Shown one piece after another: positions 1-64,000 of a DNA stretch of 64,000 bases (positions within the stretch are counted from its first letter, which is position 1; every line of letters begins with the position of its first letter). Source of the stretch: Andalucia godoyi And28 (taxonomy: Eukaryota > Protista > Jakobida); assembly GCA_009859145.1 (NCBI GenBank), contig VRVR01000024.1, positions 56,896-120,895 on the forward strand. Reading direction: 5' to 3'. The position numbers were made by a program, and so were the translations under genes. The notes beneath the pieces were generated by a model. That model was not told the DNA's origin. It saw only the letters and a list, made by a program, of their open reading frames with translations, and ran no database searches.

Positions 1-42
<42 letters not shown>

Positions 43-360
43 CCATTCCAGTCTCTCTCTTCTTCTTTTCTTTTCTTCTTCTTTTCCCATTTGTTCCCTT
101 TGCTTATAAACAAAAGAGGTTTTTTTTAAAAAAACTTTTCTTCTTCTTCTATTTATCTTTTCCTTACTCGATTGGCTTTCTTTTCCTTTTCTTTTTTCCT
201 TTTCTTTTCTTCTTTTCTTCTCTTTTTTAAATAATTAATTGTCTGTTTTCTTAATTCCCTTTTTTTTCTTTTCTTCCTTTTCTTTCGTCAGCTGTTCGTT
301 TGTTGTTGTTGTTGTTGTTTGGTGTGTGTGTGTGTGTGTGTGTGTGCGTGTGTGTGTTCT
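1..360. repeat. Microsatellite and low-complexity tract upstream of PKA
   Basis: (CT)n at 1-33, T/C-rich run, (TTG)n, (GT)n at about 321-357. Confidence 0.9.
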
Positions 361-470
361 TTTTGTGAGGAGTGTCACTGCTGCGACCAGACGGACCGAC
401 GGACGCAGATAGTCAACGAGGTAGAAGAAGAAGAAAAAGAAAAAGGAAGAGGAAAGCACAGTGGTAGAGA

Positions 471-1445
471 ATGCGAGCGGAAGATGCAGAGTCGTGGAGA
501 CTTGAAGATTTTGAACAGCTTGCGACGCTTGGAACAGGGACGTTTGGACGTGTTCGGCTTGTTCGGCACCGGTCGTCGTCGCGGTTTTATGCGATGAAGG
601 TTCTGAAAAAGTCAGAGATTATCCGGCTGAAGCAGGTCGAGCATATCCGGTCTGAAAAGGCAGTGCTGATTGAGGTTGCGCATCCATTTATTGTGTGTCT
701 GCACAAGACATTCCAGGACAAGGCGAATCTGTACATGATCATGGACTATGCGTGTGGAGGCGAGGTCTTTTCTCATCTGCGCAAGGCCGGACGCTTTACG
801 AATGATGTCGCGCGAGTGTATGCGGCGGAAATCATCTTGGCGCTCGAGGCACTGCACACGCGCGACATTGTCTATCGTGATCTCAAGCCGGAAAACTTGC
901 TGTTGGACGAAAAGGGCCACATCAAAATCACGGACTTTGGGTTCGCGAAAAAGGTCGTGGATCGCACATGGACGCTCTGTGGTACCCCCGAGTACCTTGC
1001 ACCTGAGATTATCCAGTCCAAGGGCCACGGGAAGGCTGTGGACTGGTGGGCCGTAGGCATTCTCGTCTATGAAATGCTCGTTGGCTACCCACCGTTCTTT
1101 GACGAGTCACCCTTCCGCATCTACGAAAAGATCCTCGAAGGAAGAGTCGACTTTCCGCGCTTTGTCGACAATGATGCAAAGGACCTCATCAAGAAGCTCC
1201 TCACCGCTGACCGCACCAAGAGACTCGGCGCGCTCAAGGACGGCCCTCTCGACGTCAAGAGACACCCATGGTTTGCCGGAATCGACTGGGACGCTCTTGC
1301 ACGCGGCGAATACCCGCCCCCGATCCCCGTACGCATCCAGCACCAAGGCGACACCCACTACTTTGAAAAGTATCCGGAAACCGTCGACCAACAACCAGCC
1401 CCAGAACTCGATCCCAAGCTACAGGATCTCTTTGCCGGCTTTTAA
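471..1445 (+). CDS. PKAC: cAMP-dependent protein kinase catalytic subunit (PKA-C/PRKX-like AGC kinase)
   Basis: Glycine loop GTGTFGRV, YAMK, YRDLKPEN, DFGFAK, TWTLCGTPEYLAPE, AGC C-tail ending DLFAGF (FxxF); 324 aa, no intron. Confidence 0.95.
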   Translation: MRAEDAESWRLEDFEQLATLGTGTFGRVRLVRHRSSSRFYAMKVLKKSEIIRLKQVEHIRSEKAVLIEVAHPFIVCLHKTFQDKANLYMIMDYACGGEVFSHLRKAGRFTNDVARVYAAEIILALEALHTRDIVYRDLKPENLLLDEKGHIKITDFGFAKKVVDRTWTLCGTPEYLAPEIIQSKGHGKAVDWWAVGILVYEMLVGYPPFFDESPFRIYEKILEGRVDFPRFVDNDAKDLIKKLLTADRTKRLGALKDGPLDVKRHPWFAGIDWDALARGEYPPPIPVRIQHQGDTHYFEKYPETVDQQPAPELDPKLQDLFAGF

Positions 1446-1489
1446 ATTAATTCCCCCTTCTCCAGCCCTATTCAACGTATCGGTAACCG

Positions 1490-1494
<5 letters not shown>

Positions 1495-1558
<64 letters not shown>
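1495..1558. repeat. (TC)n microsatellite, about 32 units
   Basis: Perfect dinucleotide run. Confidence 0.95.
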
Positions 1559-1563
<5 letters not shown>

Positions 1564-1825
1564 ATTTGTTTTCTTCCCCCACTCTCCTATTAGGATGCTG
1601 TACTTTGATATTATTTAAAAACCGTCTTTGTTCCATTCTTTCTTTTTCTTTTCTCAATTATTCGACGACATGCGTCGTCGGTTGTACTATCAATCCGTTT
1701 GAAAAGTCGAACTTGTCGTACAGTACATTACGAGGCATGAAGTGAGAGAGAGTGAGCGTGGTGTTTCGGAGTTGTGGAAAACAGAGAAATAAAGAAGAGG
1801 AAAGGCACGCAACGCAAACGCATGA

Positions 1826-2593
1826 ATGGGAGGTCCGCGAGTGGTAGTGCATGTGTCGAGGCTTCGTCCGCGGGCGCCTGTTCCCGACGTGGACACGCTT
1901 CGACAGACCGTTCATGACGATCGCGGAGTGCCGCTGCAGATCGACTGGCGCAGGGTCGGCGACGTGCTCTTCTGCGACCCGCTCGAAGCCCGCCGTCTAT
2001 ACTGGGCCTCCGAAGATCCGCCCTCGTGCCCCGCACCCTCCACTCTCTTTGTCTCCGTACCCAGACCTCCGCCACAGGCCTCGACTCCGACTACAGTAGG
2101 CACGGCCACGGCCACGGCCACGGCGATGGCGACGGCGACGGCGGGTGAAGAGACATCTCCTGCGACAAGCACAAAGACGTCTTCTTCGCCGCCGGTGCCG
2201 ATGCCACCTGCGGTGTTCACATCTACTGCACTTCGCCGAGTGGCATCGTCGCACTCGTCGTCCTCCTCTGCGTCTGCGTACTCGTCGTCGTGTGCAAACG
2301 GCAATGGCAATGAGGGCATCGATGATGATGATGATGATGATGGCGGTGGTGGTGGTAGTGCTGTGGGGATGCCGCCGTGCTTCCCTGCTGCATCGCCGTT
2401 TTCACGAACATCGTCTGCGGATCCCTTGCCGTTTCCGTCGTATGAGGGGATCCTTACGCCGTCGATGGACGACACTCGTGGGGCATGGGACCCGGAACAG
2501 TATGAGCGGAGCATCGAGGAGTCCGAGGACATCACGCAGTCGCAACTCGAGGCTGCATTTCGAGACCTGCATGGGACCGACTCGCTTCTCTAG
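1826..2593 (+). CDS. Hypothetical protein, tentatively Atg29-like (see findings)
   Basis: 255-aa ATG ORF with an ordered N-terminus (VVVHV...IDWRRVG), a low-complexity S/T/A/D linker and a C-terminal ITQSQLEAAF helix. It fills the gap between PKA and the hydrolase. Confidence 0.6.
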   Translation: MGGPRVVVHVSRLRPRAPVPDVDTLRQTVHDDRGVPLQIDWRRVGDVLFCDPLEARRLYWASEDPPSCPAPSTLFVSVPRPPPQASTPTTVGTATATATAMATATAGEETSPATSTKTSSSPPVPMPPAVFTSTALRRVASSHSSSSSASAYSSSCANGNGNEGIDDDDDDDGGGGGSAVGMPPCFPAASPFSRTSSADPLPFPSYEGILTPSMDDTRGAWDPEQYERSIEESEDITQSQLEAAFRDLHGTDSLL

Positions 2594-3651
2594 CGAGGCA
2601 GAGCACGCTGAAGAGAATTGGTGTCCGCACTCTGCATCGCCCCATCGTCGCATGGCCGCGTGGCCACATGATGGAAGATGAAATCGAGAATGGTGCGGCC
2701 TAGAATGGCAAAGTGGCGTGTGGAGCTGAAAAAGTGGGTAGCGCCTTGTACAAGCTTCCACTGCACACGATCTTTCCGCGCTCTTTCCTCACTCGCCTCG
2801 GGGTCGCCTTCCTGTTCCTTTCCCTGTTGCTGTTGAAGCTGTTGCTGGAGGTGATCGAAGAGCGCCTTGCCCATTTGCCATGGGACGTGATGGTCGTCGG
2901 ATCCATGGAGGAGCAGGACATCGACGTTGATCTTTTGAATACTGGAGGAAGGGTCCAATGCAGAGGAGTAGGACTCGTAATAGGGCATGCCGATGCGCCA
3001 GGACGACGCTGCGCTGCCGACTGTTGTCGATCCGCAAGCGCGCAGCTCGGCGATCTGGGACGCAGAAAAGTCGACCGCGCGTGCAGAGTCCATCGAGTCG
3101 ACACATGCAATGCACACCACTGAAGATAGGTTCACTCCAAACGCCCTTTGGACTGTGCGGCCATGGAGAATTGCGTATTGCATCGCAAGCAGCGCTCCGG
3201 TGCTCACGCCAATCACGCACACTCGGGGCCGCATATCCCGATCCGTGCCCGTGTTCGTGTCCGCACTGTTGTCCGTGCCAGGTGACAAGAATGCATGCTG
3301 GACGTACATGCAGATGCGGTGGACGTCGGCAAGATCGTCCACCAGTGTCTTGGTGAGCATGGACCCACGAGACCCCGGAAGACCAGCGCCGTTGAAACAC
3401 GTAAACACGCACTCGGGAACCTTGGACTGTAGCAGCGCACTTAGCTTGCGCGGATACCGACTTGCAAAGGGCGGTGGTGGAGGAGGTGAGGGCGCTCGCG
3501 GTGGAGCCGGTTGTGGATAGAGTATGGACAAATCTGGAAACCCGTGGAGATACACGAATGCGTACTTGGCACGACGGCTGGACAGGGTCTCCGGATGCTG
3601 GGATGTCGTCATCGTCAGCAGCCCATCCACATGCTCCATCACCATTGCCAT
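2590..3651 (-). CDS. Alpha/beta-fold hydrolase (esterase-like)
   Basis: YLHGFP oxyanion motif, nucleophile elbow GVSTG, LLLHGSDD acid motif and GATHFF histidine motif give a complete Ser-Asp-His triad. Confidence 0.85.
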   Translation of the reverse strand: MAMVMEHVDGLLTMTTSQHPETLSSRRAKYAFVYLHGFPDLSILYPQPAPPRAPSPPPPPPFASRYPRKLSALLQSKVPECVFTCFNGAGLPGSRGSMLTKTLVDDLADVHRICMYVQHAFLSPGTDNSADTNTGTDRDMRPRVCVIGVSTGALLAMQYAILHGRTVQRAFGVNLSSVVCIACVDSMDSARAVDFSASQIAELRACGSTTVGSAASSWRIGMPYYESYSSALDPSSSIQKINVDVLLLHGSDDHHVPWQMGKALFDHLQQQLQQQQGKEQEGDPEASEERARKDRVQWKLVQGATHFFSSTRHFAILGRTILDFIFHHVATRPCDDGAMQSADTNSLQRALPR

Positions 3652-4581
3652 CGTAATTCACAACCGCAAACCCAAAACCAAAATACAAAAAAAGGGTGAG
3701 CAAATCGATGTTGATTTTTAATTTTGTATAAAAATACAAATGATTTTACTATGAAAAACGATGCACACCAGTTAGAACTGCACGATGCTTGACAAACCAC
3801 AAATTACACAACCACGACGAAACACAACCGAACAAACGAGAAGAGAAGAGAAGAGAAGCAGATGGGTTCCAATCAGTCCTATCATTGTGCGCACATGGAA
3901 TCTTGTATGATACATAACAATTCGCGCATTTGGCTATTTTTTCGTCATTTCAAAAACCACACTTGCCTCTCTCCTCCCTCTCCTTGACAGAAACAAAAAC
4001 AAAAAAAACAAAAAAAAAAAGGAATTTGTAAAGTGCACAAAGAATGACATACAGTACTCAGCACGCTCGGTAATTCATATACTACTACTACTACTACTAT
4101 AATTTAAATATATATGTACATATGTCTATTATTTTCGAGAGTCAAACAACTATATAAACATTCTTCAATCAATGAAGAAGAAAAACGAAAAATGACGACA
4201 ACAACAATGAGCAAAAGTGCGAAAAGTGTGTCAGTTTGGGAATTACAACACTGTAAGCGAGAAATGTCATTCTAGCGTCACGTGATGCACGTCGTGGGTT
4301 TTTCCGTTTATTTCCAGTATTTTTTATTATATATTTTTATTAAAATATATGCTAATAAATCTGTTTTTTGTTTTTAGTTTTTTGTTTTTTTGCATTGTAT
4401 TCTTCTGTTTTTGTTTTGCTTGTCTGCTTCCTTTTTCCGGAAAAGTGTTCACGCCAACTTGTACACCCTGACCGAGACCGACCCGACGCATTCCACTGGG
4501 TAATAGAGGTAACGTGGACAGAGGCGAAGGCGGAGGAGGCGGAGGCGGAGGCGGAGGACGAGGACGAGGACGAGGACGAGG

Positions 4582-6888
4582 ATGCGTGGATATACGCTTA
4601 GCGAGGGCCATCATTTTCTGGTGGAGCGTGTGACATCGTCGAGTCCGCTGCACCGGGGTCTGAGTCGGGTGCTGGTGGTTGATCCGCGGGCGCGGACGTT
4701 GAGCTGGGAGTCGGATCCGCAACATCACGTGACGCATTCGATTGATGATGTGCTGGGGATTCGCAATTACGACAGCGACGCGCTTGTGTTTGGGATAGAA
4801 GTCACGGGGCTTTCAGAGCTGTTGTTCCGGGCACAGTCGATTGTGCAGAAACAGACGATCCTGACGCTGCTCGATGCGTGTTTTGAGGACCGGCGCGCAT
4901 CGGATATTGACTCCATCATCGACGCTGCAAAGGATGCCGCAGAGGATTTCCTGTGCGGCCTGCTCCAATCCACTACGCACGGCGGCAGCTCGGCGGCGGC
5001 GGTGGGTGTGGCGCAGAACAGCACAAGAGCGAGCCGTGAGGAAAAGGTTGTCCCGGTGGGAGAACGGAGATATCGATTGGACACGCTGTGGGATTCGTGC
5101 GACGCGAAGGACACGTTTGCGTTGCGGAAAGTCGCAGATCATCTCGTCGATGCTCAAGTCGTCGGGCTTGATATTGGCTATACTCGACCGCGTAGAAGGC
5201 CGCTGCCTCCGCCGCCGCCGTCGGTGGCGTCACATGTCCAAGTGCATGGAGTGACGGGTGAGTATGCTGCGCTCCCTGTGGAGATGACAGACGGAACAGG
5301 AACAGGAACAGGAACAGGAACAGGAACAGGAACAGGAGCATCTCCATTCCTTGCCCAGCGTTCTCGCTCGAATTCGTCAAATGCATCCGCTCAGAGCGTC
5401 GTTCGAACGAAGGCGAGTACAACGAGCGGGTCACCTCCAAGTCGTCCGCCGCCGCCGGTTCCAGGCACATCCGGGTCCGGTACTGGCTCTGCAGTAAGTC
5501 GGCCCCCAGCACTCGATCTTTCGTTCGAACCGGCTCATAGTCGCAGCCGCATCGAGAATGGCACCGGCTATCGCAGTCACAATGACAAATCGCTTGAAAA
5601 TGAGCACGATGAAGAGGCATATGACACTGCAACTGGTGACGCCGCGGGCTCGCATGTGGATGCGGGGGCCTCTGGATCGGCGCAGATGCAGCGTGCGCTT
5701 GATATTTTGCAGTCATCGATGCAGCGCATTCTGGCGTCTCAAAAGATTGCGACGCAGATGGAAACGCCGTTTTCAGAGCGTATTAAGGCGATGATTGCGA
5801 GCGAAGACACGCAAGAACAGCAGGCGCCCGTCGAGGATTTCGTGAATCTCACTTCAGCGGAGATCTCTCTCAAGTACCACGACAACCCGGGGATCCAGCA
5901 GTCCTACCGCGCGTTCTTGCTGCACAAAACGCATGCGGCTGCTCAGCAGCTTTCGCCAATGTCGGAGCCTTCCATGACGCACTTGCCTTCCCCATCACCT
6001 CTTGGAAAATCTCAACCCCAAGCCCCAGTTCATGGACAAGGACAAGGACACGGACAAGGACACGGTGCAAGTTCCATCGATGGGACCCCAAAGTCATCAC
6101 ATATCGCTGCCGAAGAGAATCGAAGCGTCATTCGTAATGACAAGGACAACGAAATGGACAACCCTGCTGTCTATTCGAGTGCTGCTGCACATAATACATT
6201 TGCTGCTCCTTCATCCTCTGCATCGTTGCCTCCTGGGCCTGCAAACGGTGCAGGCCCAACTTCGCCGGATCCAAATGCCATTCGGCTGGCTGCGAAAGAA
6301 GAGCGTCGACGACAGCTGGAGCTCGCCATGAGTGCCAGGCACAAGAATGCAAAGGCATCGCCGATGAATGCGTCTTCTGGTACTTCTGTCTCGCCATCCA
6401 AGCGAGCACGATCATCCACAACTCAGAAACAGTCTCCACGATTCACGGCATCGACGACACAGAATTCACCCGCAGGGTCAAACCCAAGTACCCCATCGGC
6501 CCCCCATCGCTCATCTGCTGCTTCCGCAACGTCGTCAACGCCGTCGCCGGCTGCAAAACCTGCCAAAGGGCCCGCTACCGAGAACAGCCCCGCGGTTGAT
6601 CCTCTCCACATTATCCGTCCTTTGGGCAATGATAGCGCTCCGAGTGTCGTATCTGCTGAATCCCAAGTGGCTGACGACAAGCAGCCTGTTGCTTCGGAGG
6701 CGGAGCCGCTTGTTCCCAGCACGGATGCGCCAGAGTCCGCCGCTGCGATGCCTGCAACCCCCACGGCTGCTGCGGATGCGCCAGCGCTGATTCCCAACTG
6801 GGAGCGATATACGTCTCCAGATGGAAAATTCTACTACTATAACCGCGTGACTGGAGAGTGCACCTGGGATCCGCCCATCGTCGCATAG
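4582..6888 (+). CDS. WW-domain protein with a possible PH-like N-terminus and a long disordered middle
   Basis: C-terminal WW domain LIPNWERYTSPDGKFYYYNRVTGECTWDPP; proline-rich stretches; 768-aa ATG ORF. Confidence 0.8.
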   Translation: MRGYTLSEGHHFLVERVTSSSPLHRGLSRVLVVDPRARTLSWESDPQHHVTHSIDDVLGIRNYDSDALVFGIEVTGLSELLFRAQSIVQKQTILTLLDACFEDRRASDIDSIIDAAKDAAEDFLCGLLQSTTHGGSSAAAVGVAQNSTRASREEKVVPVGERRYRLDTLWDSCDAKDTFALRKVADHLVDAQVVGLDIGYTRPRRRPLPPPPPSVASHVQVHGVTGEYAALPVEMTDGTGTGTGTGTGTGTGASPFLAQRSRSNSSNASAQSVVRTKASTTSGSPPSRPPPPVPGTSGSGTGSAVSRPPALDLSFEPAHSRSRIENGTGYRSHNDKSLENEHDEEAYDTATGDAAGSHVDAGASGSAQMQRALDILQSSMQRILASQKIATQMETPFSERIKAMIASEDTQEQQAPVEDFVNLTSAEISLKYHDNPGIQQSYRAFLLHKTHAAAQQLSPMSEPSMTHLPSPSPLGKSQPQAPVHGQGQGHGQGHGASSIDGTPKSSHIAAEENRSVIRNDKDNEMDNPAVYSSAAAHNTFAAPSSSASLPPGPANGAGPTSPDPNAIRLAAKEERRRQLELAMSARHKNAKASPMNASSGTSVSPSKRARSSTTQKQSPRFTASTTQNSPAGSNPSTPSAPHRSSAASATSSTPSPAAKPAKGPATENSPAVDPLHIIRPLGNDSAPSVVSAESQVADDKQPVASEAEPLVPSTDAPESAAAMPATPTAAADAPALIPNWERYTSPDGKFYYYNRVTGECTWDPPIVA

Positions 6889-7100
6889 TGTCCATTCATT
6901 CAAAGGCCTCCGCTGCAGAGTAATCATTTGGGTGTCAGTGGATCTTGTTGTGTACATTCTTTACAACCCCGAAATTGTATATAATACAAACCGAATTCGT
7001 CGTGGTTTTTTTCTTTCGTGTTTTTCGTGGGTTTTTTGTTTTGTTTTGTTTTGTCCTTCCTCCCCGATGCATAAGAGACACAGGCGCTCGCTCTGAAGAT

Positions 7101-9347
7101 CTAATTCCTCCTGGCACGCTTTGCAGGAGGGCCTCTTTTGCGTAAATAGTCTCGTTTCTGCTGCTGTCTCTCCTTGTGTCTTTCTTGGCGCTTGCGTTGC
7201 ATTTTCTGCGGCTTCTTCGCTGAGCCTGCCGCCGATTTTGCGACAGAACGGCTTGAAACCACGCCAGTATCATCGTCGTTGTCGTCACTATTGCCGTCAG
7301 CATCATCATCATCATCATCATCACCAGCATTGTCACCACCAGCATTGTCATCCTCGCTGTCACCAAGAACGTCTGCTGCAGACCGTTTCAAGCTGTTCTT
7401 CTCATTTGCATTTTGTTTCTTTTGCTTGTTCTTCTTGTTCTTCTGGTCCTCGTCCTCTGGATTGTAGGAGCCCATGATGGCTGCCTCTTGAACGCTCTGG
7501 CGCTTCTTCGGAGCTTCCTCCCAGTTTTTCCGCTTGGACCGCGAGTCCTTCAGCTTAAGAACCCACGGGTCCACAGATCCTCCAGCCTCTCGAACCATGT
7601 TTGCGATTGCTTTGAGGTAATCCTTGTCTTCCTCTGAAAAGAACGTGTATGCCTCTCCGCGTGTGAACTTCTCCTGGCCTGACTCCACAACTCCGCGGCC
7701 CGCTCGCCCTACACGATGGACGTAGGACAGAATCGTTGTCGGCAAGTCATAGTTGATGACCGTCGCAACCCGTGCAAAATCAACACCTCGTGCTAGCAAG
7801 TCCGTGCAGATGAGAACCCACAGCTTGCCGAGTCGGAAATCATCAATGATGCGCTCACGGTCGGCAGACGAGCGGTCCGCATGAATGCGGTCAAGCTTGA
7901 TGTGCGGGTAGTCATTTGACAATTCCTTGAACAGCTCTTCGCATCGCTTGATAGACTGCACAAAAACAAGCACCGGAAGTTTCAGGCCCCCAAGCGTAAA
8001 CAAGTTTCGCATCTGCACGAGTTTTCCGTGTTCTGTTCCACAAAACATAAGCTTTTGCGCAACCCGTTCGTTGGAGATTGGTGTGGACCGCACGCCAACA
8101 ACGAGCCGCAAAGGCGCCGAACATACAGAGCGAGCTGCTTCTTCCACTGCAGGCGGGATTGTGGCAGAAAACAAGGCAATTGTCGGTCTCGTAAGCTTGC
8201 TCTCCTCCGACGCTGCCTCTCCATCCTTCTTGGCAGCCTTGCTCTTCTTTCCCTTTCCACCAGCACTGACGCTCATAGCCCTCTCTGCAGCCATTTTTTG
8301 CGCCTGCCGTTGATGCGTCTTCACCAGATTCTCGAGGATCGTATCAATTGCAGACAAGAATTCCGTATCTGACCACATCCGGTCCGCTTCATCAAACACT
8401 GCAAACTTTGCGTTCACCCAGTCACTCCTGATTTCATTTCGAGATCTGTCATCGGTGTTCTTTCCATGTCTCCTCTTGCTCTTGCTGCGGCTGCTCTTGC
8501 TCGTCTGCATCGGCTCATGTGTGATATCCGCATCTGAACCAGAGTCCGAGTGTCCGCCGTCGTCCTTTCGGCTGATGGAATGACCGCTCGGCAACTCGCT
8601 GTTTGCCACTGGCTCGGCAAGCAAAGAATGCACAAACGCAGCCGGGGTGCCAACATAGATGAAATCCAGCGCGTCGTCAGCCAGCTTGATTGCCTCTCTG
8701 CGTACCTGACGCACAAGCTCAAACGTAGGAACCACAACGATGGTCTTTTCGCGCAGAGCAAGCGCAGGAATCAAATACGAAAAGGTCTTTCCAGAACCAG
8801 TAGGAGCACATGCAAGCAAGTCTCTTCTCTCGAGGAAAATCGGGATGGCTTGCATCTGAATTGGAGTCAGCTGCGAAAAATTCGGCAGCAGCATTCCACA
8901 GACGTGAGTGCCTTCCTCTTCTTTTTCTTCTAGTCGTCGCCGATGCCCGTTGCTGGTTCTGTTGTTGCTGTACAGCCCGTGCGCCGGAAGCTTGGACAAT
9001 CGATGGACAAGCGCCTGCGGGGTAGAAATCAAGTCTGGACATCCCGCCCCATCGACTTTGATGTGATGTTTCCGTCGCAGCTTCACGGAGTCTATTTCCT
9101 CTCGAGGCTCCAACGCCTGCTCTTCGGCATCTGCGACGTCATTGGAGTCTTCGGTGTGCCTGTGTGTGGAATTCGAGGACGAGAAAAAGTCGATGGAAAG
9201 AGGAATATTCGACGACTTCAGAGTCTCGGCAGAAATCGCTCGGATCGAAGCTTCTGTGGACTGCAAGCTCTTAAACCGAGTCATGTCATTCTGATATTTC
9301 TTCCTGTTGAATTTTGTGCCGGAAGACAGTAATGAGAACGCATCCAT
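7101..9347 (-). CDS. DDX52: DEAD-box RNA helicase DDX52/ROK1
   Basis: Start [13 protein letters not shown] (ATG 9347), Q motif [35 protein letters not shown], and ROK1-type [26 protein letters not shown]. Confidence 0.92.
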
Positions 9348-9423
9348 TTCCAACCAATCCCGGTCTTCTCTTCTACACAATCGGTAAAAAAGAAGAACGC
9401 TGAAATAAAGAAATGCATTATCA

Positions 9424-9459
9424 GAAGAAGAAGAAGAAGAAGAAGAAGAAGAAGAAGAA
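9424..9459. repeat. (AGA)n microsatellite upstream of DDX52
   Basis: Perfect trinucleotide run. Confidence 0.9.
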
Positions 9460-9809
9460 AATGAAAGAAACGAAAAACCAAAAATCCGCACATAATTACG
9501 AGTAATACAATAACAAAAAATTAAAAAGACAAAGTCCATCAAAGAGCGAAATACGATGACATGAGTCTGTCAGTCTGTCCATAGAGTACTTCACTCTCCA
9601 ATCGATGTGTTTTGTCTGTCCTCGGTTTTTTTATTATTATTATTAATATTAAATTTATTACTTTTTAATTAATCGATTTTTATTTGTTTATAATTTGTTT
9701 TTGTTTTTCTTATTGCATGTTCTGCGTGGCATACTCGCGCCGCTTGCCGTTGTTTGTCGCCCGTAGTTGTTTTTTCGCTAGTAGTCCAAAATCTGTTTCC
9801 GGTCGCAAG

Positions 9810-10961
9810 ATGCCTCCCAAGTCTGCTGTTGTGGAAGAGAAGATCGCGCTTGGTCGTGTAGGTTCGAATCTTCAAGTTGGGATTGTTGGTGTTCCAAACG
9901 TTGGAAAGTCCTCTACCTTCAATCTGTTGACTCGCCAGAGTGTGCCTGCAGAGAACTACCCGTTCTGCACGATTGATCCCAACCATGCGCGAGTCATTGT
10001 GCCCGATGCGCGCTTTGACAAGCTGGTGGAAAAGTACAAGCCCGCCAGCGCTGTTCCTGCGTTCTTGCAAGTCACAGATATTGCTGGTCTCGTGAAGGGT
10101 GCGTCGGAGGGTGCGGGTCTTGGAAATGCATTCCTCTCTCACATCCGCGCAACCGATGCCATCTTCCAGATCGTGCGCTGCTTTGAAGATGCAGATGTCA
10201 CCCATGTCGAAGGCGGCGTGGATCCAGTCCGCGATCTCGAGATTATCTCTAACGAGCTTAGGCTGAAGGATCTTGAATTCTTGACAAAACAGCTCGAGCA
10301 GCTTACGTCCAAGCGCAACCGAGGCCCCGCCGACAAGGAGCACGAGCACATGGTGGACCTTACAAAGAGATTGGTGGAGGTTTTGGAAGCCGGAAAGGAC
10401 ATTCGCTTTGGAGAGTGGAAGAATGCAGATATTGAGCTGTTGAACACTATGCAATTGCTGACTGCAAAGCCCGTTCTGTACATTGCAAACATGTCCGCGG
10501 AAGACTACGAACGCAAGAAGAACAAGTGGCTTGCCAAGGTCAAGAAGTGGATCGACGACCACTGCCCAGGCGAGCAGCTCGTTCCGTACTCTGTCAAGCA
10601 TGAAACTGCGTTGCTGGATCAGGGGAAGATCGAGGGTTCGCAACTCGAAAAGATCATCACCACCGGATACCATCTGTTGAACCTGGCGCATTTCTTCACT
10701 GCAGGGGAAGACGAGGTCAAGGCATGGACCATCCAGAAGGGCACGAAGGCTCCGCAGGCTGCAGGGAAGATCCACACCGATTTCGAACGCGGCTTTATCT
10801 GCGCCGAAGTGTGCAAATTCGAGGATCTCATGGAACATGGCTCCGAAGCAGCTTGCAGAGCCGCTGGAAAGTACAGGCAGCAGGGTCGCGAATACGTTGT
10901 TGCAGACGGAGACATTATCCTTTTCCGATTTAACGTCACTAAGGATGCAAAGAAGAAGTAA
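9810..10961 (+). CDS. OLA1: Obg-like ATPase 1 (OLA1/YchF)
   Basis: MPPK start, [43 protein letters not shown]-terminal TGS domain ([18 protein letters not shown]). Confidence 0.96.
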
Positions 10962-11628
10962 TGCTGGTATCCTTGTCTTTTCCCCAACTTCTTTATTCTT
11001 TCATTTCTTTCTTGCTTTTATTATTTTATATTTTTTCCCCCTTTTTATCTTCTCTTTTCCTTTGTTTTTTTGTTTTGCTTCCTTTCCTCTCCTATGTTAA
11101 AGCAAACGACGCAACGGTCTCTTTCTGTTCTTCTATGTTGTTTATACATATATACACATTGCTGGGTAACGAATACTGCAACGTTCATTTCGACGTTTCC
11201 TTAAAAAGGGAATTTTGCTAATTGTCTAATTGTCAATAGGAAATGCGTGTAAAATGGAGAATGCCTATTCCCCTTTTTCATATATGGTTTTTTTTTTTTC
11301 AAAAACCCGTGTCTTGGGTTTCCCGCCAGTTCAACTTTTTTGTATTCTGCCCCTTCCGTTTTGGTTCATGGCAAAAGTGCCTGCGTCTATTAGCCAAAGC
11401 TCTGAGAAAATACCCTCAAGTAAACGCAGGAATGAGGCTGAACAGAAGAAGAGCAGGGTGAGTGGGAGAGAGGAGAAAGAGAAAGAGAGAGAGAGAGAGA
11501 GAGAAGGGAGGAGAGAGAGGATGACTCTGGATCAACGTAATAAGTTTACCATGGTGGGAAAGAATACAAATAAACATCCCAACTTCAGGTGGGGCTGGGT
11601 CTCTTCCAACAGAGAAGAGGGAGCTAGC

Positions 11629-11823
11629 TTACTTGCCGGCCTTGGGGTTCTGAGGAGAGTTCTTCCAGTTGTTTGCTGCAATGCGGAAGAGCTCCTTGTG
11701 GTTCATCTCGGGATGGTCCTTCTTCAGGCGGGCCAGCTCGTCCTTCATGAACTTGTTGTATGCGGAGGGCTCGCGCTTGGGCTTGTCTTCCTTGGCAGGC
11801 TTATCCTTGGAGGCACGGGGCAT
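11629..11823 (-). CDS. Small stand-alone YABBY/HMG-box-like DNA-binding protein (64 aa)
   Basis: KREPSAYNKFMKDELARLKKDHPEMNHKELFRIAANNW matches the YABBY-type HMG helix-loop-helix pattern; AAG-ATG start context. Confidence 0.85.
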   Translation of the reverse strand: MPRASKDKPAKEDKPKREPSAYNKFMKDELARLKKDHPEMNHKELFRIAANNWKNSPQNPKAGK

Positions 11824-12336
11824 CTTGGTTAGTTGGTAAGGGGGGAGTTAGTTATAAAACAAACGAATAATAAAGAGAAGAAGGGAAAAAAGTAGAAAAG
11901 GGAAAAAAGAAGAAAGGGGAAAAAAGAAAAGAGGGAAAAGGAAAAGGGATTTAATAGATCTTATAGGAAAACCCAATAGGCCTTTGAGAAATGAGGCAGT
12001 CGGCCTGGAGGATATCCCTTAGTCTCTCCTATTGCATAAGGGCCAATTGGGCGCCAAAGGGACCCTCATACCCCCTCCACTCCACTGGCGGCCCGTTCCA
12101 CCTTGGTGCAGAAAGTCCCAATTGGTGAGCCATCGGAGATCGGACAATAAAAAGGAAGGAAAATCCCCGCCATGCATCTCCCCTTTTATTAAACAGCTGG
12201 TGGCGACGAGGTACTATATCATTATTTTATTTGTTTATTTATTTATTTTGGTTATTCTTTTGATTCCTCTTGCTGCGAATTGTGCGATGTGCCCCAGTCA
12301 TCAATGGGAGGGTGGGTGGCAATGTCTGTTTATTGA

Positions 12337-13293
12337 TCATTCTCCAATGTTGGATCCATCTCCCGGGAGGTACTTGCCCTCTGCAGTCTTGAGCTCGTCC
12401 ATTCCCTGCAGTCTAAAGACCTCCTTGACGGTCGCGACTCTTCCCTCGACGTCCAGCAGGTTCTGATCCTTGAAAATCTTGTTCGAGATGTCCTGCATGG
12501 CCTTGACGGACGCACGCATGTTGTGGTTTGCCCAGATGACTGTGGACACTCCAATCTCTTCGAATCTCTTTGTCGGGGTCTTGTAGTACTTTGTCGGAAC
12601 AATGACAACCGGGGCCGGGGCGCCAACCTTGTGCCACTCCGCCATGAATCCCTCAATGTCGGAAGGATCACTCTTCTTGGAGTGCATCAGCACGGCATCT
12701 GCTCCTGCCGATGCATAGGCAAGTGCACGACGGACCGCCTCCTCCATCGGCCATCCAGCAATCAAGGCCTCCACGCGCGCAACCACACAAAAGTCCTTGT
12801 CAGACTGCGCATCCTTGCATGCTCGGATCTTCAGTGCAAACTCATCGACGTCAGCCAGCGTCTGTCGGCCGTCATCCAGCAGTGAGTTTGTCTTGGGAAA
12901 CAGCTTGTCCTCAAGACACACTCCCGCAACTCCGCGCTGCTCAAGCTTGCGAACAAGTCGGCGCGCATTGTTGAAGTTTCCGTACCCCGTGTCTCCATCC
13001 AGAAGAATCGGAATCGTCGTCGCATCCGACATAAACTCAAGAACATCCAAAACCTGAGTCCACGACGCTTCATTCGAGTCGCGAACTCCAAGCTGCGCAG
13101 AAATCGACAACCCGGACCCCCAAATGCCTGAAAACCCAGCCTCCTGCACAATCCGCGCAGACAAACCGTTGTGCGCCTCCATCAAAAACGTCAGCTCATT
13201 CGACGTAAGAAGCGTCTTCAGCGCTTTTGTCTTCTTGGGAAACGAAGAAGGCGTCGAAAACGACCGTGCCAAGAATCGAACTGAAGAAAGCAT
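12337..13293 (-). CDS. pepM: Phosphoenolpyruvate phosphomutase (PEP mutase) with a mitochondrial-type presequence
   Basis: [31 protein letters not shown] and the PEP-mutase loop [11 protein letters not shown] (not the KKCGH of isocitrate lyases). N-terminus [13 protein letters not shown] is R/S/L-rich and has no acidic residue. Confidence 0.93.
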
Positions 13294-13491
13294 CTCTAGT
13301 TTTCCTCTTTTTTATTCCCCTCTTTGTTTTCCTTATGCAACTGCCCAATTTGACAATTTAGAAAAGCAAGACACCGATACGGACACAGACAAACGGAAGA
13401 AGGAAAAAAGAATGAAGAACGTAAAATCCGAGCATACAGAGTCGTCCTTGATCACATTGCAGGAAACCCTTCCCAAAACGCAAGACGAGCA

Positions 13492-13513
13492 CTAGGGTTT
13501 TGATCTAGGGTTT
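13492..13513 (+). promoter_or_regulatory. Tandem telo-box-like motifs (CTAGGGTTT x2) upstream of PEP mutase
   Basis: CTAGGGTTT at 13492-13500 and 13505-13513; reads AAACCCTAG on the gene strand. Confidence 0.4.
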
Positions 13514-13686
13514 GAAAGCACAAAACAAAACAGAAAATCCAATCTCTTTGAGTCGTGATGCTTCTTTTAGCATATGTTTACGGCAGGTGATTGAGTATAC
13601 TGGTATAGTGATGGAAAAAAGACATGGATGAGCAGAGTGGTGGACGGAGAAAATGGGAGATTATGATGATAGGATGCATGATTGCA

Positions 13687-13860
13687 TTACTTTCCGAGAC
13701 CAAACTTGTCCTTGATCCCCTGATACGTGGGCTGGACGGCAAACCAGGCAGCAACGCCTCCAGCAAGACCCCAGCGGACAGCAAGCGGCATCCTGTAGCG
13801 CAGGAAGAGCTGCTCGCCGTACGGAAGCCGCAAGTTCTTGGCAATAAACTCCAGGTCCAT
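13687..13860 (-). CDS. QCR10: Cytochrome b-c1 complex subunit 10 (QCR10/UQCR11-like), 57 aa
   Basis: Single transmembrane motif AVRWGLAGGVAAWFAVQP resembles the plant/protist QCR10 pattern (W-G-x-A...xxQP); ATG at 13860. Confidence 0.7.
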   Translation of the reverse strand: MDLEFIAKNLRLPYGEQLFLRYRMPLAVRWGLAGGVAAWFAVQPTYQGIKDKFGLGK

Positions 13861-14005
13861 TTTTTTCTCGTATTTGTTTGAAAGTCCTTTCTTTCTTTCT
13901 TCTTCTTTCTTTCTTTCTCCCCCTTTCCCTTCTCTCAATCGACAGTTCCTATGCACAAAAGACAAAAACGAAAAAGACGAAAATACTTTGGAGAAAAAGG
14001 GACTG

Positions 14006-14025
14006 AGGGTTAGGGTTAGGGTTAG
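14006..14025 (+). repeat. Interstitial telomere-type repeat (AGGGTT)x3 upstream of QCR10
   Basis: agggttagggttagggttag read directly. Confidence 0.75.
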
Positions 14026-14077
14026 TGCACAATACAAAAACGGAATGGGGGCGGAAGCCGGGGACAGGGGGGATGGT

Positions 14078-16807
14078 TTACGAAGAATCTGGTTCGTCTG
14101 GCACGGCACAGGCGGCGTTGAGCAAGGACTGGATGCCGGGGATCAGCAGCGGAGAGGAGGAGGCGGCGAAGATGGAAGAGCCATGCTCAAGATGCGATAC
14201 GGTCACGGAAAACGAGGCGTTGCCAACGACTGGAACGAGAAACAGCGCAAATCCAGCGTCGACAGCTTCGGTGCAAGAAGCGCGCTTTGGACCGTGTTCT
14301 GGAGCCTCGACACCAAGAAGCACAGAAAATCTTGAGATCAGCTTGTGGGGACGAACGTACGGCACAAACCGTGTCCATTGGTGGACTTGTGAGCGAATCG
14401 CGGCATCGTAGCACGGTGCATTACCGAGCTGCTCTTCAGAGAAGAAGACGTGGGATGGGAGACATAGATCGTCAAACGAGATGCACAGAGGTTGGAGAGA
14501 TGCTGAGAATGCGTTTCCGGACGTGTCGAAAAAGTCGAGCATGAGCTGCACGGGGATATCGAGCATCGGAGCGCCTAGGTTGAACGACGCACACAGTCGG
14601 TGCGCAGAGCCGGGCGCAAGGGTGCCGATAAATAGGGTCGCTGGTGGTGCGCTGGGCTGCAGCAGCACATTCATGGGAACCTGCAGCCGGAGCCGACATC
14701 CATACAGAGTTCGGCTGATCTCAGATTGGGATTCGGGCGAGTAGCGAAGCACAAGAGGTAGAAGCAGCATGTGGTTGTCATCAATCTCCGTTGCATTGGC
14801 ATCCCCATCGTACTGCATCATGCGCTCCTGAAGAGACGAGAAATGCCTCGATACTGTGCACACCTTCGAGAACGAGCTATCGGCAACACCCGCAACAAGA
14901 AACGTAGTATCCGCTGCTGAAGAAGATGACGAAGATGGTGGTGATGATGACACGGATGTTGGCAACGACGACGATAACAGATAGGGAGGCGCAGAGGGGC
15001 TGCCAGGACTTGCATGCTGAGCAAGGAGCCGGTGGCGGACGGCGGGCTGGACGGTAGCAAAGATATTCCGATAGACGCGAGTCAGGGCAACCACGTCTGG
15101 CGCTGTATGCAGGTACGCTCGATTGACTAACGACAGCAGCTGGGAAACAGCGGCATCGAATTCGTATCCTGTGTAGTTATCTGGAGTGCCAATTGTGTGG
15201 ATATCGGCGACAACACTCTGAACAAGCTCGAGAAAAAGATATCCCACAGATCGGTCCGTGAGTGCGCTCTGGGAAAATCGAGCAGCAAAGCATTGCAAGA
15301 GTTCGAGTGCGCTGGGGACAACTTCAAAGGGAATACGATGGTGCGACATGGAGGCGATCAGGAATCGAAGAACGCCCGCCAGCGACGATTCGACAACCTG
15401 CAAGGATGCAAAGACGACTATCAGCAGCTCGGAAACAATATCAAGATAACCCAGGGATTCGGCGGACTCGTCCGCCAGCATTGAAGAGGCTGCTGCTGCG
15501 TGAGAGGGCTGAGTTGGGCTGGAATGCTGCAGTGTCGCTAGCAAGTCGGCGAGCAAAGACAGGAACTGTGGACGGGCAGACAAGACTCGGCCAACCACTG
15601 GAAGCACTGCAGATGCGCATCGGCGATCACAAAGTAAAAGCTGCGGTACAAACCAGAAGAACGATTGTGTCCAAAAGTGGGATCGCGAATGAGGCATGCT
15701 CTTCGACAATAGATCGAGCGCTGATGCGCAATCACTCATGTCACCAAAATGTCGGAAACGACGGATCAGAACTGCCAATTTGGCGTGCAATACCACGGCG
15801 GAATCAAGAATCGTGACAGAAAACACCGAAGAGAACGATTGCTGCTCGTTTCGAATTTCGCGGTCGACGAGCTCGGAAAAGTAAAACAGCTTCTGAAAGT
15901 CGTCGGCAAATGCATTGGAAGACAGGCCAGCCATTGTTTGGAAGACTTGAGAGTCGTCTGCTTTGACGAGGTTTGTGTGGCTCGGTGACTGCGAAAGCGT
16001 CTTTGCACAAAGCATTGAAGGCGCGTATTGAGATGCTTCCGCGCAAGATGAAAGCAAAATGGGAGCAAAGGAAGTGACAAACTTGCTGTACCGTTCGTGA
16101 AATGCCGTCAACACCCGAGACTGCACGCGTCCATCCATCTGGAAAACGGGTCTCAGATTTTCAACCAACGATGCAATAACAAAGGATGTGAACCCAGTAA
16201 GGTTCTTTGACACGGCAGACAGCAGCTTCTGCTCTGAAAGGCTGGATGTCGAGTCCAGTGTCCCGGTTGCCGATCCGTTGCTGAACAGCGCCGTTTGCAC
16301 AAGCCGTACGAATGACTGCAGAATAATGCACTGCTGGCGCTCCAATTCGGTGGAGAGGGGCTCAACATACTGCCGGATCGTCCCGGGTGTGCACAGCTCG
16401 ATTTCCCGCAGACATTCGCAAGCAGTGCTCGTCAACAGCGGCCGATCTTCAAATCTACCACGCACTGCAATGTCCAGCGTGAGGTTCAGAAACCGATAGA
16501 AGCACGAATGAAACGACGACGAGTCTGCATGGGACAGCAGAACTTCTGTTGAAAACACCAGCATCTGGCAGGCAACCGGCTCCGAAATGAACTTTCGCGT
16601 CGACGGATCCGCAAGCGACTCCTGCACAAACGAGATCCACCGTTCCGTCTCCTGTGCGTTCGCCAGATCCAGGCTGCACAAATCTCGGATCTTCTCAATG
16701 TCCCCCAGGCGTGTCGATTGGATCGTCAGGATCGGCGCAATCTCCGTCACTTGCAGACCCCACTTGGAGTCGCTGGACGAAGAGCTTGACTTTGATGAGC
16801 GTGGAAT
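14078..16807 (-). CDS. AP5B1: AP-5 complex subunit beta-1 (start uncertain; probable ATT at 16807)
   Basis: RPLLTSTACECLREIELCTPG matches the AP5B1 signature (ACECLRELE); alpha-solenoid trunk, hinge and beta-rich ear; about 910 aa. Confidence 0.8.
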   Translation of the reverse strand: MPRSSKSSSSSSDSKWGLQVTEIAPILTIQSTRLGDIEKIRDLCSLDLANAQETERWISFVQESLADPSTRKFISEPVACQMLVFSTEVLLSHADSSSFHSCFYRFLNLTLDIAVRGRFEDRPLLTSTACECLREIELCTPGTIRQYVEPLSTELERQQCIILQSFVRLVQTALFSNGSATGTLDSTSSLSEQKLLSAVSKNLTGFTSFVIASLVENLRPVFQMDGRVQSRVLTAFHERYSKFVTSFAPILLSSCAEASQYAPSMLCAKTLSQSPSHTNLVKADDSQVFQTMAGLSSNAFADDFQKLFYFSELVDREIRNEQQSFSSVFSVTILDSAVVLHAKLAVLIRRFRHFGDMSDCASALDLLSKSMPHSRSHFWTQSFFWFVPQLLLCDRRCASAVLPVVGRVLSARPQFLSLLADLLATLQHSSPTQPSHAAAASSMLADESAESLGYLDIVSELLIVVFASLQVVESSLAGVLRFLIASMSHHRIPFEVVPSALELLQCFAARFSQSALTDRSVGYLFLELVQSVVADIHTIGTPDNYTGYEFDAAVSQLLSLVNRAYLHTAPDVVALTRVYRNIFATVQPAVRHRLLAQHASPGSPSAPPYLLSSSLPTSVSSSPPSSSSSSAADTTFLVAGVADSSFSKVCTVSRHFSSLQERMMQYDGDANATEIDDNHMLLLPLVLRYSPESQSEISRTLYGCRLRLQVPMNVLLQPSAPPATLFIGTLAPGSAHRLCASFNLGAPMLDIPVQLMLDFFDTSGNAFSASLQPLCISFDDLCLPSHVFFSEEQLGNAPCYDAAIRSQVHQWTRFVPYVRPHKLISRFSVLLGVEAPEHGPKRASCTEAVDAGFALFLVPVVGNASFSVTVSHLEHGSSIFAASSSPLLIPGIQSLLNAACAVPDEPDSS

Positions 16808-17219
16808 CTTCTTTTTCCTTCCTCCGTTTTCTTTCCCCCCGCACCGTTCACACTTCACAGCAGTACACACGAGTACAAACCTTTTGAATCCTTATCAAAA
16901 TATGAATGTCAGAAAGAAGAAAGAAGAAGAAGAAAAAAGAAGAAACAGAAGAAAAAGGAAATAAGAGTCGAGCAACGAGCAGCGGACAGAGTGGGGGAAA
17001 GCTCTTTTTCGACAATCATTGATTTTTATTTCTTTTGGGTTCTCAGCTCGAGTACAAAACACAGATCGTTACATACATGTATAAAAGCAAGAGGGAGACA
17101 TGCATAACATCGAAAAACAAGACAAGAAAAAACCACACACACAAACATTAGCAACAACAAAAGGGGAAAATGAGGACCCCGAGACTATACAACACAAGAG
17201 ACGTAGACTTGGAATTGGA

Positions 17220-17438
17220 CTACATGACTGAACAGCAGCCACCGCCAGAGGGCGACTCTTTCCACTTGTTTGGGTTTGTGACGTTGTCCCAGCCTGGCAG
17301 AAACGGGTCCTTTGTCTCGGACACCGCCTTGATGAGCGTCGCGCATGCTTCCGAAGACTTGATGGCTCGTTTTGCAATTTCAAGCTCCTGCTTCAGCCTT
17401 GCGTTTTCCTCTTGCTGCTGACGAAGCTGATAGTCCAT
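17220..17438 (-). CDS. Heterotrimeric G-protein gamma subunit (72 aa)
   Basis: N-terminal coiled coil (QLRQQQEENARLKQEL), IKSSEAC, DPFLP, NPNKW and terminal CaaX CSVM; ATG at 17438. Confidence 0.85.
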   Translation of the reverse strand: MDYQLRQQQEENARLKQELEIAKRAIKSSEACATLIKAVSETKDPFLPGWDNVTNPNKWKESPSGGGCCSVM

Positions 17439-17460
17439 TTTACTATGCAATCGTGTTGGA

Positions 17461-17464
<4 letters not shown>

Positions 17465-17493
<29 letters not shown>
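17465..17493. repeat. (CT)n microsatellite upstream of G-gamma
   Basis: Perfect dinucleotide run. Confidence 0.9.
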
Positions 17494-17497
<4 letters not shown>

Positions 17498-17665
17498 ATT
17501 GGAAGTATAACAGAGAATTCAGTTCGGGATGTTCATCGGAATCTATACACTCAGTCAGTGCTTCGGAGGGAACGTTCACTTCCAATACAGCAGGCGGCTG
17601 GTGCTACAGCAGGAGATGATAAATTACAATACAGTACAGAATTCGCGAAAAGACTCGCTTCAGGA

Positions 17666-20134
17666 CTAGGATCGAATGGCGTCCATCAAGACTTGGCGCT
17701 CTTCATCGTCGCTGAGTTCGTCGAAAACGGCATCCTGACCATGGCATCGTCTGCCGATCCGCTGTCCGTCGTCGAGAACAATGATGTCATCGTCCTCGAT
17801 CGCTTCCGGGTCTGCATCTCCTGCTTCACGAGACACGTCCTCCTCTGCTGCCTCGCCGCTGCAATATCTCGAAGATGCATGAGTGGAAGCAGAGAGGCTG
17901 CGACGGACGGACACTTTGGAACCCGAAAAAGAAGACGACGATGACGACTGCCGGGCTGTAACGGAACCGGAGGTGGCGGCAAGCCGGGGAGCCTCCGATG
18001 ACACCGCCTGGTCTCCTCCAGCCTGAGAATGGTGTTTTGCAGACTTGGTTGTATGGACTGGCGGGCGCGCGTGCGATAAGAGAAGATTCTGGCTGCTCTT
18101 ATGCGTCCGGGAAGCCAAGTTGAAAGAAGACGTCCCTGCAAGCTTTGCAAACGACGCCATGAGAAGCTCTTCCTGGCGAAGCTTCGTCAGCAGCCTCTCC
18201 TGATGTTCCTTCTGGCGTTTCTGGTGATTCACTTCCTGGCGCTCCAACATTTCACGGCGCTCGTCCCACTTTGATGTTACAATGCGCGGTGCCGCCAATC
18301 GAGAAACCATTTGCGAGAACTCCTGCTCCGTCTTTGGAGGCGGGACAGCTCGAGTGGCTGGAGCAGAAGACGGCTTCCGATGAATGAGGCTGGACGGAGC
18401 TCGCCGAACCACAAACGCGGTGTCTTCTCCAAACTCCTCACCGTCGCTGGCCTCCCGAACCACATCATCACCATCGTCGTCGCCGTCGTCGTCGTCGTAG
18501 CTCTTACCATTGCGATTGTCTTTGTCATCTTCATCGTTATCACATTCGAAGTCGTCATCATAATGTTGCGCAGCCGTTATCCTATCACTGTCCCCGGCGT
18601 GCGAATATCGATCTGGGCTCTCCACGGATCCAGGTGTTGGCTTTGGCTTTGGCTGCGGCTGCGGTCGCGAAACGTGCGCAGACAACGATCGCTTGGAGGA
18701 CGATACCCTTGACGAAGATGCGTGTCCGTGGCGACGAGAACTCTGACTCAAAGCGGACGCACCAGAGGTCCTGGGTCTTTGAGATTCGGCCAAGTGATGA
18801 TCAGAAGCAGCCAGTGCCGATTCCTCTTCGTTGACCTTTTCTGACGCACACGACAACATCCGCGGACCGCACACTTTGCAGACCTTGAACGTTTTGTAAA
18901 GAAACGCCTGCTGATTTCGCAACTTGAGATAACGATCCAACGTCAGCGCCGGCTGGACTCGTTTTAGAACTGCAGGTACAACAAGGACAGGACCCTTCTT
19001 GCTCATCCCCATGGCCCTTTCCTCTTCTTCCTCGCTCCCCGAGGTAGGAACAGAAAACGGCCGTGGCACATCCTTTTGCTGCTGCGCATCCGAACTCTGA
19101 ATTGCCATCTTGTAAGTAATGTCGTAGATAAAGTCTGACTGAGGAAACAATTGATTGCAGCTCGGGCACAGATCAAAACCTCTGGAAGGCGCATCCGCAT
19201 CCGTATTGCCTGACGATGCGGGAAGGAATGGTTGGCTGATGATACCTTTCGGCGGGCGGATGGAGCGAAATGCGTCCACTGGAATCGTCATCCGGGGTCG
19301 GGCCGTTGGCTGCACGGCGGACGAATAATGGTGATCTGCCCCAAGTGGCTTTGAAGCGTATACAGGGACCGTTTCCAGATTGGAACACCAAAGAAAATGC
19401 AGCTGATCCAGCTCGTCAAACTTGAAAAAGCACTCCATCTTGCGGACTGTCCAGATTTCCCCTGCTGTCATCGCAATATGGCGTGCAATTTCTGCACAAA
19501 CACCCTGAATTCGCCCAACGAGAGACGGAGACGTCATTGGGGAGTCCAGCGCAAGATGGGAGGCGCCCTCAAACGTCACTACTCGATCATACATGTGTGC
19601 GTGACGGTCCGACAACCGATTTAAATTTACCTTTCGCTCGATTACGCAAAGAGACGGGCTCCAAGACGCCTGAATAAGACTATTGGATCCGCCTTTTGGA
19701 TCAACGAAAGCCTGCAGAATCCCTGATTTTCGAGCCTCCTTCGTTGCAACGAACTGATTGTGTACAAATTCGCGGAGACTGTTCTTGTCGAAATACTCCA
19801 TCACAATCACGACTTCTCCAGCACTGCTTATTTCGTCAGACAGGTAATATGCAACGACTTCCGACACGTGGTTGTGCTTCAGAAATGTCTGGCAAATGGT
19901 ATCCTCTGTAACATTCCATCGATTCTTTCGAAGCAGCGACCGACCGTCTTTCGCAGACGTAAAGTACCATTGTGGCGGCTGCCGGTCGAAAAAAAGCACC
20001 GTTTCTGGAATCTTGCACGACTGAAACGCTTTTCCGCCGCCTTGGTCACGCCACAGCAACGAATACACCGAGTCCACACCAAGAGTGCAGAGACCGAGAT
20101 GCGGTTTGCAGAACGCACATGCAGAATGTGACAT
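17666..20134 (-). CDS. Conserved-looking hypothetical protist protein (about 822 aa)
   Basis: Ordered N-terminal domain (KIPETVLF...WYFTS, GILQAFVDPKG, VTFEG, LHFLWCS), two CxxC pairs (CPSC, CKVC) and a disordered C-terminal half; ATG at 20134. Confidence 0.75.
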   Translation of the reverse strand: MSHSACAFCKPHLGLCTLGVDSVYSLLWRDQGGGKAFQSCKIPETVLFFDRQPPQWYFTSAKDGRSLLRKNRWNVTEDTICQTFLKHNHVSEVVAYYLSDEISSAGEVVIVMEYFDKNSLREFVHNQFVATKEARKSGILQAFVDPKGGSNSLIQASWSPSLCVIERKVNLNRLSDRHAHMYDRVVTFEGASHLALDSPMTSPSLVGRIQGVCAEIARHIAMTAGEIWTVRKMECFFKFDELDQLHFLWCSNLETVPVYASKPLGADHHYSSAVQPTARPRMTIPVDAFRSIRPPKGIISQPFLPASSGNTDADAPSRGFDLCPSCNQLFPQSDFIYDITYKMAIQSSDAQQQKDVPRPFSVPTSGSEEEEERAMGMSKKGPVLVVPAVLKRVQPALTLDRYLKLRNQQAFLYKTFKVCKVCGPRMLSCASEKVNEEESALAASDHHLAESQRPRTSGASALSQSSRRHGHASSSRVSSSKRSLSAHVSRPQPQPKPKPTPGSVESPDRYSHAGDSDRITAAQHYDDDFECDNDEDDKDNRNGKSYDDDDGDDDGDDVVREASDGEEFGEDTAFVVRRAPSSLIHRKPSSAPATRAVPPPKTEQEFSQMVSRLAAPRIVTSKWDERREMLERQEVNHQKRQKEHQERLLTKLRQEELLMASFAKLAGTSSFNLASRTHKSSQNLLLSHARPPVHTTKSAKHHSQAGGDQAVSSEAPRLAATSGSVTARQSSSSSSFSGSKVSVRRSLSASTHASSRYCSGEAAEEDVSREAGDADPEAIEDDDIIVLDDGQRIGRRCHGQDAVFDELSDDEERQVLMDAIRS

Positions 20135-20197
20135 TTTCCGAAACGCACACACACACACACTCACTCACACTCACTCACTCACTCACGCACGCACGCA

Positions 20198-20233
<36 letters not shown>

Positions 20234-21199
20234 TAATAATAAAAGGAGAAATTCCATTAAAACTCCAGCATGTAGCAGTCATCAACGGCTGGCAGTTTTG
20301 TGTATCAAATGTTAAACATCAAAGCAATACGAATCTCTTACCGTAGTCCAGTCTAGGAATTTCTTCGTTCTTTCACTTTTGTTTCTTTCATTTTATTGTT
20401 TTCTGTCTGTTTGTTTTATATTATCGAACCCTCAAGCAGACAAAACATCCCATGGCTCCAAGGAGGGATCTTCCCAACAAGCTCAAACCGGCCATGCCCC
20501 GAAGATAGCGAGAACCAAGGAACCCGTTGATTCCCTTCTCGTCGGAGGCGGAGAGCAAGATGAAGAAGAAGATCGTCAGACGGCAACTTGCTGAGCAAGC
20601 TGCTGATGATCATCAAATCACGAAGAAGTGATCGATTTGCGTTCGGAATGCGCTCTCAAGTCAGAGAACAAGAAGGAGCAAAGGAAAATGCGTCATCAGG
20701 CGCAATGTGTCCCACCGCCGACCTGATTCTCTTTTCTCCAGCGTTCATTTTGAATGATGAATCGATTGGGGAATATGTCGATTGCGATGACCCTTTGACT
20801 GCATTGAAGAGCTGGTGCTCGCTCCAAGTTAAAATAAAAACATGTGTTCTTGGATCTGTCGTCGGTGACAGTTTAGCCGATTGCCCAACCACTATTCATG
20901 GACTGGCGAGCGGAGAGATCGTTTCGACCCGAAGCCTCAACTGCAGCATCACGCCGGAAGGAAGGGAAAGCGTGCAGCTATGCGCTACGCACTGTGCACG
21001 AAGGGGAAAACACCGGAAGTCGACACTTGAACTGAGGAAAATCGGGAAACTCAAAAACGCTGCCTCGATTGTGATTTGCTGCTCTTCCTCAATTATTTTT
21101 CTTCACTTGAAATTTCTTTTTCTCTTTTCTTTCCTCCCTTCCTTTTTCTCTCCTTTTCTTTTCTGTGCAACGACACGAACAAGACAGACAAGACAAGAA

Positions 21200-21715
21200 A
21201 TGGCAAACCCGCGTGTTTTCTTTGATCTTTCGATCAACAACCAGCCTGCTGGACGTATTGTTTTCGAGCTTTTTGCAAACATTGTTCCGAAGACTGCTGA
21301 GAACTTCCGTTCCCTCTGCACTGGAGAGAAGGGAACTGGAAAGTCTGGAAAGCCGCTGCACTACAAGGGCTCCATCTTCCACCGCGTTATTCCTCAGTTC
21401 ATGGCACAGGGTGGTGACTTCACTCGTGGAAACGGAACTGGTGGAGAGTCTATCTACGGCGAGAAGTTCGCTGATGAGAACTTCAAGCTGAAGCATGACA
21501 AGCCCGGCCTGCTTTCGATGGCCAATGCCGGACCGGGAACAAATGGATCCCAGTTCTTCCTGACGTTCGTTGAATGCCCGTGGCTGGACGGAAAGCACGT
21601 CGTCTTCGGACAGGTTGTCGAAGGAAAGGAGCTCTTGCCGAAGCTCGAGTCCCTCGGATCCCAGTCCGGAAAGACCAAGGTTCCTATCGAGGTCTCCGAC
21701 TGCGGACAGCTCTAA
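21200..21715 (+). CDS. CYPA: Cyclophilin A-type peptidyl-prolyl isomerase
   Basis: [67 protein letters not shown]. The upstream extension in the ORF track is spurious. Confidence 0.97.
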
Positions 21716-22144
21716 GCAGGACAGCCTGTAGAATGCCTTACCAGCCCGTAACGAGAGGACACATGGATACCTCGAAACTTGTTTTCCTCATGTTTTTTTT
21801 TTTTCAAGGAAACATTAGTGATAAAAGTCGACGGAATATTTGGAAAGGTCAAGGAACAAGGAAGATTGGGGAAAAAAAGGAGAACATCGACGAGAAGCAT
21901 GGGGAAGACACGTACTTCTTTTTTATTCATTATAAAGTCTCCACATATACTGTCTACAGCATGCGACAACAGAAAGAACGTCCAACATGCAAATTACACA
22001 CAACATGACAACAATCACCAGACAAACAAGAAAACAGCTACCTGGCAAAAATTAAAAAGATTGTGTGAAACAAACAAACACAACGAAAATCAAATTCAAA
22101 TTAGAATTGTGAATGCCGAACGATCATGTTTGCCTGCCTACCGC

Positions 22145-24811
22145 TTAACGCTTACCAGACATAGTAAGGGCACGGCGGTTGCGAGCTTGCAGTTCCTCCT
22201 TTCGTTCCTTGTTCGACTTCTCGTTCATGATCTCATAGATCATAAGCTTGACAGCATCCTGCAGAAGCAGCGCTGACAAGGAGAAGAACCAAACAAGAGC
22301 TGCAGCACGAACAGAGCATCCCTTCATGCCTGACTCGAACGGCCAGAGGACAGCAAAGAAAGTCGTAACAACCATCTGGGTAAGAACAGCGGTGAGCAGC
22401 GCATAACCCGGTCGGCGAGACAAGAAGTTCTTATGGGTGCGGGCAATGAAGACAGTCATCTGGTTCATCAGCGCAATCTGAAGATATATAATAGCCTTCA
22501 GCTCCTTCTCATCGGGCTTGGAAATGAACCACTCCAGATCGAATGAGATGTACGAAATGATGCAAACAGTCACCGTCGTGAATCCCATACCGCACGCAAC
22601 TGCAAGAATCTGAGGGATATTCCAACCGTCGGGCTGAGCACTCGGAATAACCTTGTCAGCAGAAATCGTCATGATTGTGAAATCGTTCAAGAGGGCCATC
22701 AGAACGATGATGATGGCGGGGAGAGTAACGTTGAATGCAATGATCATGGTTGCAAAGAAAAACAGCAACGACAACGAGATGTTGACACGGTAGATGCAAT
22801 AGTTCTTAACACGCTGGAAAATCTTGCGGGAACGAACAATGGCGGTGATGATAACGGAGAGACCATCGGAAAGCAAAACGACATCTGCGGCACCCTGCGC
22901 TGCAGCAGTGGCACCCTTGACAGCAAAACCAACATTCGCCTTCTTGAGTGCGGGAGCGTCATTCACACCATCACCAGTCATACCGCAGCAAATGTTCAGA
23001 GCCTGCAAATTTGCAACAATGTTGTACTTGTCTTCGGGGAAAACCTCGGCAAAGCCATCAGACTCGTAGATGAGCTGCTGAAGCATTGCGCCTTGGATAT
23101 TGGGATCGTGGAGCTTCTCGGACTGCAGAATCTGCCCATCCAAACCTAGGCGGCGGCCAGTTTCGCGGCAAATCTTGAGGTGGTCACCAGAAATCATCTT
23201 CACACGAACTCCGAGTTCCTGTGCCTTCAGAATGACGGTAGCCGAATCGATACGGGGGGGATCGAACATGGAAATGAGGCCAAGAAACTGCAAATTCCAG
23301 GCTGCATCATCATCATCGGACGCACCGGGAAGAGAAGAAGCAGTGGTTCCAGCAGGAGCCCACGACATCGCCACACCGAGGGAGCGAAGTCCACGAGCGG
23401 CATAGTCCGACACCTTCTCATCAACAGACGCCTTCAGCTTATCCTTGTCGGCGCAGATGTTCAGCACAAAGTTGGGAGCCCCCTTGACAACACGAACAAT
23501 GCGTGCACCGTCGGGCGACTGAGCAACCACCGTGGTTCTGCGGTTCATCGGGTCGAACGGCAAAAACTTGAGAACCTTCCAACGAGTAACTTCCTCCAGC
23601 AATCCCTTCGACTTGGCATTCCCGCGCACGGCAGTGTCAATTGGATCCGGATCCACATCCGCAGTCGAAAGAGCAGCAAGGAACGCAAGTTGCTTGGCAT
23701 CGATTTCCTCAGCAATGATCCAAGGATCATCAATCTGAAGCTGGTTGAGCGTCAACGTTCCGGTTTTATCGGAGCAGAGAACGGACATGGACGAAAGCTC
23801 TTCGACAGCGGACAAGCGAGTAACCACGGCATTCTGCTCAGCAAGGCGGCGCGAACCTGCTGCCATAACAGTCGTACAAACGACAGGAAGGGCAATGGGA
23901 ACTGACGCAACCAGCAGAACCAGCGCACGCTGAACAACTTCGCCTGCGTCTTGCTTGCGACTGAGCGAAACACTGATCATGATGGTGTTCACAATCAAGG
24001 CAACAATAACGATTCCGGTTGCAATGCGAGACATGACACGCTGGAACTGACCCTCCTGCTCAACACCCTGAATCAACGATGCAGTCTTTCCGAATTCGGT
24101 GTTGACACCGGTCGCATTGACGATGCACTCAATCTCGCCTCGCTTGACGATGGTACCGGAATAGCACTGGTCTCCCAACTTCTTGGTCACTGGCAACGAC
24201 TCTCCAGTAAGACCGGCTTGGTCAATCTGGGCCTCGATACCGTGCGAAAGCAAGCAATCGGCGGGAACAACGTCACCAAGCTTCAATCTGATCCGATCAT
24301 GAGGAACGAGCAGGCGGGCCTCCATAGGACGCCACTCTCCATCGCGGCAAACAAATGCACGGGGAGCAAGAGACTTGCGGAGTGCAGCCACTGCATCTCC
24401 GGCCTTCTGCTCTTCGTGGAAGGCAATCGCGGTATTGAGGAAATGAAGCGTCAGGATGACGGCGAAGTCAATCCAGTCCTGGATCACAGCCGACACAATG
24501 ATCGCAATCCACATCATCAGCGGAATTGGCTTCGGCTTCCACAAGGCAGTTCCCCAGAGATGCTTGAAGACACGTGCGTACCACGTAACAATCTTCTCGG
24601 GAAGAGCATTCGGTCCGAACTCCTCCATAAGCTGAGAGGCACGGCTAGATGTCAAACCGGGAGAGTGGAGGTCGACAGCCACACTCCCAGCGCGGGCCGC
24701 AGCCTGCGCATGCGAGTGCGAATCGTGACCACCCGATTGCGAAGAGGACTTCTTTCCGTCCTCCATCGCAACGTACTGCGAATCGTCGCTGTTCAAAAGA
24801 GGCTTGTTCAT
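22145..24811 (-). CDS. PMA1: P3A-type plasma-membrane H+-ATPase
   Basis: FGPNAL, DQAGLTGES, SVPIALP, phosphorylation site DKTGTLT, KGAP, MISGD, TGDGVNDAPALKKA; ATG at 24811 (MNKPLL). Confidence 0.95.
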   Translation of the reverse strand: MNKPLLNSDDSQYVAMEDGKKSSSQSGGHDSHSHAQAAARAGSVAVDLHSPGLTSSRASQLMEEFGPNALPEKIVTWYARVFKHLWGTALWKPKPIPLMMWIAIIVSAVIQDWIDFAVILTLHFLNTAIAFHEEQKAGDAVAALRKSLAPRAFVCRDGEWRPMEARLLVPHDRIRLKLGDVVPADCLLSHGIEAQIDQAGLTGESLPVTKKLGDQCYSGTIVKRGEIECIVNATGVNTEFGKTASLIQGVEQEGQFQRVMSRIATGIVIVALIVNTIMISVSLSRKQDAGEVVQRALVLLVASVPIALPVVCTTVMAAGSRRLAEQNAVVTRLSAVEELSSMSVLCSDKTGTLTLNQLQIDDPWIIAEEIDAKQLAFLAALSTADVDPDPIDTAVRGNAKSKGLLEEVTRWKVLKFLPFDPMNRRTTVVAQSPDGARIVRVVKGAPNFVLNICADKDKLKASVDEKVSDYAARGLRSLGVAMSWAPAGTTASSLPGASDDDDAAWNLQFLGLISMFDPPRIDSATVILKAQELGVRVKMISGDHLKICRETGRRLGLDGQILQSEKLHDPNIQGAMLQQLIYESDGFAEVFPEDKYNIVANLQALNICCGMTGDGVNDAPALKKANVGFAVKGATAAAQGAADVVLLSDGLSVIITAIVRSRKIFQRVKNYCIYRVNISLSLLFFFATMIIAFNVTLPAIIIVLMALLNDFTIMTISADKVIPSAQPDGWNIPQILAVACGMGFTTVTVCIISYISFDLEWFISKPDEKELKAIIYLQIALMNQMTVFIARTHKNFLSRRPGYALLTAVLTQMVVTTFFAVLWPFESGMKGCSVRAAALVWFFSLSALLLQDAVKLMIYEIMNEKSNKERKEELQARNRRALTMSGKR

Positions 24812-25327
24812 CTTCCTTGACAGAGCAGAACAAAGGGGTAGAGAGGAGAAAAAAGAAGGAAAAGGCAAGGCAAAGAAGCAGAAGGGAGAGAAGAAAGAAG
24901 AAGAAGAAAAAGAAGGGGGAAAAAAAGAAAGAAAAAGAAAAAGAAATGAGTAGTGCAGGAAAAGGCTTAAGGAAAAGCGAAGGAGTTTTTGATCAGATTC
25001 CCCCCGAATGTCAGACAGTTTGACCAGATTCAATAGTGAATTGATCGCGCCACTTACACGCATTTTCCCTTCCCGACCCAATCTCCGCATAGAAGAGCGG
25101 GGGTGCTTGTACAGGGGGAGGAAACAGCAGGAAAAAAAGTCGTTGTCTTCGAGGTGTACCATGTGTACAATTGTCATTCCGAATAGTATTAATCGCGCCC
25201 GATTTTCTGGAAACTGAATCAACCTCGTGTCTCCGCCTTTCCAATTCGAATTTGCGGATCCCTACTCAACCACCTGGAAAGATTTGTGCCTTTTCGTTTC
25301 GTTTCGTTTCGTTTCTTCTTTTTATTG

Positions 25328-25352
25328 GTGTGTGTGTGTGTGTGTGTGTGTG
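25328..25352. repeat. (GT)n microsatellite in the ATPase/kinesin divergent region
   Basis: Perfect dinucleotide run. Confidence 0.9.
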
Positions 25353-25457
25353 TTTCCTCTCCACTCCTTCTTGTTCCGTCCCTCGTCTCTTACGGCATAA
25401 TTAACTGTGCTCACTCACCCTCTTGTTGGTGTTGCTTCACATAAAATCCCAGCAGAG

Positions 25458-28400
25458 ATGTCTGCCGATTCGCTGGCTCCACGTCCTGCCACGTCCGCTG
25501 CTGCTCCATCCACAGGGACCCCGGGTGGTGGCGGAGGCGGGACGTCTGTACGCGTTGTTTGTCGATTCCGTCCGCAGAATAAGCTGGAATTGTCAAAAAA
25601 CGCGCCAATGAATGTGACCTTTGTGAATGAAATGACTGTTCGGGTTGTTGATCACGAAGCGCAGGATTTTACCTTTACGTTTGACCGCGTGTTCACGGTG
25701 AATGCTGCACAACAAGAAGTATACGAACACACTGGAAAACCGCTGCTAGATTCTTTCTTTGAGGGGTACAATTGCACAATTCTCTCCTACGGACAAACAG
25801 GCTCCGGTAAGACGCACACAATGATGGGGCCCTCGACGTCGGACAAGATCATGGGCTATTGCGATGATCCTGCGCAACAGGGTCTCATTCCACGCATGGC
25901 GAACGACATTTTCTCAATGGTGGAGAACTCGGACGATCAGCTTGAATTTGCAATCAAGGTGAGCTACGTTGAGGTGTACATGGAGAAAGTGAGGGACTTG
26001 ATATCTCCCGAGAAGACGAACTTGCAAATTCACGAAGAAAAGGGCGGTCGAGGAGTGTTCCTCGCAGATGTGACCGAGGTGTACGTGTCATCCAAGGAGG
26101 AAATGTTCCAGCTTATGGCTGAGGGCGCTCTTAACAGAGCTGTTGCGTCAACCAACATGAACGAGCGATCGTCTCGTTCGCACTGCATTTTCATCATCAC
26201 TCTATCCCAGAAAAATCTCAGCAGTTTGGAGCAACGTGTTTCAAGGTTGTATTTGGTCGATCTCGCTGGCTCCGAGAAAATCAGCAAAACAGGAGCGTCA
26301 GGACTCACACTTGACGAAGCCAAGATGATTAACAAGTCGCTTTCAACACTGGGCAATGTCATTAATGCGCTGACCGACGGAAAGTCTTCGCATGTGCCGT
26401 ATCGCGACTCCAAATTAACGCGTCTGTTGCAGAATTCGCTTGGCGGTAATTCCAGGACTCTTCTGTGCATCAATTGTTCTCCTTCCATGTATAACGATGC
26501 CGAAACCATCTCCACTCTGCGGTTCGGTCAACGCGCAAAGTCCATCAAGAATAAGGCAACGATCAATAGACAGCGAACTCCGGAGGAACTCGAGAAGGCT
26601 CTGGACATTGCGGAGCGCGAAATCGAAAAACTTCAGGCGTTGCTTTCGAAAGCAGCTGGTGGCTCCACCGGCAAACTGGAGGAGATCAATTCTCAGGAAT
26701 TTGCAGACCTCAAGGCCGAGATCGAGCAACTGAAAGAGGAATTGAAGGACAAGTCCGAAGAGAGCGCAGCTGCAAAGCAGCTTGCAGCCGAATTCAAGGT
26801 TGCGGGAGATCGGTCGCAGAAAGAAGGTCAACTTTTGCTCCACAAATTGGCAGAGGCCACATTGAACCTCCAGAAGACAGATCAGGAAAAGGCAGAACGC
26901 GCGATCGAAGTCAGCTCTCTTCAGTCTGCCCTGCAACAGACTCGGACCGAGCTAGAGGACTTGCAGAGACGAGTATCAGAGTCCGAGCGGAAGCAGACAG
27001 ACGTGAAGTTGCGAGAAGAGGCTGTGGATGAGGAGTTTGCCACTCTGCGGCTGGAGAATAAGCGGCTCAAAGAGCAGCTTGAGCGCACCAAAGACGACTC
27101 CCAATGGGAACTATCCAAGTTGGATGCTACCTACAAGAACAAGGTGTCCTATCTTGAGAAACAGCTTCAGGAAACTGAGGATGCAAAGTCGTCTTTGCAA
27201 AAAAGACTTGCAGATGCTGAGGAACAATGCATGGCGATTGAAAACCGCTTGATTGAATCGAACAATCGAACGGTGGAGAAGACGGAGACTGAGAGTCAGA
27301 GGTACAACGAAGACCGAAAAGTATATGAGCGACAAATTGCGACGCTGAAGGGCCAGTTGAAGGAGTCCCAAGAGGATCAATCTCTGATGTCTTCAGAATT
27401 GCGAAGACTACGCGAAGAACTGTCTCTGAAGGAGGAGCATTTCAACAGCTCTCGAGCTGATTTGCTCAAGGATTTGCAGAACCGCTGTCAGAAAGTGATT
27501 GATCTTGAAATGGCGTTGGATGAAGCTCGTGATCAAGCACAGAAAATGAAGGTTTCTGCGAACGTGAAAACGCTGACAAAGAAAATTTCTTCCTTGGAAG
27601 AGAGCATTGAGCAATTGCAGGTTGCACTTCGACACGCGACCACCGAGAATCACAATCTTCGCCTGGAGCTGGATCTCGCGCAGAAGAAGCTTGACAACCG
27701 CAACGACCGCATCCAGAATCTTGAAGTATCCAATGCAAGTTCACAAGAGGAAATCCGCAGTCTGCGGGAGCAGCTGTCGTCGATTCGAGACGATTTGTCT
27801 CCTGGAGCTGAGGATCCCTTGGGGGCGCTGAGAAAGCAACATCACCCTCATGTTTATAAGAGCTTGCGCGGAGGTTCAAATGCACGCAAGCTTTCGGGTG
27901 CAAATGCTCCACCGGGCAGAATTTCTCCGCCGTCGCAACGAATCAGCAAGGCAGTAGAAAATGCCATTCATGCGGCGGGCACCATGTCCGGCTCTGTGAT
28001 TGCCGATGCCACTGTTGTCGCGGATCCTCAAGAATCGCCCCCACCTTCCCCTACCTCTTTCCGCTCTCCTCCTCACAACGTATCCGATGAGGTGCATCCG
28101 TACCGCCCTCGGAATGCGATGGCTGGCCCCACCCCAGCCTCAGCTGCCAGTGTGGTATCTCCGGATGCAGCGCGGCCAACCGTCATACAAGTTACGCCAG
28201 AGTCTCAGGAGAAAAAGAGCTTCTGGGGTTCTTTGTTCTCGTCTTCGAGCACCAAGAAAAGCCCCGCGACCTCTCCGATGGCTTCCCATGGGATCTCGCG
28301 GTCTCATTCCTCGACGAACATGTCGTCAAAGCCTTCTGCCTCTGCGGAAGCTCTGCAGCCCATGAACGCAATTGATACCCGCACGTACATGGCACCCCCG

Positions 28401-28610
28401 TCGCCGGCTCGTGCAATGCCTGGTGCTGAAAGCTCCATCTCCATGTCTTCCATTCCGTCTAACGGGACTGGCTCTCAGGCCGGTCTTCCAGCGAACAGCA
28501 GACGTTTCTCCTTTGCCCGAAAAGCACAGAGCCTTGCGTCTCCTCCGCAAGGATTCGAGTCTCTTGATGCCGACGAATACCAATCCGCGGATGTTTCCAA
28601 AATGCCGTGA
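25458..28610 (+). CDS. Kinesin-1-like heavy chain
   Basis: VRVVCRFRP, P-loop YGQTGSGKT, switch motifs SSRSH and LVDLAGSE, HVPYRDSKLTR, long coiled-coil stalk and S/P-rich tail; ATG at 25458. Confidence 0.93.
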   Translation: MSADSLAPRPATSAAAPSTGTPGGGGGGTSVRVVCRFRPQNKLELSKNAPMNVTFVNEMTVRVVDHEAQDFTFTFDRVFTVNAAQQEVYEHTGKPLLDSFFEGYNCTILSYGQTGSGKTHTMMGPSTSDKIMGYCDDPAQQGLIPRMANDIFSMVENSDDQLEFAIKVSYVEVYMEKVRDLISPEKTNLQIHEEKGGRGVFLADVTEVYVSSKEEMFQLMAEGALNRAVASTNMNERSSRSHCIFIITLSQKNLSSLEQRVSRLYLVDLAGSEKISKTGASGLTLDEAKMINKSLSTLGNVINALTDGKSSHVPYRDSKLTRLLQNSLGGNSRTLLCINCSPSMYNDAETISTLRFGQRAKSIKNKATINRQRTPEELEKALDIAEREIEKLQALLSKAAGGSTGKLEEINSQEFADLKAEIEQLKEELKDKSEESAAAKQLAAEFKVAGDRSQKEGQLLLHKLAEATLNLQKTDQEKAERAIEVSSLQSALQQTRTELEDLQRRVSESERKQTDVKLREEAVDEEFATLRLENKRLKEQLERTKDDSQWELSKLDATYKNKVSYLEKQLQETEDAKSSLQKRLADAEEQCMAIENRLIESNNRTVEKTETESQRYNEDRKVYERQIATLKGQLKESQEDQSLMSSELRRLREELSLKEEHFNSSRADLLKDLQNRCQKVIDLEMALDEARDQAQKMKVSANVKTLTKKISSLEESIEQLQVALRHATTENHNLRLELDLAQKKLDNRNDRIQNLEVSNASSQEEIRSLREQLSSIRDDLSPGAEDPLGALRKQHHPHVYKSLRGGSNARKLSGANAPPGRISPPSQRISKAVENAIHAAGTMSGSVIADATVVADPQESPPPSPTSFRSPPHNVSDEVHPYRPRNAMAGPTPASAASVVSPDAARPTVIQVTPESQEKKSFWGSLFSSSSTKKSPATSPMASHGISRSHSSTNMSSKPSASAEALQPMNAIDTRTYMAPPSPARAMPGAESSISMSSIPSNGTGSQAGLPANSRRFSFARKAQSLASPPQGFESLDADEYQSADVSKMP

Positions 28611-28946
28611 GACAGGGGTGGTTGGTTTCATCCTTTTCTTTTTCTTTTTTTTTTTTAATTTAAAAAAAGAATTGGCTGGCTGTCGCTATGCGGGTGGGTG
28701 GTGATGTTGTTTGCAGCAACTGAAGAAAGTTCTCGACATTTTTTTTCTTCCAGATTCTGTTCAAGGGGGGAAAAAACAGAAACATAAAATTAAAGCTAGA
28801 GTATTTTGTGTTTTTTTGTTGTTGTTGCTCTTCAAAAGTTGGCAAAATTCTACTGATGTTCGATTTGATATTAGATTACAGCTCAGCAAGCTCACAGGTA
28901 TGGCACCAACGCAGAAGGATTGACCGGGAGAGGAGGAAAAACGCAT

Positions 28947-29654
<708 letters not shown>

Positions 29655-30180
29655 TCACTGTCTGAAGTCAGTTTATAATTTTTTGAAAACGAAAATAGAC
29701 GGATAAGATAGGAAGAAAAATGAAGGAGAACGAAAAGAATGAAAAGCTTCTCAGCTTCTCCAAAAGTCCGAAGCAAATATGGGCGTTCGTTGCACTCGAA
29801 CATTGCTGAATCTCCTCAATGGCTGGGAAGGGCATTTGGGGGGGGGGGTTGGATGAGGTGTGTCTCCTTACGGACTTTCTATCTACGGCTGCCTTTTCTC
29901 ATTTTCCGAGAGTGCTGCAAAAGGCCTGCAACAATCGACGCCGGTGGGCGGGAAGAATGAGACAAAGCCCAAAGCTCCTACACGCCGCTGAGTATTCTGG
30001 TTAAGTAGTAAGTTAAAAGACAAACAGAGCGTCGTTTATTTCTAATCATGTATGGAATGTACAATGGCTACTAGACAGCAAGACCCCCGCCCCAAAAAAT
30101 AAAAAATAAAAAATAAAAAATAAAAAGGAAGGAGAAGAAGAAGATGATGATGATGATGAGGCACATCGACTCTGAGAGGG

Positions 30181-30409
30181 CTACTTGGGGACTTCGGCTG
30201 CCGATGAGACGGCGCTCAATACTCGGGAAATAAAAGTGTCATTCATTCCATCGAGATCCGCTTCCGAAATATTAGTGGAGGCTGGAGAGGCACTGACGAT
30301 GTCTTCGTCTGGAACAACCTCCCAGTCAGTTCCGTCGTTGAAGGTAGCTGTTGGCAGTCCCGACGGAGAAGGCGCTGGCGCTGGAACACAAGCAGAGGTA
30401 GAGGCAGGA

Positions 30410-30447
<38 letters not shown>

Positions 30448-32262
30448 AACAAGAGCTGGAACAGGAACAGGAACAGGAGCGGGAGCTGGAACAGACACAG
30501 ACGAAGCAACCTCACTTTCTGCGAATTTCTTTTTCTTCGCAGGGGGTGCTAACGAAGGATCTCCCACATCCTCTGGCGCAACATCGTGTTTTTCAGACGC
30601 AGGTGGCAAATCTGCTTGGCCGGTGGCAAACAAATCGGGATCTGCAACCACACCAGCTTTCTCTCCTTTCTGCTTCTTTGCTTTCTTCTTTCGCGCAGGC
30701 CGCACGACTTCTGGAAGTTCCTTCGACGGAACCGCGGCGTACAGCGGCCCAAGATAGCCCGTCAGTCCCGGAGGGATGCTGGACATCAGAATTTCGTGGA
30801 AATTGGAAATTGCGTAGGTGATGTCAAATTCTCGATACATATCGCTTGGAGGCAGATCCACCACAAAGCCAATGAACAATGCGCGACAGAACGGTATTGA
30901 AGCAGAATCAGGTCCATCTGGCACCGCAATCGGATCCGGGTAGACATGCGCTCTCACATGCTCCATTCTCTCAATTTGCTGCAAAAGTCGACGGAGACGG
31001 GATTGAACAAAGTCGGAGAACCTGCGAGCGTCATCCGCAGTGTCCCCTCCGGTCTTGATCACGATGTAATTCTTGTACCGACTGAAGAAATCAGATGGTT
31101 CAAAAAGCTCGTCCCATTGAGAAGTACCAGCACCAATGCTATCGCAAATCTTCCAAGCTCGCATGAATTCTTCTCGCAGGACAGCAAGAGTAGACCTGGA
31201 CACATTGAAGGTGGAGTTCACCGACGGCTCCACCGGCGTGATGACGGGCATAATGTGCAGTCTATCTTGAGGAAAGTGTCGCGGACTCCAGTTGCGAACA
31301 CCTGGTCGCGGATCCGGAAGCGGTCGCAGTACAATTGGGCATGGCCATCTCCACTCTTTGAGGAAAATAAAAAATCTGCGCACGAGCATAGAAGCATCAA
31401 CGGTTGGCCAAAATTGACAAGCTCTTGCAACAACAATAGCCCAAGCAACACCTCCTGGATAGCCAACTTTATTTCCGTAAATGCAACGCTTCGTCGCCCA
31501 CAACTTGATAGCACGCAATGCAGTACGGAAGGTTCCATGATTCGGAACTAGTCTCAGCAGCTGGTCTGCGACTCGGGGGCCAGAAAGAGAATTGAGCGAC
31601 GTTTCGTGGCACAATCGAATAATGGACGGATCGAGAATATCTAGATTCTGAGGGATGCGGGCCAGAGTCATTTGCGCATACTGCACATCCAAGTCCACGT
31701 TGGACCACGTGACTTTGACAATTGGAACAGCAGCGGTTAGTACGGCATCACACGCTGACACTCCGGGCTGCTCTCGAAGGACTTTCTCCAAGTGCGAGAG
31801 GAATGCAGTTCGCTCGACATGGTTAGGCCCAATCACCAGAGTATCCAGATCGGCCCCAGAAGAATGAACACCAAGTCTAAAGGATCCAAAGGTGTAGATT
31901 CGAGTGCCAAATGCCGTACCAGAACCATCGTCTTGATACCCGAACGAGGCTGAAATGTCCATGACACATTTCTTCGCGGCAGCATCCAGCAACCCTAAGA
32001 TTTCTTCACGCAGATGGCGCTCATCGATCGACTCGAACATGCCTGACTTGCGAAGAAAATCTTCCAAACCTTGTGTCCGTATTTTATCCTCATCAGAGGG
32101 CGCGATTTCTCGAAAAGGAGTCCTAAGAAAATAACAAACATTGTGTGAGAGTGGAGGAAAACAGCTCATTAGAATGTTTCTTTTCTCTTCTATTTTTCCT
32201 CTTCTTCTTCATCATCAATTTTACGATTGCCATTTGAGCATTGAAAAAGAAACATACGCCAT
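30181..32262 (-). CDS. PAP1: Canonical nuclear poly(A) polymerase; exon 1 32262-32258 (ATG GC), intron 32257-32123
   Basis: FGSFRLGVHSSGADLD (catalytic DxD), RTALRAIKLWA, GYPGGVAWA, FFIFLKEWRWP, MPVITP. Splicing the GTATGT...TTCTAAT...TAG intron gives in-frame MATPFREIAP. Confidence 0.92.
32123..32257 (-). other. Spliceosomal intron (135 nt) in poly(A) polymerase
   Basis: GTATGT donor, CTAAT branch-like site, TTTTCTTAG acceptor; removal restores an ATG-started frame. Confidence 0.8.
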
Positions 32263-32310
32263 TGGTGGAGATTATCTTGCTTTCCTCTCTCTCGCTCGCT
32301 CGCTCACTCT

Positions 32311-32314
32311 TTTT

Positions 32315-32363
<49 letters not shown>
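32311..32363. repeat. (TTTC)n microsatellite upstream of poly(A) polymerase
   Basis: Tetranucleotide run. Confidence 0.9.
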
Positions 32364-32365
<2 letters not shown>

Positions 32366-32836
32366 CCCTGCCTCACGCACGCACCTACAAATAGAATCCA
32401 AAAACACGAACGCAGTCCAAGCAAACAACCAAAAAAAGAAGCAAAAGAAAGAAAAAAGAACGGGTGGGAAAGAAGTAAAATGACGAGGAACAGGAGGAAG
32501 AGAGAACAGTGAAGAAACGAGGACAAGGCGAACCTTTTAAAGTCGGGGTCTGTGATGGGGACTTTTTGTTTTCTGAAAACTGGACAGTGACTCAATGGAG
32601 TCAGCCCAACAAAAAGGCAGCCTCTGACGTGTCTCCCTGCTTTTCATTTGCATTTTCTTCTCCGTTTTCATTTTTCCTTCTTGGCTTGGTTTTTTTTTCT
32701 CAAGTTTCTTGAAAACTCTCATTGCAGTTTCTTTTGTTGCAAAGGGTTGCGTTCTTGTTTTATCTGAAAAACGGGTTTTGGAGAGATTTTTGAATTTAAA
32801 AGGTGAAGTCGCTCTGCAAGCAGTTGGAATTCAAGA

Positions 32837-33943
32837 ATGACGGCGTTCCCTGTGTTCATTGGAAAGATTCCTCCATCTGTGGATGATGGACTGATGAACA
32901 ATTTGCTATTGGTATGTGGTTCTTTTTCTGCTTGGAGGCGGCCTCGAGATCCTGCGAGCCACAAGCTTAAAAGTTTTGGTTTTGCTGATTTTTCAAGTGC
33001 TACAGCGGCAGCTCTTGCGTTTCGCATTCTAAATGGTGTCGATCTGGAGAGTCTGGAACGGTCTGCAGATGCCAACAGCACAGCGGGCCTGAAGGTGCAA
33101 ATTGAAGATGCTGTGAAACTCCGGATTGATGAGTCGGGAGCGCAGAATGCAATTGATTCCGCTACAGAGGAACAAGCAAAGGCGCGCGTGTTGGAAATTG
33201 TTGTGAAATATATTCAGGATAAGAAGGAGAAGAGCAAATCCTTTGCGGTCTTGCCTATCAACAAGGCTAACATGCTGGCCGACACAACTGGCTCAGGACA
33301 AGAACAGATATCGTTCCTGAATGCGCAAATGGAAAAATTTTCAAAAAACGTCGAAGCTGACTTTATCAAACGGGTGGAAGCGAAAAGAAGGAAGAAGAAA
33401 TATGAAGAAGAGCAGCAGCTTAAGAAGAAACTGCTGGAAGATGCCACTACACCGGCAATGCGGCAACGCGACGAGCCGGATCCCAGCTCAAATCTTCCGC
33501 CCAAGATTCGCATCAACATTGGACCGCTTTCTGCAAGCGGCGGCACAATTAGCAGTGCTGCGCCTTCCTCCGCGACTCATGTCGCATTGAGGACAAGTGT
33601 CGTAACGCCAGCGGACGCCGACATCGAGGAGGAGCCCTCAGCCAAGCGAAAACGACTGGCATCGCACATTGAGGGTGATGCACATACCGGACCTGTGGCC
33701 ACAGCAGACCCTGGGAAATTGGACAAGACGAAACTGGAAGAGCTGGAAGGATTTCTCTCTGCTCGAATTCAGCTTCTGCTGGGCGAGGACGAACCTTCTT
33801 TAGTTAGCTTCATTCTTATGCGAACAATCAAAGAGAGAGCGGGACCAGCGGATTTGCTTGCTGATCTCAAACCGATACTGGAAGAGGACGCTGAGAAACT
33901 TGTGCATCCATTTTGGAAAAAGTTCGTTGACCTCACCGCGTAA
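32837..33943 (+). CDS. RBM25: RBM25/Snu71-like splicing factor (RRM plus PWI)
   Basis: N-terminal RRM VFIGKIP...AWRRPRDPASHKLKSFGFADF; C-terminal PWI (LLGEDEPSLVSFI...PILEEDAEKLVHPFWK). Confidence 0.85.
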   Translation: MTAFPVFIGKIPPSVDDGLMNNLLLVCGSFSAWRRPRDPASHKLKSFGFADFSSATAAALAFRILNGVDLESLERSADANSTAGLKVQIEDAVKLRIDESGAQNAIDSATEEQAKARVLEIVVKYIQDKKEKSKSFAVLPINKANMLADTTGSGQEQISFLNAQMEKFSKNVEADFIKRVEAKRRKKKYEEEQQLKKKLLEDATTPAMRQRDEPDPSSNLPPKIRINIGPLSASGGTISSAAPSSATHVALRTSVVTPADADIEEEPSAKRKRLASHIEGDAHTGPVATADPGKLDKTKLEELEGFLSARIQLLLGEDEPSLVSFILMRTIKERAGPADLLADLKPILEEDAEKLVHPFWKKFVDLTA

Positions 33944-34036
33944 AATCACGAGTGACAACACAGATAACTGTTTTTTTTTTTTAAAAAAAAACCGTCGACG
34001 CATGCATTCAGAATGCTTTTCTTCTTTTCTTTTTCC

Positions 34037-34894
34037 TCAGCTCGTCTTCTTCCGCTTTCCTGAAGATTCTTCGACGGACGTTTCGCTAATGCCACGCTTG
34101 CGGTTTGCAGACATGACAGTGTCTTCTATGGAAGCCTCCACAGAACCCTTGACAAACTTTCTCAAGAGTGCTCGACTGGAGACGTCACAAGACGCACGTT
34201 TCCACGACGCAAGACATTGCGACGGTGATTTCTGGCCAAACAATGTGGAAAGATAGCAGAGCTCCTGAGGTTGGCGCAGATCGGTTACAAAGGATGCGGA
34301 GCTGGAAAATAGGATGCCGCGACCTTTCGTGACACGATACAGAACAGACAAATTGGATAAGTACGGTGTTCTGACTGAAGGTTCGCGCACAAACACCCCA
34401 TAAGCAATCTCAAAAACAAGTGACCTGCTCAGCGCCTGCTTGATGATTGGAAACCTTAGCACAGAAGACATTCGCTGCGACAAGTCAAAGGAAATGATTT
34501 GAAAATCAGAAGAACTCGTCAGGACATGCAGAAGCGCCTTTTCATCGACAGACCGGAAAGCAAGGACGTCCACATCTTTTAGCATCGGCAAGCACGCGAC
34601 AAACTGGTGGAAATCGCTGATGGACGCACAGTCATACGTCACCCGAGTCAACACACGAAAACCATTGATGGTCAGTGACGAAGTGGCTTGCGATGATGGG
34701 ATTGACAACTTGAGCTCAGCTCGAACGCTATCCGCAGCTTGCAACAAGCTGTGGACGTCTCGTGCTGATGGCTTCTTCTGAATTGTCAAGTCGAGCGCAG
34801 CAGCACCAAATCCCAGAGATTTGCACTGATCGCAAATCTTCGAGAGTCTTTTCAGATTTGCATCTCCAACGGGAACACTCCAGTCAATCAGCAT
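34037..34894 (-). CDS. RPP30: RNase P/MRP subunit p30
   Basis: PHP-like pattern LGFGAAA, RVLTRVT, DVLAFR, IISFDLSQR, VFEIAY, TKGRGILFSSSA, LRQP. Confidence 0.85.
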   Translation of the reverse strand: MLIDWSVPVGDANLKRLSKICDQCKSLGFGAAALDLTIQKKPSARDVHSLLQAADSVRAELKLSIPSSQATSSLTINGFRVLTRVTYDCASISDFHQFVACLPMLKDVDVLAFRSVDEKALLHVLTSSSDFQIISFDLSQRMSSVLRFPIIKQALSRSLVFEIAYGVFVREPSVRTPYLSNLSVLYRVTKGRGILFSSSASFVTDLRQPQELCYLSTLFGQKSPSQCLASWKRASCDVSSRALLRKFVKGSVEASIEDTVMSANRKRGISETSVEESSGKRKKTS

Positions 34895-35677
34895 CTTCTA
34901 TGCACTCGCGAGACTTCAAAATCCACGCAAAGCACAGCACATCAAGGAAAAAGAGAAGACAGAAAAAGGAAAAAGACTCGGACAGATCTCCCAAGCATCG
35001 TGCGGTAGCAAAATTTGAAAAAGCAAGACGTATAAGAGGCACTCTTACGACAGATTTGTCACCCCAGTGGTTTTGCGATACCCGAGCATCCAAGTGCCCA
35101 AGCGTCCAGGGTGTTCATCGCTCCGCAGGTCCAAGGCGCTCTTTTCTGGGAGGGCCAAGGACTCAAAGGTCCAGAGGCGATGTTGCCACATCGGACAATT
35201 CAGTCACCGGCTGCAATCTTACTAAACTGCAGTCTCCAAGAGAGCGAGCACATCGGGGTCAGAAAATCGTTCGTGTCTCTTTTCAACGGATTCCGGCTGG
35301 GGGAGGGAAGAAAACAGCCACCAGTCACCCGAGCCGGCCTCAAACAGTCAAAACTGCGTATTTTTTCAGCATGCGCTCATCAGAGAACAGAGACATCGTC
35401 TGTCGCAGGACGGAGCAGCATGCTTTCCGTGACGGGCCCGAAACGCAAACGTCTGGCTGCCTTTGTGGTGCCGCAATCTGCACGAATTTCCATTCGTTTG
35501 CTCATACAGATTCGGGTATTTGGCGAAGAGATCCTTTCTGCTCACAAACCTTCAAAACGAATTCCACTGAACGTGTACATGGGAGAAAAAACAACCCGGA
35601 AGCTCTCTTCTGAAAACCGTCTCTTTTTTATAATTTTCTCATCAACCCCAACAACTGCTGCAACTCCCCCCGCAACC

Positions 35678-36154
35678 ATGACCGCTACCACCATTGAGAA
35701 CACGGGAAAAGCCAACGTCTTCATGCGAAAACGATATCTGCAAGTCACACCAATCCAGGTGCACACAGCCGACGGCCTGCTGCCATCATGGAATGCACTC
35801 AGTCCAGCCAATCTCGTTCACAGTTTCAATAATCTTCATGCCCAAGCAGTCGCAAACACTTACAAACAAGAATGCAAAGAGGAGATAGGATGCCCTCCGC
35901 CGTCTCCATTAGGGATGGAGATGGAGCGACAATCTGCAGACGTCCACAGAATCCTTCGCGCGACACTTGATGTGTTCTGCAGGTTGGAGACGGAAAACGA
36001 AGCAGCACACAGCTCTTTCCGAAAGATGGCTTCGTCTGATCGAGACATGAAAAATCTGGTGACTTGCCCTGCTGCTCCAGCTCCGTATTCTAGATTCAGC
36101 CCCTTTCTCTCAAGAAGCAGCTTGGAAACAAACATTAAATCCAGAGACATTTGA
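35678..36154 (+). CDS. Hypothetical protein (158 aa; the frame is open further upstream)
   Basis: ATG in an ACC context at 35678 after a T-rich tract; converges on the Rab34-like gene; no recognisable motif. Confidence 0.45.
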   Translation: MTATTIENTGKANVFMRKRYLQVTPIQVHTADGLLPSWNALSPANLVHSFNNLHAQAVANTYKQECKEEIGCPPPSPLGMEMERQSADVHRILRATLDVFCRLETENEAAHSSFRKMASSDRDMKNLVTCPAAPAPYSRFSPFLSRSSLETNIKSRDI

Positions 36155-36207
36155 GCGTAGTTGCGGAAACACCATATTGTAAATATCTTTTCGAATTGAG
36201 ACGGAAA

Positions 36208-37023
36208 TCAGTTACAACAATTCTTCTTCTTCTTTTTGGAATGGCTCTTGTCCGGATGCATCTGCAGTGCCTCCTTCTTGTCTAAAGCAGCCCTCTCAGA
36301 CTCGTACTTCAAAAGGCAATGCTCAAAAACAAATACTGCGACGCGGTCAAACAGCTCGACAATTTGGGACCCCAGCTTCGCCGACACCTCACAGTACTCT
36401 GCACCAATTTCGCGGGCAAACCGCAGGGCGTCCTGTCGGGTAACAGCCCTGTAAAGATCGCTTTTCAGACCCAAGAGAAACATGCACACCCCAGGAGCCT
36501 TTTCTTTGACCTCGGGATACCAAACCTCTCGCGCATGAACGAACGTATCTGGATCTGACACATCAAAGCAGATCATGCAAAGTTTGGCTCCTCGATAGTA
36601 CATCGTGGACAGACTCCGGAATCTCTCCTGGCCTGCAGTATCCCATAATGTAACGACAACTGGACATCCCAATATGGAATACTTCTTTGCGAGAAAGGAA
36701 ACTCCAATGGTCGGTCGGTAGTCCTCTTGAAAACGGTCTTCTGTCGCTCTGAGAGCCATCGACGTCTTTCCGCAGTTTGCATCTCCAACAATGATAACTT
36801 TGTCTGTTAAATTTACCTCTGCATCAATCTTGGCGTGATCCTTGCGAAAAGAATCCGCCAGATTCCGGATCGATGCGGAAAAATCGGTCTTGGCGTCGAG
36901 AATATCAAACGAATCCGGAAACTGCTTTTGGGGATACCCTTCTAACAATCGTTCTTCCTCGAACTGCTCACCCCGCATATCCATTCGAGACGCCAATCGT
37001 TGTCTATGCGGAGCCGCGTTCAT
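36208..37023 (-). CDS. Rab34/Rab36-like GTPase
   Basis: N-terminal extension, [43 protein letters not shown], polybasic KKKKKNCCN tail. Confidence 0.8.
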   Translation of the reverse strand: MNAAPHRQRLASRMDMRGEQFEEERLLEGYPQKQFPDSFDILDAKTDFSASIRNLADSFRKDHAKIDAEVNLTDKVIIVGDANCGKTSMALRATEDRFQEDYRPTIGVSFLAKKYSILGCPVVVTLWDTAGQERFRSLSTMYYRGAKLCMICFDVSDPDTFVHAREVWYPEVKEKAPGVCMFLLGLKSDLYRAVTRQDALRFAREIGAEYCEVSAKLGSQIVELFDRVAVFVFEHCLLKYESERAALDKKEALQMHPDKSHSKKKKKNCCN

Positions 37024-37419
37024 GGACGATGGACAGCCGACCTGCTTTTTCTCTAATCAGGCTGACATTCAAAAGAAAAGAAACATGTGTCCTGGTTTCT
37101 TGAACTGGCATGCAAAAAAACCACAAGTTTTTCAACAAGGAGCCTTTTTTATTCTGTGTGGAGCATGGGGAGGATACCTTCATCAAGTGATGCTGTTCGC
37201 ACAACAGAGAAAGGTTTCGTCTTTTTTCGTTTGTGACTCCTTGTTTCTTAATTCTTTTTTTTTTTTTAATTAAATTATTCAACCGCAAGAAAAATCGATT
37301 GTTATTATTAAAGTGTGTTGTGTTGTCGCCGTATTCCGTTCAGGTGGTCGATGGTACATTTGTTGACCTTGAATCCATCACTCAGAATCTTCTTCAGAAA
37401 ATTTTCGTGCCATACTGCC

Positions 37420-38046
37420 ATGACTTCTCCTAATTCCGTCTTTCTCGACCCGTTTTGCCTTCGGCAGTTTGAGGGATCATTCCAAGGCACTCGAATTCAA
37501 TGTATACCAGAGGATTTTATTCAGCACATCAACCAATTCATCGCACAGAATCCGAATTGTTTTGAGGAGGGATATGCTCCGTTCTGCAAGCATATTTTTA
37601 TTCCAAATTTCACCGATGCTAGAATTGGGTACCTTGCGATCACGCCGGACAACGAATCGTTGCTCCGTTCTGGTTATGAGTCTCGCACCACGGATGAACT
37701 TCCTGTTCTGACGCGGTGGTTTGATGCAAAAGACGTTGACGTTCCACAAGCTTCTGTTCTCGATTTGATTCTGTATTCCCGTGAGCAGATTATTCTTGAA
37801 AACAGTGCGCTATCGAAGACGGTTGGCCCTGACCATCCGATGAACCAACCCGGTTTTACGAGCTGTCAATGGGGCTTGATCAGCATCAAAAGCCAGGATG
37901 TGTTCAGAGAACTACCTATGACCCCAATTACAATGATGCGAAACGCTCTGGGAAAGCACGAGGGTGGCTCGGGTGTTCCTCTTGAAAAAATCAAGTACAT
38001 GGCTTCCGTGGACTTTTGGTGCAAGCATGCTCTTGTAAAATCGTGA
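37420..38046 (+). CDS. DUF3228-family (flagellar-associated) protein
   Basis: LDPFCLRQF, GYAPFCKHIF, LLRSGYESRT.DELPVLTRWF, LILYSREQI, PMTPITMMRNALG..EGGSGVP. Confidence 0.85.
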   Translation: MTSPNSVFLDPFCLRQFEGSFQGTRIQCIPEDFIQHINQFIAQNPNCFEEGYAPFCKHIFIPNFTDARIGYLAITPDNESLLRSGYESRTTDELPVLTRWFDAKDVDVPQASVLDLILYSREQIILENSALSKTVGPDHPMNQPGFTSCQWGLISIKSQDVFRELPMTPITMMRNALGKHEGGSGVPLEKIKYMASVDFWCKHALVKS

Positions 38047-38236
38047 AAGATTTTTTTCTTTCACCTTTTTTTTTTTTCCCTTTTGGTTCCCCGTGTTTTG
38101 TCTTTATACCATTGTATTGATTTTTCTTTTTTTCTGTTTTTTTTTCCCCTCCATAAAGTAAGGTGCATGCATGCAACATCATCTCAACCATCCACTGGCA
38201 GTCATAACGGAACTACGGCACACCATGACAATAGCA

Positions 38237-40084
38237 TCACCTCCGTTGGAGATAGAGCCGATTCCACAGACCTATGAGGTTATCCAAGGACAAACAGACG
38301 CTATGTCCTTCCACTTCCATCTTCAGCAACTGGTTTCCAGACGCCCTCCATTCAAGAAGGTCGTCCAAAAACACCTTCAGTTCATGCAGTTTAGCAGGAC
38401 CAGCTCGAACGCTTACGGCTACAACGCCGGGTTCCGGGTTGAGAAGAACCACGCGAACAAGTTTCGAACGGATAAAATCATTCGGAATGTCATGAGACAA
38501 CACAATGTGATCCTTCACGAGCTGATCAAGAGTAAACTTGGTTTTCGCCTCAGACTGAGTACGGATGTAGGAATCCTTACTTCTCACGTTCTGCAAATAC
38601 TCTTCATATAGCAACACTTTTTGCTCCAAGCTTCCGTACTCCTTTCGACAATCTTGCAAAACTTTCATAACTGCATCAGCCTTTTCGGAAAGAAACTTTT
38701 CAACCTGAGGATCTGAAAGTTGTGGACCACCATCAGCTTCCGAAACGGCCCCGGCAATCTGGAAAAGTCGCAAGGCCACGTTGTCCTGCGTGTTGGGAGG
38801 AACAGAAAACTTTTTGAGAAGGGAAATAATGAGAGACACCTTTGGCGTATTGCCATCCAATGAACACAGATCAGTTTCCAGCTCCAAACACATCGAATGC
38901 AACATGCGGAGTTCGGAAAACGAAACATCCACTGAAACCTCGTGGCTCTCCATCGCAGTCCCAAGCCACGCATCTGCTTCTGATTTCTTGAGACTTTCAG
39001 CAGATATGGTACAGACACTCTTCAAAAATGCCTCAAACTTTGGTCTGTAAGAAGTCAAAAAGGCATTGAGAGGCACCATAAACTCCTCCTTCTCGCCAAA
39101 AAACACTCCGTTAGACAGATTCTGGACGACCTTGGCAACCATCAGCAGGGACTTCCTCTGATTCGCAGTCAACAATGCCTCTCTATCTCCCAGCAATGAT
39201 TTCGGAGAGACGATTAGCGGAGTGGCAACCCGCAAAAACAAAAACCCTCCAACCAGCGTTAAGATTGTAGAATCAGAAACTGAGCTGGGAAACTTGGTGC
39301 GGCCCTCCTCGAAAATGCGAGAACACACGCATCTCAGTCCAAATGGCATTTCACTGACGCTGTTGAAGAATCTATCCAAGAGACGGGAAGACAAACTAAT
39401 AATCTTCTCAATACGCGGGTTTTGCAATCTACGGACTTTCTCGTCCTCCATTGCAACGCTATCTTCAGGCACTGTTCCAACAGAACCATACAACTCAACA
39501 AACAACTTGGAAGGTTTCAGCTCGAGATTCATTGATGAATCATTGCTGACTTCTTGGACAACTGGTTGCAAAACATCAACCATGTACTTACGAAAAGAAG
39601 GACGGTTCGCAAATACCGTCAACATCTTGGTGAACGCAGAATTGGACCTCATGAATTCTCCGATGTTCTTGCAGTTTGCATATTCGCCTTGCAACAGTTT
39701 TTGAAATAATTCCAATAGCTTCTTTTCTTCAGAGGGAGAAAACTGATTTCCAAACAGCGTCAGAACAACAAGTTGCAACAGCGGGTCAATATCTGAGGAC
39801 TTGGCCTTTGCAGTAAGAATGGCGAGATACTTCACATCGCATCGGAACAACGCGACGAGCGACTCATACGCCAGAAGTTGCTCGGGAAGCACCACAACTG
39901 CATCGTCTTTCTTCAACTGAAGTGAAGACTGAGGAAGAGTCTCTCGATAAAGGTTCCAAACAATCAGACGGATCTTGAGTTCCAGCTCCCGCAACCTTGA
40001 CCGCAGCTTGTACGTGGCCTTCGTCAACGAAGAAATATCACGCGTTTCTTGTAATAACTGGCGCTGTCCCGGTCGCTGCTGCAT
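38237..40084 (-). CDS. RasGAP of the IQGAP/Gap1 (RasGAP plus RasGAP_C) type
   Basis: VVLTLFGNQF..EE, FMRSNS, NLELKP, MPFGLRCVC, VGGFLFLR..TPLIVSP, MVAKVVQNLSN; probable ATG at 40084 (MQQRPG). Confidence 0.88.
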   Translation of the reverse strand: MQQRPGQRQLLQETRDISSLTKATYKLRSRLRELELKIRLIVWNLYRETLPQSSLQLKKDDAVVVLPEQLLAYESLVALFRCDVKYLAILTAKAKSSDIDPLLQLVVLTLFGNQFSPSEEKKLLELFQKLLQGEYANCKNIGEFMRSNSAFTKMLTVFANRPSFRKYMVDVLQPVVQEVSNDSSMNLELKPSKLFVELYGSVGTVPEDSVAMEDEKVRRLQNPRIEKIISLSSRLLDRFFNSVSEMPFGLRCVCSRIFEEGRTKFPSSVSDSTILTLVGGFLFLRVATPLIVSPKSLLGDREALLTANQRKSLLMVAKVVQNLSNGVFFGEKEEFMVPLNAFLTSYRPKFEAFLKSVCTISAESLKKSEADAWLGTAMESHEVSVDVSFSELRMLHSMCLELETDLCSLDGNTPKVSLIISLLKKFSVPPNTQDNVALRLFQIAGAVSEADGGPQLSDPQVEKFLSEKADAVMKVLQDCRKEYGSLEQKVLLYEEYLQNVRSKDSYIRTQSEAKTKFTLDQLVKDHIVLSHDIPNDFIRSKLVRVVLLNPEPGVVAVSVRAGPAKLHELKVFLDDLLEWRASGNQLLKMEVEGHSVCLSLDNLIGLWNRLYLQRR

Positions 40085-40229
40085 GATTTTCGAATTGCTT
40101 TTGACCAGACTTGACAGCAAAACCAGCAGACGGTACAGGCATCGACACCGGAAATACTGGGAAAGATGGCGGAGGAGGAGACAGCAAGGCAAAAATGGAA
40201 TGCTCGGAGAGGGTTTCCGGAGCAAGCTA

Positions 40230-40903
40230 TCCCCAAGGTTTCCCTGACGAGGGCTGCTTGGGGAATTGGGAAAATATCCGGGCAAAACAGAACGTGGGGC
40301 TGCGGAGGGGAAGGATGTGCTCTACAAATGTCGATGCAGCACAGCTGAATAAGCTTGAGCGGCGACATATTCGACACTCATCCTGCGTTGTTCCAAAGGT
40401 GCAAAACAAGCCTGCTCCTACATTGTGCACCGGACATGCATATCTACGAATAGACAAGCATATTCAGTCTTGCATCCCGTCGCCGGAAAGGAGATAGGCC
40501 CCCAACACGCCTCACGGCGTTCTTCAGATAGATGTTCCGCGCTCCGTTCCCAATTTCGATCAATCGGTGAGCCACGTTCTCGGCGTGACACGTGGTTCCT
40601 GAGAAGGGTGCATTTTGAGTCTGGCGGCCCTGGCAGAAGGCGCTTTCGTGTCCTCAGTTGCAGCGATTGATGCACCTGGAGATACGAGAGGAAGAAGCGG
40701 CAGGAAGACGGTGAGGTTTTGCGACTGCGACTGCGACTGCGCCTGGTGCATCGTAGCAGAAAACCAAGAGTTCTGCAAGAGACGGTCCCTGAGGCTTCTG
40801 CTTGGGGTTGGCTGCCCTGCGTGCTGGGGATTGGAGATCGTGTCTTGGAAGTTCGCCTCTCGGCGGTAGGCAAAATGCGTCATCCCAGCGCACTCACGCC
40901 CAT
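40230..40903 (-). pseudogene. Decayed copy 1 of a multi-copy P-loop NTPase family
   Basis: Begins MGVSALG followed by TGA at codon 8 (CGA in copy 2). Shares LVSP.ASIAATEDTKAP.ARA.RLKMHPS with copy 2 in a shifted frame. A possible P-loop remnant (SGDGM/KTE) is split across frames. Confidence 0.6.
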
Positions 40904-41030
40904 ATTTGAATTAAAAAAGTGAAGCCAACGAATGACAGAATATATGGCTACGGATGCTGCGTTAAAGAGTGTCGAAAATGCAGAGCCTGTGTCACCGGCT
41001 GAATTTTGGCCGAGCGTGCGTAAGCATGGA
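40602..41030 (+). repeat. Dispersed direct repeat, copy 1 (pairs with 50532-50870)
   Basis: Two blocks, 40602-40700 and 40874-41030, align by eye with 50532-50632 and 50712-50867; the second block is about 90% identical. Confidence 0.92.
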
Positions 41031-41195
41031 TTCCTGTGAAGCAAACGTGCTAGTGTCGGCCAGTATCGACCGTGTCTGTTTATGTATACTTCCTTCCGTA
41101 TGCATGGCAATGACCTGTTATTATTCAACGGTGCTGCGTTCACTCTCTTCGTTGTTGATGCGACTACGCCACCACACTGCATGGACTGTTGACTG

Positions 41196-44100
41196 ATGTT
41201 TTGCCGAGCACGATTAGCATTCTGCGGTCAAAACCAGCAGCTCGTGAACCGTGTCGTCAGAAGGCTCCAGTCTTCCGCTTCGTCTCCAAAGTACTTTGTG
41301 ATTACTTCCAAAGGTACGGTTGGTCATTCCAAGGTACGTGGAGAGAAGGGGTCAAGAGTTGAGCCTGTACCTCCTCTTGCTGAGGTCTATGCGTCGTTTT
41401 TATCTCCGCAGGCTGCTTTGGATGTCAGTCGTCTGTTCCAGAAGTACTCTTTGTTCGTCCGGTGTCTTCCCGGTGACAGCGCAATTCACTTGGATTATGG
41501 GGTGTGTCGCTTTTTAGGTCTGAGCCCTTCCTCTACTTCGCGCATGGATCCTGCAGATGATTCTGATGCTTTGTGGCTCGGATTCATTAACGGTTTCGCG
41601 TCTCTTGGTGCAGAGAAAGTTTCGAGGTTTTTCCGATTTGCTTCCCCAGGAGCGAAAAGTTTGCCGTCTTCGTTTCGAAACGTCGGATGGATAAATAGAA
41701 CAACGAGAATAATGAATGTAATCTCTGTGCAGGCCCATAGTCTGGTAGAATTGTACCTGTATTCCAACCTGGTCCTCTGCAAACCATTCGATTGTTCGTT
41801 CGTTTTTTTGAGTCCAGAGGAGGCATCAAGACCTCCTTTGTCTGTGCTCTATGATTTCTGTGATTTCATCCCATATTTGACATTCGATTCCATTTCAAAG
41901 TTGGAAGCAGAAGGAATATATGAGCTCATTGAAAAGAAAGCATTTCCGGCCGTACACGATATGCCGCGCATGGGAAGAAGGACACGCGACTGTGTGAAGG
42001 AATTGGGCGTTGAATCTCCTTCCTTGTTGCTGCAACGGATGGAGGATGTTGGGTGCTTTGGCTTTGAAGACTTGATTATCCACATGCTTTCAAGAAAGGC
42101 TTCGCATATCGGTCGCTTTCTTTCAGAATTATATGATAAGTGTCTGACGATGATCAAATTGGTAGACGTTGTGGATCGCGTTAATCAGGCTGCGATGGTG
42201 GATTCTCAATACGTGTCGTTTCTTAATTATTTAGAAAAGCGTTGTGTATCTCCTTCAGGAGTTGTTTTGAAAGTTCCTTCCTTGGGTTGCGATGTCAAAC
42301 ACTTGACAAATAGTGAACGTGCGTACTGGTACCAACGCTTTATTCGGTTCGGATTGTGTGGATGGGATGTATCCGATCAACCAAATGTTGTTTCCTACAA
42401 GTGGACTGCGGACCAAGAACACGTGTTTACCAGTGTTATCAATTGCCTCAACTCCACTGCTTGTCAGCGATTTGTTGTCTCAGGAAGAGACGGGACAGGG
42501 AAACGAGAGGTCATGGACCGCATGATTGCTGCTGTCGTGCTCTCTGGACAGCAAGTTGTTGTCTTGTCTGCAACAAGCATTCGATGCAGAGAGCATGTCT
42601 TGCGCTTGAACGAGAGATTCCGAAAGTCCATTCCTGGCATCAGGATTGGGCATCTTAGTCGGCTGGCCCATTCTGAAGATCAGGAACAAACAAAGGCAGA
42701 TCTCCAGTCTGGTGAGCTTAATTTGCTGATCTCGACTCCGCTGTTGTTTCGCGACCCACAACATTCTTTTGAAAATTTAGGTTTACTGATTCTGGATGAA
42801 GAGCAAGGAATGAGTCTTGATCCAAAAGTCTACGGGGTTCCAGATCTAAAAGTCGGCGTGCGCTCCGTTTCTTTCACCTCACATCGTCTTTCAGGAGAAA
42901 GTTTGTCTTTAGTTCAACGGTTTTGCACCTATTTCGAGCTGAATGAACTAAGTTGCCCCTCTGCTGAAAGTATCCATGCTTATTCCAAGAATGTTCTTTC
43001 CATGTTGCGTCGGGAATGTGGCGAACCGTTCTTAACAATGTTGTTTCCGGAAGTCATGCCTGGTGACTATGAAGATTCCCCTCAGGACACCCACGGCCCT
43101 CAGCATAACGAACCCCTCCAGACATCCCCCATGCGGATCCATAGCCATTCTGAACATGTTGACTTGGTGTTAATGGATCGTTCTGATGACAATATTCGGA
43201 AGATTGTATTATCGGAGCCCACAGTTAGGGTTGTAGTTCCTTGTTCTCGTGTTTTGGCATCAGCCACGTCAAGATACAAGCGAATTTTTGCGGATCATAC
43301 ATCATTTCGGATCGTTTCCCCGGGATCCTTGACAATGGACAAGAATGAACGGGACTTCGCTGATTTTGCCAGGGGATGGGCACGACTTGCGATCACGCCA
43401 TCATTTCCTTCGTGGGTCGGGGCCACTCCGAAATGTCGATTGATCTTGATTGATTCTGGGGAGTCATTGTCCCCGATCACGTTCTCCCAGATTATTGAAT
43501 CAGTCGAATCAAGTAGACTGCAAGCATTCCGAGAGACCTTCGATCTTTTTGGGCCCTTAGGAAGCTCCGAACCGTTGCCAGCCAATATGACTCTCATCCG
43601 TGATGTTCTATCGTCTTGGAAACGAATTCATGAAGGTCCTGAAGGTGAAAAGTACTATCCAATTTCTCCATTTAATGTGATACGATCTCTCCTCATGAAG
43701 CCACAGATTGTGTTTCTCACGTCCTTCCAGGATGCTAAACAAGTAACAGCTATGCGGACCTATGCAAGCCTACTCGATGCGAACATGTATGGGCGTCATC
43801 ATGGAGATGTCGAAGCGACGGTCGTTGCTCATTTTCTTGGAACAGAGTATTTTCGACAATACCAAGCGGGAAGTGCAGTTTTTCTGGCCCTGCTTCCAGA
43901 AATGATACGTGAAGTCTTGCTAAAGCTGTCGTCATCGCCGGAAACAGTATCTTCTTTGCTTGCAAAATGTAGGTGGAGACTATTGGAAGTCTGGAATTCT
44001 GCTGGACAGAAAATGCCTGGTATAGGACTGAAGACAGAAAATAGAAAGATGGGATTTCATGGTCCTGAATCCGATGTCTCCGATTCCAATGCTGCTCTGC

Positions 44101-45416
44101 GATATTCTGCAGCTCTTCTGCATGATCTCGAAAGCTCCATTTCTGAGTCAGCAATGATTGAACAGAAACTGAGCTTTGAGCGTATCCGCAAAAAAGGTCT
44201 TTCCTCACCATTCAGCATTTTGTCCACATTGTTTGAACAGTTCAATGTTGTTCCAACGAGGCCATTCACAGATTTTGTAACGTCTGTTTTGCCCGATGCG
44301 TGGATGGCTCTTCGAAACAGTGGCAGAGGCGAAGAGTCAACGGACGACTCTAAAAACCAGACAACCCATGAAGTTCCTACAGTCGACGTGAACGCCAGAA
44401 TATGTATGTCTGCTCTCGCCGGCCCTGCAATTGTGGAATTTGCTCCGTCGTCATTTTCATGTAGGCTGTCTCCTGTCTATGTTCCCAACCCGCTGATTCG
44501 ATTGGGTTTGTACAACAAGGTGTTTGAAAAGGAGCGATGTGCGGATCTTGCAGTTCTTCACGAAGTATCTCGATTGCTACACGCCGAGTTTGGCCCACTC
44601 GACGAATCTGCTTGTGTGTTGTTGAATTTTGCGCTGCTGGGTGCGTTGGCAGAGGCTGTCGGATTACAGCGTGTTGTGATTGGTAATGATTATGTTTTGT
44701 ACAAACCGAATTTCGTTCGGGAGTCACTCTCTTCTGACTTGTACGACGATGTGTCCTTGAGGCGTCCAGGAGGGGATATGAAGCCCGGTGATAGTTTTGC
44801 GGAATCTGAATATGGAAAGGACGATACGAAAAAAAGTCTCAAGACCAAGCGCAATCATAGTTCTTTGTTCGTCACCGTTTCTGAAAAATCGGAGATGTTT
44901 CACGCTTTTGACAACTCCATTTCTCGTACTTTGCCCATGTCTGGAACTGAAGTTGCGCACCCAGTTCCTCAGTCTATTCATCTGGATGTTCTTGTGAAAT
45001 CCCTTCGCCAGGTGCTTGAAGTGAAGGACGACAATTCCTGCCTGAGCGACTCTGTCGATTTCAGTTTCGCGTCTTCGGTTGCCCCGAACGACCCTTTTGA
45101 AATCGGTCAGCCCATCGACCAGGGTCCAACTGTGCGACTCGAAACATTTCCTCCGTTAATTGGAGGTGAAGATGCAGAAGCAGCCATGTTGAAAGCCACA
45201 CACGCCACGTTGCGTGAGAATGCCCTTCGAAATGGGAGCAGGACGATTTCTGCGTATTTCGATTATGCTAGTGGCGGATTTCGCGAACGCGTCTCATTTT
45301 CGGATGCTGGGACCGCGGTCCAGCATGTATTCTCTATTCTTGTGAAAGTTGGGGAGTTGGCAAACGTTCCTGTTGCTCAGTACTCTCTGTGGACTCCGGA
45401 ATCGAGGAATGTGTAA
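41196..45416 (+). CDS. mfd: Mfd/TRCF-like SF2 translocase homologue with a mitochondrial-type presequence and degenerate motor motifs (1406 aa)
   Basis: WTADQ, Walker A GRDGTGK (42483-42503), Mfd-like RIGHLSRL and FENLGLLILDEEQ (DEEQ at 42795), TRG-like region and TRCF-like YVPNPLIRLGLYNKV...EFGPL (about 44466-44700). N-terminus MFCRARLAF...RVVRRLQSS. Confidence 0.78.
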   Translation: MFCRARLAFCGQNQQLVNRVVRRLQSSASSPKYFVITSKGTVGHSKVRGEKGSRVEPVPPLAEVYASFLSPQAALDVSRLFQKYSLFVRCLPGDSAIHLDYGVCRFLGLSPSSTSRMDPADDSDALWLGFINGFASLGAEKVSRFFRFASPGAKSLPSSFRNVGWINRTTRIMNVISVQAHSLVELYLYSNLVLCKPFDCSFVFLSPEEASRPPLSVLYDFCDFIPYLTFDSISKLEAEGIYELIEKKAFPAVHDMPRMGRRTRDCVKELGVESPSLLLQRMEDVGCFGFEDLIIHMLSRKASHIGRFLSELYDKCLTMIKLVDVVDRVNQAAMVDSQYVSFLNYLEKRCVSPSGVVLKVPSLGCDVKHLTNSERAYWYQRFIRFGLCGWDVSDQPNVVSYKWTADQEHVFTSVINCLNSTACQRFVVSGRDGTGKREVMDRMIAAVVLSGQQVVVLSATSIRCREHVLRLNERFRKSIPGIRIGHLSRLAHSEDQEQTKADLQSGELNLLISTPLLFRDPQHSFENLGLLILDEEQGMSLDPKVYGVPDLKVGVRSVSFTSHRLSGESLSLVQRFCTYFELNELSCPSAESIHAYSKNVLSMLRRECGEPFLTMLFPEVMPGDYEDSPQDTHGPQHNEPLQTSPMRIHSHSEHVDLVLMDRSDDNIRKIVLSEPTVRVVVPCSRVLASATSRYKRIFADHTSFRIVSPGSLTMDKNERDFADFARGWARLAITPSFPSWVGATPKCRLILIDSGESLSPITFSQIIESVESSRLQAFRETFDLFGPLGSSEPLPANMTLIRDVLSSWKRIHEGPEGEKYYPISPFNVIRSLLMKPQIVFLTSFQDAKQVTAMRTYASLLDANMYGRHHGDVEATVVAHFLGTEYFRQYQAGSAVFLALLPEMIREVLLKLSSSPETVSSLLAKCRWRLLEVWNSAGQKMPGIGLKTENRKMGFHGPESDVSDSNAALRYSAALLHDLESSISESAMIEQKLSFERIRKKGLSSPFSILSTLFEQFNVVPTRPFTDFVTSVLPDAWMALRNSGRGEESTDDSKNQTTHEVPTVDVNARICMSALAGPAIVEFAPSSFSCRLSPVYVPNPLIRLGLYNKVFEKERCADLAVLHEVSRLLHAEFGPLDESACVLLNFALLGALAEAVGLQRVVIGNDYVLYKPNFVRESLSSDLYDDVSLRRPGGDMKPGDSFAESEYGKDDTKKSLKTKRNHSSLFVTVSEKSEMFHAFDNSISRTLPMSGTEVAHPVPQSIHLDVLVKSLRQVLEVKDDNSCLSDSVDFSFASSVAPNDPFEIGQPIDQGPTVRLETFPPLIGGEDAEAAMLKATHATLRENALRNGSRTISAYFDYASGGFRERVSFSDAGTAVQHVFSILVKVGELANVPVAQYSLWTPESRNV

Positions 45417-47347
45417 TCTGCAAGGCGTCTCGTTTCGTTTTTTAATACACGAAAACAGCACAGACGCGCTAAAACATCTTCCATATAAAAATCGCTGTCG
45501 AAGCCGAATAGAAACGTTCAGTCTCCCCCTGTTGGTGTTCCGAGAGACAGGGTGCGACAACAAAGCGCAACAATTCGCAAAACTCCTGCGAACAATGAAA
45601 GACAAACAGAACATTCTGAGAAACAGTGAGCATCCAAAGACATATCCTGACGAAAGCAATTGCGGAAAATCCGAACAAAACAAGAAAGAAGACGAGGTTA
45701 AAGAAAACAGGAAAAGAGCACCAAAGAAAAAAATCAAACTGTAAACTCTAACGACTGACACCAGTCACTTGGGTTCAAGAACTGCAACAGCACCAGCAGC
45801 CCACGACAATCGCGCCCACGCGGCCACCAGCCCGCGAGATCGGCCGAATGGGAAGAACAGAGGGAATATCCTAGAAAATGCGATCCTGCCGCAGGGAGTG
45901 CTACAATGGTGAAAACCGCAACAGATGTGTTCGCTGTCCGCAAAAGGTGGAACGTGCACATTTGGAAAGAGGATCTTATAGTTATGCATCCAATAAAAGA
46001 TATAACCGGGAAATATAAAAGACGGTTTGTGTCAGTAAGATGCTTTCTGGAGAAAAACAAAACAAACAAATCACCAACTAATCCAACAACTACTTTAATA
46101 TGAAATCGAAGTAATGCTCCTCTGTAACCTCAAACATCATGACGTATCCCTCGTAAAGTACATATGTCATACCAAAAAATCCCTACAAACCAATACGACA
46201 TCGTACCCTGGCGCAGTTGACAGCAATCCGTTGAGTCACTGTTTGTCAACGGATTTCCAGTGCATCTGCAGTCGAAAACAACGCACCGGACTTTAGTCAA
46301 ATGTCAGGATGCTGCTGTCAAATGCGAGTCTGCATTGCAGTAAACACCGCACACATCTGCAGTGGAATCCTGTCGCAACGGAATGACTTATCAATTCGAT
46401 GGAGAAACCCAATGAAGCACATCGCGGCGGCATTTCTGCATTTTCGGCCATTTCGTGGATCCGTCTGAAAAGTATGCTGCTTGCGTGAGGAAAATCGAAC
46501 CTCTCCTGCGCTTCTTCTGAACGTTTGTCGAAGTTCATGGGGAAGCAGGAGTAATGATGACTGGAAAAGAATAAACGGACGTTCAGAACAAATCGACAGT
46601 CAGATTCTTCAATCAACATCTCGCTGAGAAGTTCATTTCGGCTAGAATTATAACAGCGAACTTCGCCAAAAGCATTGCTAGCGTTTCACGGAATGCTGAA
46701 CGTTCATTATGAACACTAGCTTCATTGGAAAAACTTGCACTTTTATGTCGGTCAAAAGTCAAATTGGGATAGGATGCTTTTGATTTGTCGTTCTAAAGGT
46801 TCTTTGAAAAAATGTCAGCTTTTTCGGTGCACTACTGGCTGTGTCGTTGAATGCAGCTCCAGTGCATCATCCAGACGAGTATTCATGGTCCACGCAGATC
46901 GACTCAGTAAAAATGAAAGACGCCTTTTGTTTTGACAACGTGGTTTGATGAGGATTCGAAAATGCATTGTTTCACACTTACCTGCAAGTTTACGTGTTCA
47001 GTTTTGTATTCTGCATTTTGACTCTTCTTGCCTTTCTGTGTGAGACTAAGGCTGTGAATGCTACCCAAATAACTCTGTTTTTCTTTGCAGTACCGCTGTC
47101 TCTGTAGAGCCATTACTCACCGTACGTTTGGCACGTCTGCGGAAGAATCGTTGATTCCTGTGCTGATTCAGCGTGTCGCATCATCAAGCGTTTGCTGTTC
47201 GCTGCGAACGGACGAGTTCTTCGGTTTTTCTTTGTTCTTGTTCGTCTGACGGCAGTTGATCTGATACTATCCAACCATCGATTCGTATGATCTTCGCGCA
47301 GCGTCGACGACGAGATGCAAGATCTTTGATAGCATTTTCGTGGGTTT

Positions 47348-49034
47348 TTATTCCAGCTTTGTGGCAGAAACAATGTTAAATCGACGATACAAGATCACTC
47401 CCGCCATGGAGAATGCATGAGAAGCAACGAACGCACACAGTGGCAAAAGACACACGGCTGAGAAAAGTTGACCGCGAACTATCAAAGATCGGATGAACAT
47501 GTCCCATTGCCCAGTCACAAATGAAGTTCCGACGAGCAGAATGATATCGAAGCAAAATGCAAGATAGGAACTTAATTGCAACTCTGCAATTAAGTCAGGG
47601 GAAAAGATCATGGAAAAGAAGTAGGATGTCAAGAATGACGCAACCATGTGGAATACACTAAAAATCTGCAGGATTCGCTGAGAAGCCAAAGCAAACGGTG
47701 CAGCCAAACATGTGAATCCGAGAACGACCAACCAAAACAGTACGGAGGGCAGCACACCCTTGAGAAGCAAACCGATTTTGTTAGACGGAACACTTAGGCC
47801 ACCGTCCACAGCCGCAGCTGTTAGAAACAATGTCCAAGGAATCACGGCAAGCGAAGAAAAACGGAATGCCAAGAGCAAAGCCGAAGAACAGAGCAAGATT
47901 GCAATCAAGAGAAATCTCAAGATGAACCGGGAATACTTTGGCACGTGTACAAGAGATGAGAGAGCGAGATCGATTCCGAGAAAGAAGCAGAGAGATGACG
48001 TCCAAGTGATACCAGAGACGAACACATCGTTTCTTTCAAGGTCAATCTTTTCGCCAAATGCCAATAATGCTGAAATATAAAACGTCGATTCCAAATCAGT
48101 AGCAAACGCCGCTGTGTTGGCAGAAACATACGGGGAATCAACGCTGCCCCCAGAAGGTGCCAAACGCACACATGAGCGAATGTAGTCCAATGACTGTGAA
48201 GGGATGTTCATGTTTTCCGACAGCAGAATATACACGCCTTGCGCTGTGCTCAGACAATCTGTACCAACGAGATCCACAGCTGAATTGGAAGGACGAGGCG
48301 CAAAGCCCCCATCAAAACCGTAATGGAGCTCCAAGAAATTTAAAACGTAATCGCGCGGAGTAGGGCAAGAAAGTTTCAATGTTTTTCGAAGGTAATAAAA
48401 CCGCCAAGTATGCAGCAATGATGGAGTTTCAGATTGCCTGTTAAACACACCGCCACTTCGAACAGAAACCTTCGTCCCCAACGCATCGCACAGAGCTGCC
48501 TCTTCAATTTCACCGACCTGTGACAAATTGGAGAGGCTCATTACGACATAGAATACATCATCGAATGAAAAGGGCCATTCGAAATTCACAATCTTGAGAT
48601 ACTTCTTTTTGAGACCTTCGGGAATGTTCGCCGGAATCCTCGAACCAGTGTAACGAACCACGGATGTCCACAGGTAAGTATCTCGATCATTCAGGGACGT
48701 TGCAGACGGGAGTTGTTTGGCAAGAGTCTGCGTAAACTGCTCGCTGACCCCGGAGACATTCAGAGCCGACAACGCGCCGGCAACCACACCCGCATATTCT
48801 GTGAGGAGCGTGGAACAGTAAGTTAAAACGAAAGATATATATGCATAGAAACAGGAACATACGAAGATTGGGAGGAGGCAGAAAGAGTCTTATGCCTTTT
48901 TCTAGGTTGTGAACAAATGACAACGGATCCGGGTTGTAGAAGCGTGCATTGTACAGCACAATGGAAGCGAAAACTGCGGCTAAAGAGACTGACAAAAGCC
49001 GCCGATTTTCTAGAGCGCTTTTCGCTTTCGGCAT
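47348..49034 (-). CDS. Hypothetical multi-pass membrane protein with a luminal helical-repeat domain; intron 48862-48799
   Basis: Exon 1 (49034-48863) encodes an N-terminal signal/anchor. Splicing the GTATGT...CAG intron joins it in frame to the 479-aa ORF. The C-terminal half has about six hydrophobic segments. Confidence 0.72.
48799..48862 (-). other. Spliceosomal intron (64 nt)
   Basis: GTATGT donor, TTTAAC branch-like site, CTCACAG acceptor; phase 1 on both sides. Confidence 0.8.
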
Positions 49035-49460
49035 GAGCGGTGTCCAGCTTTCGTGATTGTTTCTTTCTTCCTCTGAGAAGTGCGTTTCAGTCTTGGTCTG
49101 TGCCAGCGTCGTTCTTTTTCCACCTCTAAACCAACGGAGCCCAGCCAACCTCAACTCGGCTGAACGCCTCAATCAAATTTCGAGAAACTCGAACTGCAAC
49201 AATAAAAATAAATATGGAAGGACGTGAATCCCTGGAGTGGACTCCCCTGTCCCTTTTGACTGAAACTTTTCCGACAATCGCTGCTCTTGTTCGCAGCGTT
49301 TCAAAAATTCAGCTGCCTTCTCCAGGCTTGTTTTTCTCCATGTGCCTTTTTTTACGTTAATGGTTTCGTGAAAATTGGAACCAAAGGAATTTGGTCGCTG
49401 CCGTTCTCGGGCTGTGTTGTCTCCTCAATCTGGAGTGGTGCCTAGTAGCACATTTTGTTC

Positions 49461-50741
49461 TCAAAGGCTTGGAGAAAGATCCATTTCCCATTCTTTGTAT
49501 TTATCCAGGATGACTCTTGCTTTTTCGTCGCCCTCGTGAACACCGTCGAGGATTTGGTGTGAATCCACTGGGATCATTTTCAGACACTGCACAAAAAACG
49601 GATGTGCATGCTTGAACGTTGCATTAACGTGTTCTTTCGTGATGCGGTTCGCGGCTTGAATCAGTTGCTGATAAAACGGGGAACCGAGCACATCGGCCAC
49701 ATCGGTCACATCGGTTTGGTTCAACATATCATTGTTGAAGGATGTGTCTGACATCCTCTCCTTCCATTTTCCACACATGTGCACAGTCGTTCGCGGATGA
49801 TCTCCGCTAAAAAGAAGACCCCATTGCAGATCAGCAGCGTCGCGCCACGCAGCATTTCCATAGATTGTGCCAGCCACTGTGTCAATGTCATTTCGTATCA
49901 ACAGTGGCATTGGAACGGGGAAATTTCTCATGCTCGATCCCGTCGAAAAAACGGAGTACGGGTACAGTCAAGGTTCCGCAACTAATGGAATAACCATGAC
50001 GTTCGCTAGTATGAGAGGAACTAATACCAAGTCCCGGAAATCGTCCAAAACTTTCGTTACAGACACGGTATTGCAAAGGGTGGGCACTTCATCAGCAACC
50101 AAGACGCAGACGGCACCCCCTTTTTTCCGGGTCTGCTTTGTACTTCAGATATGCCTCCATAAAATTTTCCCGAGCTCTTGTGCAGCAGGAAACACCTACA
50201 TGCCGACAGAACGTGCTTCATGGTCGACCCCCTCCACATAACCAGTACAAAGAGATGAAAGAAGAAAACTTCTGGGGTGGGCTTTTCCTCTTATAGTCCC
50301 CCTGAATTTCGTTCTGTTATTGAATGAAACGCATAACGATAAAATGAACTCTGAAGCCAAACTAGGGTCGAGAAGCGAATCTAAACGACTTTCTTCGATC
50401 TCAGTGAGCAGTCTAGATTTCCATGCCCCAGGTGCAGCGATGGATGTGACAACGACACGCGTCGATTTGTCTCGAATCATGCTCTTGGTGTAGGATTTCT
50501 CACATGTGTCAGGGGACCACTGCGACCGAACAGAAGGGTGCATTTTGAGTCTGACGGCCCTAGCAGCAGGCGCTTTCGTGTCCTCAGTTGCAGCGATTGA
50601 TGCAACTGGAGATACGAGAGTAGGAAGAGGCGGTAGGCGTAGTGACACGCGGTCTCTTAGGAGGTCTGCGGGACCTAGGAGGCCCTGTATCGAGCGGAGT
50701 AGGCGTAGGCGAATGCGTCGTCCCAGCGCACTCACGCCCAT
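49461..50741 (-). pseudogene. Decayed copy 2: Crinkler/RHS-type (CR-NTPase/STAND-like) P-loop NTPase pseudogene
   Basis: One unbroken frame from ATG 50741 with stops at 50198 (TAG), 50147 (TGA) and 49970 (TGA). It contains a broken Walker A (AAPGAWKS), LCVSFNN, Walker B CVLVADE and SGDHPR. Confidence 0.7.
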
Positions 50742-50870
50742 ATTTGAATAAAAGAGTGAAATCAACGAATGATGGAATAGATGGCTATGGATGCTCCGTT
50801 AAAGAGTGTCGAAAATGCGGAGCCTGTGTCGCAGGCTGAATTCTGGCCGAGCGTGCGTAAGCACGAATTT
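50532..50870 (+). repeat. Dispersed direct repeat, copy 2
   Basis: See copy 1; same orientation, about 9.9 kb downstream. Confidence 0.92.
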
Positions 50871-51145
50871 CAACGGTACACTGCCGTACGAGTTTTTGCC
50901 AGTTGTAGAGGCCATCTTTCCCTGTTTGGGAACTTGGAGGGGGGAATTGGAAAGGCTTTTCTTTTTTTTGAGGGCCTCCTCCCCACCCCTCCCCCCTTCT
51001 TTCTGTTTGTCGTTCCCTTCCTTCATTTCGAACGCCATAATTATAGTACAGAAATCAAGATATTTCCTTCAATCGTTCCAATCTTCGACTTGACACGCAT
51101 TGCTGCGGGACGTTGATATCGAATCCTTCATTTTGTTGGGAAAGA

Positions 51146-54100
51146 ATGAACGACGACGACGATTCTGTCTGGCTTGTCACACCGGATTCCTCTCGTGCGT
51201 CGTCCCCGGTTGATGACACAAAGATGTTGGATGATCGACAGAAAGATTCCGCTCCCCGAAGGCTTGTTGGATATTCCGCTCCAAAAGACGTTGTGGAAGA
51301 CTGGGATAACGATTTCTTGATTGAGAAGAGCTTGAAAGAACCCGAAGACGACGATAGGTCGTCCCTTGTGTTGTTTCTGAATGGCCCTCCGAGTTCTGCG
51401 CCGGGGATAATGTCCGATGGCAAGTCTTTGTTCTCGGACATCGTGTTCATCCTTACATCTTCGAGTTTTTCGAACAGACACACGGATTCTCAGGATTCTG
51501 ATGTTCTTTTTTCAAACTTTCTTGAAGAATGTGAAGATGATCCCAAATACACGGACCTGTCATGGACGCTGCCAATATATTTTGGTCACGAGTTTTCTTT
51601 TGCAGATAAGGATTATATTGAACCTGATGGGGAGAAAGCGGAATGGCAGTATGAGTTGGCGCGTGCTAGGTACGAAAAGGACGTTTCTTCTGGAGTGAAC
51701 AGAAGTGCTTTGTTTTCCGCAGTCGCAGAACTGCTGCGAACGAGGCGCGGCAGCGTTTGGAAAGAGATATCTTCCATACAAGGACTGTGTTCATGTGAAA
51801 GATCGTGGTCTCTTTGTCAGCATGTTGTATGGCTGCAGCACACTCACACTCAATGGGATGCCGATGCTTTTTCTGAAGCCGAGGCTTTGTTGCAGAATTG
51901 TTGCAGATGTCTTTTTCGGCCTGTATCGGAAAGAGAACTTCTTTTGGTGAAGCTGTGGCAAGCAGCAGTGACGAAGGATCGTGATATTCGCTCTTTGGAA
52001 TCATTATTGCAGCTGTTGAAGTCCTTCTTTGAGAATGTCAAAGACGTTCCTCCACAGGCAATTTTCTTCCAGTTTCCATTCTCTCCTCGGGTCTCCGGCA
52101 TCGCTGCGATATCTCTTTCAACGTTGTTTTTAGTCAGATTTGGAAGTGAATCCAAGGACAAGAGCGTCTCATCGGATGTTGTGCGGGCTTCTACTCGCAG
52201 TTTGTGCATTCGTCTTATCGAGTATGTGCACGAGGATCCGGTTTCCGTCTTCAGCTCGCTTGTCCGAAGAGTTGTCCTTGCCATTCACAGAGAATCGTTT
52301 CCTCTTGAGACGAGCGTGTCTTCTGTTGATGAAGAATTCAAAGAGGATGATTGGGATGTGTCTTCTGAGGAAATGCCAAACGATCGACCGTCTTTGTCTG
52401 CGCTGCTGAATGCTGTATTAACTGTCTCCGATGAGGACGACGTTTCCCGTGCGTGCACGAAAGACGGAAAGTCCAGAGATTTGGAGATCCAAGACGAGGA
52501 TTTTGTATGGAGTGATAGTAGACTCTGCCTTTTCCCTTCATTTTTGGACCCTTCCACCGTTTTTGGACAAGACAGCAGTCGCTGGATTGGGCAAAAGGAC
52601 AATTTTACTTCTACGCTCCCTTCTGTGAACATTCTTCGGATTCCTCGGCCTCCACATGCAGCACATTTGCGGAGTTTACGTCCTGCCAATTTCGAAAAGT
52701 TTCTTCGTTCATTTGCTCGGGTTCCGCCGTATGGTCAGTTAACGGATTCGCAGAAAGATCTGTTGGCAATGTCCTCCAGTGATTTGGAAGTTCAAAAAAT
52801 CGACATCAGGGTCAGAAGCGAGTTGTCGTATCTTGATACGTTTTCTCTTGAATGGGCTTCGTTCTTCATGGACGCTGCTAGGCTTTATGCGGCTCGTCGA
52901 AACCTCTACTTCCTTTCGAAGTTGCTGGATCTGTTTTTTGATTCCTGGATTGCATACAATGAGTCTGCAACTGGTGACGAGGATCATTTGTGGCAGATGT
53001 CAGTCCTGGGCGGTCATTTGTTGGAGGAATACGCCTCATTCGTTTTGCAATGGCCGACGGATGTTGCTGTCTCTTCTTCGAGTGGAGGAGGGCTTGACTT
53101 GTTGTCTGGAGTAATTGAGAAGTTGACTATATTATCAGACCGGCTATGCGTCATTATTCCTCTGCGGCCGTATTTCTTGCTAATGAAGGCACGGGTTATG
53201 GCTCACCAAGCCTTTAACGCTGCTGACACTGTGGTGGAAGACGTAGTTGCCATAATTATCGATGTTTTGCAGAACAGACTAGACGAGGATTTGAATGATA
53301 CTCAACTGCGACTGGAATATAGCTGTATTGCGGTTTCCGATTTGTGCATTCTTGCGTCCGGGCGATCTCCGTTGACGCTATGTTCTGCTTCCAGTACGAC
53401 GAGACCTGTTAGTAGTCGAAGATTTTCTACAGTAGTCTTACCAACCAGTGCATCGCCGCACAATTCTGCATCGTACGGGTCGTTTTCTGAAAGTTCGGAA
53501 ACTTCTGAAGAAGTTGCGGATTTCCTTGTCGCCCAAGCTCTTGAGTATTTTTCAAACTCTCGATGGGCTCAGGAGGAAAATCGACTGCGTTTTCTTCGTG
53601 ATTCTCTTCCACTTTTGCCTTCAGGTATCTGTCGTGCTCGCGTAGCGTTCGTTTTGTCGCTGTGTGCACCAACTTCTGCGTCGTCGGAGTCATACATCTT
53701 TGAGTCGACTGTGCTTTGTCACATTCTGTCCGTGGATGCCGCTGTAGAAGAAAGGAACAGAGAATTTTCTTTTTCTCCTAATGCAGATAGCGGAAAAACC
53801 TTCAGTTTTCAAGGAAGGTCAAGCGTTTACTCGAAGCTCGACTGTGGCGTGGATTTTGATGTGCCAACTTTCTCTCCTCTAGTTCCATTCCGATTCTTAA
53901 CCGCACCTTTGTATTCTCCATCATTTTTATCTGGCATCCTTCCTTTGTTCTGCAAGGTTCTTATGTCGTTTGGTGATAAGTATGTGTATGCTTCCGCTTT
54001 GTATGAATCTGTTTTGATAATGCGTGCACAGCTATTTGGTTCACGGCTGTCTTTTCCCAGTACACCGTCGCCGACGAATTCCGTGGTGTCTGTGGATCCT

Positions 54101-57100
54101 TTCCTTCCTGTTCCTGATTTGTCGAGTGTGACTGATCTCGAGACCGTCAACTTGATGAGAACTCTCGCAATGACTGCTTATGAACACCACGATTCCAGGC
54201 TCGCTTTGGAGTACTTCTGTCGCTTGTTAGCGTATGCCATTTCCAAGTCTCTCATGGCCGAATGTCTTTTCTTTTCCCAGTTAGCATCGGATATCGCCTT
54301 CAAACGCGGAGAGTTTAGTATTGCGCTTGATTGCCTGCGTTCTGCTCTCGCGTGCTTAATGCCGGAAGTGCCCGTTTCGCTTTTCCGGACAACTGACTCT
54401 GTTTTTCGACTGGACACCGCCATGAGTCAGTTGCACATCACACTGGCTGACGTGTTGTTTCACAGCTTTGACGGGTGTGAGAAGGGCATTGACCACTTGA
54501 AGCGGCTTCTGAAATGTGAGATTCCGAAGGCGAAGCGTCTTGCTGCGCACTTGAAGTTGGCAGGGTTTTATGTTTCCAGAAGGTGGTTTGCGATTGCAGG
54601 TCGAGTTCTCGAAGACGCATTTGACTCGACACTGGTCGTTGACGATTCCTTTTGCCGCTGCCTTTTTGATTTTGAAAAGGGGCGCGGAAATTTTGGACGC
54701 GCGTTTAGCTGGTGTCTTTTTGCACTCTCAAATTGCGCACCGTCGTCCTCCCATTCCGCTACGGCCATTTGGCATCTTCGCGCTGGTCAGTGCTTGTTGC
54801 AGTTTCGTAGCACTTCCGAGTTTGATTCTCTGTCGTTTTACGACAAGCAAATATTTGACCGATCATGCATGAATTTTATCCTGGAACAAGAACCGCTTTT
54901 TGCGAACGTGCTTTCTTTTCCAGACAGTCGCACAACGGTGGTGAAAGTTGCTATCAAGCATTTCCGCAGGTCGTATGATCTCTTTCGGGCTGTTGGGGAC
55001 GATTTAAAAGTTGCGAAAGCTGTTATGTTCATTGCCCGTGCGCAGCTGGAGTGTGTGCTGGACGACGTCATTTTCACAGGCTATTCAATCGAGTCTGCGG
55101 TTGAAAGGTTGGAGAGTGGATTTTCGTTCCGATTGAGTGTGCCAGATCTTGAAGAACCGTGTGTTCTTGCTCTTCGTGTTGGTGCAGACACGCTTGCCTA
55201 CCCGTTGTATCCATTATCCCTGTTGCTCATGTCGGAATGTCGATATGTGCAACGTCGATATCGTTCGAGTTTGCGATTCCTGCTGGTCTGCAAATCCTTT
55301 GTCCAGAGAATTTTCTTTTCCACGTCTGGAGTTTATTCGATGAGCAATTCTTTACCAAGTTTCCACGAAAAATTGAAGAGCATATATGACAGACTTATCC
55401 GGTCGATTTTGGGTCTTGTATCCGTATTTGGGAATGGCATTGTGGCATTTTTGAATTTTTCGCTTGTTCTAGATGAATATTCTTTGATTGAAGCTGCGTT
55501 GCACTCATCCAGACGCAAGCTCAGTGGAGAAGCGCCTTCCGATTTTGGTCCATCTGCTGCTGCTGCTGCTGCGCACCGTCGGACTGCTTCAAATGTGTCA
55601 AACGTCTCCAGTACGTCATCGGAAGTTTTTGACGATGAAAACACGGACTCTGATAGCTCAAGTATCCATTCGAACAATTACAAACCAACGCTTCGTCGGT
55701 TCCGCACTCTTCCTGAGCGGTTTGCTCCCGTGAAGAATTCTCTTGATGAGATGAAGCCGGACGAAAACGTGAACGCTGCCAACGATTTGCAAATCCGCGT
55801 CCGCGAACGTCTTTGGAGCGTATTTCAGCGGATGCGCGCTTACTGTCACGATTTTTCAGCTGGCTACATCGAAAAGGTAGAGCTTCGTCGCAAATTGGAT
55901 AGTGCATATGCGCGGTTAATTTCGTGGATTTCCGAACCGGATCAGCATCAAAGCTCAAGGACAGAGTTTTTGGATTCGTCCCATTCTGTTTCTCGAAAAC
56001 TTTTGCCTCTACAAGAGATATTCCGATCACCAGATACGGATCGATCCGTTGTGGCATCTCCTGTTCCTCGATTGCCTCCAAGAAGCTTGTTCGCCGTACT
56101 CCTCAATGACAATCTCTGTTTCATTTCAATGACTCCAGAGTTTGCGTTTCGCCGTTACCGAGTATCAGTTGACGTCTGCAACAAACTCCAATGGTCGTTT
56201 TCTGACTTCTCATTTAGTGCTGTTATTCCTGCGCCATTCCCAGAATTTTTGTTGAATTTGTTGTTGCAGGGACGGGAAGATCGGATACCAAGAGATGATG
56301 GTGGTGTCGAATGGGGTGTTCCGCATCCGACAGCGCTATTGTCATCTCTCTTGGGCATTCCGCTGCAATCGTTGGTGTGCGATGAATTCTGGTCCTCCGT
56401 GTTTGGTTTAGAAACAACCGAGTTTCCCATTGTCTCCCTGTCAAAGTTTCCGTGGAAGTTGCTGCCGTCTCTTTTTGCATCTTGGAAGTCTTCTCATACA
56501 ACCCCAATTTCGTTCATTTGCCTGTCTCGGAGTCTGCACCTTTTCCCATGGGAATCCGTGTTTGCTTGCTCTGTTGTTCGCTTCCTTGAGCTCACTGCAA
56601 TGCGCGTTTTTGACGCCTCTGCCGATTCTTTGCCTGCCGGGTCCATCCCTCGAGGGTCTAAGATTGGATATTCTACGGATGCATTCTCGTCCACTGAAGG
56701 AACGACTTCTTCTCGAGCTTCCACGTCTGTGTCATCAGCAACGGTGTCAACCACTCATTCGTCGGATACAATTATTTCCAACCTATCGTCAACGTCATCA
56801 TCATCCGACTCCGAAGCTTCTCGTCGAATGATGCCTTCTGTGTGCTTTTTGACGTTCGTTTTTGATGCTGAAGATGCCCGTTTCCGTGCTGCGTCTGACA
56901 TGAAGTTGAAGTCGTCGTTGATTCACGGAGATGTATCTGGCTTGAAAGTCGTTCCTTATATGAACAGCCTTGTCAAACCGGGAAAAGGTCTTTCAGCGTA
57001 CCGCAAGAAGTACAGATTGTTGAGATTCGAGCTGGTGGATCGGAACTTTCGTTCCGCGAAAATGTATGCAAATGCATCCGGAAGTGATGTCTGCATTGTA

Positions 57101-57364
57101 TTGTGCTCCTTTGCAGATTGGGTAGATCTCTGTCCGTTGTTGGCATCTCTTGTTCAAAGGCCGCCATTTTCGCTATGGTTTGTTCCCGATGCTCGCTTGA
57201 AGGACGTCATGGTGTTTGTTCATAGAATGGCAGACATTTTGGATTCAAACGTCTTGATGGACGTCGACAAGTTGTTGTTTTGCCATCATGTTCTTCTAAA
57301 ACGGCTGGGAATCCCGTCGATCTTGCTTCCGAATATTTCTTTACTTGAAAAGATGCAGTCGTGA
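51146..57364 (+). CDS. Very large hypothetical helical (TPR-like) protein with a possible CHAT/separase-like C-terminal region (about 2072 aa)
   Basis: Intronless ORF of more than 6 kb; TPR-like helices at about aa 1000-1300; LHLFPWES motif at 56534-56557; ATG at 51146. Confidence 0.75.
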   Translation: MNDDDDSVWLVTPDSSRASSPVDDTKMLDDRQKDSAPRRLVGYSAPKDVVEDWDNDFLIEKSLKEPEDDDRSSLVLFLNGPPSSAPGIMSDGKSLFSDIVFILTSSSFSNRHTDSQDSDVLFSNFLEECEDDPKYTDLSWTLPIYFGHEFSFADKDYIEPDGEKAEWQYELARARYEKDVSSGVNRSALFSAVAELLRTRRGSVWKEISSIQGLCSCERSWSLCQHVVWLQHTHTQWDADAFSEAEALLQNCCRCLFRPVSERELLLVKLWQAAVTKDRDIRSLESLLQLLKSFFENVKDVPPQAIFFQFPFSPRVSGIAAISLSTLFLVRFGSESKDKSVSSDVVRASTRSLCIRLIEYVHEDPVSVFSSLVRRVVLAIHRESFPLETSVSSVDEEFKEDDWDVSSEEMPNDRPSLSALLNAVLTVSDEDDVSRACTKDGKSRDLEIQDEDFVWSDSRLCLFPSFLDPSTVFGQDSSRWIGQKDNFTSTLPSVNILRIPRPPHAAHLRSLRPANFEKFLRSFARVPPYGQLTDSQKDLLAMSSSDLEVQKIDIRVRSELSYLDTFSLEWASFFMDAARLYAARRNLYFLSKLLDLFFDSWIAYNESATGDEDHLWQMSVLGGHLLEEYASFVLQWPTDVAVSSSSGGGLDLLSGVIEKLTILSDRLCVIIPLRPYFLLMKARVMAHQAFNAADTVVEDVVAIIIDVLQNRLDEDLNDTQLRLEYSCIAVSDLCILASGRSPLTLCSASSTTRPVSSRRFSTVVLPTSASPHNSASYGSFSESSETSEEVADFLVAQALEYFSNSRWAQEENRLRFLRDSLPLLPSGICRARVAFVLSLCAPTSASSESYIFESTVLCHILSVDAAVEERNREFSFSPNADSGKTFSFQGRSSVYSKLDCGVDFDVPTFSPLVPFRFLTAPLYSPSFLSGILPLFCKVLMSFGDKYVYASALYESVLIMRAQLFGSRLSFPSTPSPTNSVVSVDPFLPVPDLSSVTDLETVNLMRTLAMTAYEHHDSRLALEYFCRLLAYAISKSLMAECLFFSQLASDIAFKRGEFSIALDCLRSALACLMPEVPVSLFRTTDSVFRLDTAMSQLHITLADVLFHSFDGCEKGIDHLKRLLKCEIPKAKRLAAHLKLAGFYVSRRWFAIAGRVLEDAFDSTLVVDDSFCRCLFDFEKGRGNFGRAFSWCLFALSNCAPSSSHSATAIWHLRAGQCLLQFRSTSEFDSLSFYDKQIFDRSCMNFILEQEPLFANVLSFPDSRTTVVKVAIKHFRRSYDLFRAVGDDLKVAKAVMFIARAQLECVLDDVIFTGYSIESAVERLESGFSFRLSVPDLEEPCVLALRVGADTLAYPLYPLSLLLMSECRYVQRRYRSSLRFLLVCKSFVQRIFFSTSGVYSMSNSLPSFHEKLKSIYDRLIRSILGLVSVFGNGIVAFLNFSLVLDEYSLIEAALHSSRRKLSGEAPSDFGPSAAAAAAHRRTASNVSNVSSTSSEVFDDENTDSDSSSIHSNNYKPTLRRFRTLPERFAPVKNSLDEMKPDENVNAANDLQIRVRERLWSVFQRMRAYCHDFSAGYIEKVELRRKLDSAYARLISWISEPDQHQSSRTEFLDSSHSVSRKLLPLQEIFRSPDTDRSVVASPVPRLPPRSLFAVLLNDNLCFISMTPEFAFRRYRVSVDVCNKLQWSFSDFSFSAVIPAPFPEFLLNLLLQGREDRIPRDDGGVEWGVPHPTALLSSLLGIPLQSLVCDEFWSSVFGLETTEFPIVSLSKFPWKLLPSLFASWKSSHTTPISFICLSRSLHLFPWESVFACSVVRFLELTAMRVFDASADSLPAGSIPRGSKIGYSTDAFSSTEGTTSSRASTSVSSATVSTTHSSDTIISNLSSTSSSSDSEASRRMMPSVCFLTFVFDAEDARFRAASDMKLKSSLIHGDVSGLKVVPYMNSLVKPGKGLSAYRKKYRLLRFELVDRNFRSAKMYANASGSDVCIVLCSFADWVDLCPLLASLVQRPPFSLWFVPDARLKDVMVFVHRMADILDSNVLMDVDKLLFCHHVLLKRLGIPSILLPNISLLEKMQS

Positions 57365-57372
57365 TGTGCAGC

Positions 57373-57948
57373 CTAGATTGCGCGCCGTTTCGAGCTATGT
57401 AATAGTGGCGCAGGCTCGATGACATCAATCGTCCGTTTTCTCCACCTTTTCAAATCACCTGCGCTTCCTGCGACTGAATTGACCAGTGATTGTTCTTCCA
57501 TTGAGAGTTTCTTCGTTAGCGTCATCCTGTCCTGATTGTATCCGCTACTTGACTTGTCCATTACCATTCCTGTAAATCGTTTCACATATACATCAATGAG
57601 AAGCTTTCCAATGTCCTGGCTTGTTCTCGAGTCCAATACGCACAGGTGTCTCCCGAGGGTGTAGAAATGTGGGCACAGTTTGCTCAGGTCGACTTTCAGA
57701 GCATCAGCCGTGAGTCGTTGCTTGACGACATCTGTGAATAGCTTATCGACATCGACATGGACGAACCGCTGTCCACAGAGGGGTTGCGCCATCCACAATG
57801 GTAGAGAAACACGAGCTCCACGATTTACAGTCTCTTGAGGATCGATTGCGGACGACGCCAGCAAATATCCCAGACGATATCCGTTTGATCTGAAACGCAC
57901 TGGAACCTTGTGCTCCTCGGAAAGAATTGCTTCGTGGTCAAAGTACAT
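57373..57948 (-). CDS. GINS3: GINS complex subunit 3 (Psf3)
   Basis: MYFDHEAILSEEHKVPVRF, GYL, GARVSLPLWMA, VDLSKLCPHFYTLG, KLSMEEQSL; ATG at 57948. Confidence 0.9.
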   Translation of the reverse strand: MYFDHEAILSEEHKVPVRFRSNGYRLGYLLASSAIDPQETVNRGARVSLPLWMAQPLCGQRFVHVDVDKLFTDVVKQRLTADALKVDLSKLCPHFYTLGRHLCVLDSRTSQDIGKLLIDVYVKRFTGMVMDKSSSGYNQDRMTLTKKLSMEEQSLVNSVAGSAGDLKRWRKRTIDVIEPAPLLHSSKRRAI

Positions 57949-58017
57949 GGAAAACGACAGCTCGAGATGGGAAAAAATACCAAGGAAATAATAAAAAGGT
58001 AGTGACAAGGGGAAAAA

Positions 58018-58018
<1 letters not shown>

Positions 58019-58050
<32 letters not shown>
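58019..58050. repeat. (AAT)n microsatellite upstream of GINS3
   Basis: Trinucleotide run. Confidence 0.9.
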
Positions 58051-58052
<2 letters not shown>

Positions 58053-58304
58053 ATAATAAAATAAAATAGTAAATGAACGAAAAAAAAAGGAGGGAAAGTC
58101 CAAGGCTGGATCTTCCCAGTTTTTCGTAGGGGGTGCAGTGAAATTCTGAAAATCCCGCCATGGCGGGCCTCTACAGTGCAACTGCTATCGTGCACCGGAT
58201 TCGTGCCAAACGGGAACGCTTTTATTAACGTGAGCCGTGACGAGTGTTTCCGCGCGTTCCCGACACTTTCTTCATTTTTTCATGTATGCATGCAGCGCGA
58301 CAAC

Positions 58305-61300
58305 ATGGACTCGTCCGATTTATTGCGCCGCATTCGTTCTTTTTCGACAGAATCCTATAACCCAGCTGCTTTGACTGGTCTTCTCAGTGACCTCCACGGG
58401 TTTCTTTTCAGCTCAACTTCCAGTATGTGTTTTTAAGAAATTTTGCATTGAAATACGTAGAATACCATTCTGCTTTTCTTCCACTTCTGCAGTTTCACCT
58501 ATCTAACCATGTCCACCAGGTTCGACTCCCTCATTGTTTCCTCTTGTGAGTCAATTGATTGATCAAAATGCGGATTCTCTTGCAAAATGTCGCTTTGACC
58601 ATATGATGTGGCTTGGCTCTATTTTCAAGTCGTGTGTTTTTGACGATCTTGCCCTTCGCGATGTTTCTGGTCTTTTGCATTCTCTCATCACCCATTATAT
58701 GTGCTTCAACAATTCAGCTGTTTCCATGAATGTTCCGCTTGTGCTACTTCTTGATGTTCGAAAATTGTTTAAACACGAGAAAGATCAAAACCGGACAGTT
58801 CTCCTCACGTCCTTTGGCCTGGATCGACCAGCAACTTCTCAAAAATCTCAGCGCGTTTTCCTTCAGCTATGTCTTGCGTCATGGAGTGCCTGGGTTCAGA
58901 ACAAGATTCCATTCTCGGTGTCCTTTCTCGTTGAATTTTCTCGTTCGTTGCCTCTCCTGCTTCCCGATTCTCGGATCCAAAAACCAGACAAAGTAAGTCT
59001 CCTCAAGTTGTCCGAGTTTGTTTTGATTTCAATTTCTGAACTTTCAACCGAGTCTGGCTTCTCTTTTTCTTCCACCATTCACTACCTAGAATATTACCTC
59101 TCAAATTGGCTTTTGGAGTCCCCCGATGTGGAACATGCTTCTCTCCTGCCGCATCTCCCTATTCCGATAGAGGCCTCTTCATTATTCTTTGGGTTACTGT
59201 TGAAGTATCTAAAGGATGTTACATCAATACCGCATTTGGTTAACTTCCTGTCTCGTAATAAGTGTCACTTCAGTCCTTACAATGTTATTTCATGGATTTC
59301 ATTCTTGGACAGCCACTCTCTTGTGTGTTCCGTGATTTCTGCGTTGCGAGAGTCGATTTCAAACCAATCTTCAGTTTTCGATACCACTAGACCCACCTCT
59401 GCCTTCGATGCAGCGTTCGTTGTGCAGTTTGTTCGAAGCCGCTCCGGAGTAAGATGGTGTTGCCTTGGAATGCTTTTGGGACAGCTGCTGAACATCGACG
59501 AGTTGACAGTTTTGCCGATGGACTGTGTCACTCAAAAATTCGCAGATCATGATGACATATATGTTTCGTTGGTTTGCGATGTTTACACGCTGAATGCTGT
59601 ATCTTTCACCCCTGCACACCTTACTTTTCTCCGGTCTCTGTTGTCGAAGTTGGATGATGTTGTGTCCATCAGTCGCGTTTTATCATGTCTTGGTGATGTC
59701 GATCTCGCAGTCAGTGCGTTCCCGTTGAGTGGCTTGTCAATTGTCGACCTGTTTCGCAAATCAAACCAGCTGCTGTCTTTGTCGCGCTTGTTTTCTCCTT
59801 ACTTGGATGCGCCGTCCGACTCGATGCCGCATTCTACGACCACAATTTCCAATGTTTTCACCGCATTGCTGCAGCTTCTTGAAGCTGGTCCTGTTGACTG
59901 TCCTTTCTCTGTCAAAATTGTGCTGTTCTGTGCCGCCCATGTTTCTTCTCATCCCGATTTTGTCCGTGAAACGTTGTTGAGGTTATTCTGTAGCAAGCAC
60001 AGTCGATTCCTATTGCAGATCCTCACATCCGACGGCAGCACCTCCGCATCTTTGAAAGAATTTCATTCTGCATTGAAGCTGTTTCTCTCCAAAGTAAGAT
60101 CTTCCTTCCCAGGTAGCTCTGATGTACACTCCATATTTTCGATAGTTGTCGCAGTCGTTCGTTCCACGACTTTTGAGGTAGTGCGCAATTCATTTACATT
60201 GTTTCTCTGCGTGTGTTTGAATAACGAAATCCCCTTTGTTCGCGCAGCGGCGTATGATTCCTTGAGATCGATTGGTGAGATATCCACGAATATCTTCTAC
60301 GAGCTGCTCGTTATCGTCGAAAAGGATCCCGAGCAGGAGGTATGCAAGATTCTCTCATTGTTGCCACAGTTCGAGAAGGGAGTTTTGGAGACGCTTTTGA
60401 TGCATTCATTGCCTGTTATCGTGTTGAATCGGGAGCAGTCCATTCTGCTCTCTTTGAAGGAAAAACACCCCAGTCTGCATTTAGAATCATTTGTCTTCCA
60501 CTGTCTCGCGCCTGCACTTGCAGAGGTTCTGTTGTCAAAAGATGCTTCCAAATGCATGGAATTTCTTGTCAAGAATGTCTTGCACGGCATGTTTGAAGAA
60601 TCAAAACTGGTTCGATCCGATCTCCCGAATGTCGTCGCGTGTCTGGTTCGAAAGTTCCAATCCGCTGGCCGCGAGCGAGTTTTGAAGGCAATGCAGCATC
60701 TTGTTGCTGTGTGCGGAGACAGTTGTACTTCCATTCGAGATCTCTTGGACGGAAATTTTGTTTATGTCATGCATTCGTTGGAACGAGACATGAAAGACGC
60801 TTCTCGGTTAATAGACTGCCTTTTCTGTTTGACATGTTTGTTGGAGCAAATAGGTTCTGGGATGAAGCGTGCATATGCATCCAAAGTGATATCCGTGTTG
60901 AAAGGCACCCGGTGGCGTTTTTGCAATAGCAAATCTGGATCCCAAAAGATCGGCGAGGATTATAATCTTGATATTGCGAAGTCTGTTGTGGCGTGTTGGA
61001 GCACGTTTTTGAGGTTCATTACGTCATCTGATGTGTCTTCCTTTGTTGGGCAGATTGTTTCCGAGCTGTTGGCATTTATTGAAGATTTCCCGGCGGATAT
61101 CAGCTCCCTGCTGGAATTGGTGCTCATCGAATGGAATACAAGAGAGCCAATCCCGGTGCTACCACCAGGAATTTCGTTTCTAAAACGAGTGTACGACTAC
61201 CTCGCAGAATCGTCGGTGGGTAGATCCCTGGATGATCATCTCGCCAGTATTGTGTATTCTTTGGAATCGGATACGCCTCCAGTGAGAAGAATTGGGATTG

Positions 61301-64000
61301 ATAAGCTGATCAATCTTCTGAAAGCGTCTCCTGTTTACTTATCTCAAGTTCTTTGGAAGAAGGATTCGCAAGTCTTGTTCTCTAGAATTGTTTCCGGTCT
61401 GTTGTCCAGTCTGCATGTCCATGACTCTTCTGCATTTCCGAGAGGATCGAAGCACCAGTCTTCGTCCAAGACTCCGAACGCGCATGAAATTTCACAGTAT
61501 ATTCCTTCCACTCTGGTGCTGCCGGTTAATTTGTCGTTCTCTTCCGCTGACACCGAATATGCGCATCACCGGCGGGAGGACTTCCAGAGTTTGGCTGCCT
61601 TGGATTCGATTCCGGTACTGGCTTGCGAAGCACTGAGCGTCATCGGAGCTATTGATCCGTGTTTGCTGAATCCTTTTGCGTTGTCCATTTCCTCCAGATC
61701 TGATCAGCTGGATTCGTTTGAGCTCTGCTGCAAGCTGATAAGCGAGTTTTTGTATCAGTTGATCAGATCATCAGATGAACGAACACACAACAGTTTCGGA
61801 TATGCCATTCAAGAATTGTTACGAATCGCCAATATCGATGATCAACCCAAGGATTTTCCCGAAGAGGTTTGGTCCTTCGTCCAGCCGTTTCGATCTTCTA
61901 TCTACCAAGTTCGACATGGGCAATCCGCTGTTGGTTCAGATGTGCACATCTTTTGCGCTGGAATTTCGTTGTTAGAGTGGTCTTCTGGCGTTTCCCGGTG
62001 CTTATCATCGAAGATTCGAGGGAAAAATGCGGAAATCTACAAGTGCATGCGCGCTGTGCTGCGCTATGATCTCAAGGTCAATTTGTTTTTGCTTCCGTAT
62101 CTTGTATACGACGTTCTACAAAATTCTGAGAATGGTACAGACATATGGTTAAGCAACGAGTTTCTTCTCGTCATTTCTGCCGCCAACATCGACTACGCTT
62201 GCATTCAAGCGATTTTTTCCATTTTGGACACTCTCAGACTTTGGATTGACTTGCGGCAATCTGCGCTCATTAAGGCTGGGCGAGCATTTTCGGACTCGGA
62301 GCGTCAAGAATGGACCGTGTCGATTAACCGAGTGTCATCGTTTTTGCTGTCGTTTCCGTTTTCCGAACTCTCCCGTTGTGCATTTGCCTGTCATTCCTAC
62401 GAACGATCTCTTTTTTATCTCGAAGAAAATGTTCACGCGGAGAGAGATCGTAGCGCTGCAGCCTCCGTTTTAACGTCGTATCGAACGCTGCTGCGGCAGC
62501 TGTTTTCGAAGTTGGATGATCCGGATGCACTGGATGGCTTGTTTTCGGCCAGTGAATCCTTAGATGAGCAAGCCCTTTTTCATGAGAAGCACGGTCGGTG
62601 GTCAGAGGCGCTTTCCATTTACGAAGTACTGCTGTCCAGCGACCCGACACACATGAATTATCAATTGAAGGCTTTAGAATGCATGAAGAATTTGGGGCAT
62701 TTTCAAAAAATTTTGCATCTTGTGGACGGTCTTCTTTGTAATTCGGTTTCTTCTGAAAGTCGCGACATGGTGCTCAGTTTTGGGGTCCAGTCTGCCTGGC
62801 GGTTGCAAAGGTGGGATACGGTTCAAGAGTATTTGAATCGCTACGTTGCTTCTGATGTTCGGAAGGAATCGATTTCAGCGTCCTCTGTTCAATTCCACAG
62901 CAAGAAATATTCATCATATTCTGCGAATCCAGACGTAGAATTTGAGGCTCGTGTTGCAGAGGTGATGTTGCACGCAGTCAATCAACGCCAGGCATTGGAC
63001 ACTAAAGAGTACATGCGGTTCTGCATATCCAAAGCTCGAGAGTCTGTGCTCTCCACGCTGATGATGACGTCGCTTGACGGATATTCACGCTGCTATCCGT
63101 TAGTCGTTAAGCTCCATTTCCTTTCAGATCTTGAGACATATGTCGAGGCATTTTTATCGCGCCAATCGGCACTTGATGTTCGAAACCGGCCCAACGCTGT
63201 GGAAGTGGAAGATGGACGGTATCGTGCGCGACTGTCTTTAACGCAAGAGTCGATGTCTACCCGAGAACCGTTGATTGCGTGCCGAAGGTTTACTTCCGCC
63301 TTGACAGTCTTGGACTCCGCCAATACTTCTGGTGCCCTCTGGCTCGATTTATGCGAGCTGGCGAGGAAAGAGGGGCTGCTTGATACGGCGCAGTGTTCCC
63401 TGTTGCACGCCTCCAAAGCGTCTCCCTTTCGGTCTACTGTTGCCCATGCCGAGCTGCTTTGGGATATGAATGAGCACGATCGCGCGCTGAGAATTATTGA
63501 TTCAAGTATCAAAGAATTCGCATCCCAGGATGTCGATGTTCCAACGAAAGCGAAGGCATTGTTGTTGTACGGCACATGGTCCCATTCCTCAAAGAGATTG
63601 ATCGATGACGACATCATCGAAGTTTTCAACAGCATGCGAAAACTGGCACCCCGCTGGGATCACGGAGAATTTCATTTTGCCAAGTTTTTGGATGATGTTT
63701 TGCACTCGCGCCTTGCACAACAGTCAAGCGACGACGCTAATGCCGTAGCAGAAAAGCTTCGAATCATTGACAGGTTCCTTTCCGCTTCGCTGCGACTATA
63801 TGCCACGTCCTTGGAACTGGGAACCGATCATATTTTTGAGGCGCTCCCGAGGATGCTGACGTTATGGTTGGATTTTTCGGACATCTTGACAGGGATTTAC
63901 GAGAACAACAAGAGTTTTCGAGATTCCGCAAGAAACGTATTGCATAGTTCTATCAATTCAAAAGTGATAGAAGGGAAAGTAATAAGGAAGATTCCCGCGT
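58305..64000 (+). CDS. ATR: ATR/Mec1 PI3K-related checkpoint kinase, 5' part (runs off the window end; intron 58423-58519)
   Basis: The frame is absent from the ORF track because it has no stop in the window; I read it in stretches from 58520 to the end and saw no stop. HEAT solenoid, then FAT motifs LSRCAFACHSYERSLFYLEE, EKHGRWSEAL, AWRLQRW and ALPRMLTLWLDF. Confidence 0.9.
58423..58519 (+). other. Spliceosomal intron (97 nt) in ATR
   Basis: GTATGT donor, TCTAAC branch site, CCACCAG acceptor; the phase-1 join (A|GT) connects MDSSDLL... to the long frame. Confidence 0.8.

Follow-up and report, generated by a model that had tools for sequence, protein, structure and literature searches.

The open reading frame at positions 41196..45416 (+ strand) of the 64,000-nucleotide stretch of DNA analyzed here (the window; contig VRVR01000024.1 of assembly GCA_009859145.1, from the jakobid Andalucia godoyi) encodes what its sequence identifies as a very divergent descendant of Mfd, the transcription-repair coupling factor by which bacteria remove RNA polymerase, with a polymerase-binding domain and with motor residues lost. 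This Mfd-like CDS, defined by the ORF list, the contig match, and identity to the published gene model, is intact and complete (4.2 kb, ATG start, 1406 codons plus a stop), exactly as claimed in an earlier note on this DNA; its product is identical to ANDGO_08229.mRNA.1 of the published mitoproteome table (1406 aa, 0 introns), and its composition agrees with that of the surrounding DNA. The genome paper labels the protein only "DEAD-like helicase," files it under DNA metabolism, and attributes "several other helicases" to replication; a generic helicase was seen there, and the Mfd nature of ANDGO_08229 went unrecognized. The mtDNA of A. godoyi carries rpoA-D, encoding a bacterial-type RNA polymerase, and a phage-type mitochondrial polymerase is absent from its nuclear genome, which leaves the mtDNA-encoded enzyme as the sole mitochondrial transcriptase, so that the jakobid exception named in the earlier note does apply to the source organism. 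On balance, ANDGO_08229 appears to be a mitochondrion-targeted Mfd descendant with an impaired motor that acts as a regulatory or structural partner of the mtDNA-encoded RNA polymerase. This supports the earlier proposal of an Mfd-derived partner for an organellar polymerase of bacterial type, in which binding, loss of activity, and localization are predicted properties.

The three Mfd modules of ANDGO_08229 are colinear: the RID with the relay helix (residues ~89-197), RecA1 (399-545), and D7/TRCF (~1086-1172). A profile made from 10 bacterial Mfd sequences gives three colinear domain matches (whole-sequence E 8e-37), and the NCBIfam mfd model (TIGR00580) matches with an E value of 6e-25, as against 1.8e-12 for recG, although its score of 88 bits is to be read against an equivalog cut-off of 800 bits. 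The motifs quoted in the earlier note were all located and follow the Mfd order: WTADQ (403-407), GRDGTGK (430-436), RIGHLSRL, LGLLILDEEQ (528-537), FTSH (560-563), TPSFPSW (734-740), QIIESVES (765-772), YVPNPLIRLGLYNKV, and EFGPL. In shuffle controls, the RID sub-profile scored 26.7 bits, compared with at most 4.6 among 2000 shuffles, and D7 scored 18.3 bits, compared with at most 7.4. Detection of both RID and TRCF goes beyond the generic RecG-like SF2 match that the note had named as the contrary outcome. When 1.84 billion representatives were searched exhaustively, a single orthologue emerged, a eukaryotic environmental sequence that is 1805 aa long and 35% identical; it is the only further cluster at the 50% identity level in the library, for which about 15 billion proteins were the source. 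The orthologue is full length, repeats the architecture, conserved blocks, and motif losses of ANDGO_08229, and lies above the Pfam cut-offs for both TRCF and DEAD. Foldseek ranked Mfd first for the AF2 models of both proteins, but it should be noted that this agreement is partly circular because the AF2 alignment input included bacterial Mfd, and that confidence is low except in RID, RecA1, and D7.

The order RID, relay helix, RecA1 (D5), RecA2 (D6), D7 is that of bacterial Mfd/TRCF (E. coli 2EYQ and 6X26; T. thermophilus 6M6A; TIGR00580), but ANDGO_08229 differs from these enzymes in both losses and gains. D3 is missing, as is the UvrB-homology module (D1a/D2/D1b), which was undetectable in ANDGO_08229, in agreement with the earlier note; the Walker A Thr, motifs III, V, and VI, and TRG have also been lost. 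About 600 residues of lineage-specific sequence have been gained, and the differences include an insert of ~200 aa before RecA1, another of ~70 aa between the lobes, a RecA2-D7 spacing of about 280 aa rather than the bacterial value of about 75, a 230-aa C-terminal extension, and a predicted mitochondrial presequence.

The RID, a domain of the Tudor-like type that is predicted to interact with RNA polymerase, occupies residues 89-150 (41460..41645, + strand; PGDSAIHLDYGVCRFLGL ... SDALWLGFINGF ... VSRFFRF) and is supported by the Mfd profile, hhalign, AF2, and Foldseek. Its presence had been claimed in the earlier note, correctly, but it was placed there some 70 residues downstream of its true position: the segment VGWINRTT...VELYLYSN corresponds to the relay helix, which comes after the RID, RPPLSVL lies in the linker beyond that helix, and IGRFLSELYD falls in the lineage-specific insert of roughly 200 aa. 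Custom Mfd profiles detect the RID with 17.7-26.7 bits (E 4e-8 to 4e-7), and the hhalign probability rises from 79% to 93.8% when a profile of the two orthologues is used; the Pfam RID match is sub-threshold in ANDGO_08229 (E 0.08) and has an E value of 5e-4 in the orthologue. When the two-sequence profile was compared with the PDB, the sole match was 3mlq_E, in which the RID of Mfd is bound to β1. The AF2 model of the domain has five strands (pLDDT 70-85), and its top Foldseek matches are the RID of Mfd and the Tudor domains of CdnL, CarD, and UvrD. The RID is also the best conserved region between the two orthologues (49% identity), with 12 consecutive identical residues, SDALWLGFINGF, spanning predicted strands 3-4; in bacteria, strand 4 pairs with β1. 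The invariant Phe130 and Phe134 align with Tyr350 and Tyr362 of the T. thermophilus protein, the aromatic contacts of β Ile108. However, conservation of sequence does not extend to the β-contacting "f-o-f-P" strand (GFAS / GFKP versus LYVP), and the position of E. coli Leu499 or T. thermophilus Arg341 is Ser/Ala in the two eukaryotic proteins. The relay helix follows at residues 160-197 (41673..41786, + strand; FRNVGWINRTTRIMNVISVQAHSLVELYLYSNLVLCKP), identified by alignment to the Mfd consensus LxGxxWxxxKAxxxxxIxxxAxxLxxLxAxR and modeled by AF2 as a long helix at residues 163-193.

RecA1 (Mfd D5; 42390..42830, + strand) is clearly of the Mfd type and is matched by Pfam DEAD (31.6 bits, cut-off 26), TIGR00580, the PDB (Mfd 3e-12, RecG 3e-6), hhalign (probability 98.8-99.5%), and AF2 (pLDDT 64-85). 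It contains a Q-like motif (WTADQ), GRDGTGKR, motifs Ia (SATSIRCREH) and Ib (ISTPLL), and motif II (LDEEQ). In the Walker A relic, Gly430-Arg-Asp-Gly-Thr-Gly-Lys436-Arg437 (42483..42506, + strand), Arg stands in place of the Mg-coordinating Ser/Thr, as Met does in the orthologue (GKM); the earlier note had found this motif but missed the damage to it (GKT to GKR). The signature G.GK[TS] is present in 73/73 bacterial Mfd sequences and in 0/2 of the eukaryotic proteins. Motif III is reduced to VSFTSH in place of LTATPIPRT (42873-42884) and is followed by the ~70-aa insertion between the RecA lobes (together 42831..43175, + strand; hhalign), whereas [TS]ATP is found in all 73 bacterial sequences. 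The RecA2 relic (Mfd D6; 43176..43550, + strand) keeps its strand and helix register (VRVVVP, FRIVSPGSL, FARGWARLAI, CRLILID) within a long colinear hhalign match; searched alone, it gives only E 0.0018 with 15% probability, its AF2 confidence is below 50, and Pfam Helicase_C has no match in either orthologue. Motif V has become TPSFPSWVG (43395-43421) and motif VI QIIESVES, devoid of arginine (43488-43511), so that the degeneration of motifs III, V, and VI reported in the earlier note is real and recurs in the sole orthologue. At the position of TRG and the hook is a block of residues 786-935 (43551..44000, + strand; LGTEYFRQYQAGS, KCRWRLLEVW) with 41% identity to the orthologue, but the "TRG-like segment" announced there received no statistical support, as the Mfd TRG profile detects no such motif in this block; the TRG signature is present in 72/73 bacterial Mfd sequences. 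All of these losses, from the Walker A Thr to TRG, are common to both orthologues.

In SF2/P-loop enzymes, Mg2+ is ligated by the hydroxyl of Walker A, and both hydrolysis and the coupling of hydrolysis to translocation require the arginines of motif VI and the arginine/glutamine of TRG. The ATPase of ANDGO_08229 is thus probably impaired. Both orthologues nevertheless retain the Gly and Lys residues of the P-loop (GxxGxGK), the motif II DEE, and motifs Ia and Ib, which contact DNA, and since the P-loop Lys, DEE, relay helix, and D7 serve or regulate an active motor in bacteria, some residual ATP binding or hydrolysis may persist. These retained elements, together with the preserved RecA2 register, give some credence to a different and less probable interpretation, that ANDGO_08229 is still an active, unorthodox ATP-dependent translocase that displaces stalled or conflicting RNA polymerase from mtDNA and terminates transcription without coupling to UvrABC. 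It would find a parallel in Buchnera, Wigglesworthia, and the Arabidopsis chloroplast, whose Mfd is truncated at the N terminus: the UvrB module is absent where UvrABC is missing, RID and D7 are kept, the hook, relay, and TRG apparatus is described as kept, and motor motifs are not reported as lost (PMC3488230). Plant chloroplast Mfd resembles ANDGO_08229 in being encoded by a nuclear gene and in belonging to an organelle with a bacterial-type polymerase; the A. godoyi protein differs from all three in its lost motor motifs and TRG, its predicted mitochondrial location, and its alphaproteobacterial affinity, which is suggestive only. The residues of hydrolysis and coupling that are missing from it are ones that would be required of a translocase.

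D7/TRCF (residues 1086-1172; 44451..44711, + strand; SFSCRLSPVYVPNPLIRLGLYNKVF...EFGPLDESACVLLNFALLGALAEAVGLQRVVIG) was correctly recognized in the earlier note and is supported by Pfam TRCF, hhalign, the shuffle control, and AF2 (pLDDT 64-90). The Pfam match has an E value of 1.5e-4 and 22.5 bits in ANDGO_08229, below the cut-off of 25, and 30.1 bits in the orthologue, above it; the hhalign probability increases from 71% to 93.9% with the two-orthologue profile. D7 and the RID, modules specific to Mfd that are both retained and conserved, argue against the possibility that the protein is a helicase-like factor of mtDNA replication, recombination, or repair, such as a RecG/PriA-type fork remodeler or a nucleoid scaffold with no link to RNA polymerase. 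The DNA-metabolism label of the genome paper, the presence of RecA and other bacterial-type DNA enzymes in A. godoyi mitochondria, and the weaker matches of RecA1 to RecG and PriA profiles are in keeping with such a role, which is nonetheless unlikely: RecA1 scores 87.8 bits with the mfd model and at most 47.5 with those of recG and priA, and the catalytic residues of a remodeling helicase are missing. RecG (1GM5; TIGR00643), a sister SF2 family that RecA1 matches at E 1.8e-12, has a wedge domain and TRG but neither RID nor D7, the opposite of the pattern in ANDGO_08229, and Pfam searches of both orthologues detected no RecG wedge, PriA domain, or CarD C-domain.

Large stretches of ANDGO_08229 have no recognizable fold by AF2 or Pfam. 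Insert 1 (residues 198-398; 41787..42389, + strand), placed by alignment after the relay helix/linker and before the RecA1 Q-motif, replaces about 16 residues of bacterial Mfd; it has no Pfam match, contains a conserved LSRKASHI, and is predicted by AF2, with low confidence, to be helical. The conserved C-terminal block (residues 1306-1406; 45111..45413, + strand; GPTVR, IGG..AE, QHV) is 34% identical to that of the orthologue and specific to this two-member family, with no relative in Pfam, the PDB, or the databases.

ANDGO_08229 is nucleus-encoded and probably mitochondrial. The presequence-like N terminus (residues 1-30; 41196..41285, + strand; MFCRARLAFCGQNQQLVNRVVRRLQSSASS) is basic and free of acidic residues, as the earlier note had described, with 7 Arg/Lys and no Asp/Glu in the first 40 positions, and the orthologue begins similarly (MLRYARPSILRLPCRRCAIFSRALS). 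The protein is listed in the published in silico mitoproteome with a targeting score of P=71, a call made by predictors and placed in the "moderate/probable" class, which agrees with the targeting that the note had suggested; the same paper puts false positives at 10-15% among TargetP hits.

The RID, RecA1, and D7 modules score higher against alphaproteobacterial than other bacterial Mfd, 12 of the 13 best taxon-labeled bacterial loci are from Alphaproteobacteria, and rank tests give p values of 9e-7 to 4e-3 for RID, D7, and the RecA1 of the orthologue. The phylogeny called for in the earlier note partly bears this out, the neighbor-joining tree of the full data placing the eukaryotic pair as sister to all 36 alphaproteobacterial sequences, but with a bootstrap of 31% and among 80 bacterial sequences preselected by similarity; the affinity is therefore suggestive only. 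The pair forms a long common branch apart from any bacterial Mfd in 500/500 bootstraps, which indicates that transfer was not recent, and a full-length orthologue with 35% identity and matching blocks implies long purifying selection. Together with the intact frame, the native composition, and the similar N termini, these observations make it very improbable that the decayed catalytic motifs, the moderate targeting score, and the portions without a recognizable fold betray a recently transferred bacterial gene nearing loss, or a protein that works elsewhere and carries a fortuitous presequence.

In the favored interpretation, that of a polymerase partner, the RID would dock on the β1 domain of mitochondrial RpoB in the manner of bacterial Mfd and CarD, and upstream DNA, and perhaps a nucleotide, may still be bound by what is left of RecA1/RecA2, the ATP-driven, UvrA-recruiting translocase function having presumably been lost. 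While bound to the polymerase, such a factor might stabilize, mark, or help dislodge paused or stalled complexes; alternatively, the new domains may bridge the polymerase to other mitochondrial factors. CarD/CdnL (4XAX, 4KBM, 2LQK), with its RID Tudor on β1 and no ATPase, exemplifies this proposed mode of action, but CarD has about 160 aa, including a helical C-domain that contacts DNA, has neither RecA lobes nor D7, and does not descend from a full Mfd. ANDGO_08229 would most likely derive from the Mfd that the alphaproteobacterial ancestor of mitochondria possessed, a relic whose retention may be due to that of the bacterial polymerase, the two co-occurring in one species, A. godoyi. A precedent for a divergent mitochondrial accessory factor of this polymerase is the GreA/GreB homologue ANDGO_04888 (PMC7050145), likewise a nuclear gene with a mitochondrion-targeted product; the two belong to unrelated protein families, and only ANDGO_04888 was recognized for what it is in the genome paper.

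ANDGO_08229, a protein of 1406 residues, is encoded at window positions 41196–45416 of the forward strand by an uninterrupted ORF of 1406 codons whose start is the first ATG after a stop codon in the ORF list; the Mfd-like reading frame described in the earlier note is therefore present. In base composition this interval does not stand out from the rest of the window, and the neighboring ORFs are ordinary eukaryotic genes (encoding a RasGAP, a kinesin, a P-type ATPase, a canonical poly(A) polymerase, a DEAD-box helicase, and a WW-domain protein). A jakobid-like setting had been deduced with nothing but the sequence to go on, and contig VRVR01000024.1 (assembly GCA_009859145.1), to which an exact look-up assigns the protein, does belong to Andalucia godoyi, whose draft nuclear genome is VRVR00000000 (PMC7050145). 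A kinetoplastid origin, at first suspected since the ORFs are poor in introns, was rejected on this assignment. The supplementary mitoproteome table of the genome paper lists exactly this protein, as ANDGO_08229.mRNA.1; the main text does not name Mfd or TRCF and, for replication, speaks only of “several other helicases” (PMC7050145). A narrow literature search found no report that brings together jakobids and Mfd or describes a mitochondrial Mfd; ANDGO_08229, with its degenerate motor, is the first probably mitochondrial Mfd derivative that we could find and was missed by the published annotation.

The NCBIfam mfd model (TIGR00580) matches ANDGO_08229 with 87.8 bits (E 6e-25), a score that covers only residues 399–537 (RecA1) and falls short of the 800-bit cut-off for a full-length equivalog; recG models in the same collection reach at most 47.5 bits, about 40 bits below mfd, and priA is lower still. 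In a PDB search, the best solved structures are the Mfd proteins of T. thermophilus and E. coli, with a match of 3e-12 in RecA1 and weak colinear segments in the RNA polymerase-interacting domain (RID) and in D7. Profile searches were conducted domain by domain because inserts caused the N terminus to be misaligned in a whole-protein MAFFT alignment with bacterial Mfd. A profile of ten bacterial Mfd gives three colinear domain matches, to the RID plus relay helix (residues 89–195, E 4e-8), RecA1 (residues 400–537, E 3e-27), and D7 (residues 1088–1170, E 8e-6). The hhalign probabilities for RID, RecA1, and D7 are 79, 98.8, and 71%, respectively, with the single sequence, and 93.8, 99.5, and 93.9% with a profile that also includes the single orthologue, from an environmental eukaryote.

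Other identities were rejected. RecG has an N-terminal wedge domain and a TRG segment but no RID or D7, whereas ANDGO_08229 has RID and D7 instead, and neither the RecG wedge domain nor TRG is detected in it by Pfam, NCBIfam, or hhalign; the presence of RID and D7, and recG and priA scores lower than that of mfd, exclude RecG and PriA. CarD and CdnL are small proteins composed of a RID and the DNA-contacting C-terminal domain of CarD. ANDGO_08229 shares only the RID fold with them, and its length of 1406 residues, its Mfd RecA1 and D7, and the lack of a Pfam match to the CarD C-terminal domain rule out this identity.

The RID had been placed at a “VGWINRTT” helix in the earlier note but is located instead at residues ∼89–150. 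The Pfam model CarD_TRCF_RID (PF02559) gives a short match at residues 92–113 (E 0.08) and a match of E 5e-4 in the orthologue, both under the gathering score, and a custom Mfd RID profile scores 26.7 bits as compared with at most 4.6 bits in 2000 shuffles of the segment. When the PDB is searched with the RID as a single sequence nothing is found; the two-sequence RID profile matches one chain in the whole PDB, 3mlq_E, the Mfd RID crystallized with the β1 domain of RNA polymerase. In the AF2 model of residues 40–400, a five-strand barrel is followed by a long helix (pLDDT 70–85), and Foldseek ranks the RID and relay region of 13 Mfd chains first for this model, followed by 6yhz (an isolated 76-residue Tudor-like domain), CdnL, CarD-β1 complexes, and the Tudor domains of UvrD/PcrA, so that the matches are mostly RNA polymerase-binding Tudor domains. 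It should be recognized that this agreement with Mfd is supportive rather than independent, since both AF2 models (residues 40–400 and 395–1200) were built with bacterial Mfd in the alignment. ANDGO_08229 has the RID of Mfd, and no other part of the protein is as constrained: identity between the orthologues is 49% in the RID, 43% in RecA1, 41% in both the post-RecA2 block and D7, and 25–30% in the linkers. A run of 12 residues, SDALWLGFINGF, is identical in both proteins and extends across predicted strands 3–4 of the RID, and the “f-o-f-P” signature of the bacterial RID is not conserved in ANDGO_08229. Bacterial Mfd binds β1 of the stalled polymerase through RID strand 4, Y350 and Y362 of the T. 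thermophilus protein packing on I108 of β (PMC3001067); F130 and F134 of ANDGO_08229 appear to align with these two aromatic contact residues.

RecA1 is found with the Pfam DEAD model (PF00270) at residues 421–540 (31.6 bits, above the cut-off of 26), a match that overlaps a sub-threshold PIF1-like one at residues 404–461 (19.7 bits, cut-off 25.9). The P-loop lysine and the DEE of motif II are conserved, motif II being DEEQ in the bacterial consensus and in A. godoyi and DEEP in the orthologue. Intact ATPase motifs (Walker A GK[TS], motifs III and V, and the arginines of motif VI) are not present in ANDGO_08229: the bacterial consensus GDVGFGKT of Walker A is replaced by GRDGTGKR in A. godoyi and GSLGTGKM in the orthologue, TATP of motif III by FTSH and FTSN, TTIIESG of motif V by TPSFPSW and SVSFAPW, and QLRGRVGR of motif VI by QIIESVES and GNLVKSME, respectively. 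Motif Ia, PTTVLAxQH in the bacterial consensus, is ATSIRCREH in A. godoyi. The patterns G.GK[TS] and [TS]ATP each occur in 73 of 73 full-length bacterial Mfd and in neither of the two eukaryotic proteins. The sequence comparison thus bears out the degeneracy previously noticed in motifs III, V, and VI and adds the damage to Walker A, which had been overlooked.

RecA2 lies colinearly within a long hhalign match and retains the strand pattern to be expected of it; taken alone, it gives E 0.0018 and a probability of 15%. Pfam Helicase_C (PF00271) matches neither ANDGO_08229 nor the orthologue, and a HMMER sub-profile for D6 (RecA2) finds nothing in ANDGO_08229. The AF2 model of residues 395–1200, for which Foldseek puts Mfd first, has a mean pLDDT of 47.8 and is confident for RecA1 and D7 only; with RecA2 below 50, it carries no reliable information on RecA2, the post-RecA2 block, or the linkers. 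The “TRG-like segment” of the earlier note finds no support in profile searches or in a signature scan. The Mfd TRG sub-profile has no match in ANDGO_08229, the signature RG.G..LG..QSG is present in 72 of 73 full-length bacterial Mfd and in neither eukaryotic protein, and in the MAFFT juxtaposition of FLGTEYFRQYQAGS with LLGxEQSGH the key Arg and Gln are missing. P-loop/SF2 enzymes bind Mg2+ through the hydroxyl of Walker A, and they need the arginines of motif VI and the TRG residues for hydrolysis and to couple it to translocation. Given the loss of the Walker A hydroxyl, the motif VI arginines, and the TRG, the motor of ANDGO_08229 is very probably disabled; it may still bind nucleotide, as the P-loop lysine and DEE are conserved.

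D7 (TRCF, PF03461) matches residues 1089–1166 with 22.5 bits (E 1.5e-4), just under the gathering score of 25, and the orthologue with 30.1 bits, above it. In the shuffle control, the D7 score is 18.3 bits versus at most 7.4 in 2000 shuffles, and, with an AF2 pLDDT of 64–90, the D7 characteristic of Mfd is present. Only 85 residues precede the RID, and therefore the UvrB-homology module (D1a/D2/D1b) and D3 are absent; in hhalign comparisons these residues match none of Mfd positions 1–430. The UvrB-homology module is likewise missing from Mfd in Buchnera, Wigglesworthia, and the chloroplasts of Arabidopsis, none of which has UvrABC (PMC3488230). Several parts have been added: a helical insert of ∼200 residues flanked directly by the post-relay “F..F.Y” linker and the RecA1 Q-motif, ∼70 residues between the RecA lobes, a RecA2-D7 spacing of ∼280 residues that starts with a well conserved block (LGTEYFRQYQAGS, KCRWRLLEVW), and a C-terminal tail of ∼230 residues ending in a conserved block. 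No relative of these four parts was found in Pfam, the PDB, or the databases searched; the negatives of the word-index search with the C-terminal block carry little weight, since it missed the query proteins themselves.

When 1.84 billion cluster representatives were searched exhaustively with HMMER, 3825 matches were obtained, and among the best 150 all but the query and P0012, a 1001-residue fragment of the orthologue from a JGI metagenome, have their best match in RecA1 only. P0161, the mate of P0012 in its 90%-identity cluster, is full-length (1805 residues) and is encoded on a Logan contig of 5644 nt (SRR22388075) that carries little else. It is 35% identical to ANDGO_08229 and colinear with it over the whole length, has a presequence-like N terminus and DEAD and TRCF matches above the Pfam cut-offs, and shares every motor defect. 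A colinear orthologue with all motor defects in common indicates that the family is old and under purifying selection and that the degenerate motor is a stable state. The reading of the gene as a pseudogene was rejected, the ORF being intact and the orthologue conserved. The additional 400 residues of the orthologue come mainly from a long insert after D7, which is acidic and of low complexity, and from larger linkers. In another environmental contig (JGI 3300042934 Ga0456364_0023113), a His_Phos_1 gene, a eukaryote-style neighbor, lies 158 nt downstream of the orthologue on the same strand, a gap that implies a compact genome; this neighbor was not found in the A. godoyi window, with which the contig shares no synteny. 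Two metagenome scans with family-specific peptide patterns and a genome-contig scan with RecA1 alone returned nothing. Word-index homologue searches gave only the query and bacterial Mfd; because they missed P0012 and P0161 even when these were in the query alignment, their negatives were not used as evidence of absence.

One genome of each bacterial species was scanned, and the 80 Mfd loci closest to the query were collected; among these, Alphaproteobacteria account for 12 of the 13 best loci with a class-level name. Rank tests show that alphaproteobacterial Mfd outscore other Mfd on modules that had no part in that selection, namely the RID (p 9.5e-4) and D7 (p 7.8e-4) of A. godoyi and the RID (p 9e-7), RecA1 (p 1.5e-4), and D7 (p 4e-3) of the orthologue. 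A neighbor-joining tree was built on 356 columns from RID, RecA1, and D7; it groups the two eukaryotic proteins as monophyletic in all 500 bootstraps, and with the full data the pair is sister to all 36 alphaproteobacterial sequences, a position with a bootstrap value of only 31%. An origin from the Mfd of the mitochondrial endosymbiont is suggested. We tentatively entertain a fuller history, in which the gene for the Mfd of the alphaproteobacterial endosymbiont would have moved to the nucleus and been inherited vertically as a relic, retained only in jakobids and a relative, where a bacterial-type polymerase stayed, and the protein would have acquired new domains and become an ATPase-dead, RID-anchored partner of that polymerase.

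The mtDNA of A. godoyi encodes rpoA, rpoB, rpoC, and rpoD, and the gene for a phage-type mitochondrial RNA polymerase is absent from A. godoyi and four other jakobid genomes (PMC7050145). The N terminus of ANDGO_08229 is basic and acid-free, and the published targeting score, P=71, which is the mean of four predictors, falls in the “moderate” class (PMC7050145). The mtDNA-encoded RpoB would be the one plausible ligand for the RID in A. godoyi. Once bound, bacterial Mfd moves the polymerase forward with its translocase and brings in UvrA through D2. Since the RID is the most constrained module, RpoB its sole plausible ligand, and the UvrA-recruiting module gone, we lean toward the view that ANDGO_08229 has stopped translocating and serves as a partner of the bacterial-type polymerase in the mitochondrion. 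The RID would anchor the protein to the polymerase, where it would work more like CarD than Mfd, and the new domains would supply other contacts. As far as computation goes, the interpretation in the earlier note is supported. The main rival, that ANDGO_08229 is still an ATP-driven, if unorthodox, remover of polymerase, has the conserved P-loop lysine and DEE to set beside the loss of the Walker A hydroxyl, motif VI arginines, and TRG, and appears unlikely. The Mfd-specific modules and the conserved orthologue make a polymerase-independent, helicase-like role on mtDNA less probable again, and they leave very little room for a non-functional or non-mitochondrial relic.

To our knowledge, jakobids are the only eukaryotes that transcribe mtDNA with a bacterial-type α2ββ′σ polymerase, and we know of no other eukaryotic lineage that has not swapped this enzyme for a phage-type one. 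The sole nucleus-encoded accessory factor of the polymerase reported so far in A. godoyi is a divergent GreA/GreB homologue (PMC7050145), to which a predicted organelle-targeted Mfd derivative adds a second. If the protein came down by vertical descent from the transcription apparatus of the proto-mitochondrion, its presence or absence across eukaryotes would track the mitochondrial polymerase type, and the switch of polymerase would have a second nuclear marker in addition to the GreA/B homologue. As a putative RID-anchored, non-translocating partner of the polymerase, ANDGO_08229 represents a natural experiment in which selection has long preserved the modules for polymerase binding and regulation and the motor residues have been lost, and it bears on current debates over ATP-independent and non-repair roles of Mfd. 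It may also give a concrete means, through pull-down or complexome profiling, of isolating the transcription complex of jakobid mitochondria. Should its function be mundane or its localization wrong, what is left is a corrected annotation for a single gene of a single protist genome.

Several other ORFs in the window merit comment. In the 813-residue DEAD-box helicase ORF at 7101–9542 of the reverse strand, the Pfam DEAD match (residues 226–290) ends at profile position 71 and Helicase_C resumes only at residue 523, a gap that suggests a large insertion, or an unrecognized intron or frame change, within RecA1. The ORF of 2083 residues at 51113–57364 of the forward strand has no Pfam family and coincides with a long stretch, between 52 and 62 kb, in which the AT skew is strongly negative at about −0.2. 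Three long reverse-strand ORFs also have no Pfam match, at 14078–16870 (930 residues), 17666–20164 (832 residues), and 47348–48787 (479 residues), the last of which, whose C-terminal half contains long hydrophobic runs, resembles a multi-pass membrane protein. Finally, the ORFs at 9669–10838 of the reverse strand and 9684–10961 of the forward strand, of about 390–425 residues, overlap almost completely on opposite strands, and probably no more than one of them is a true gene.
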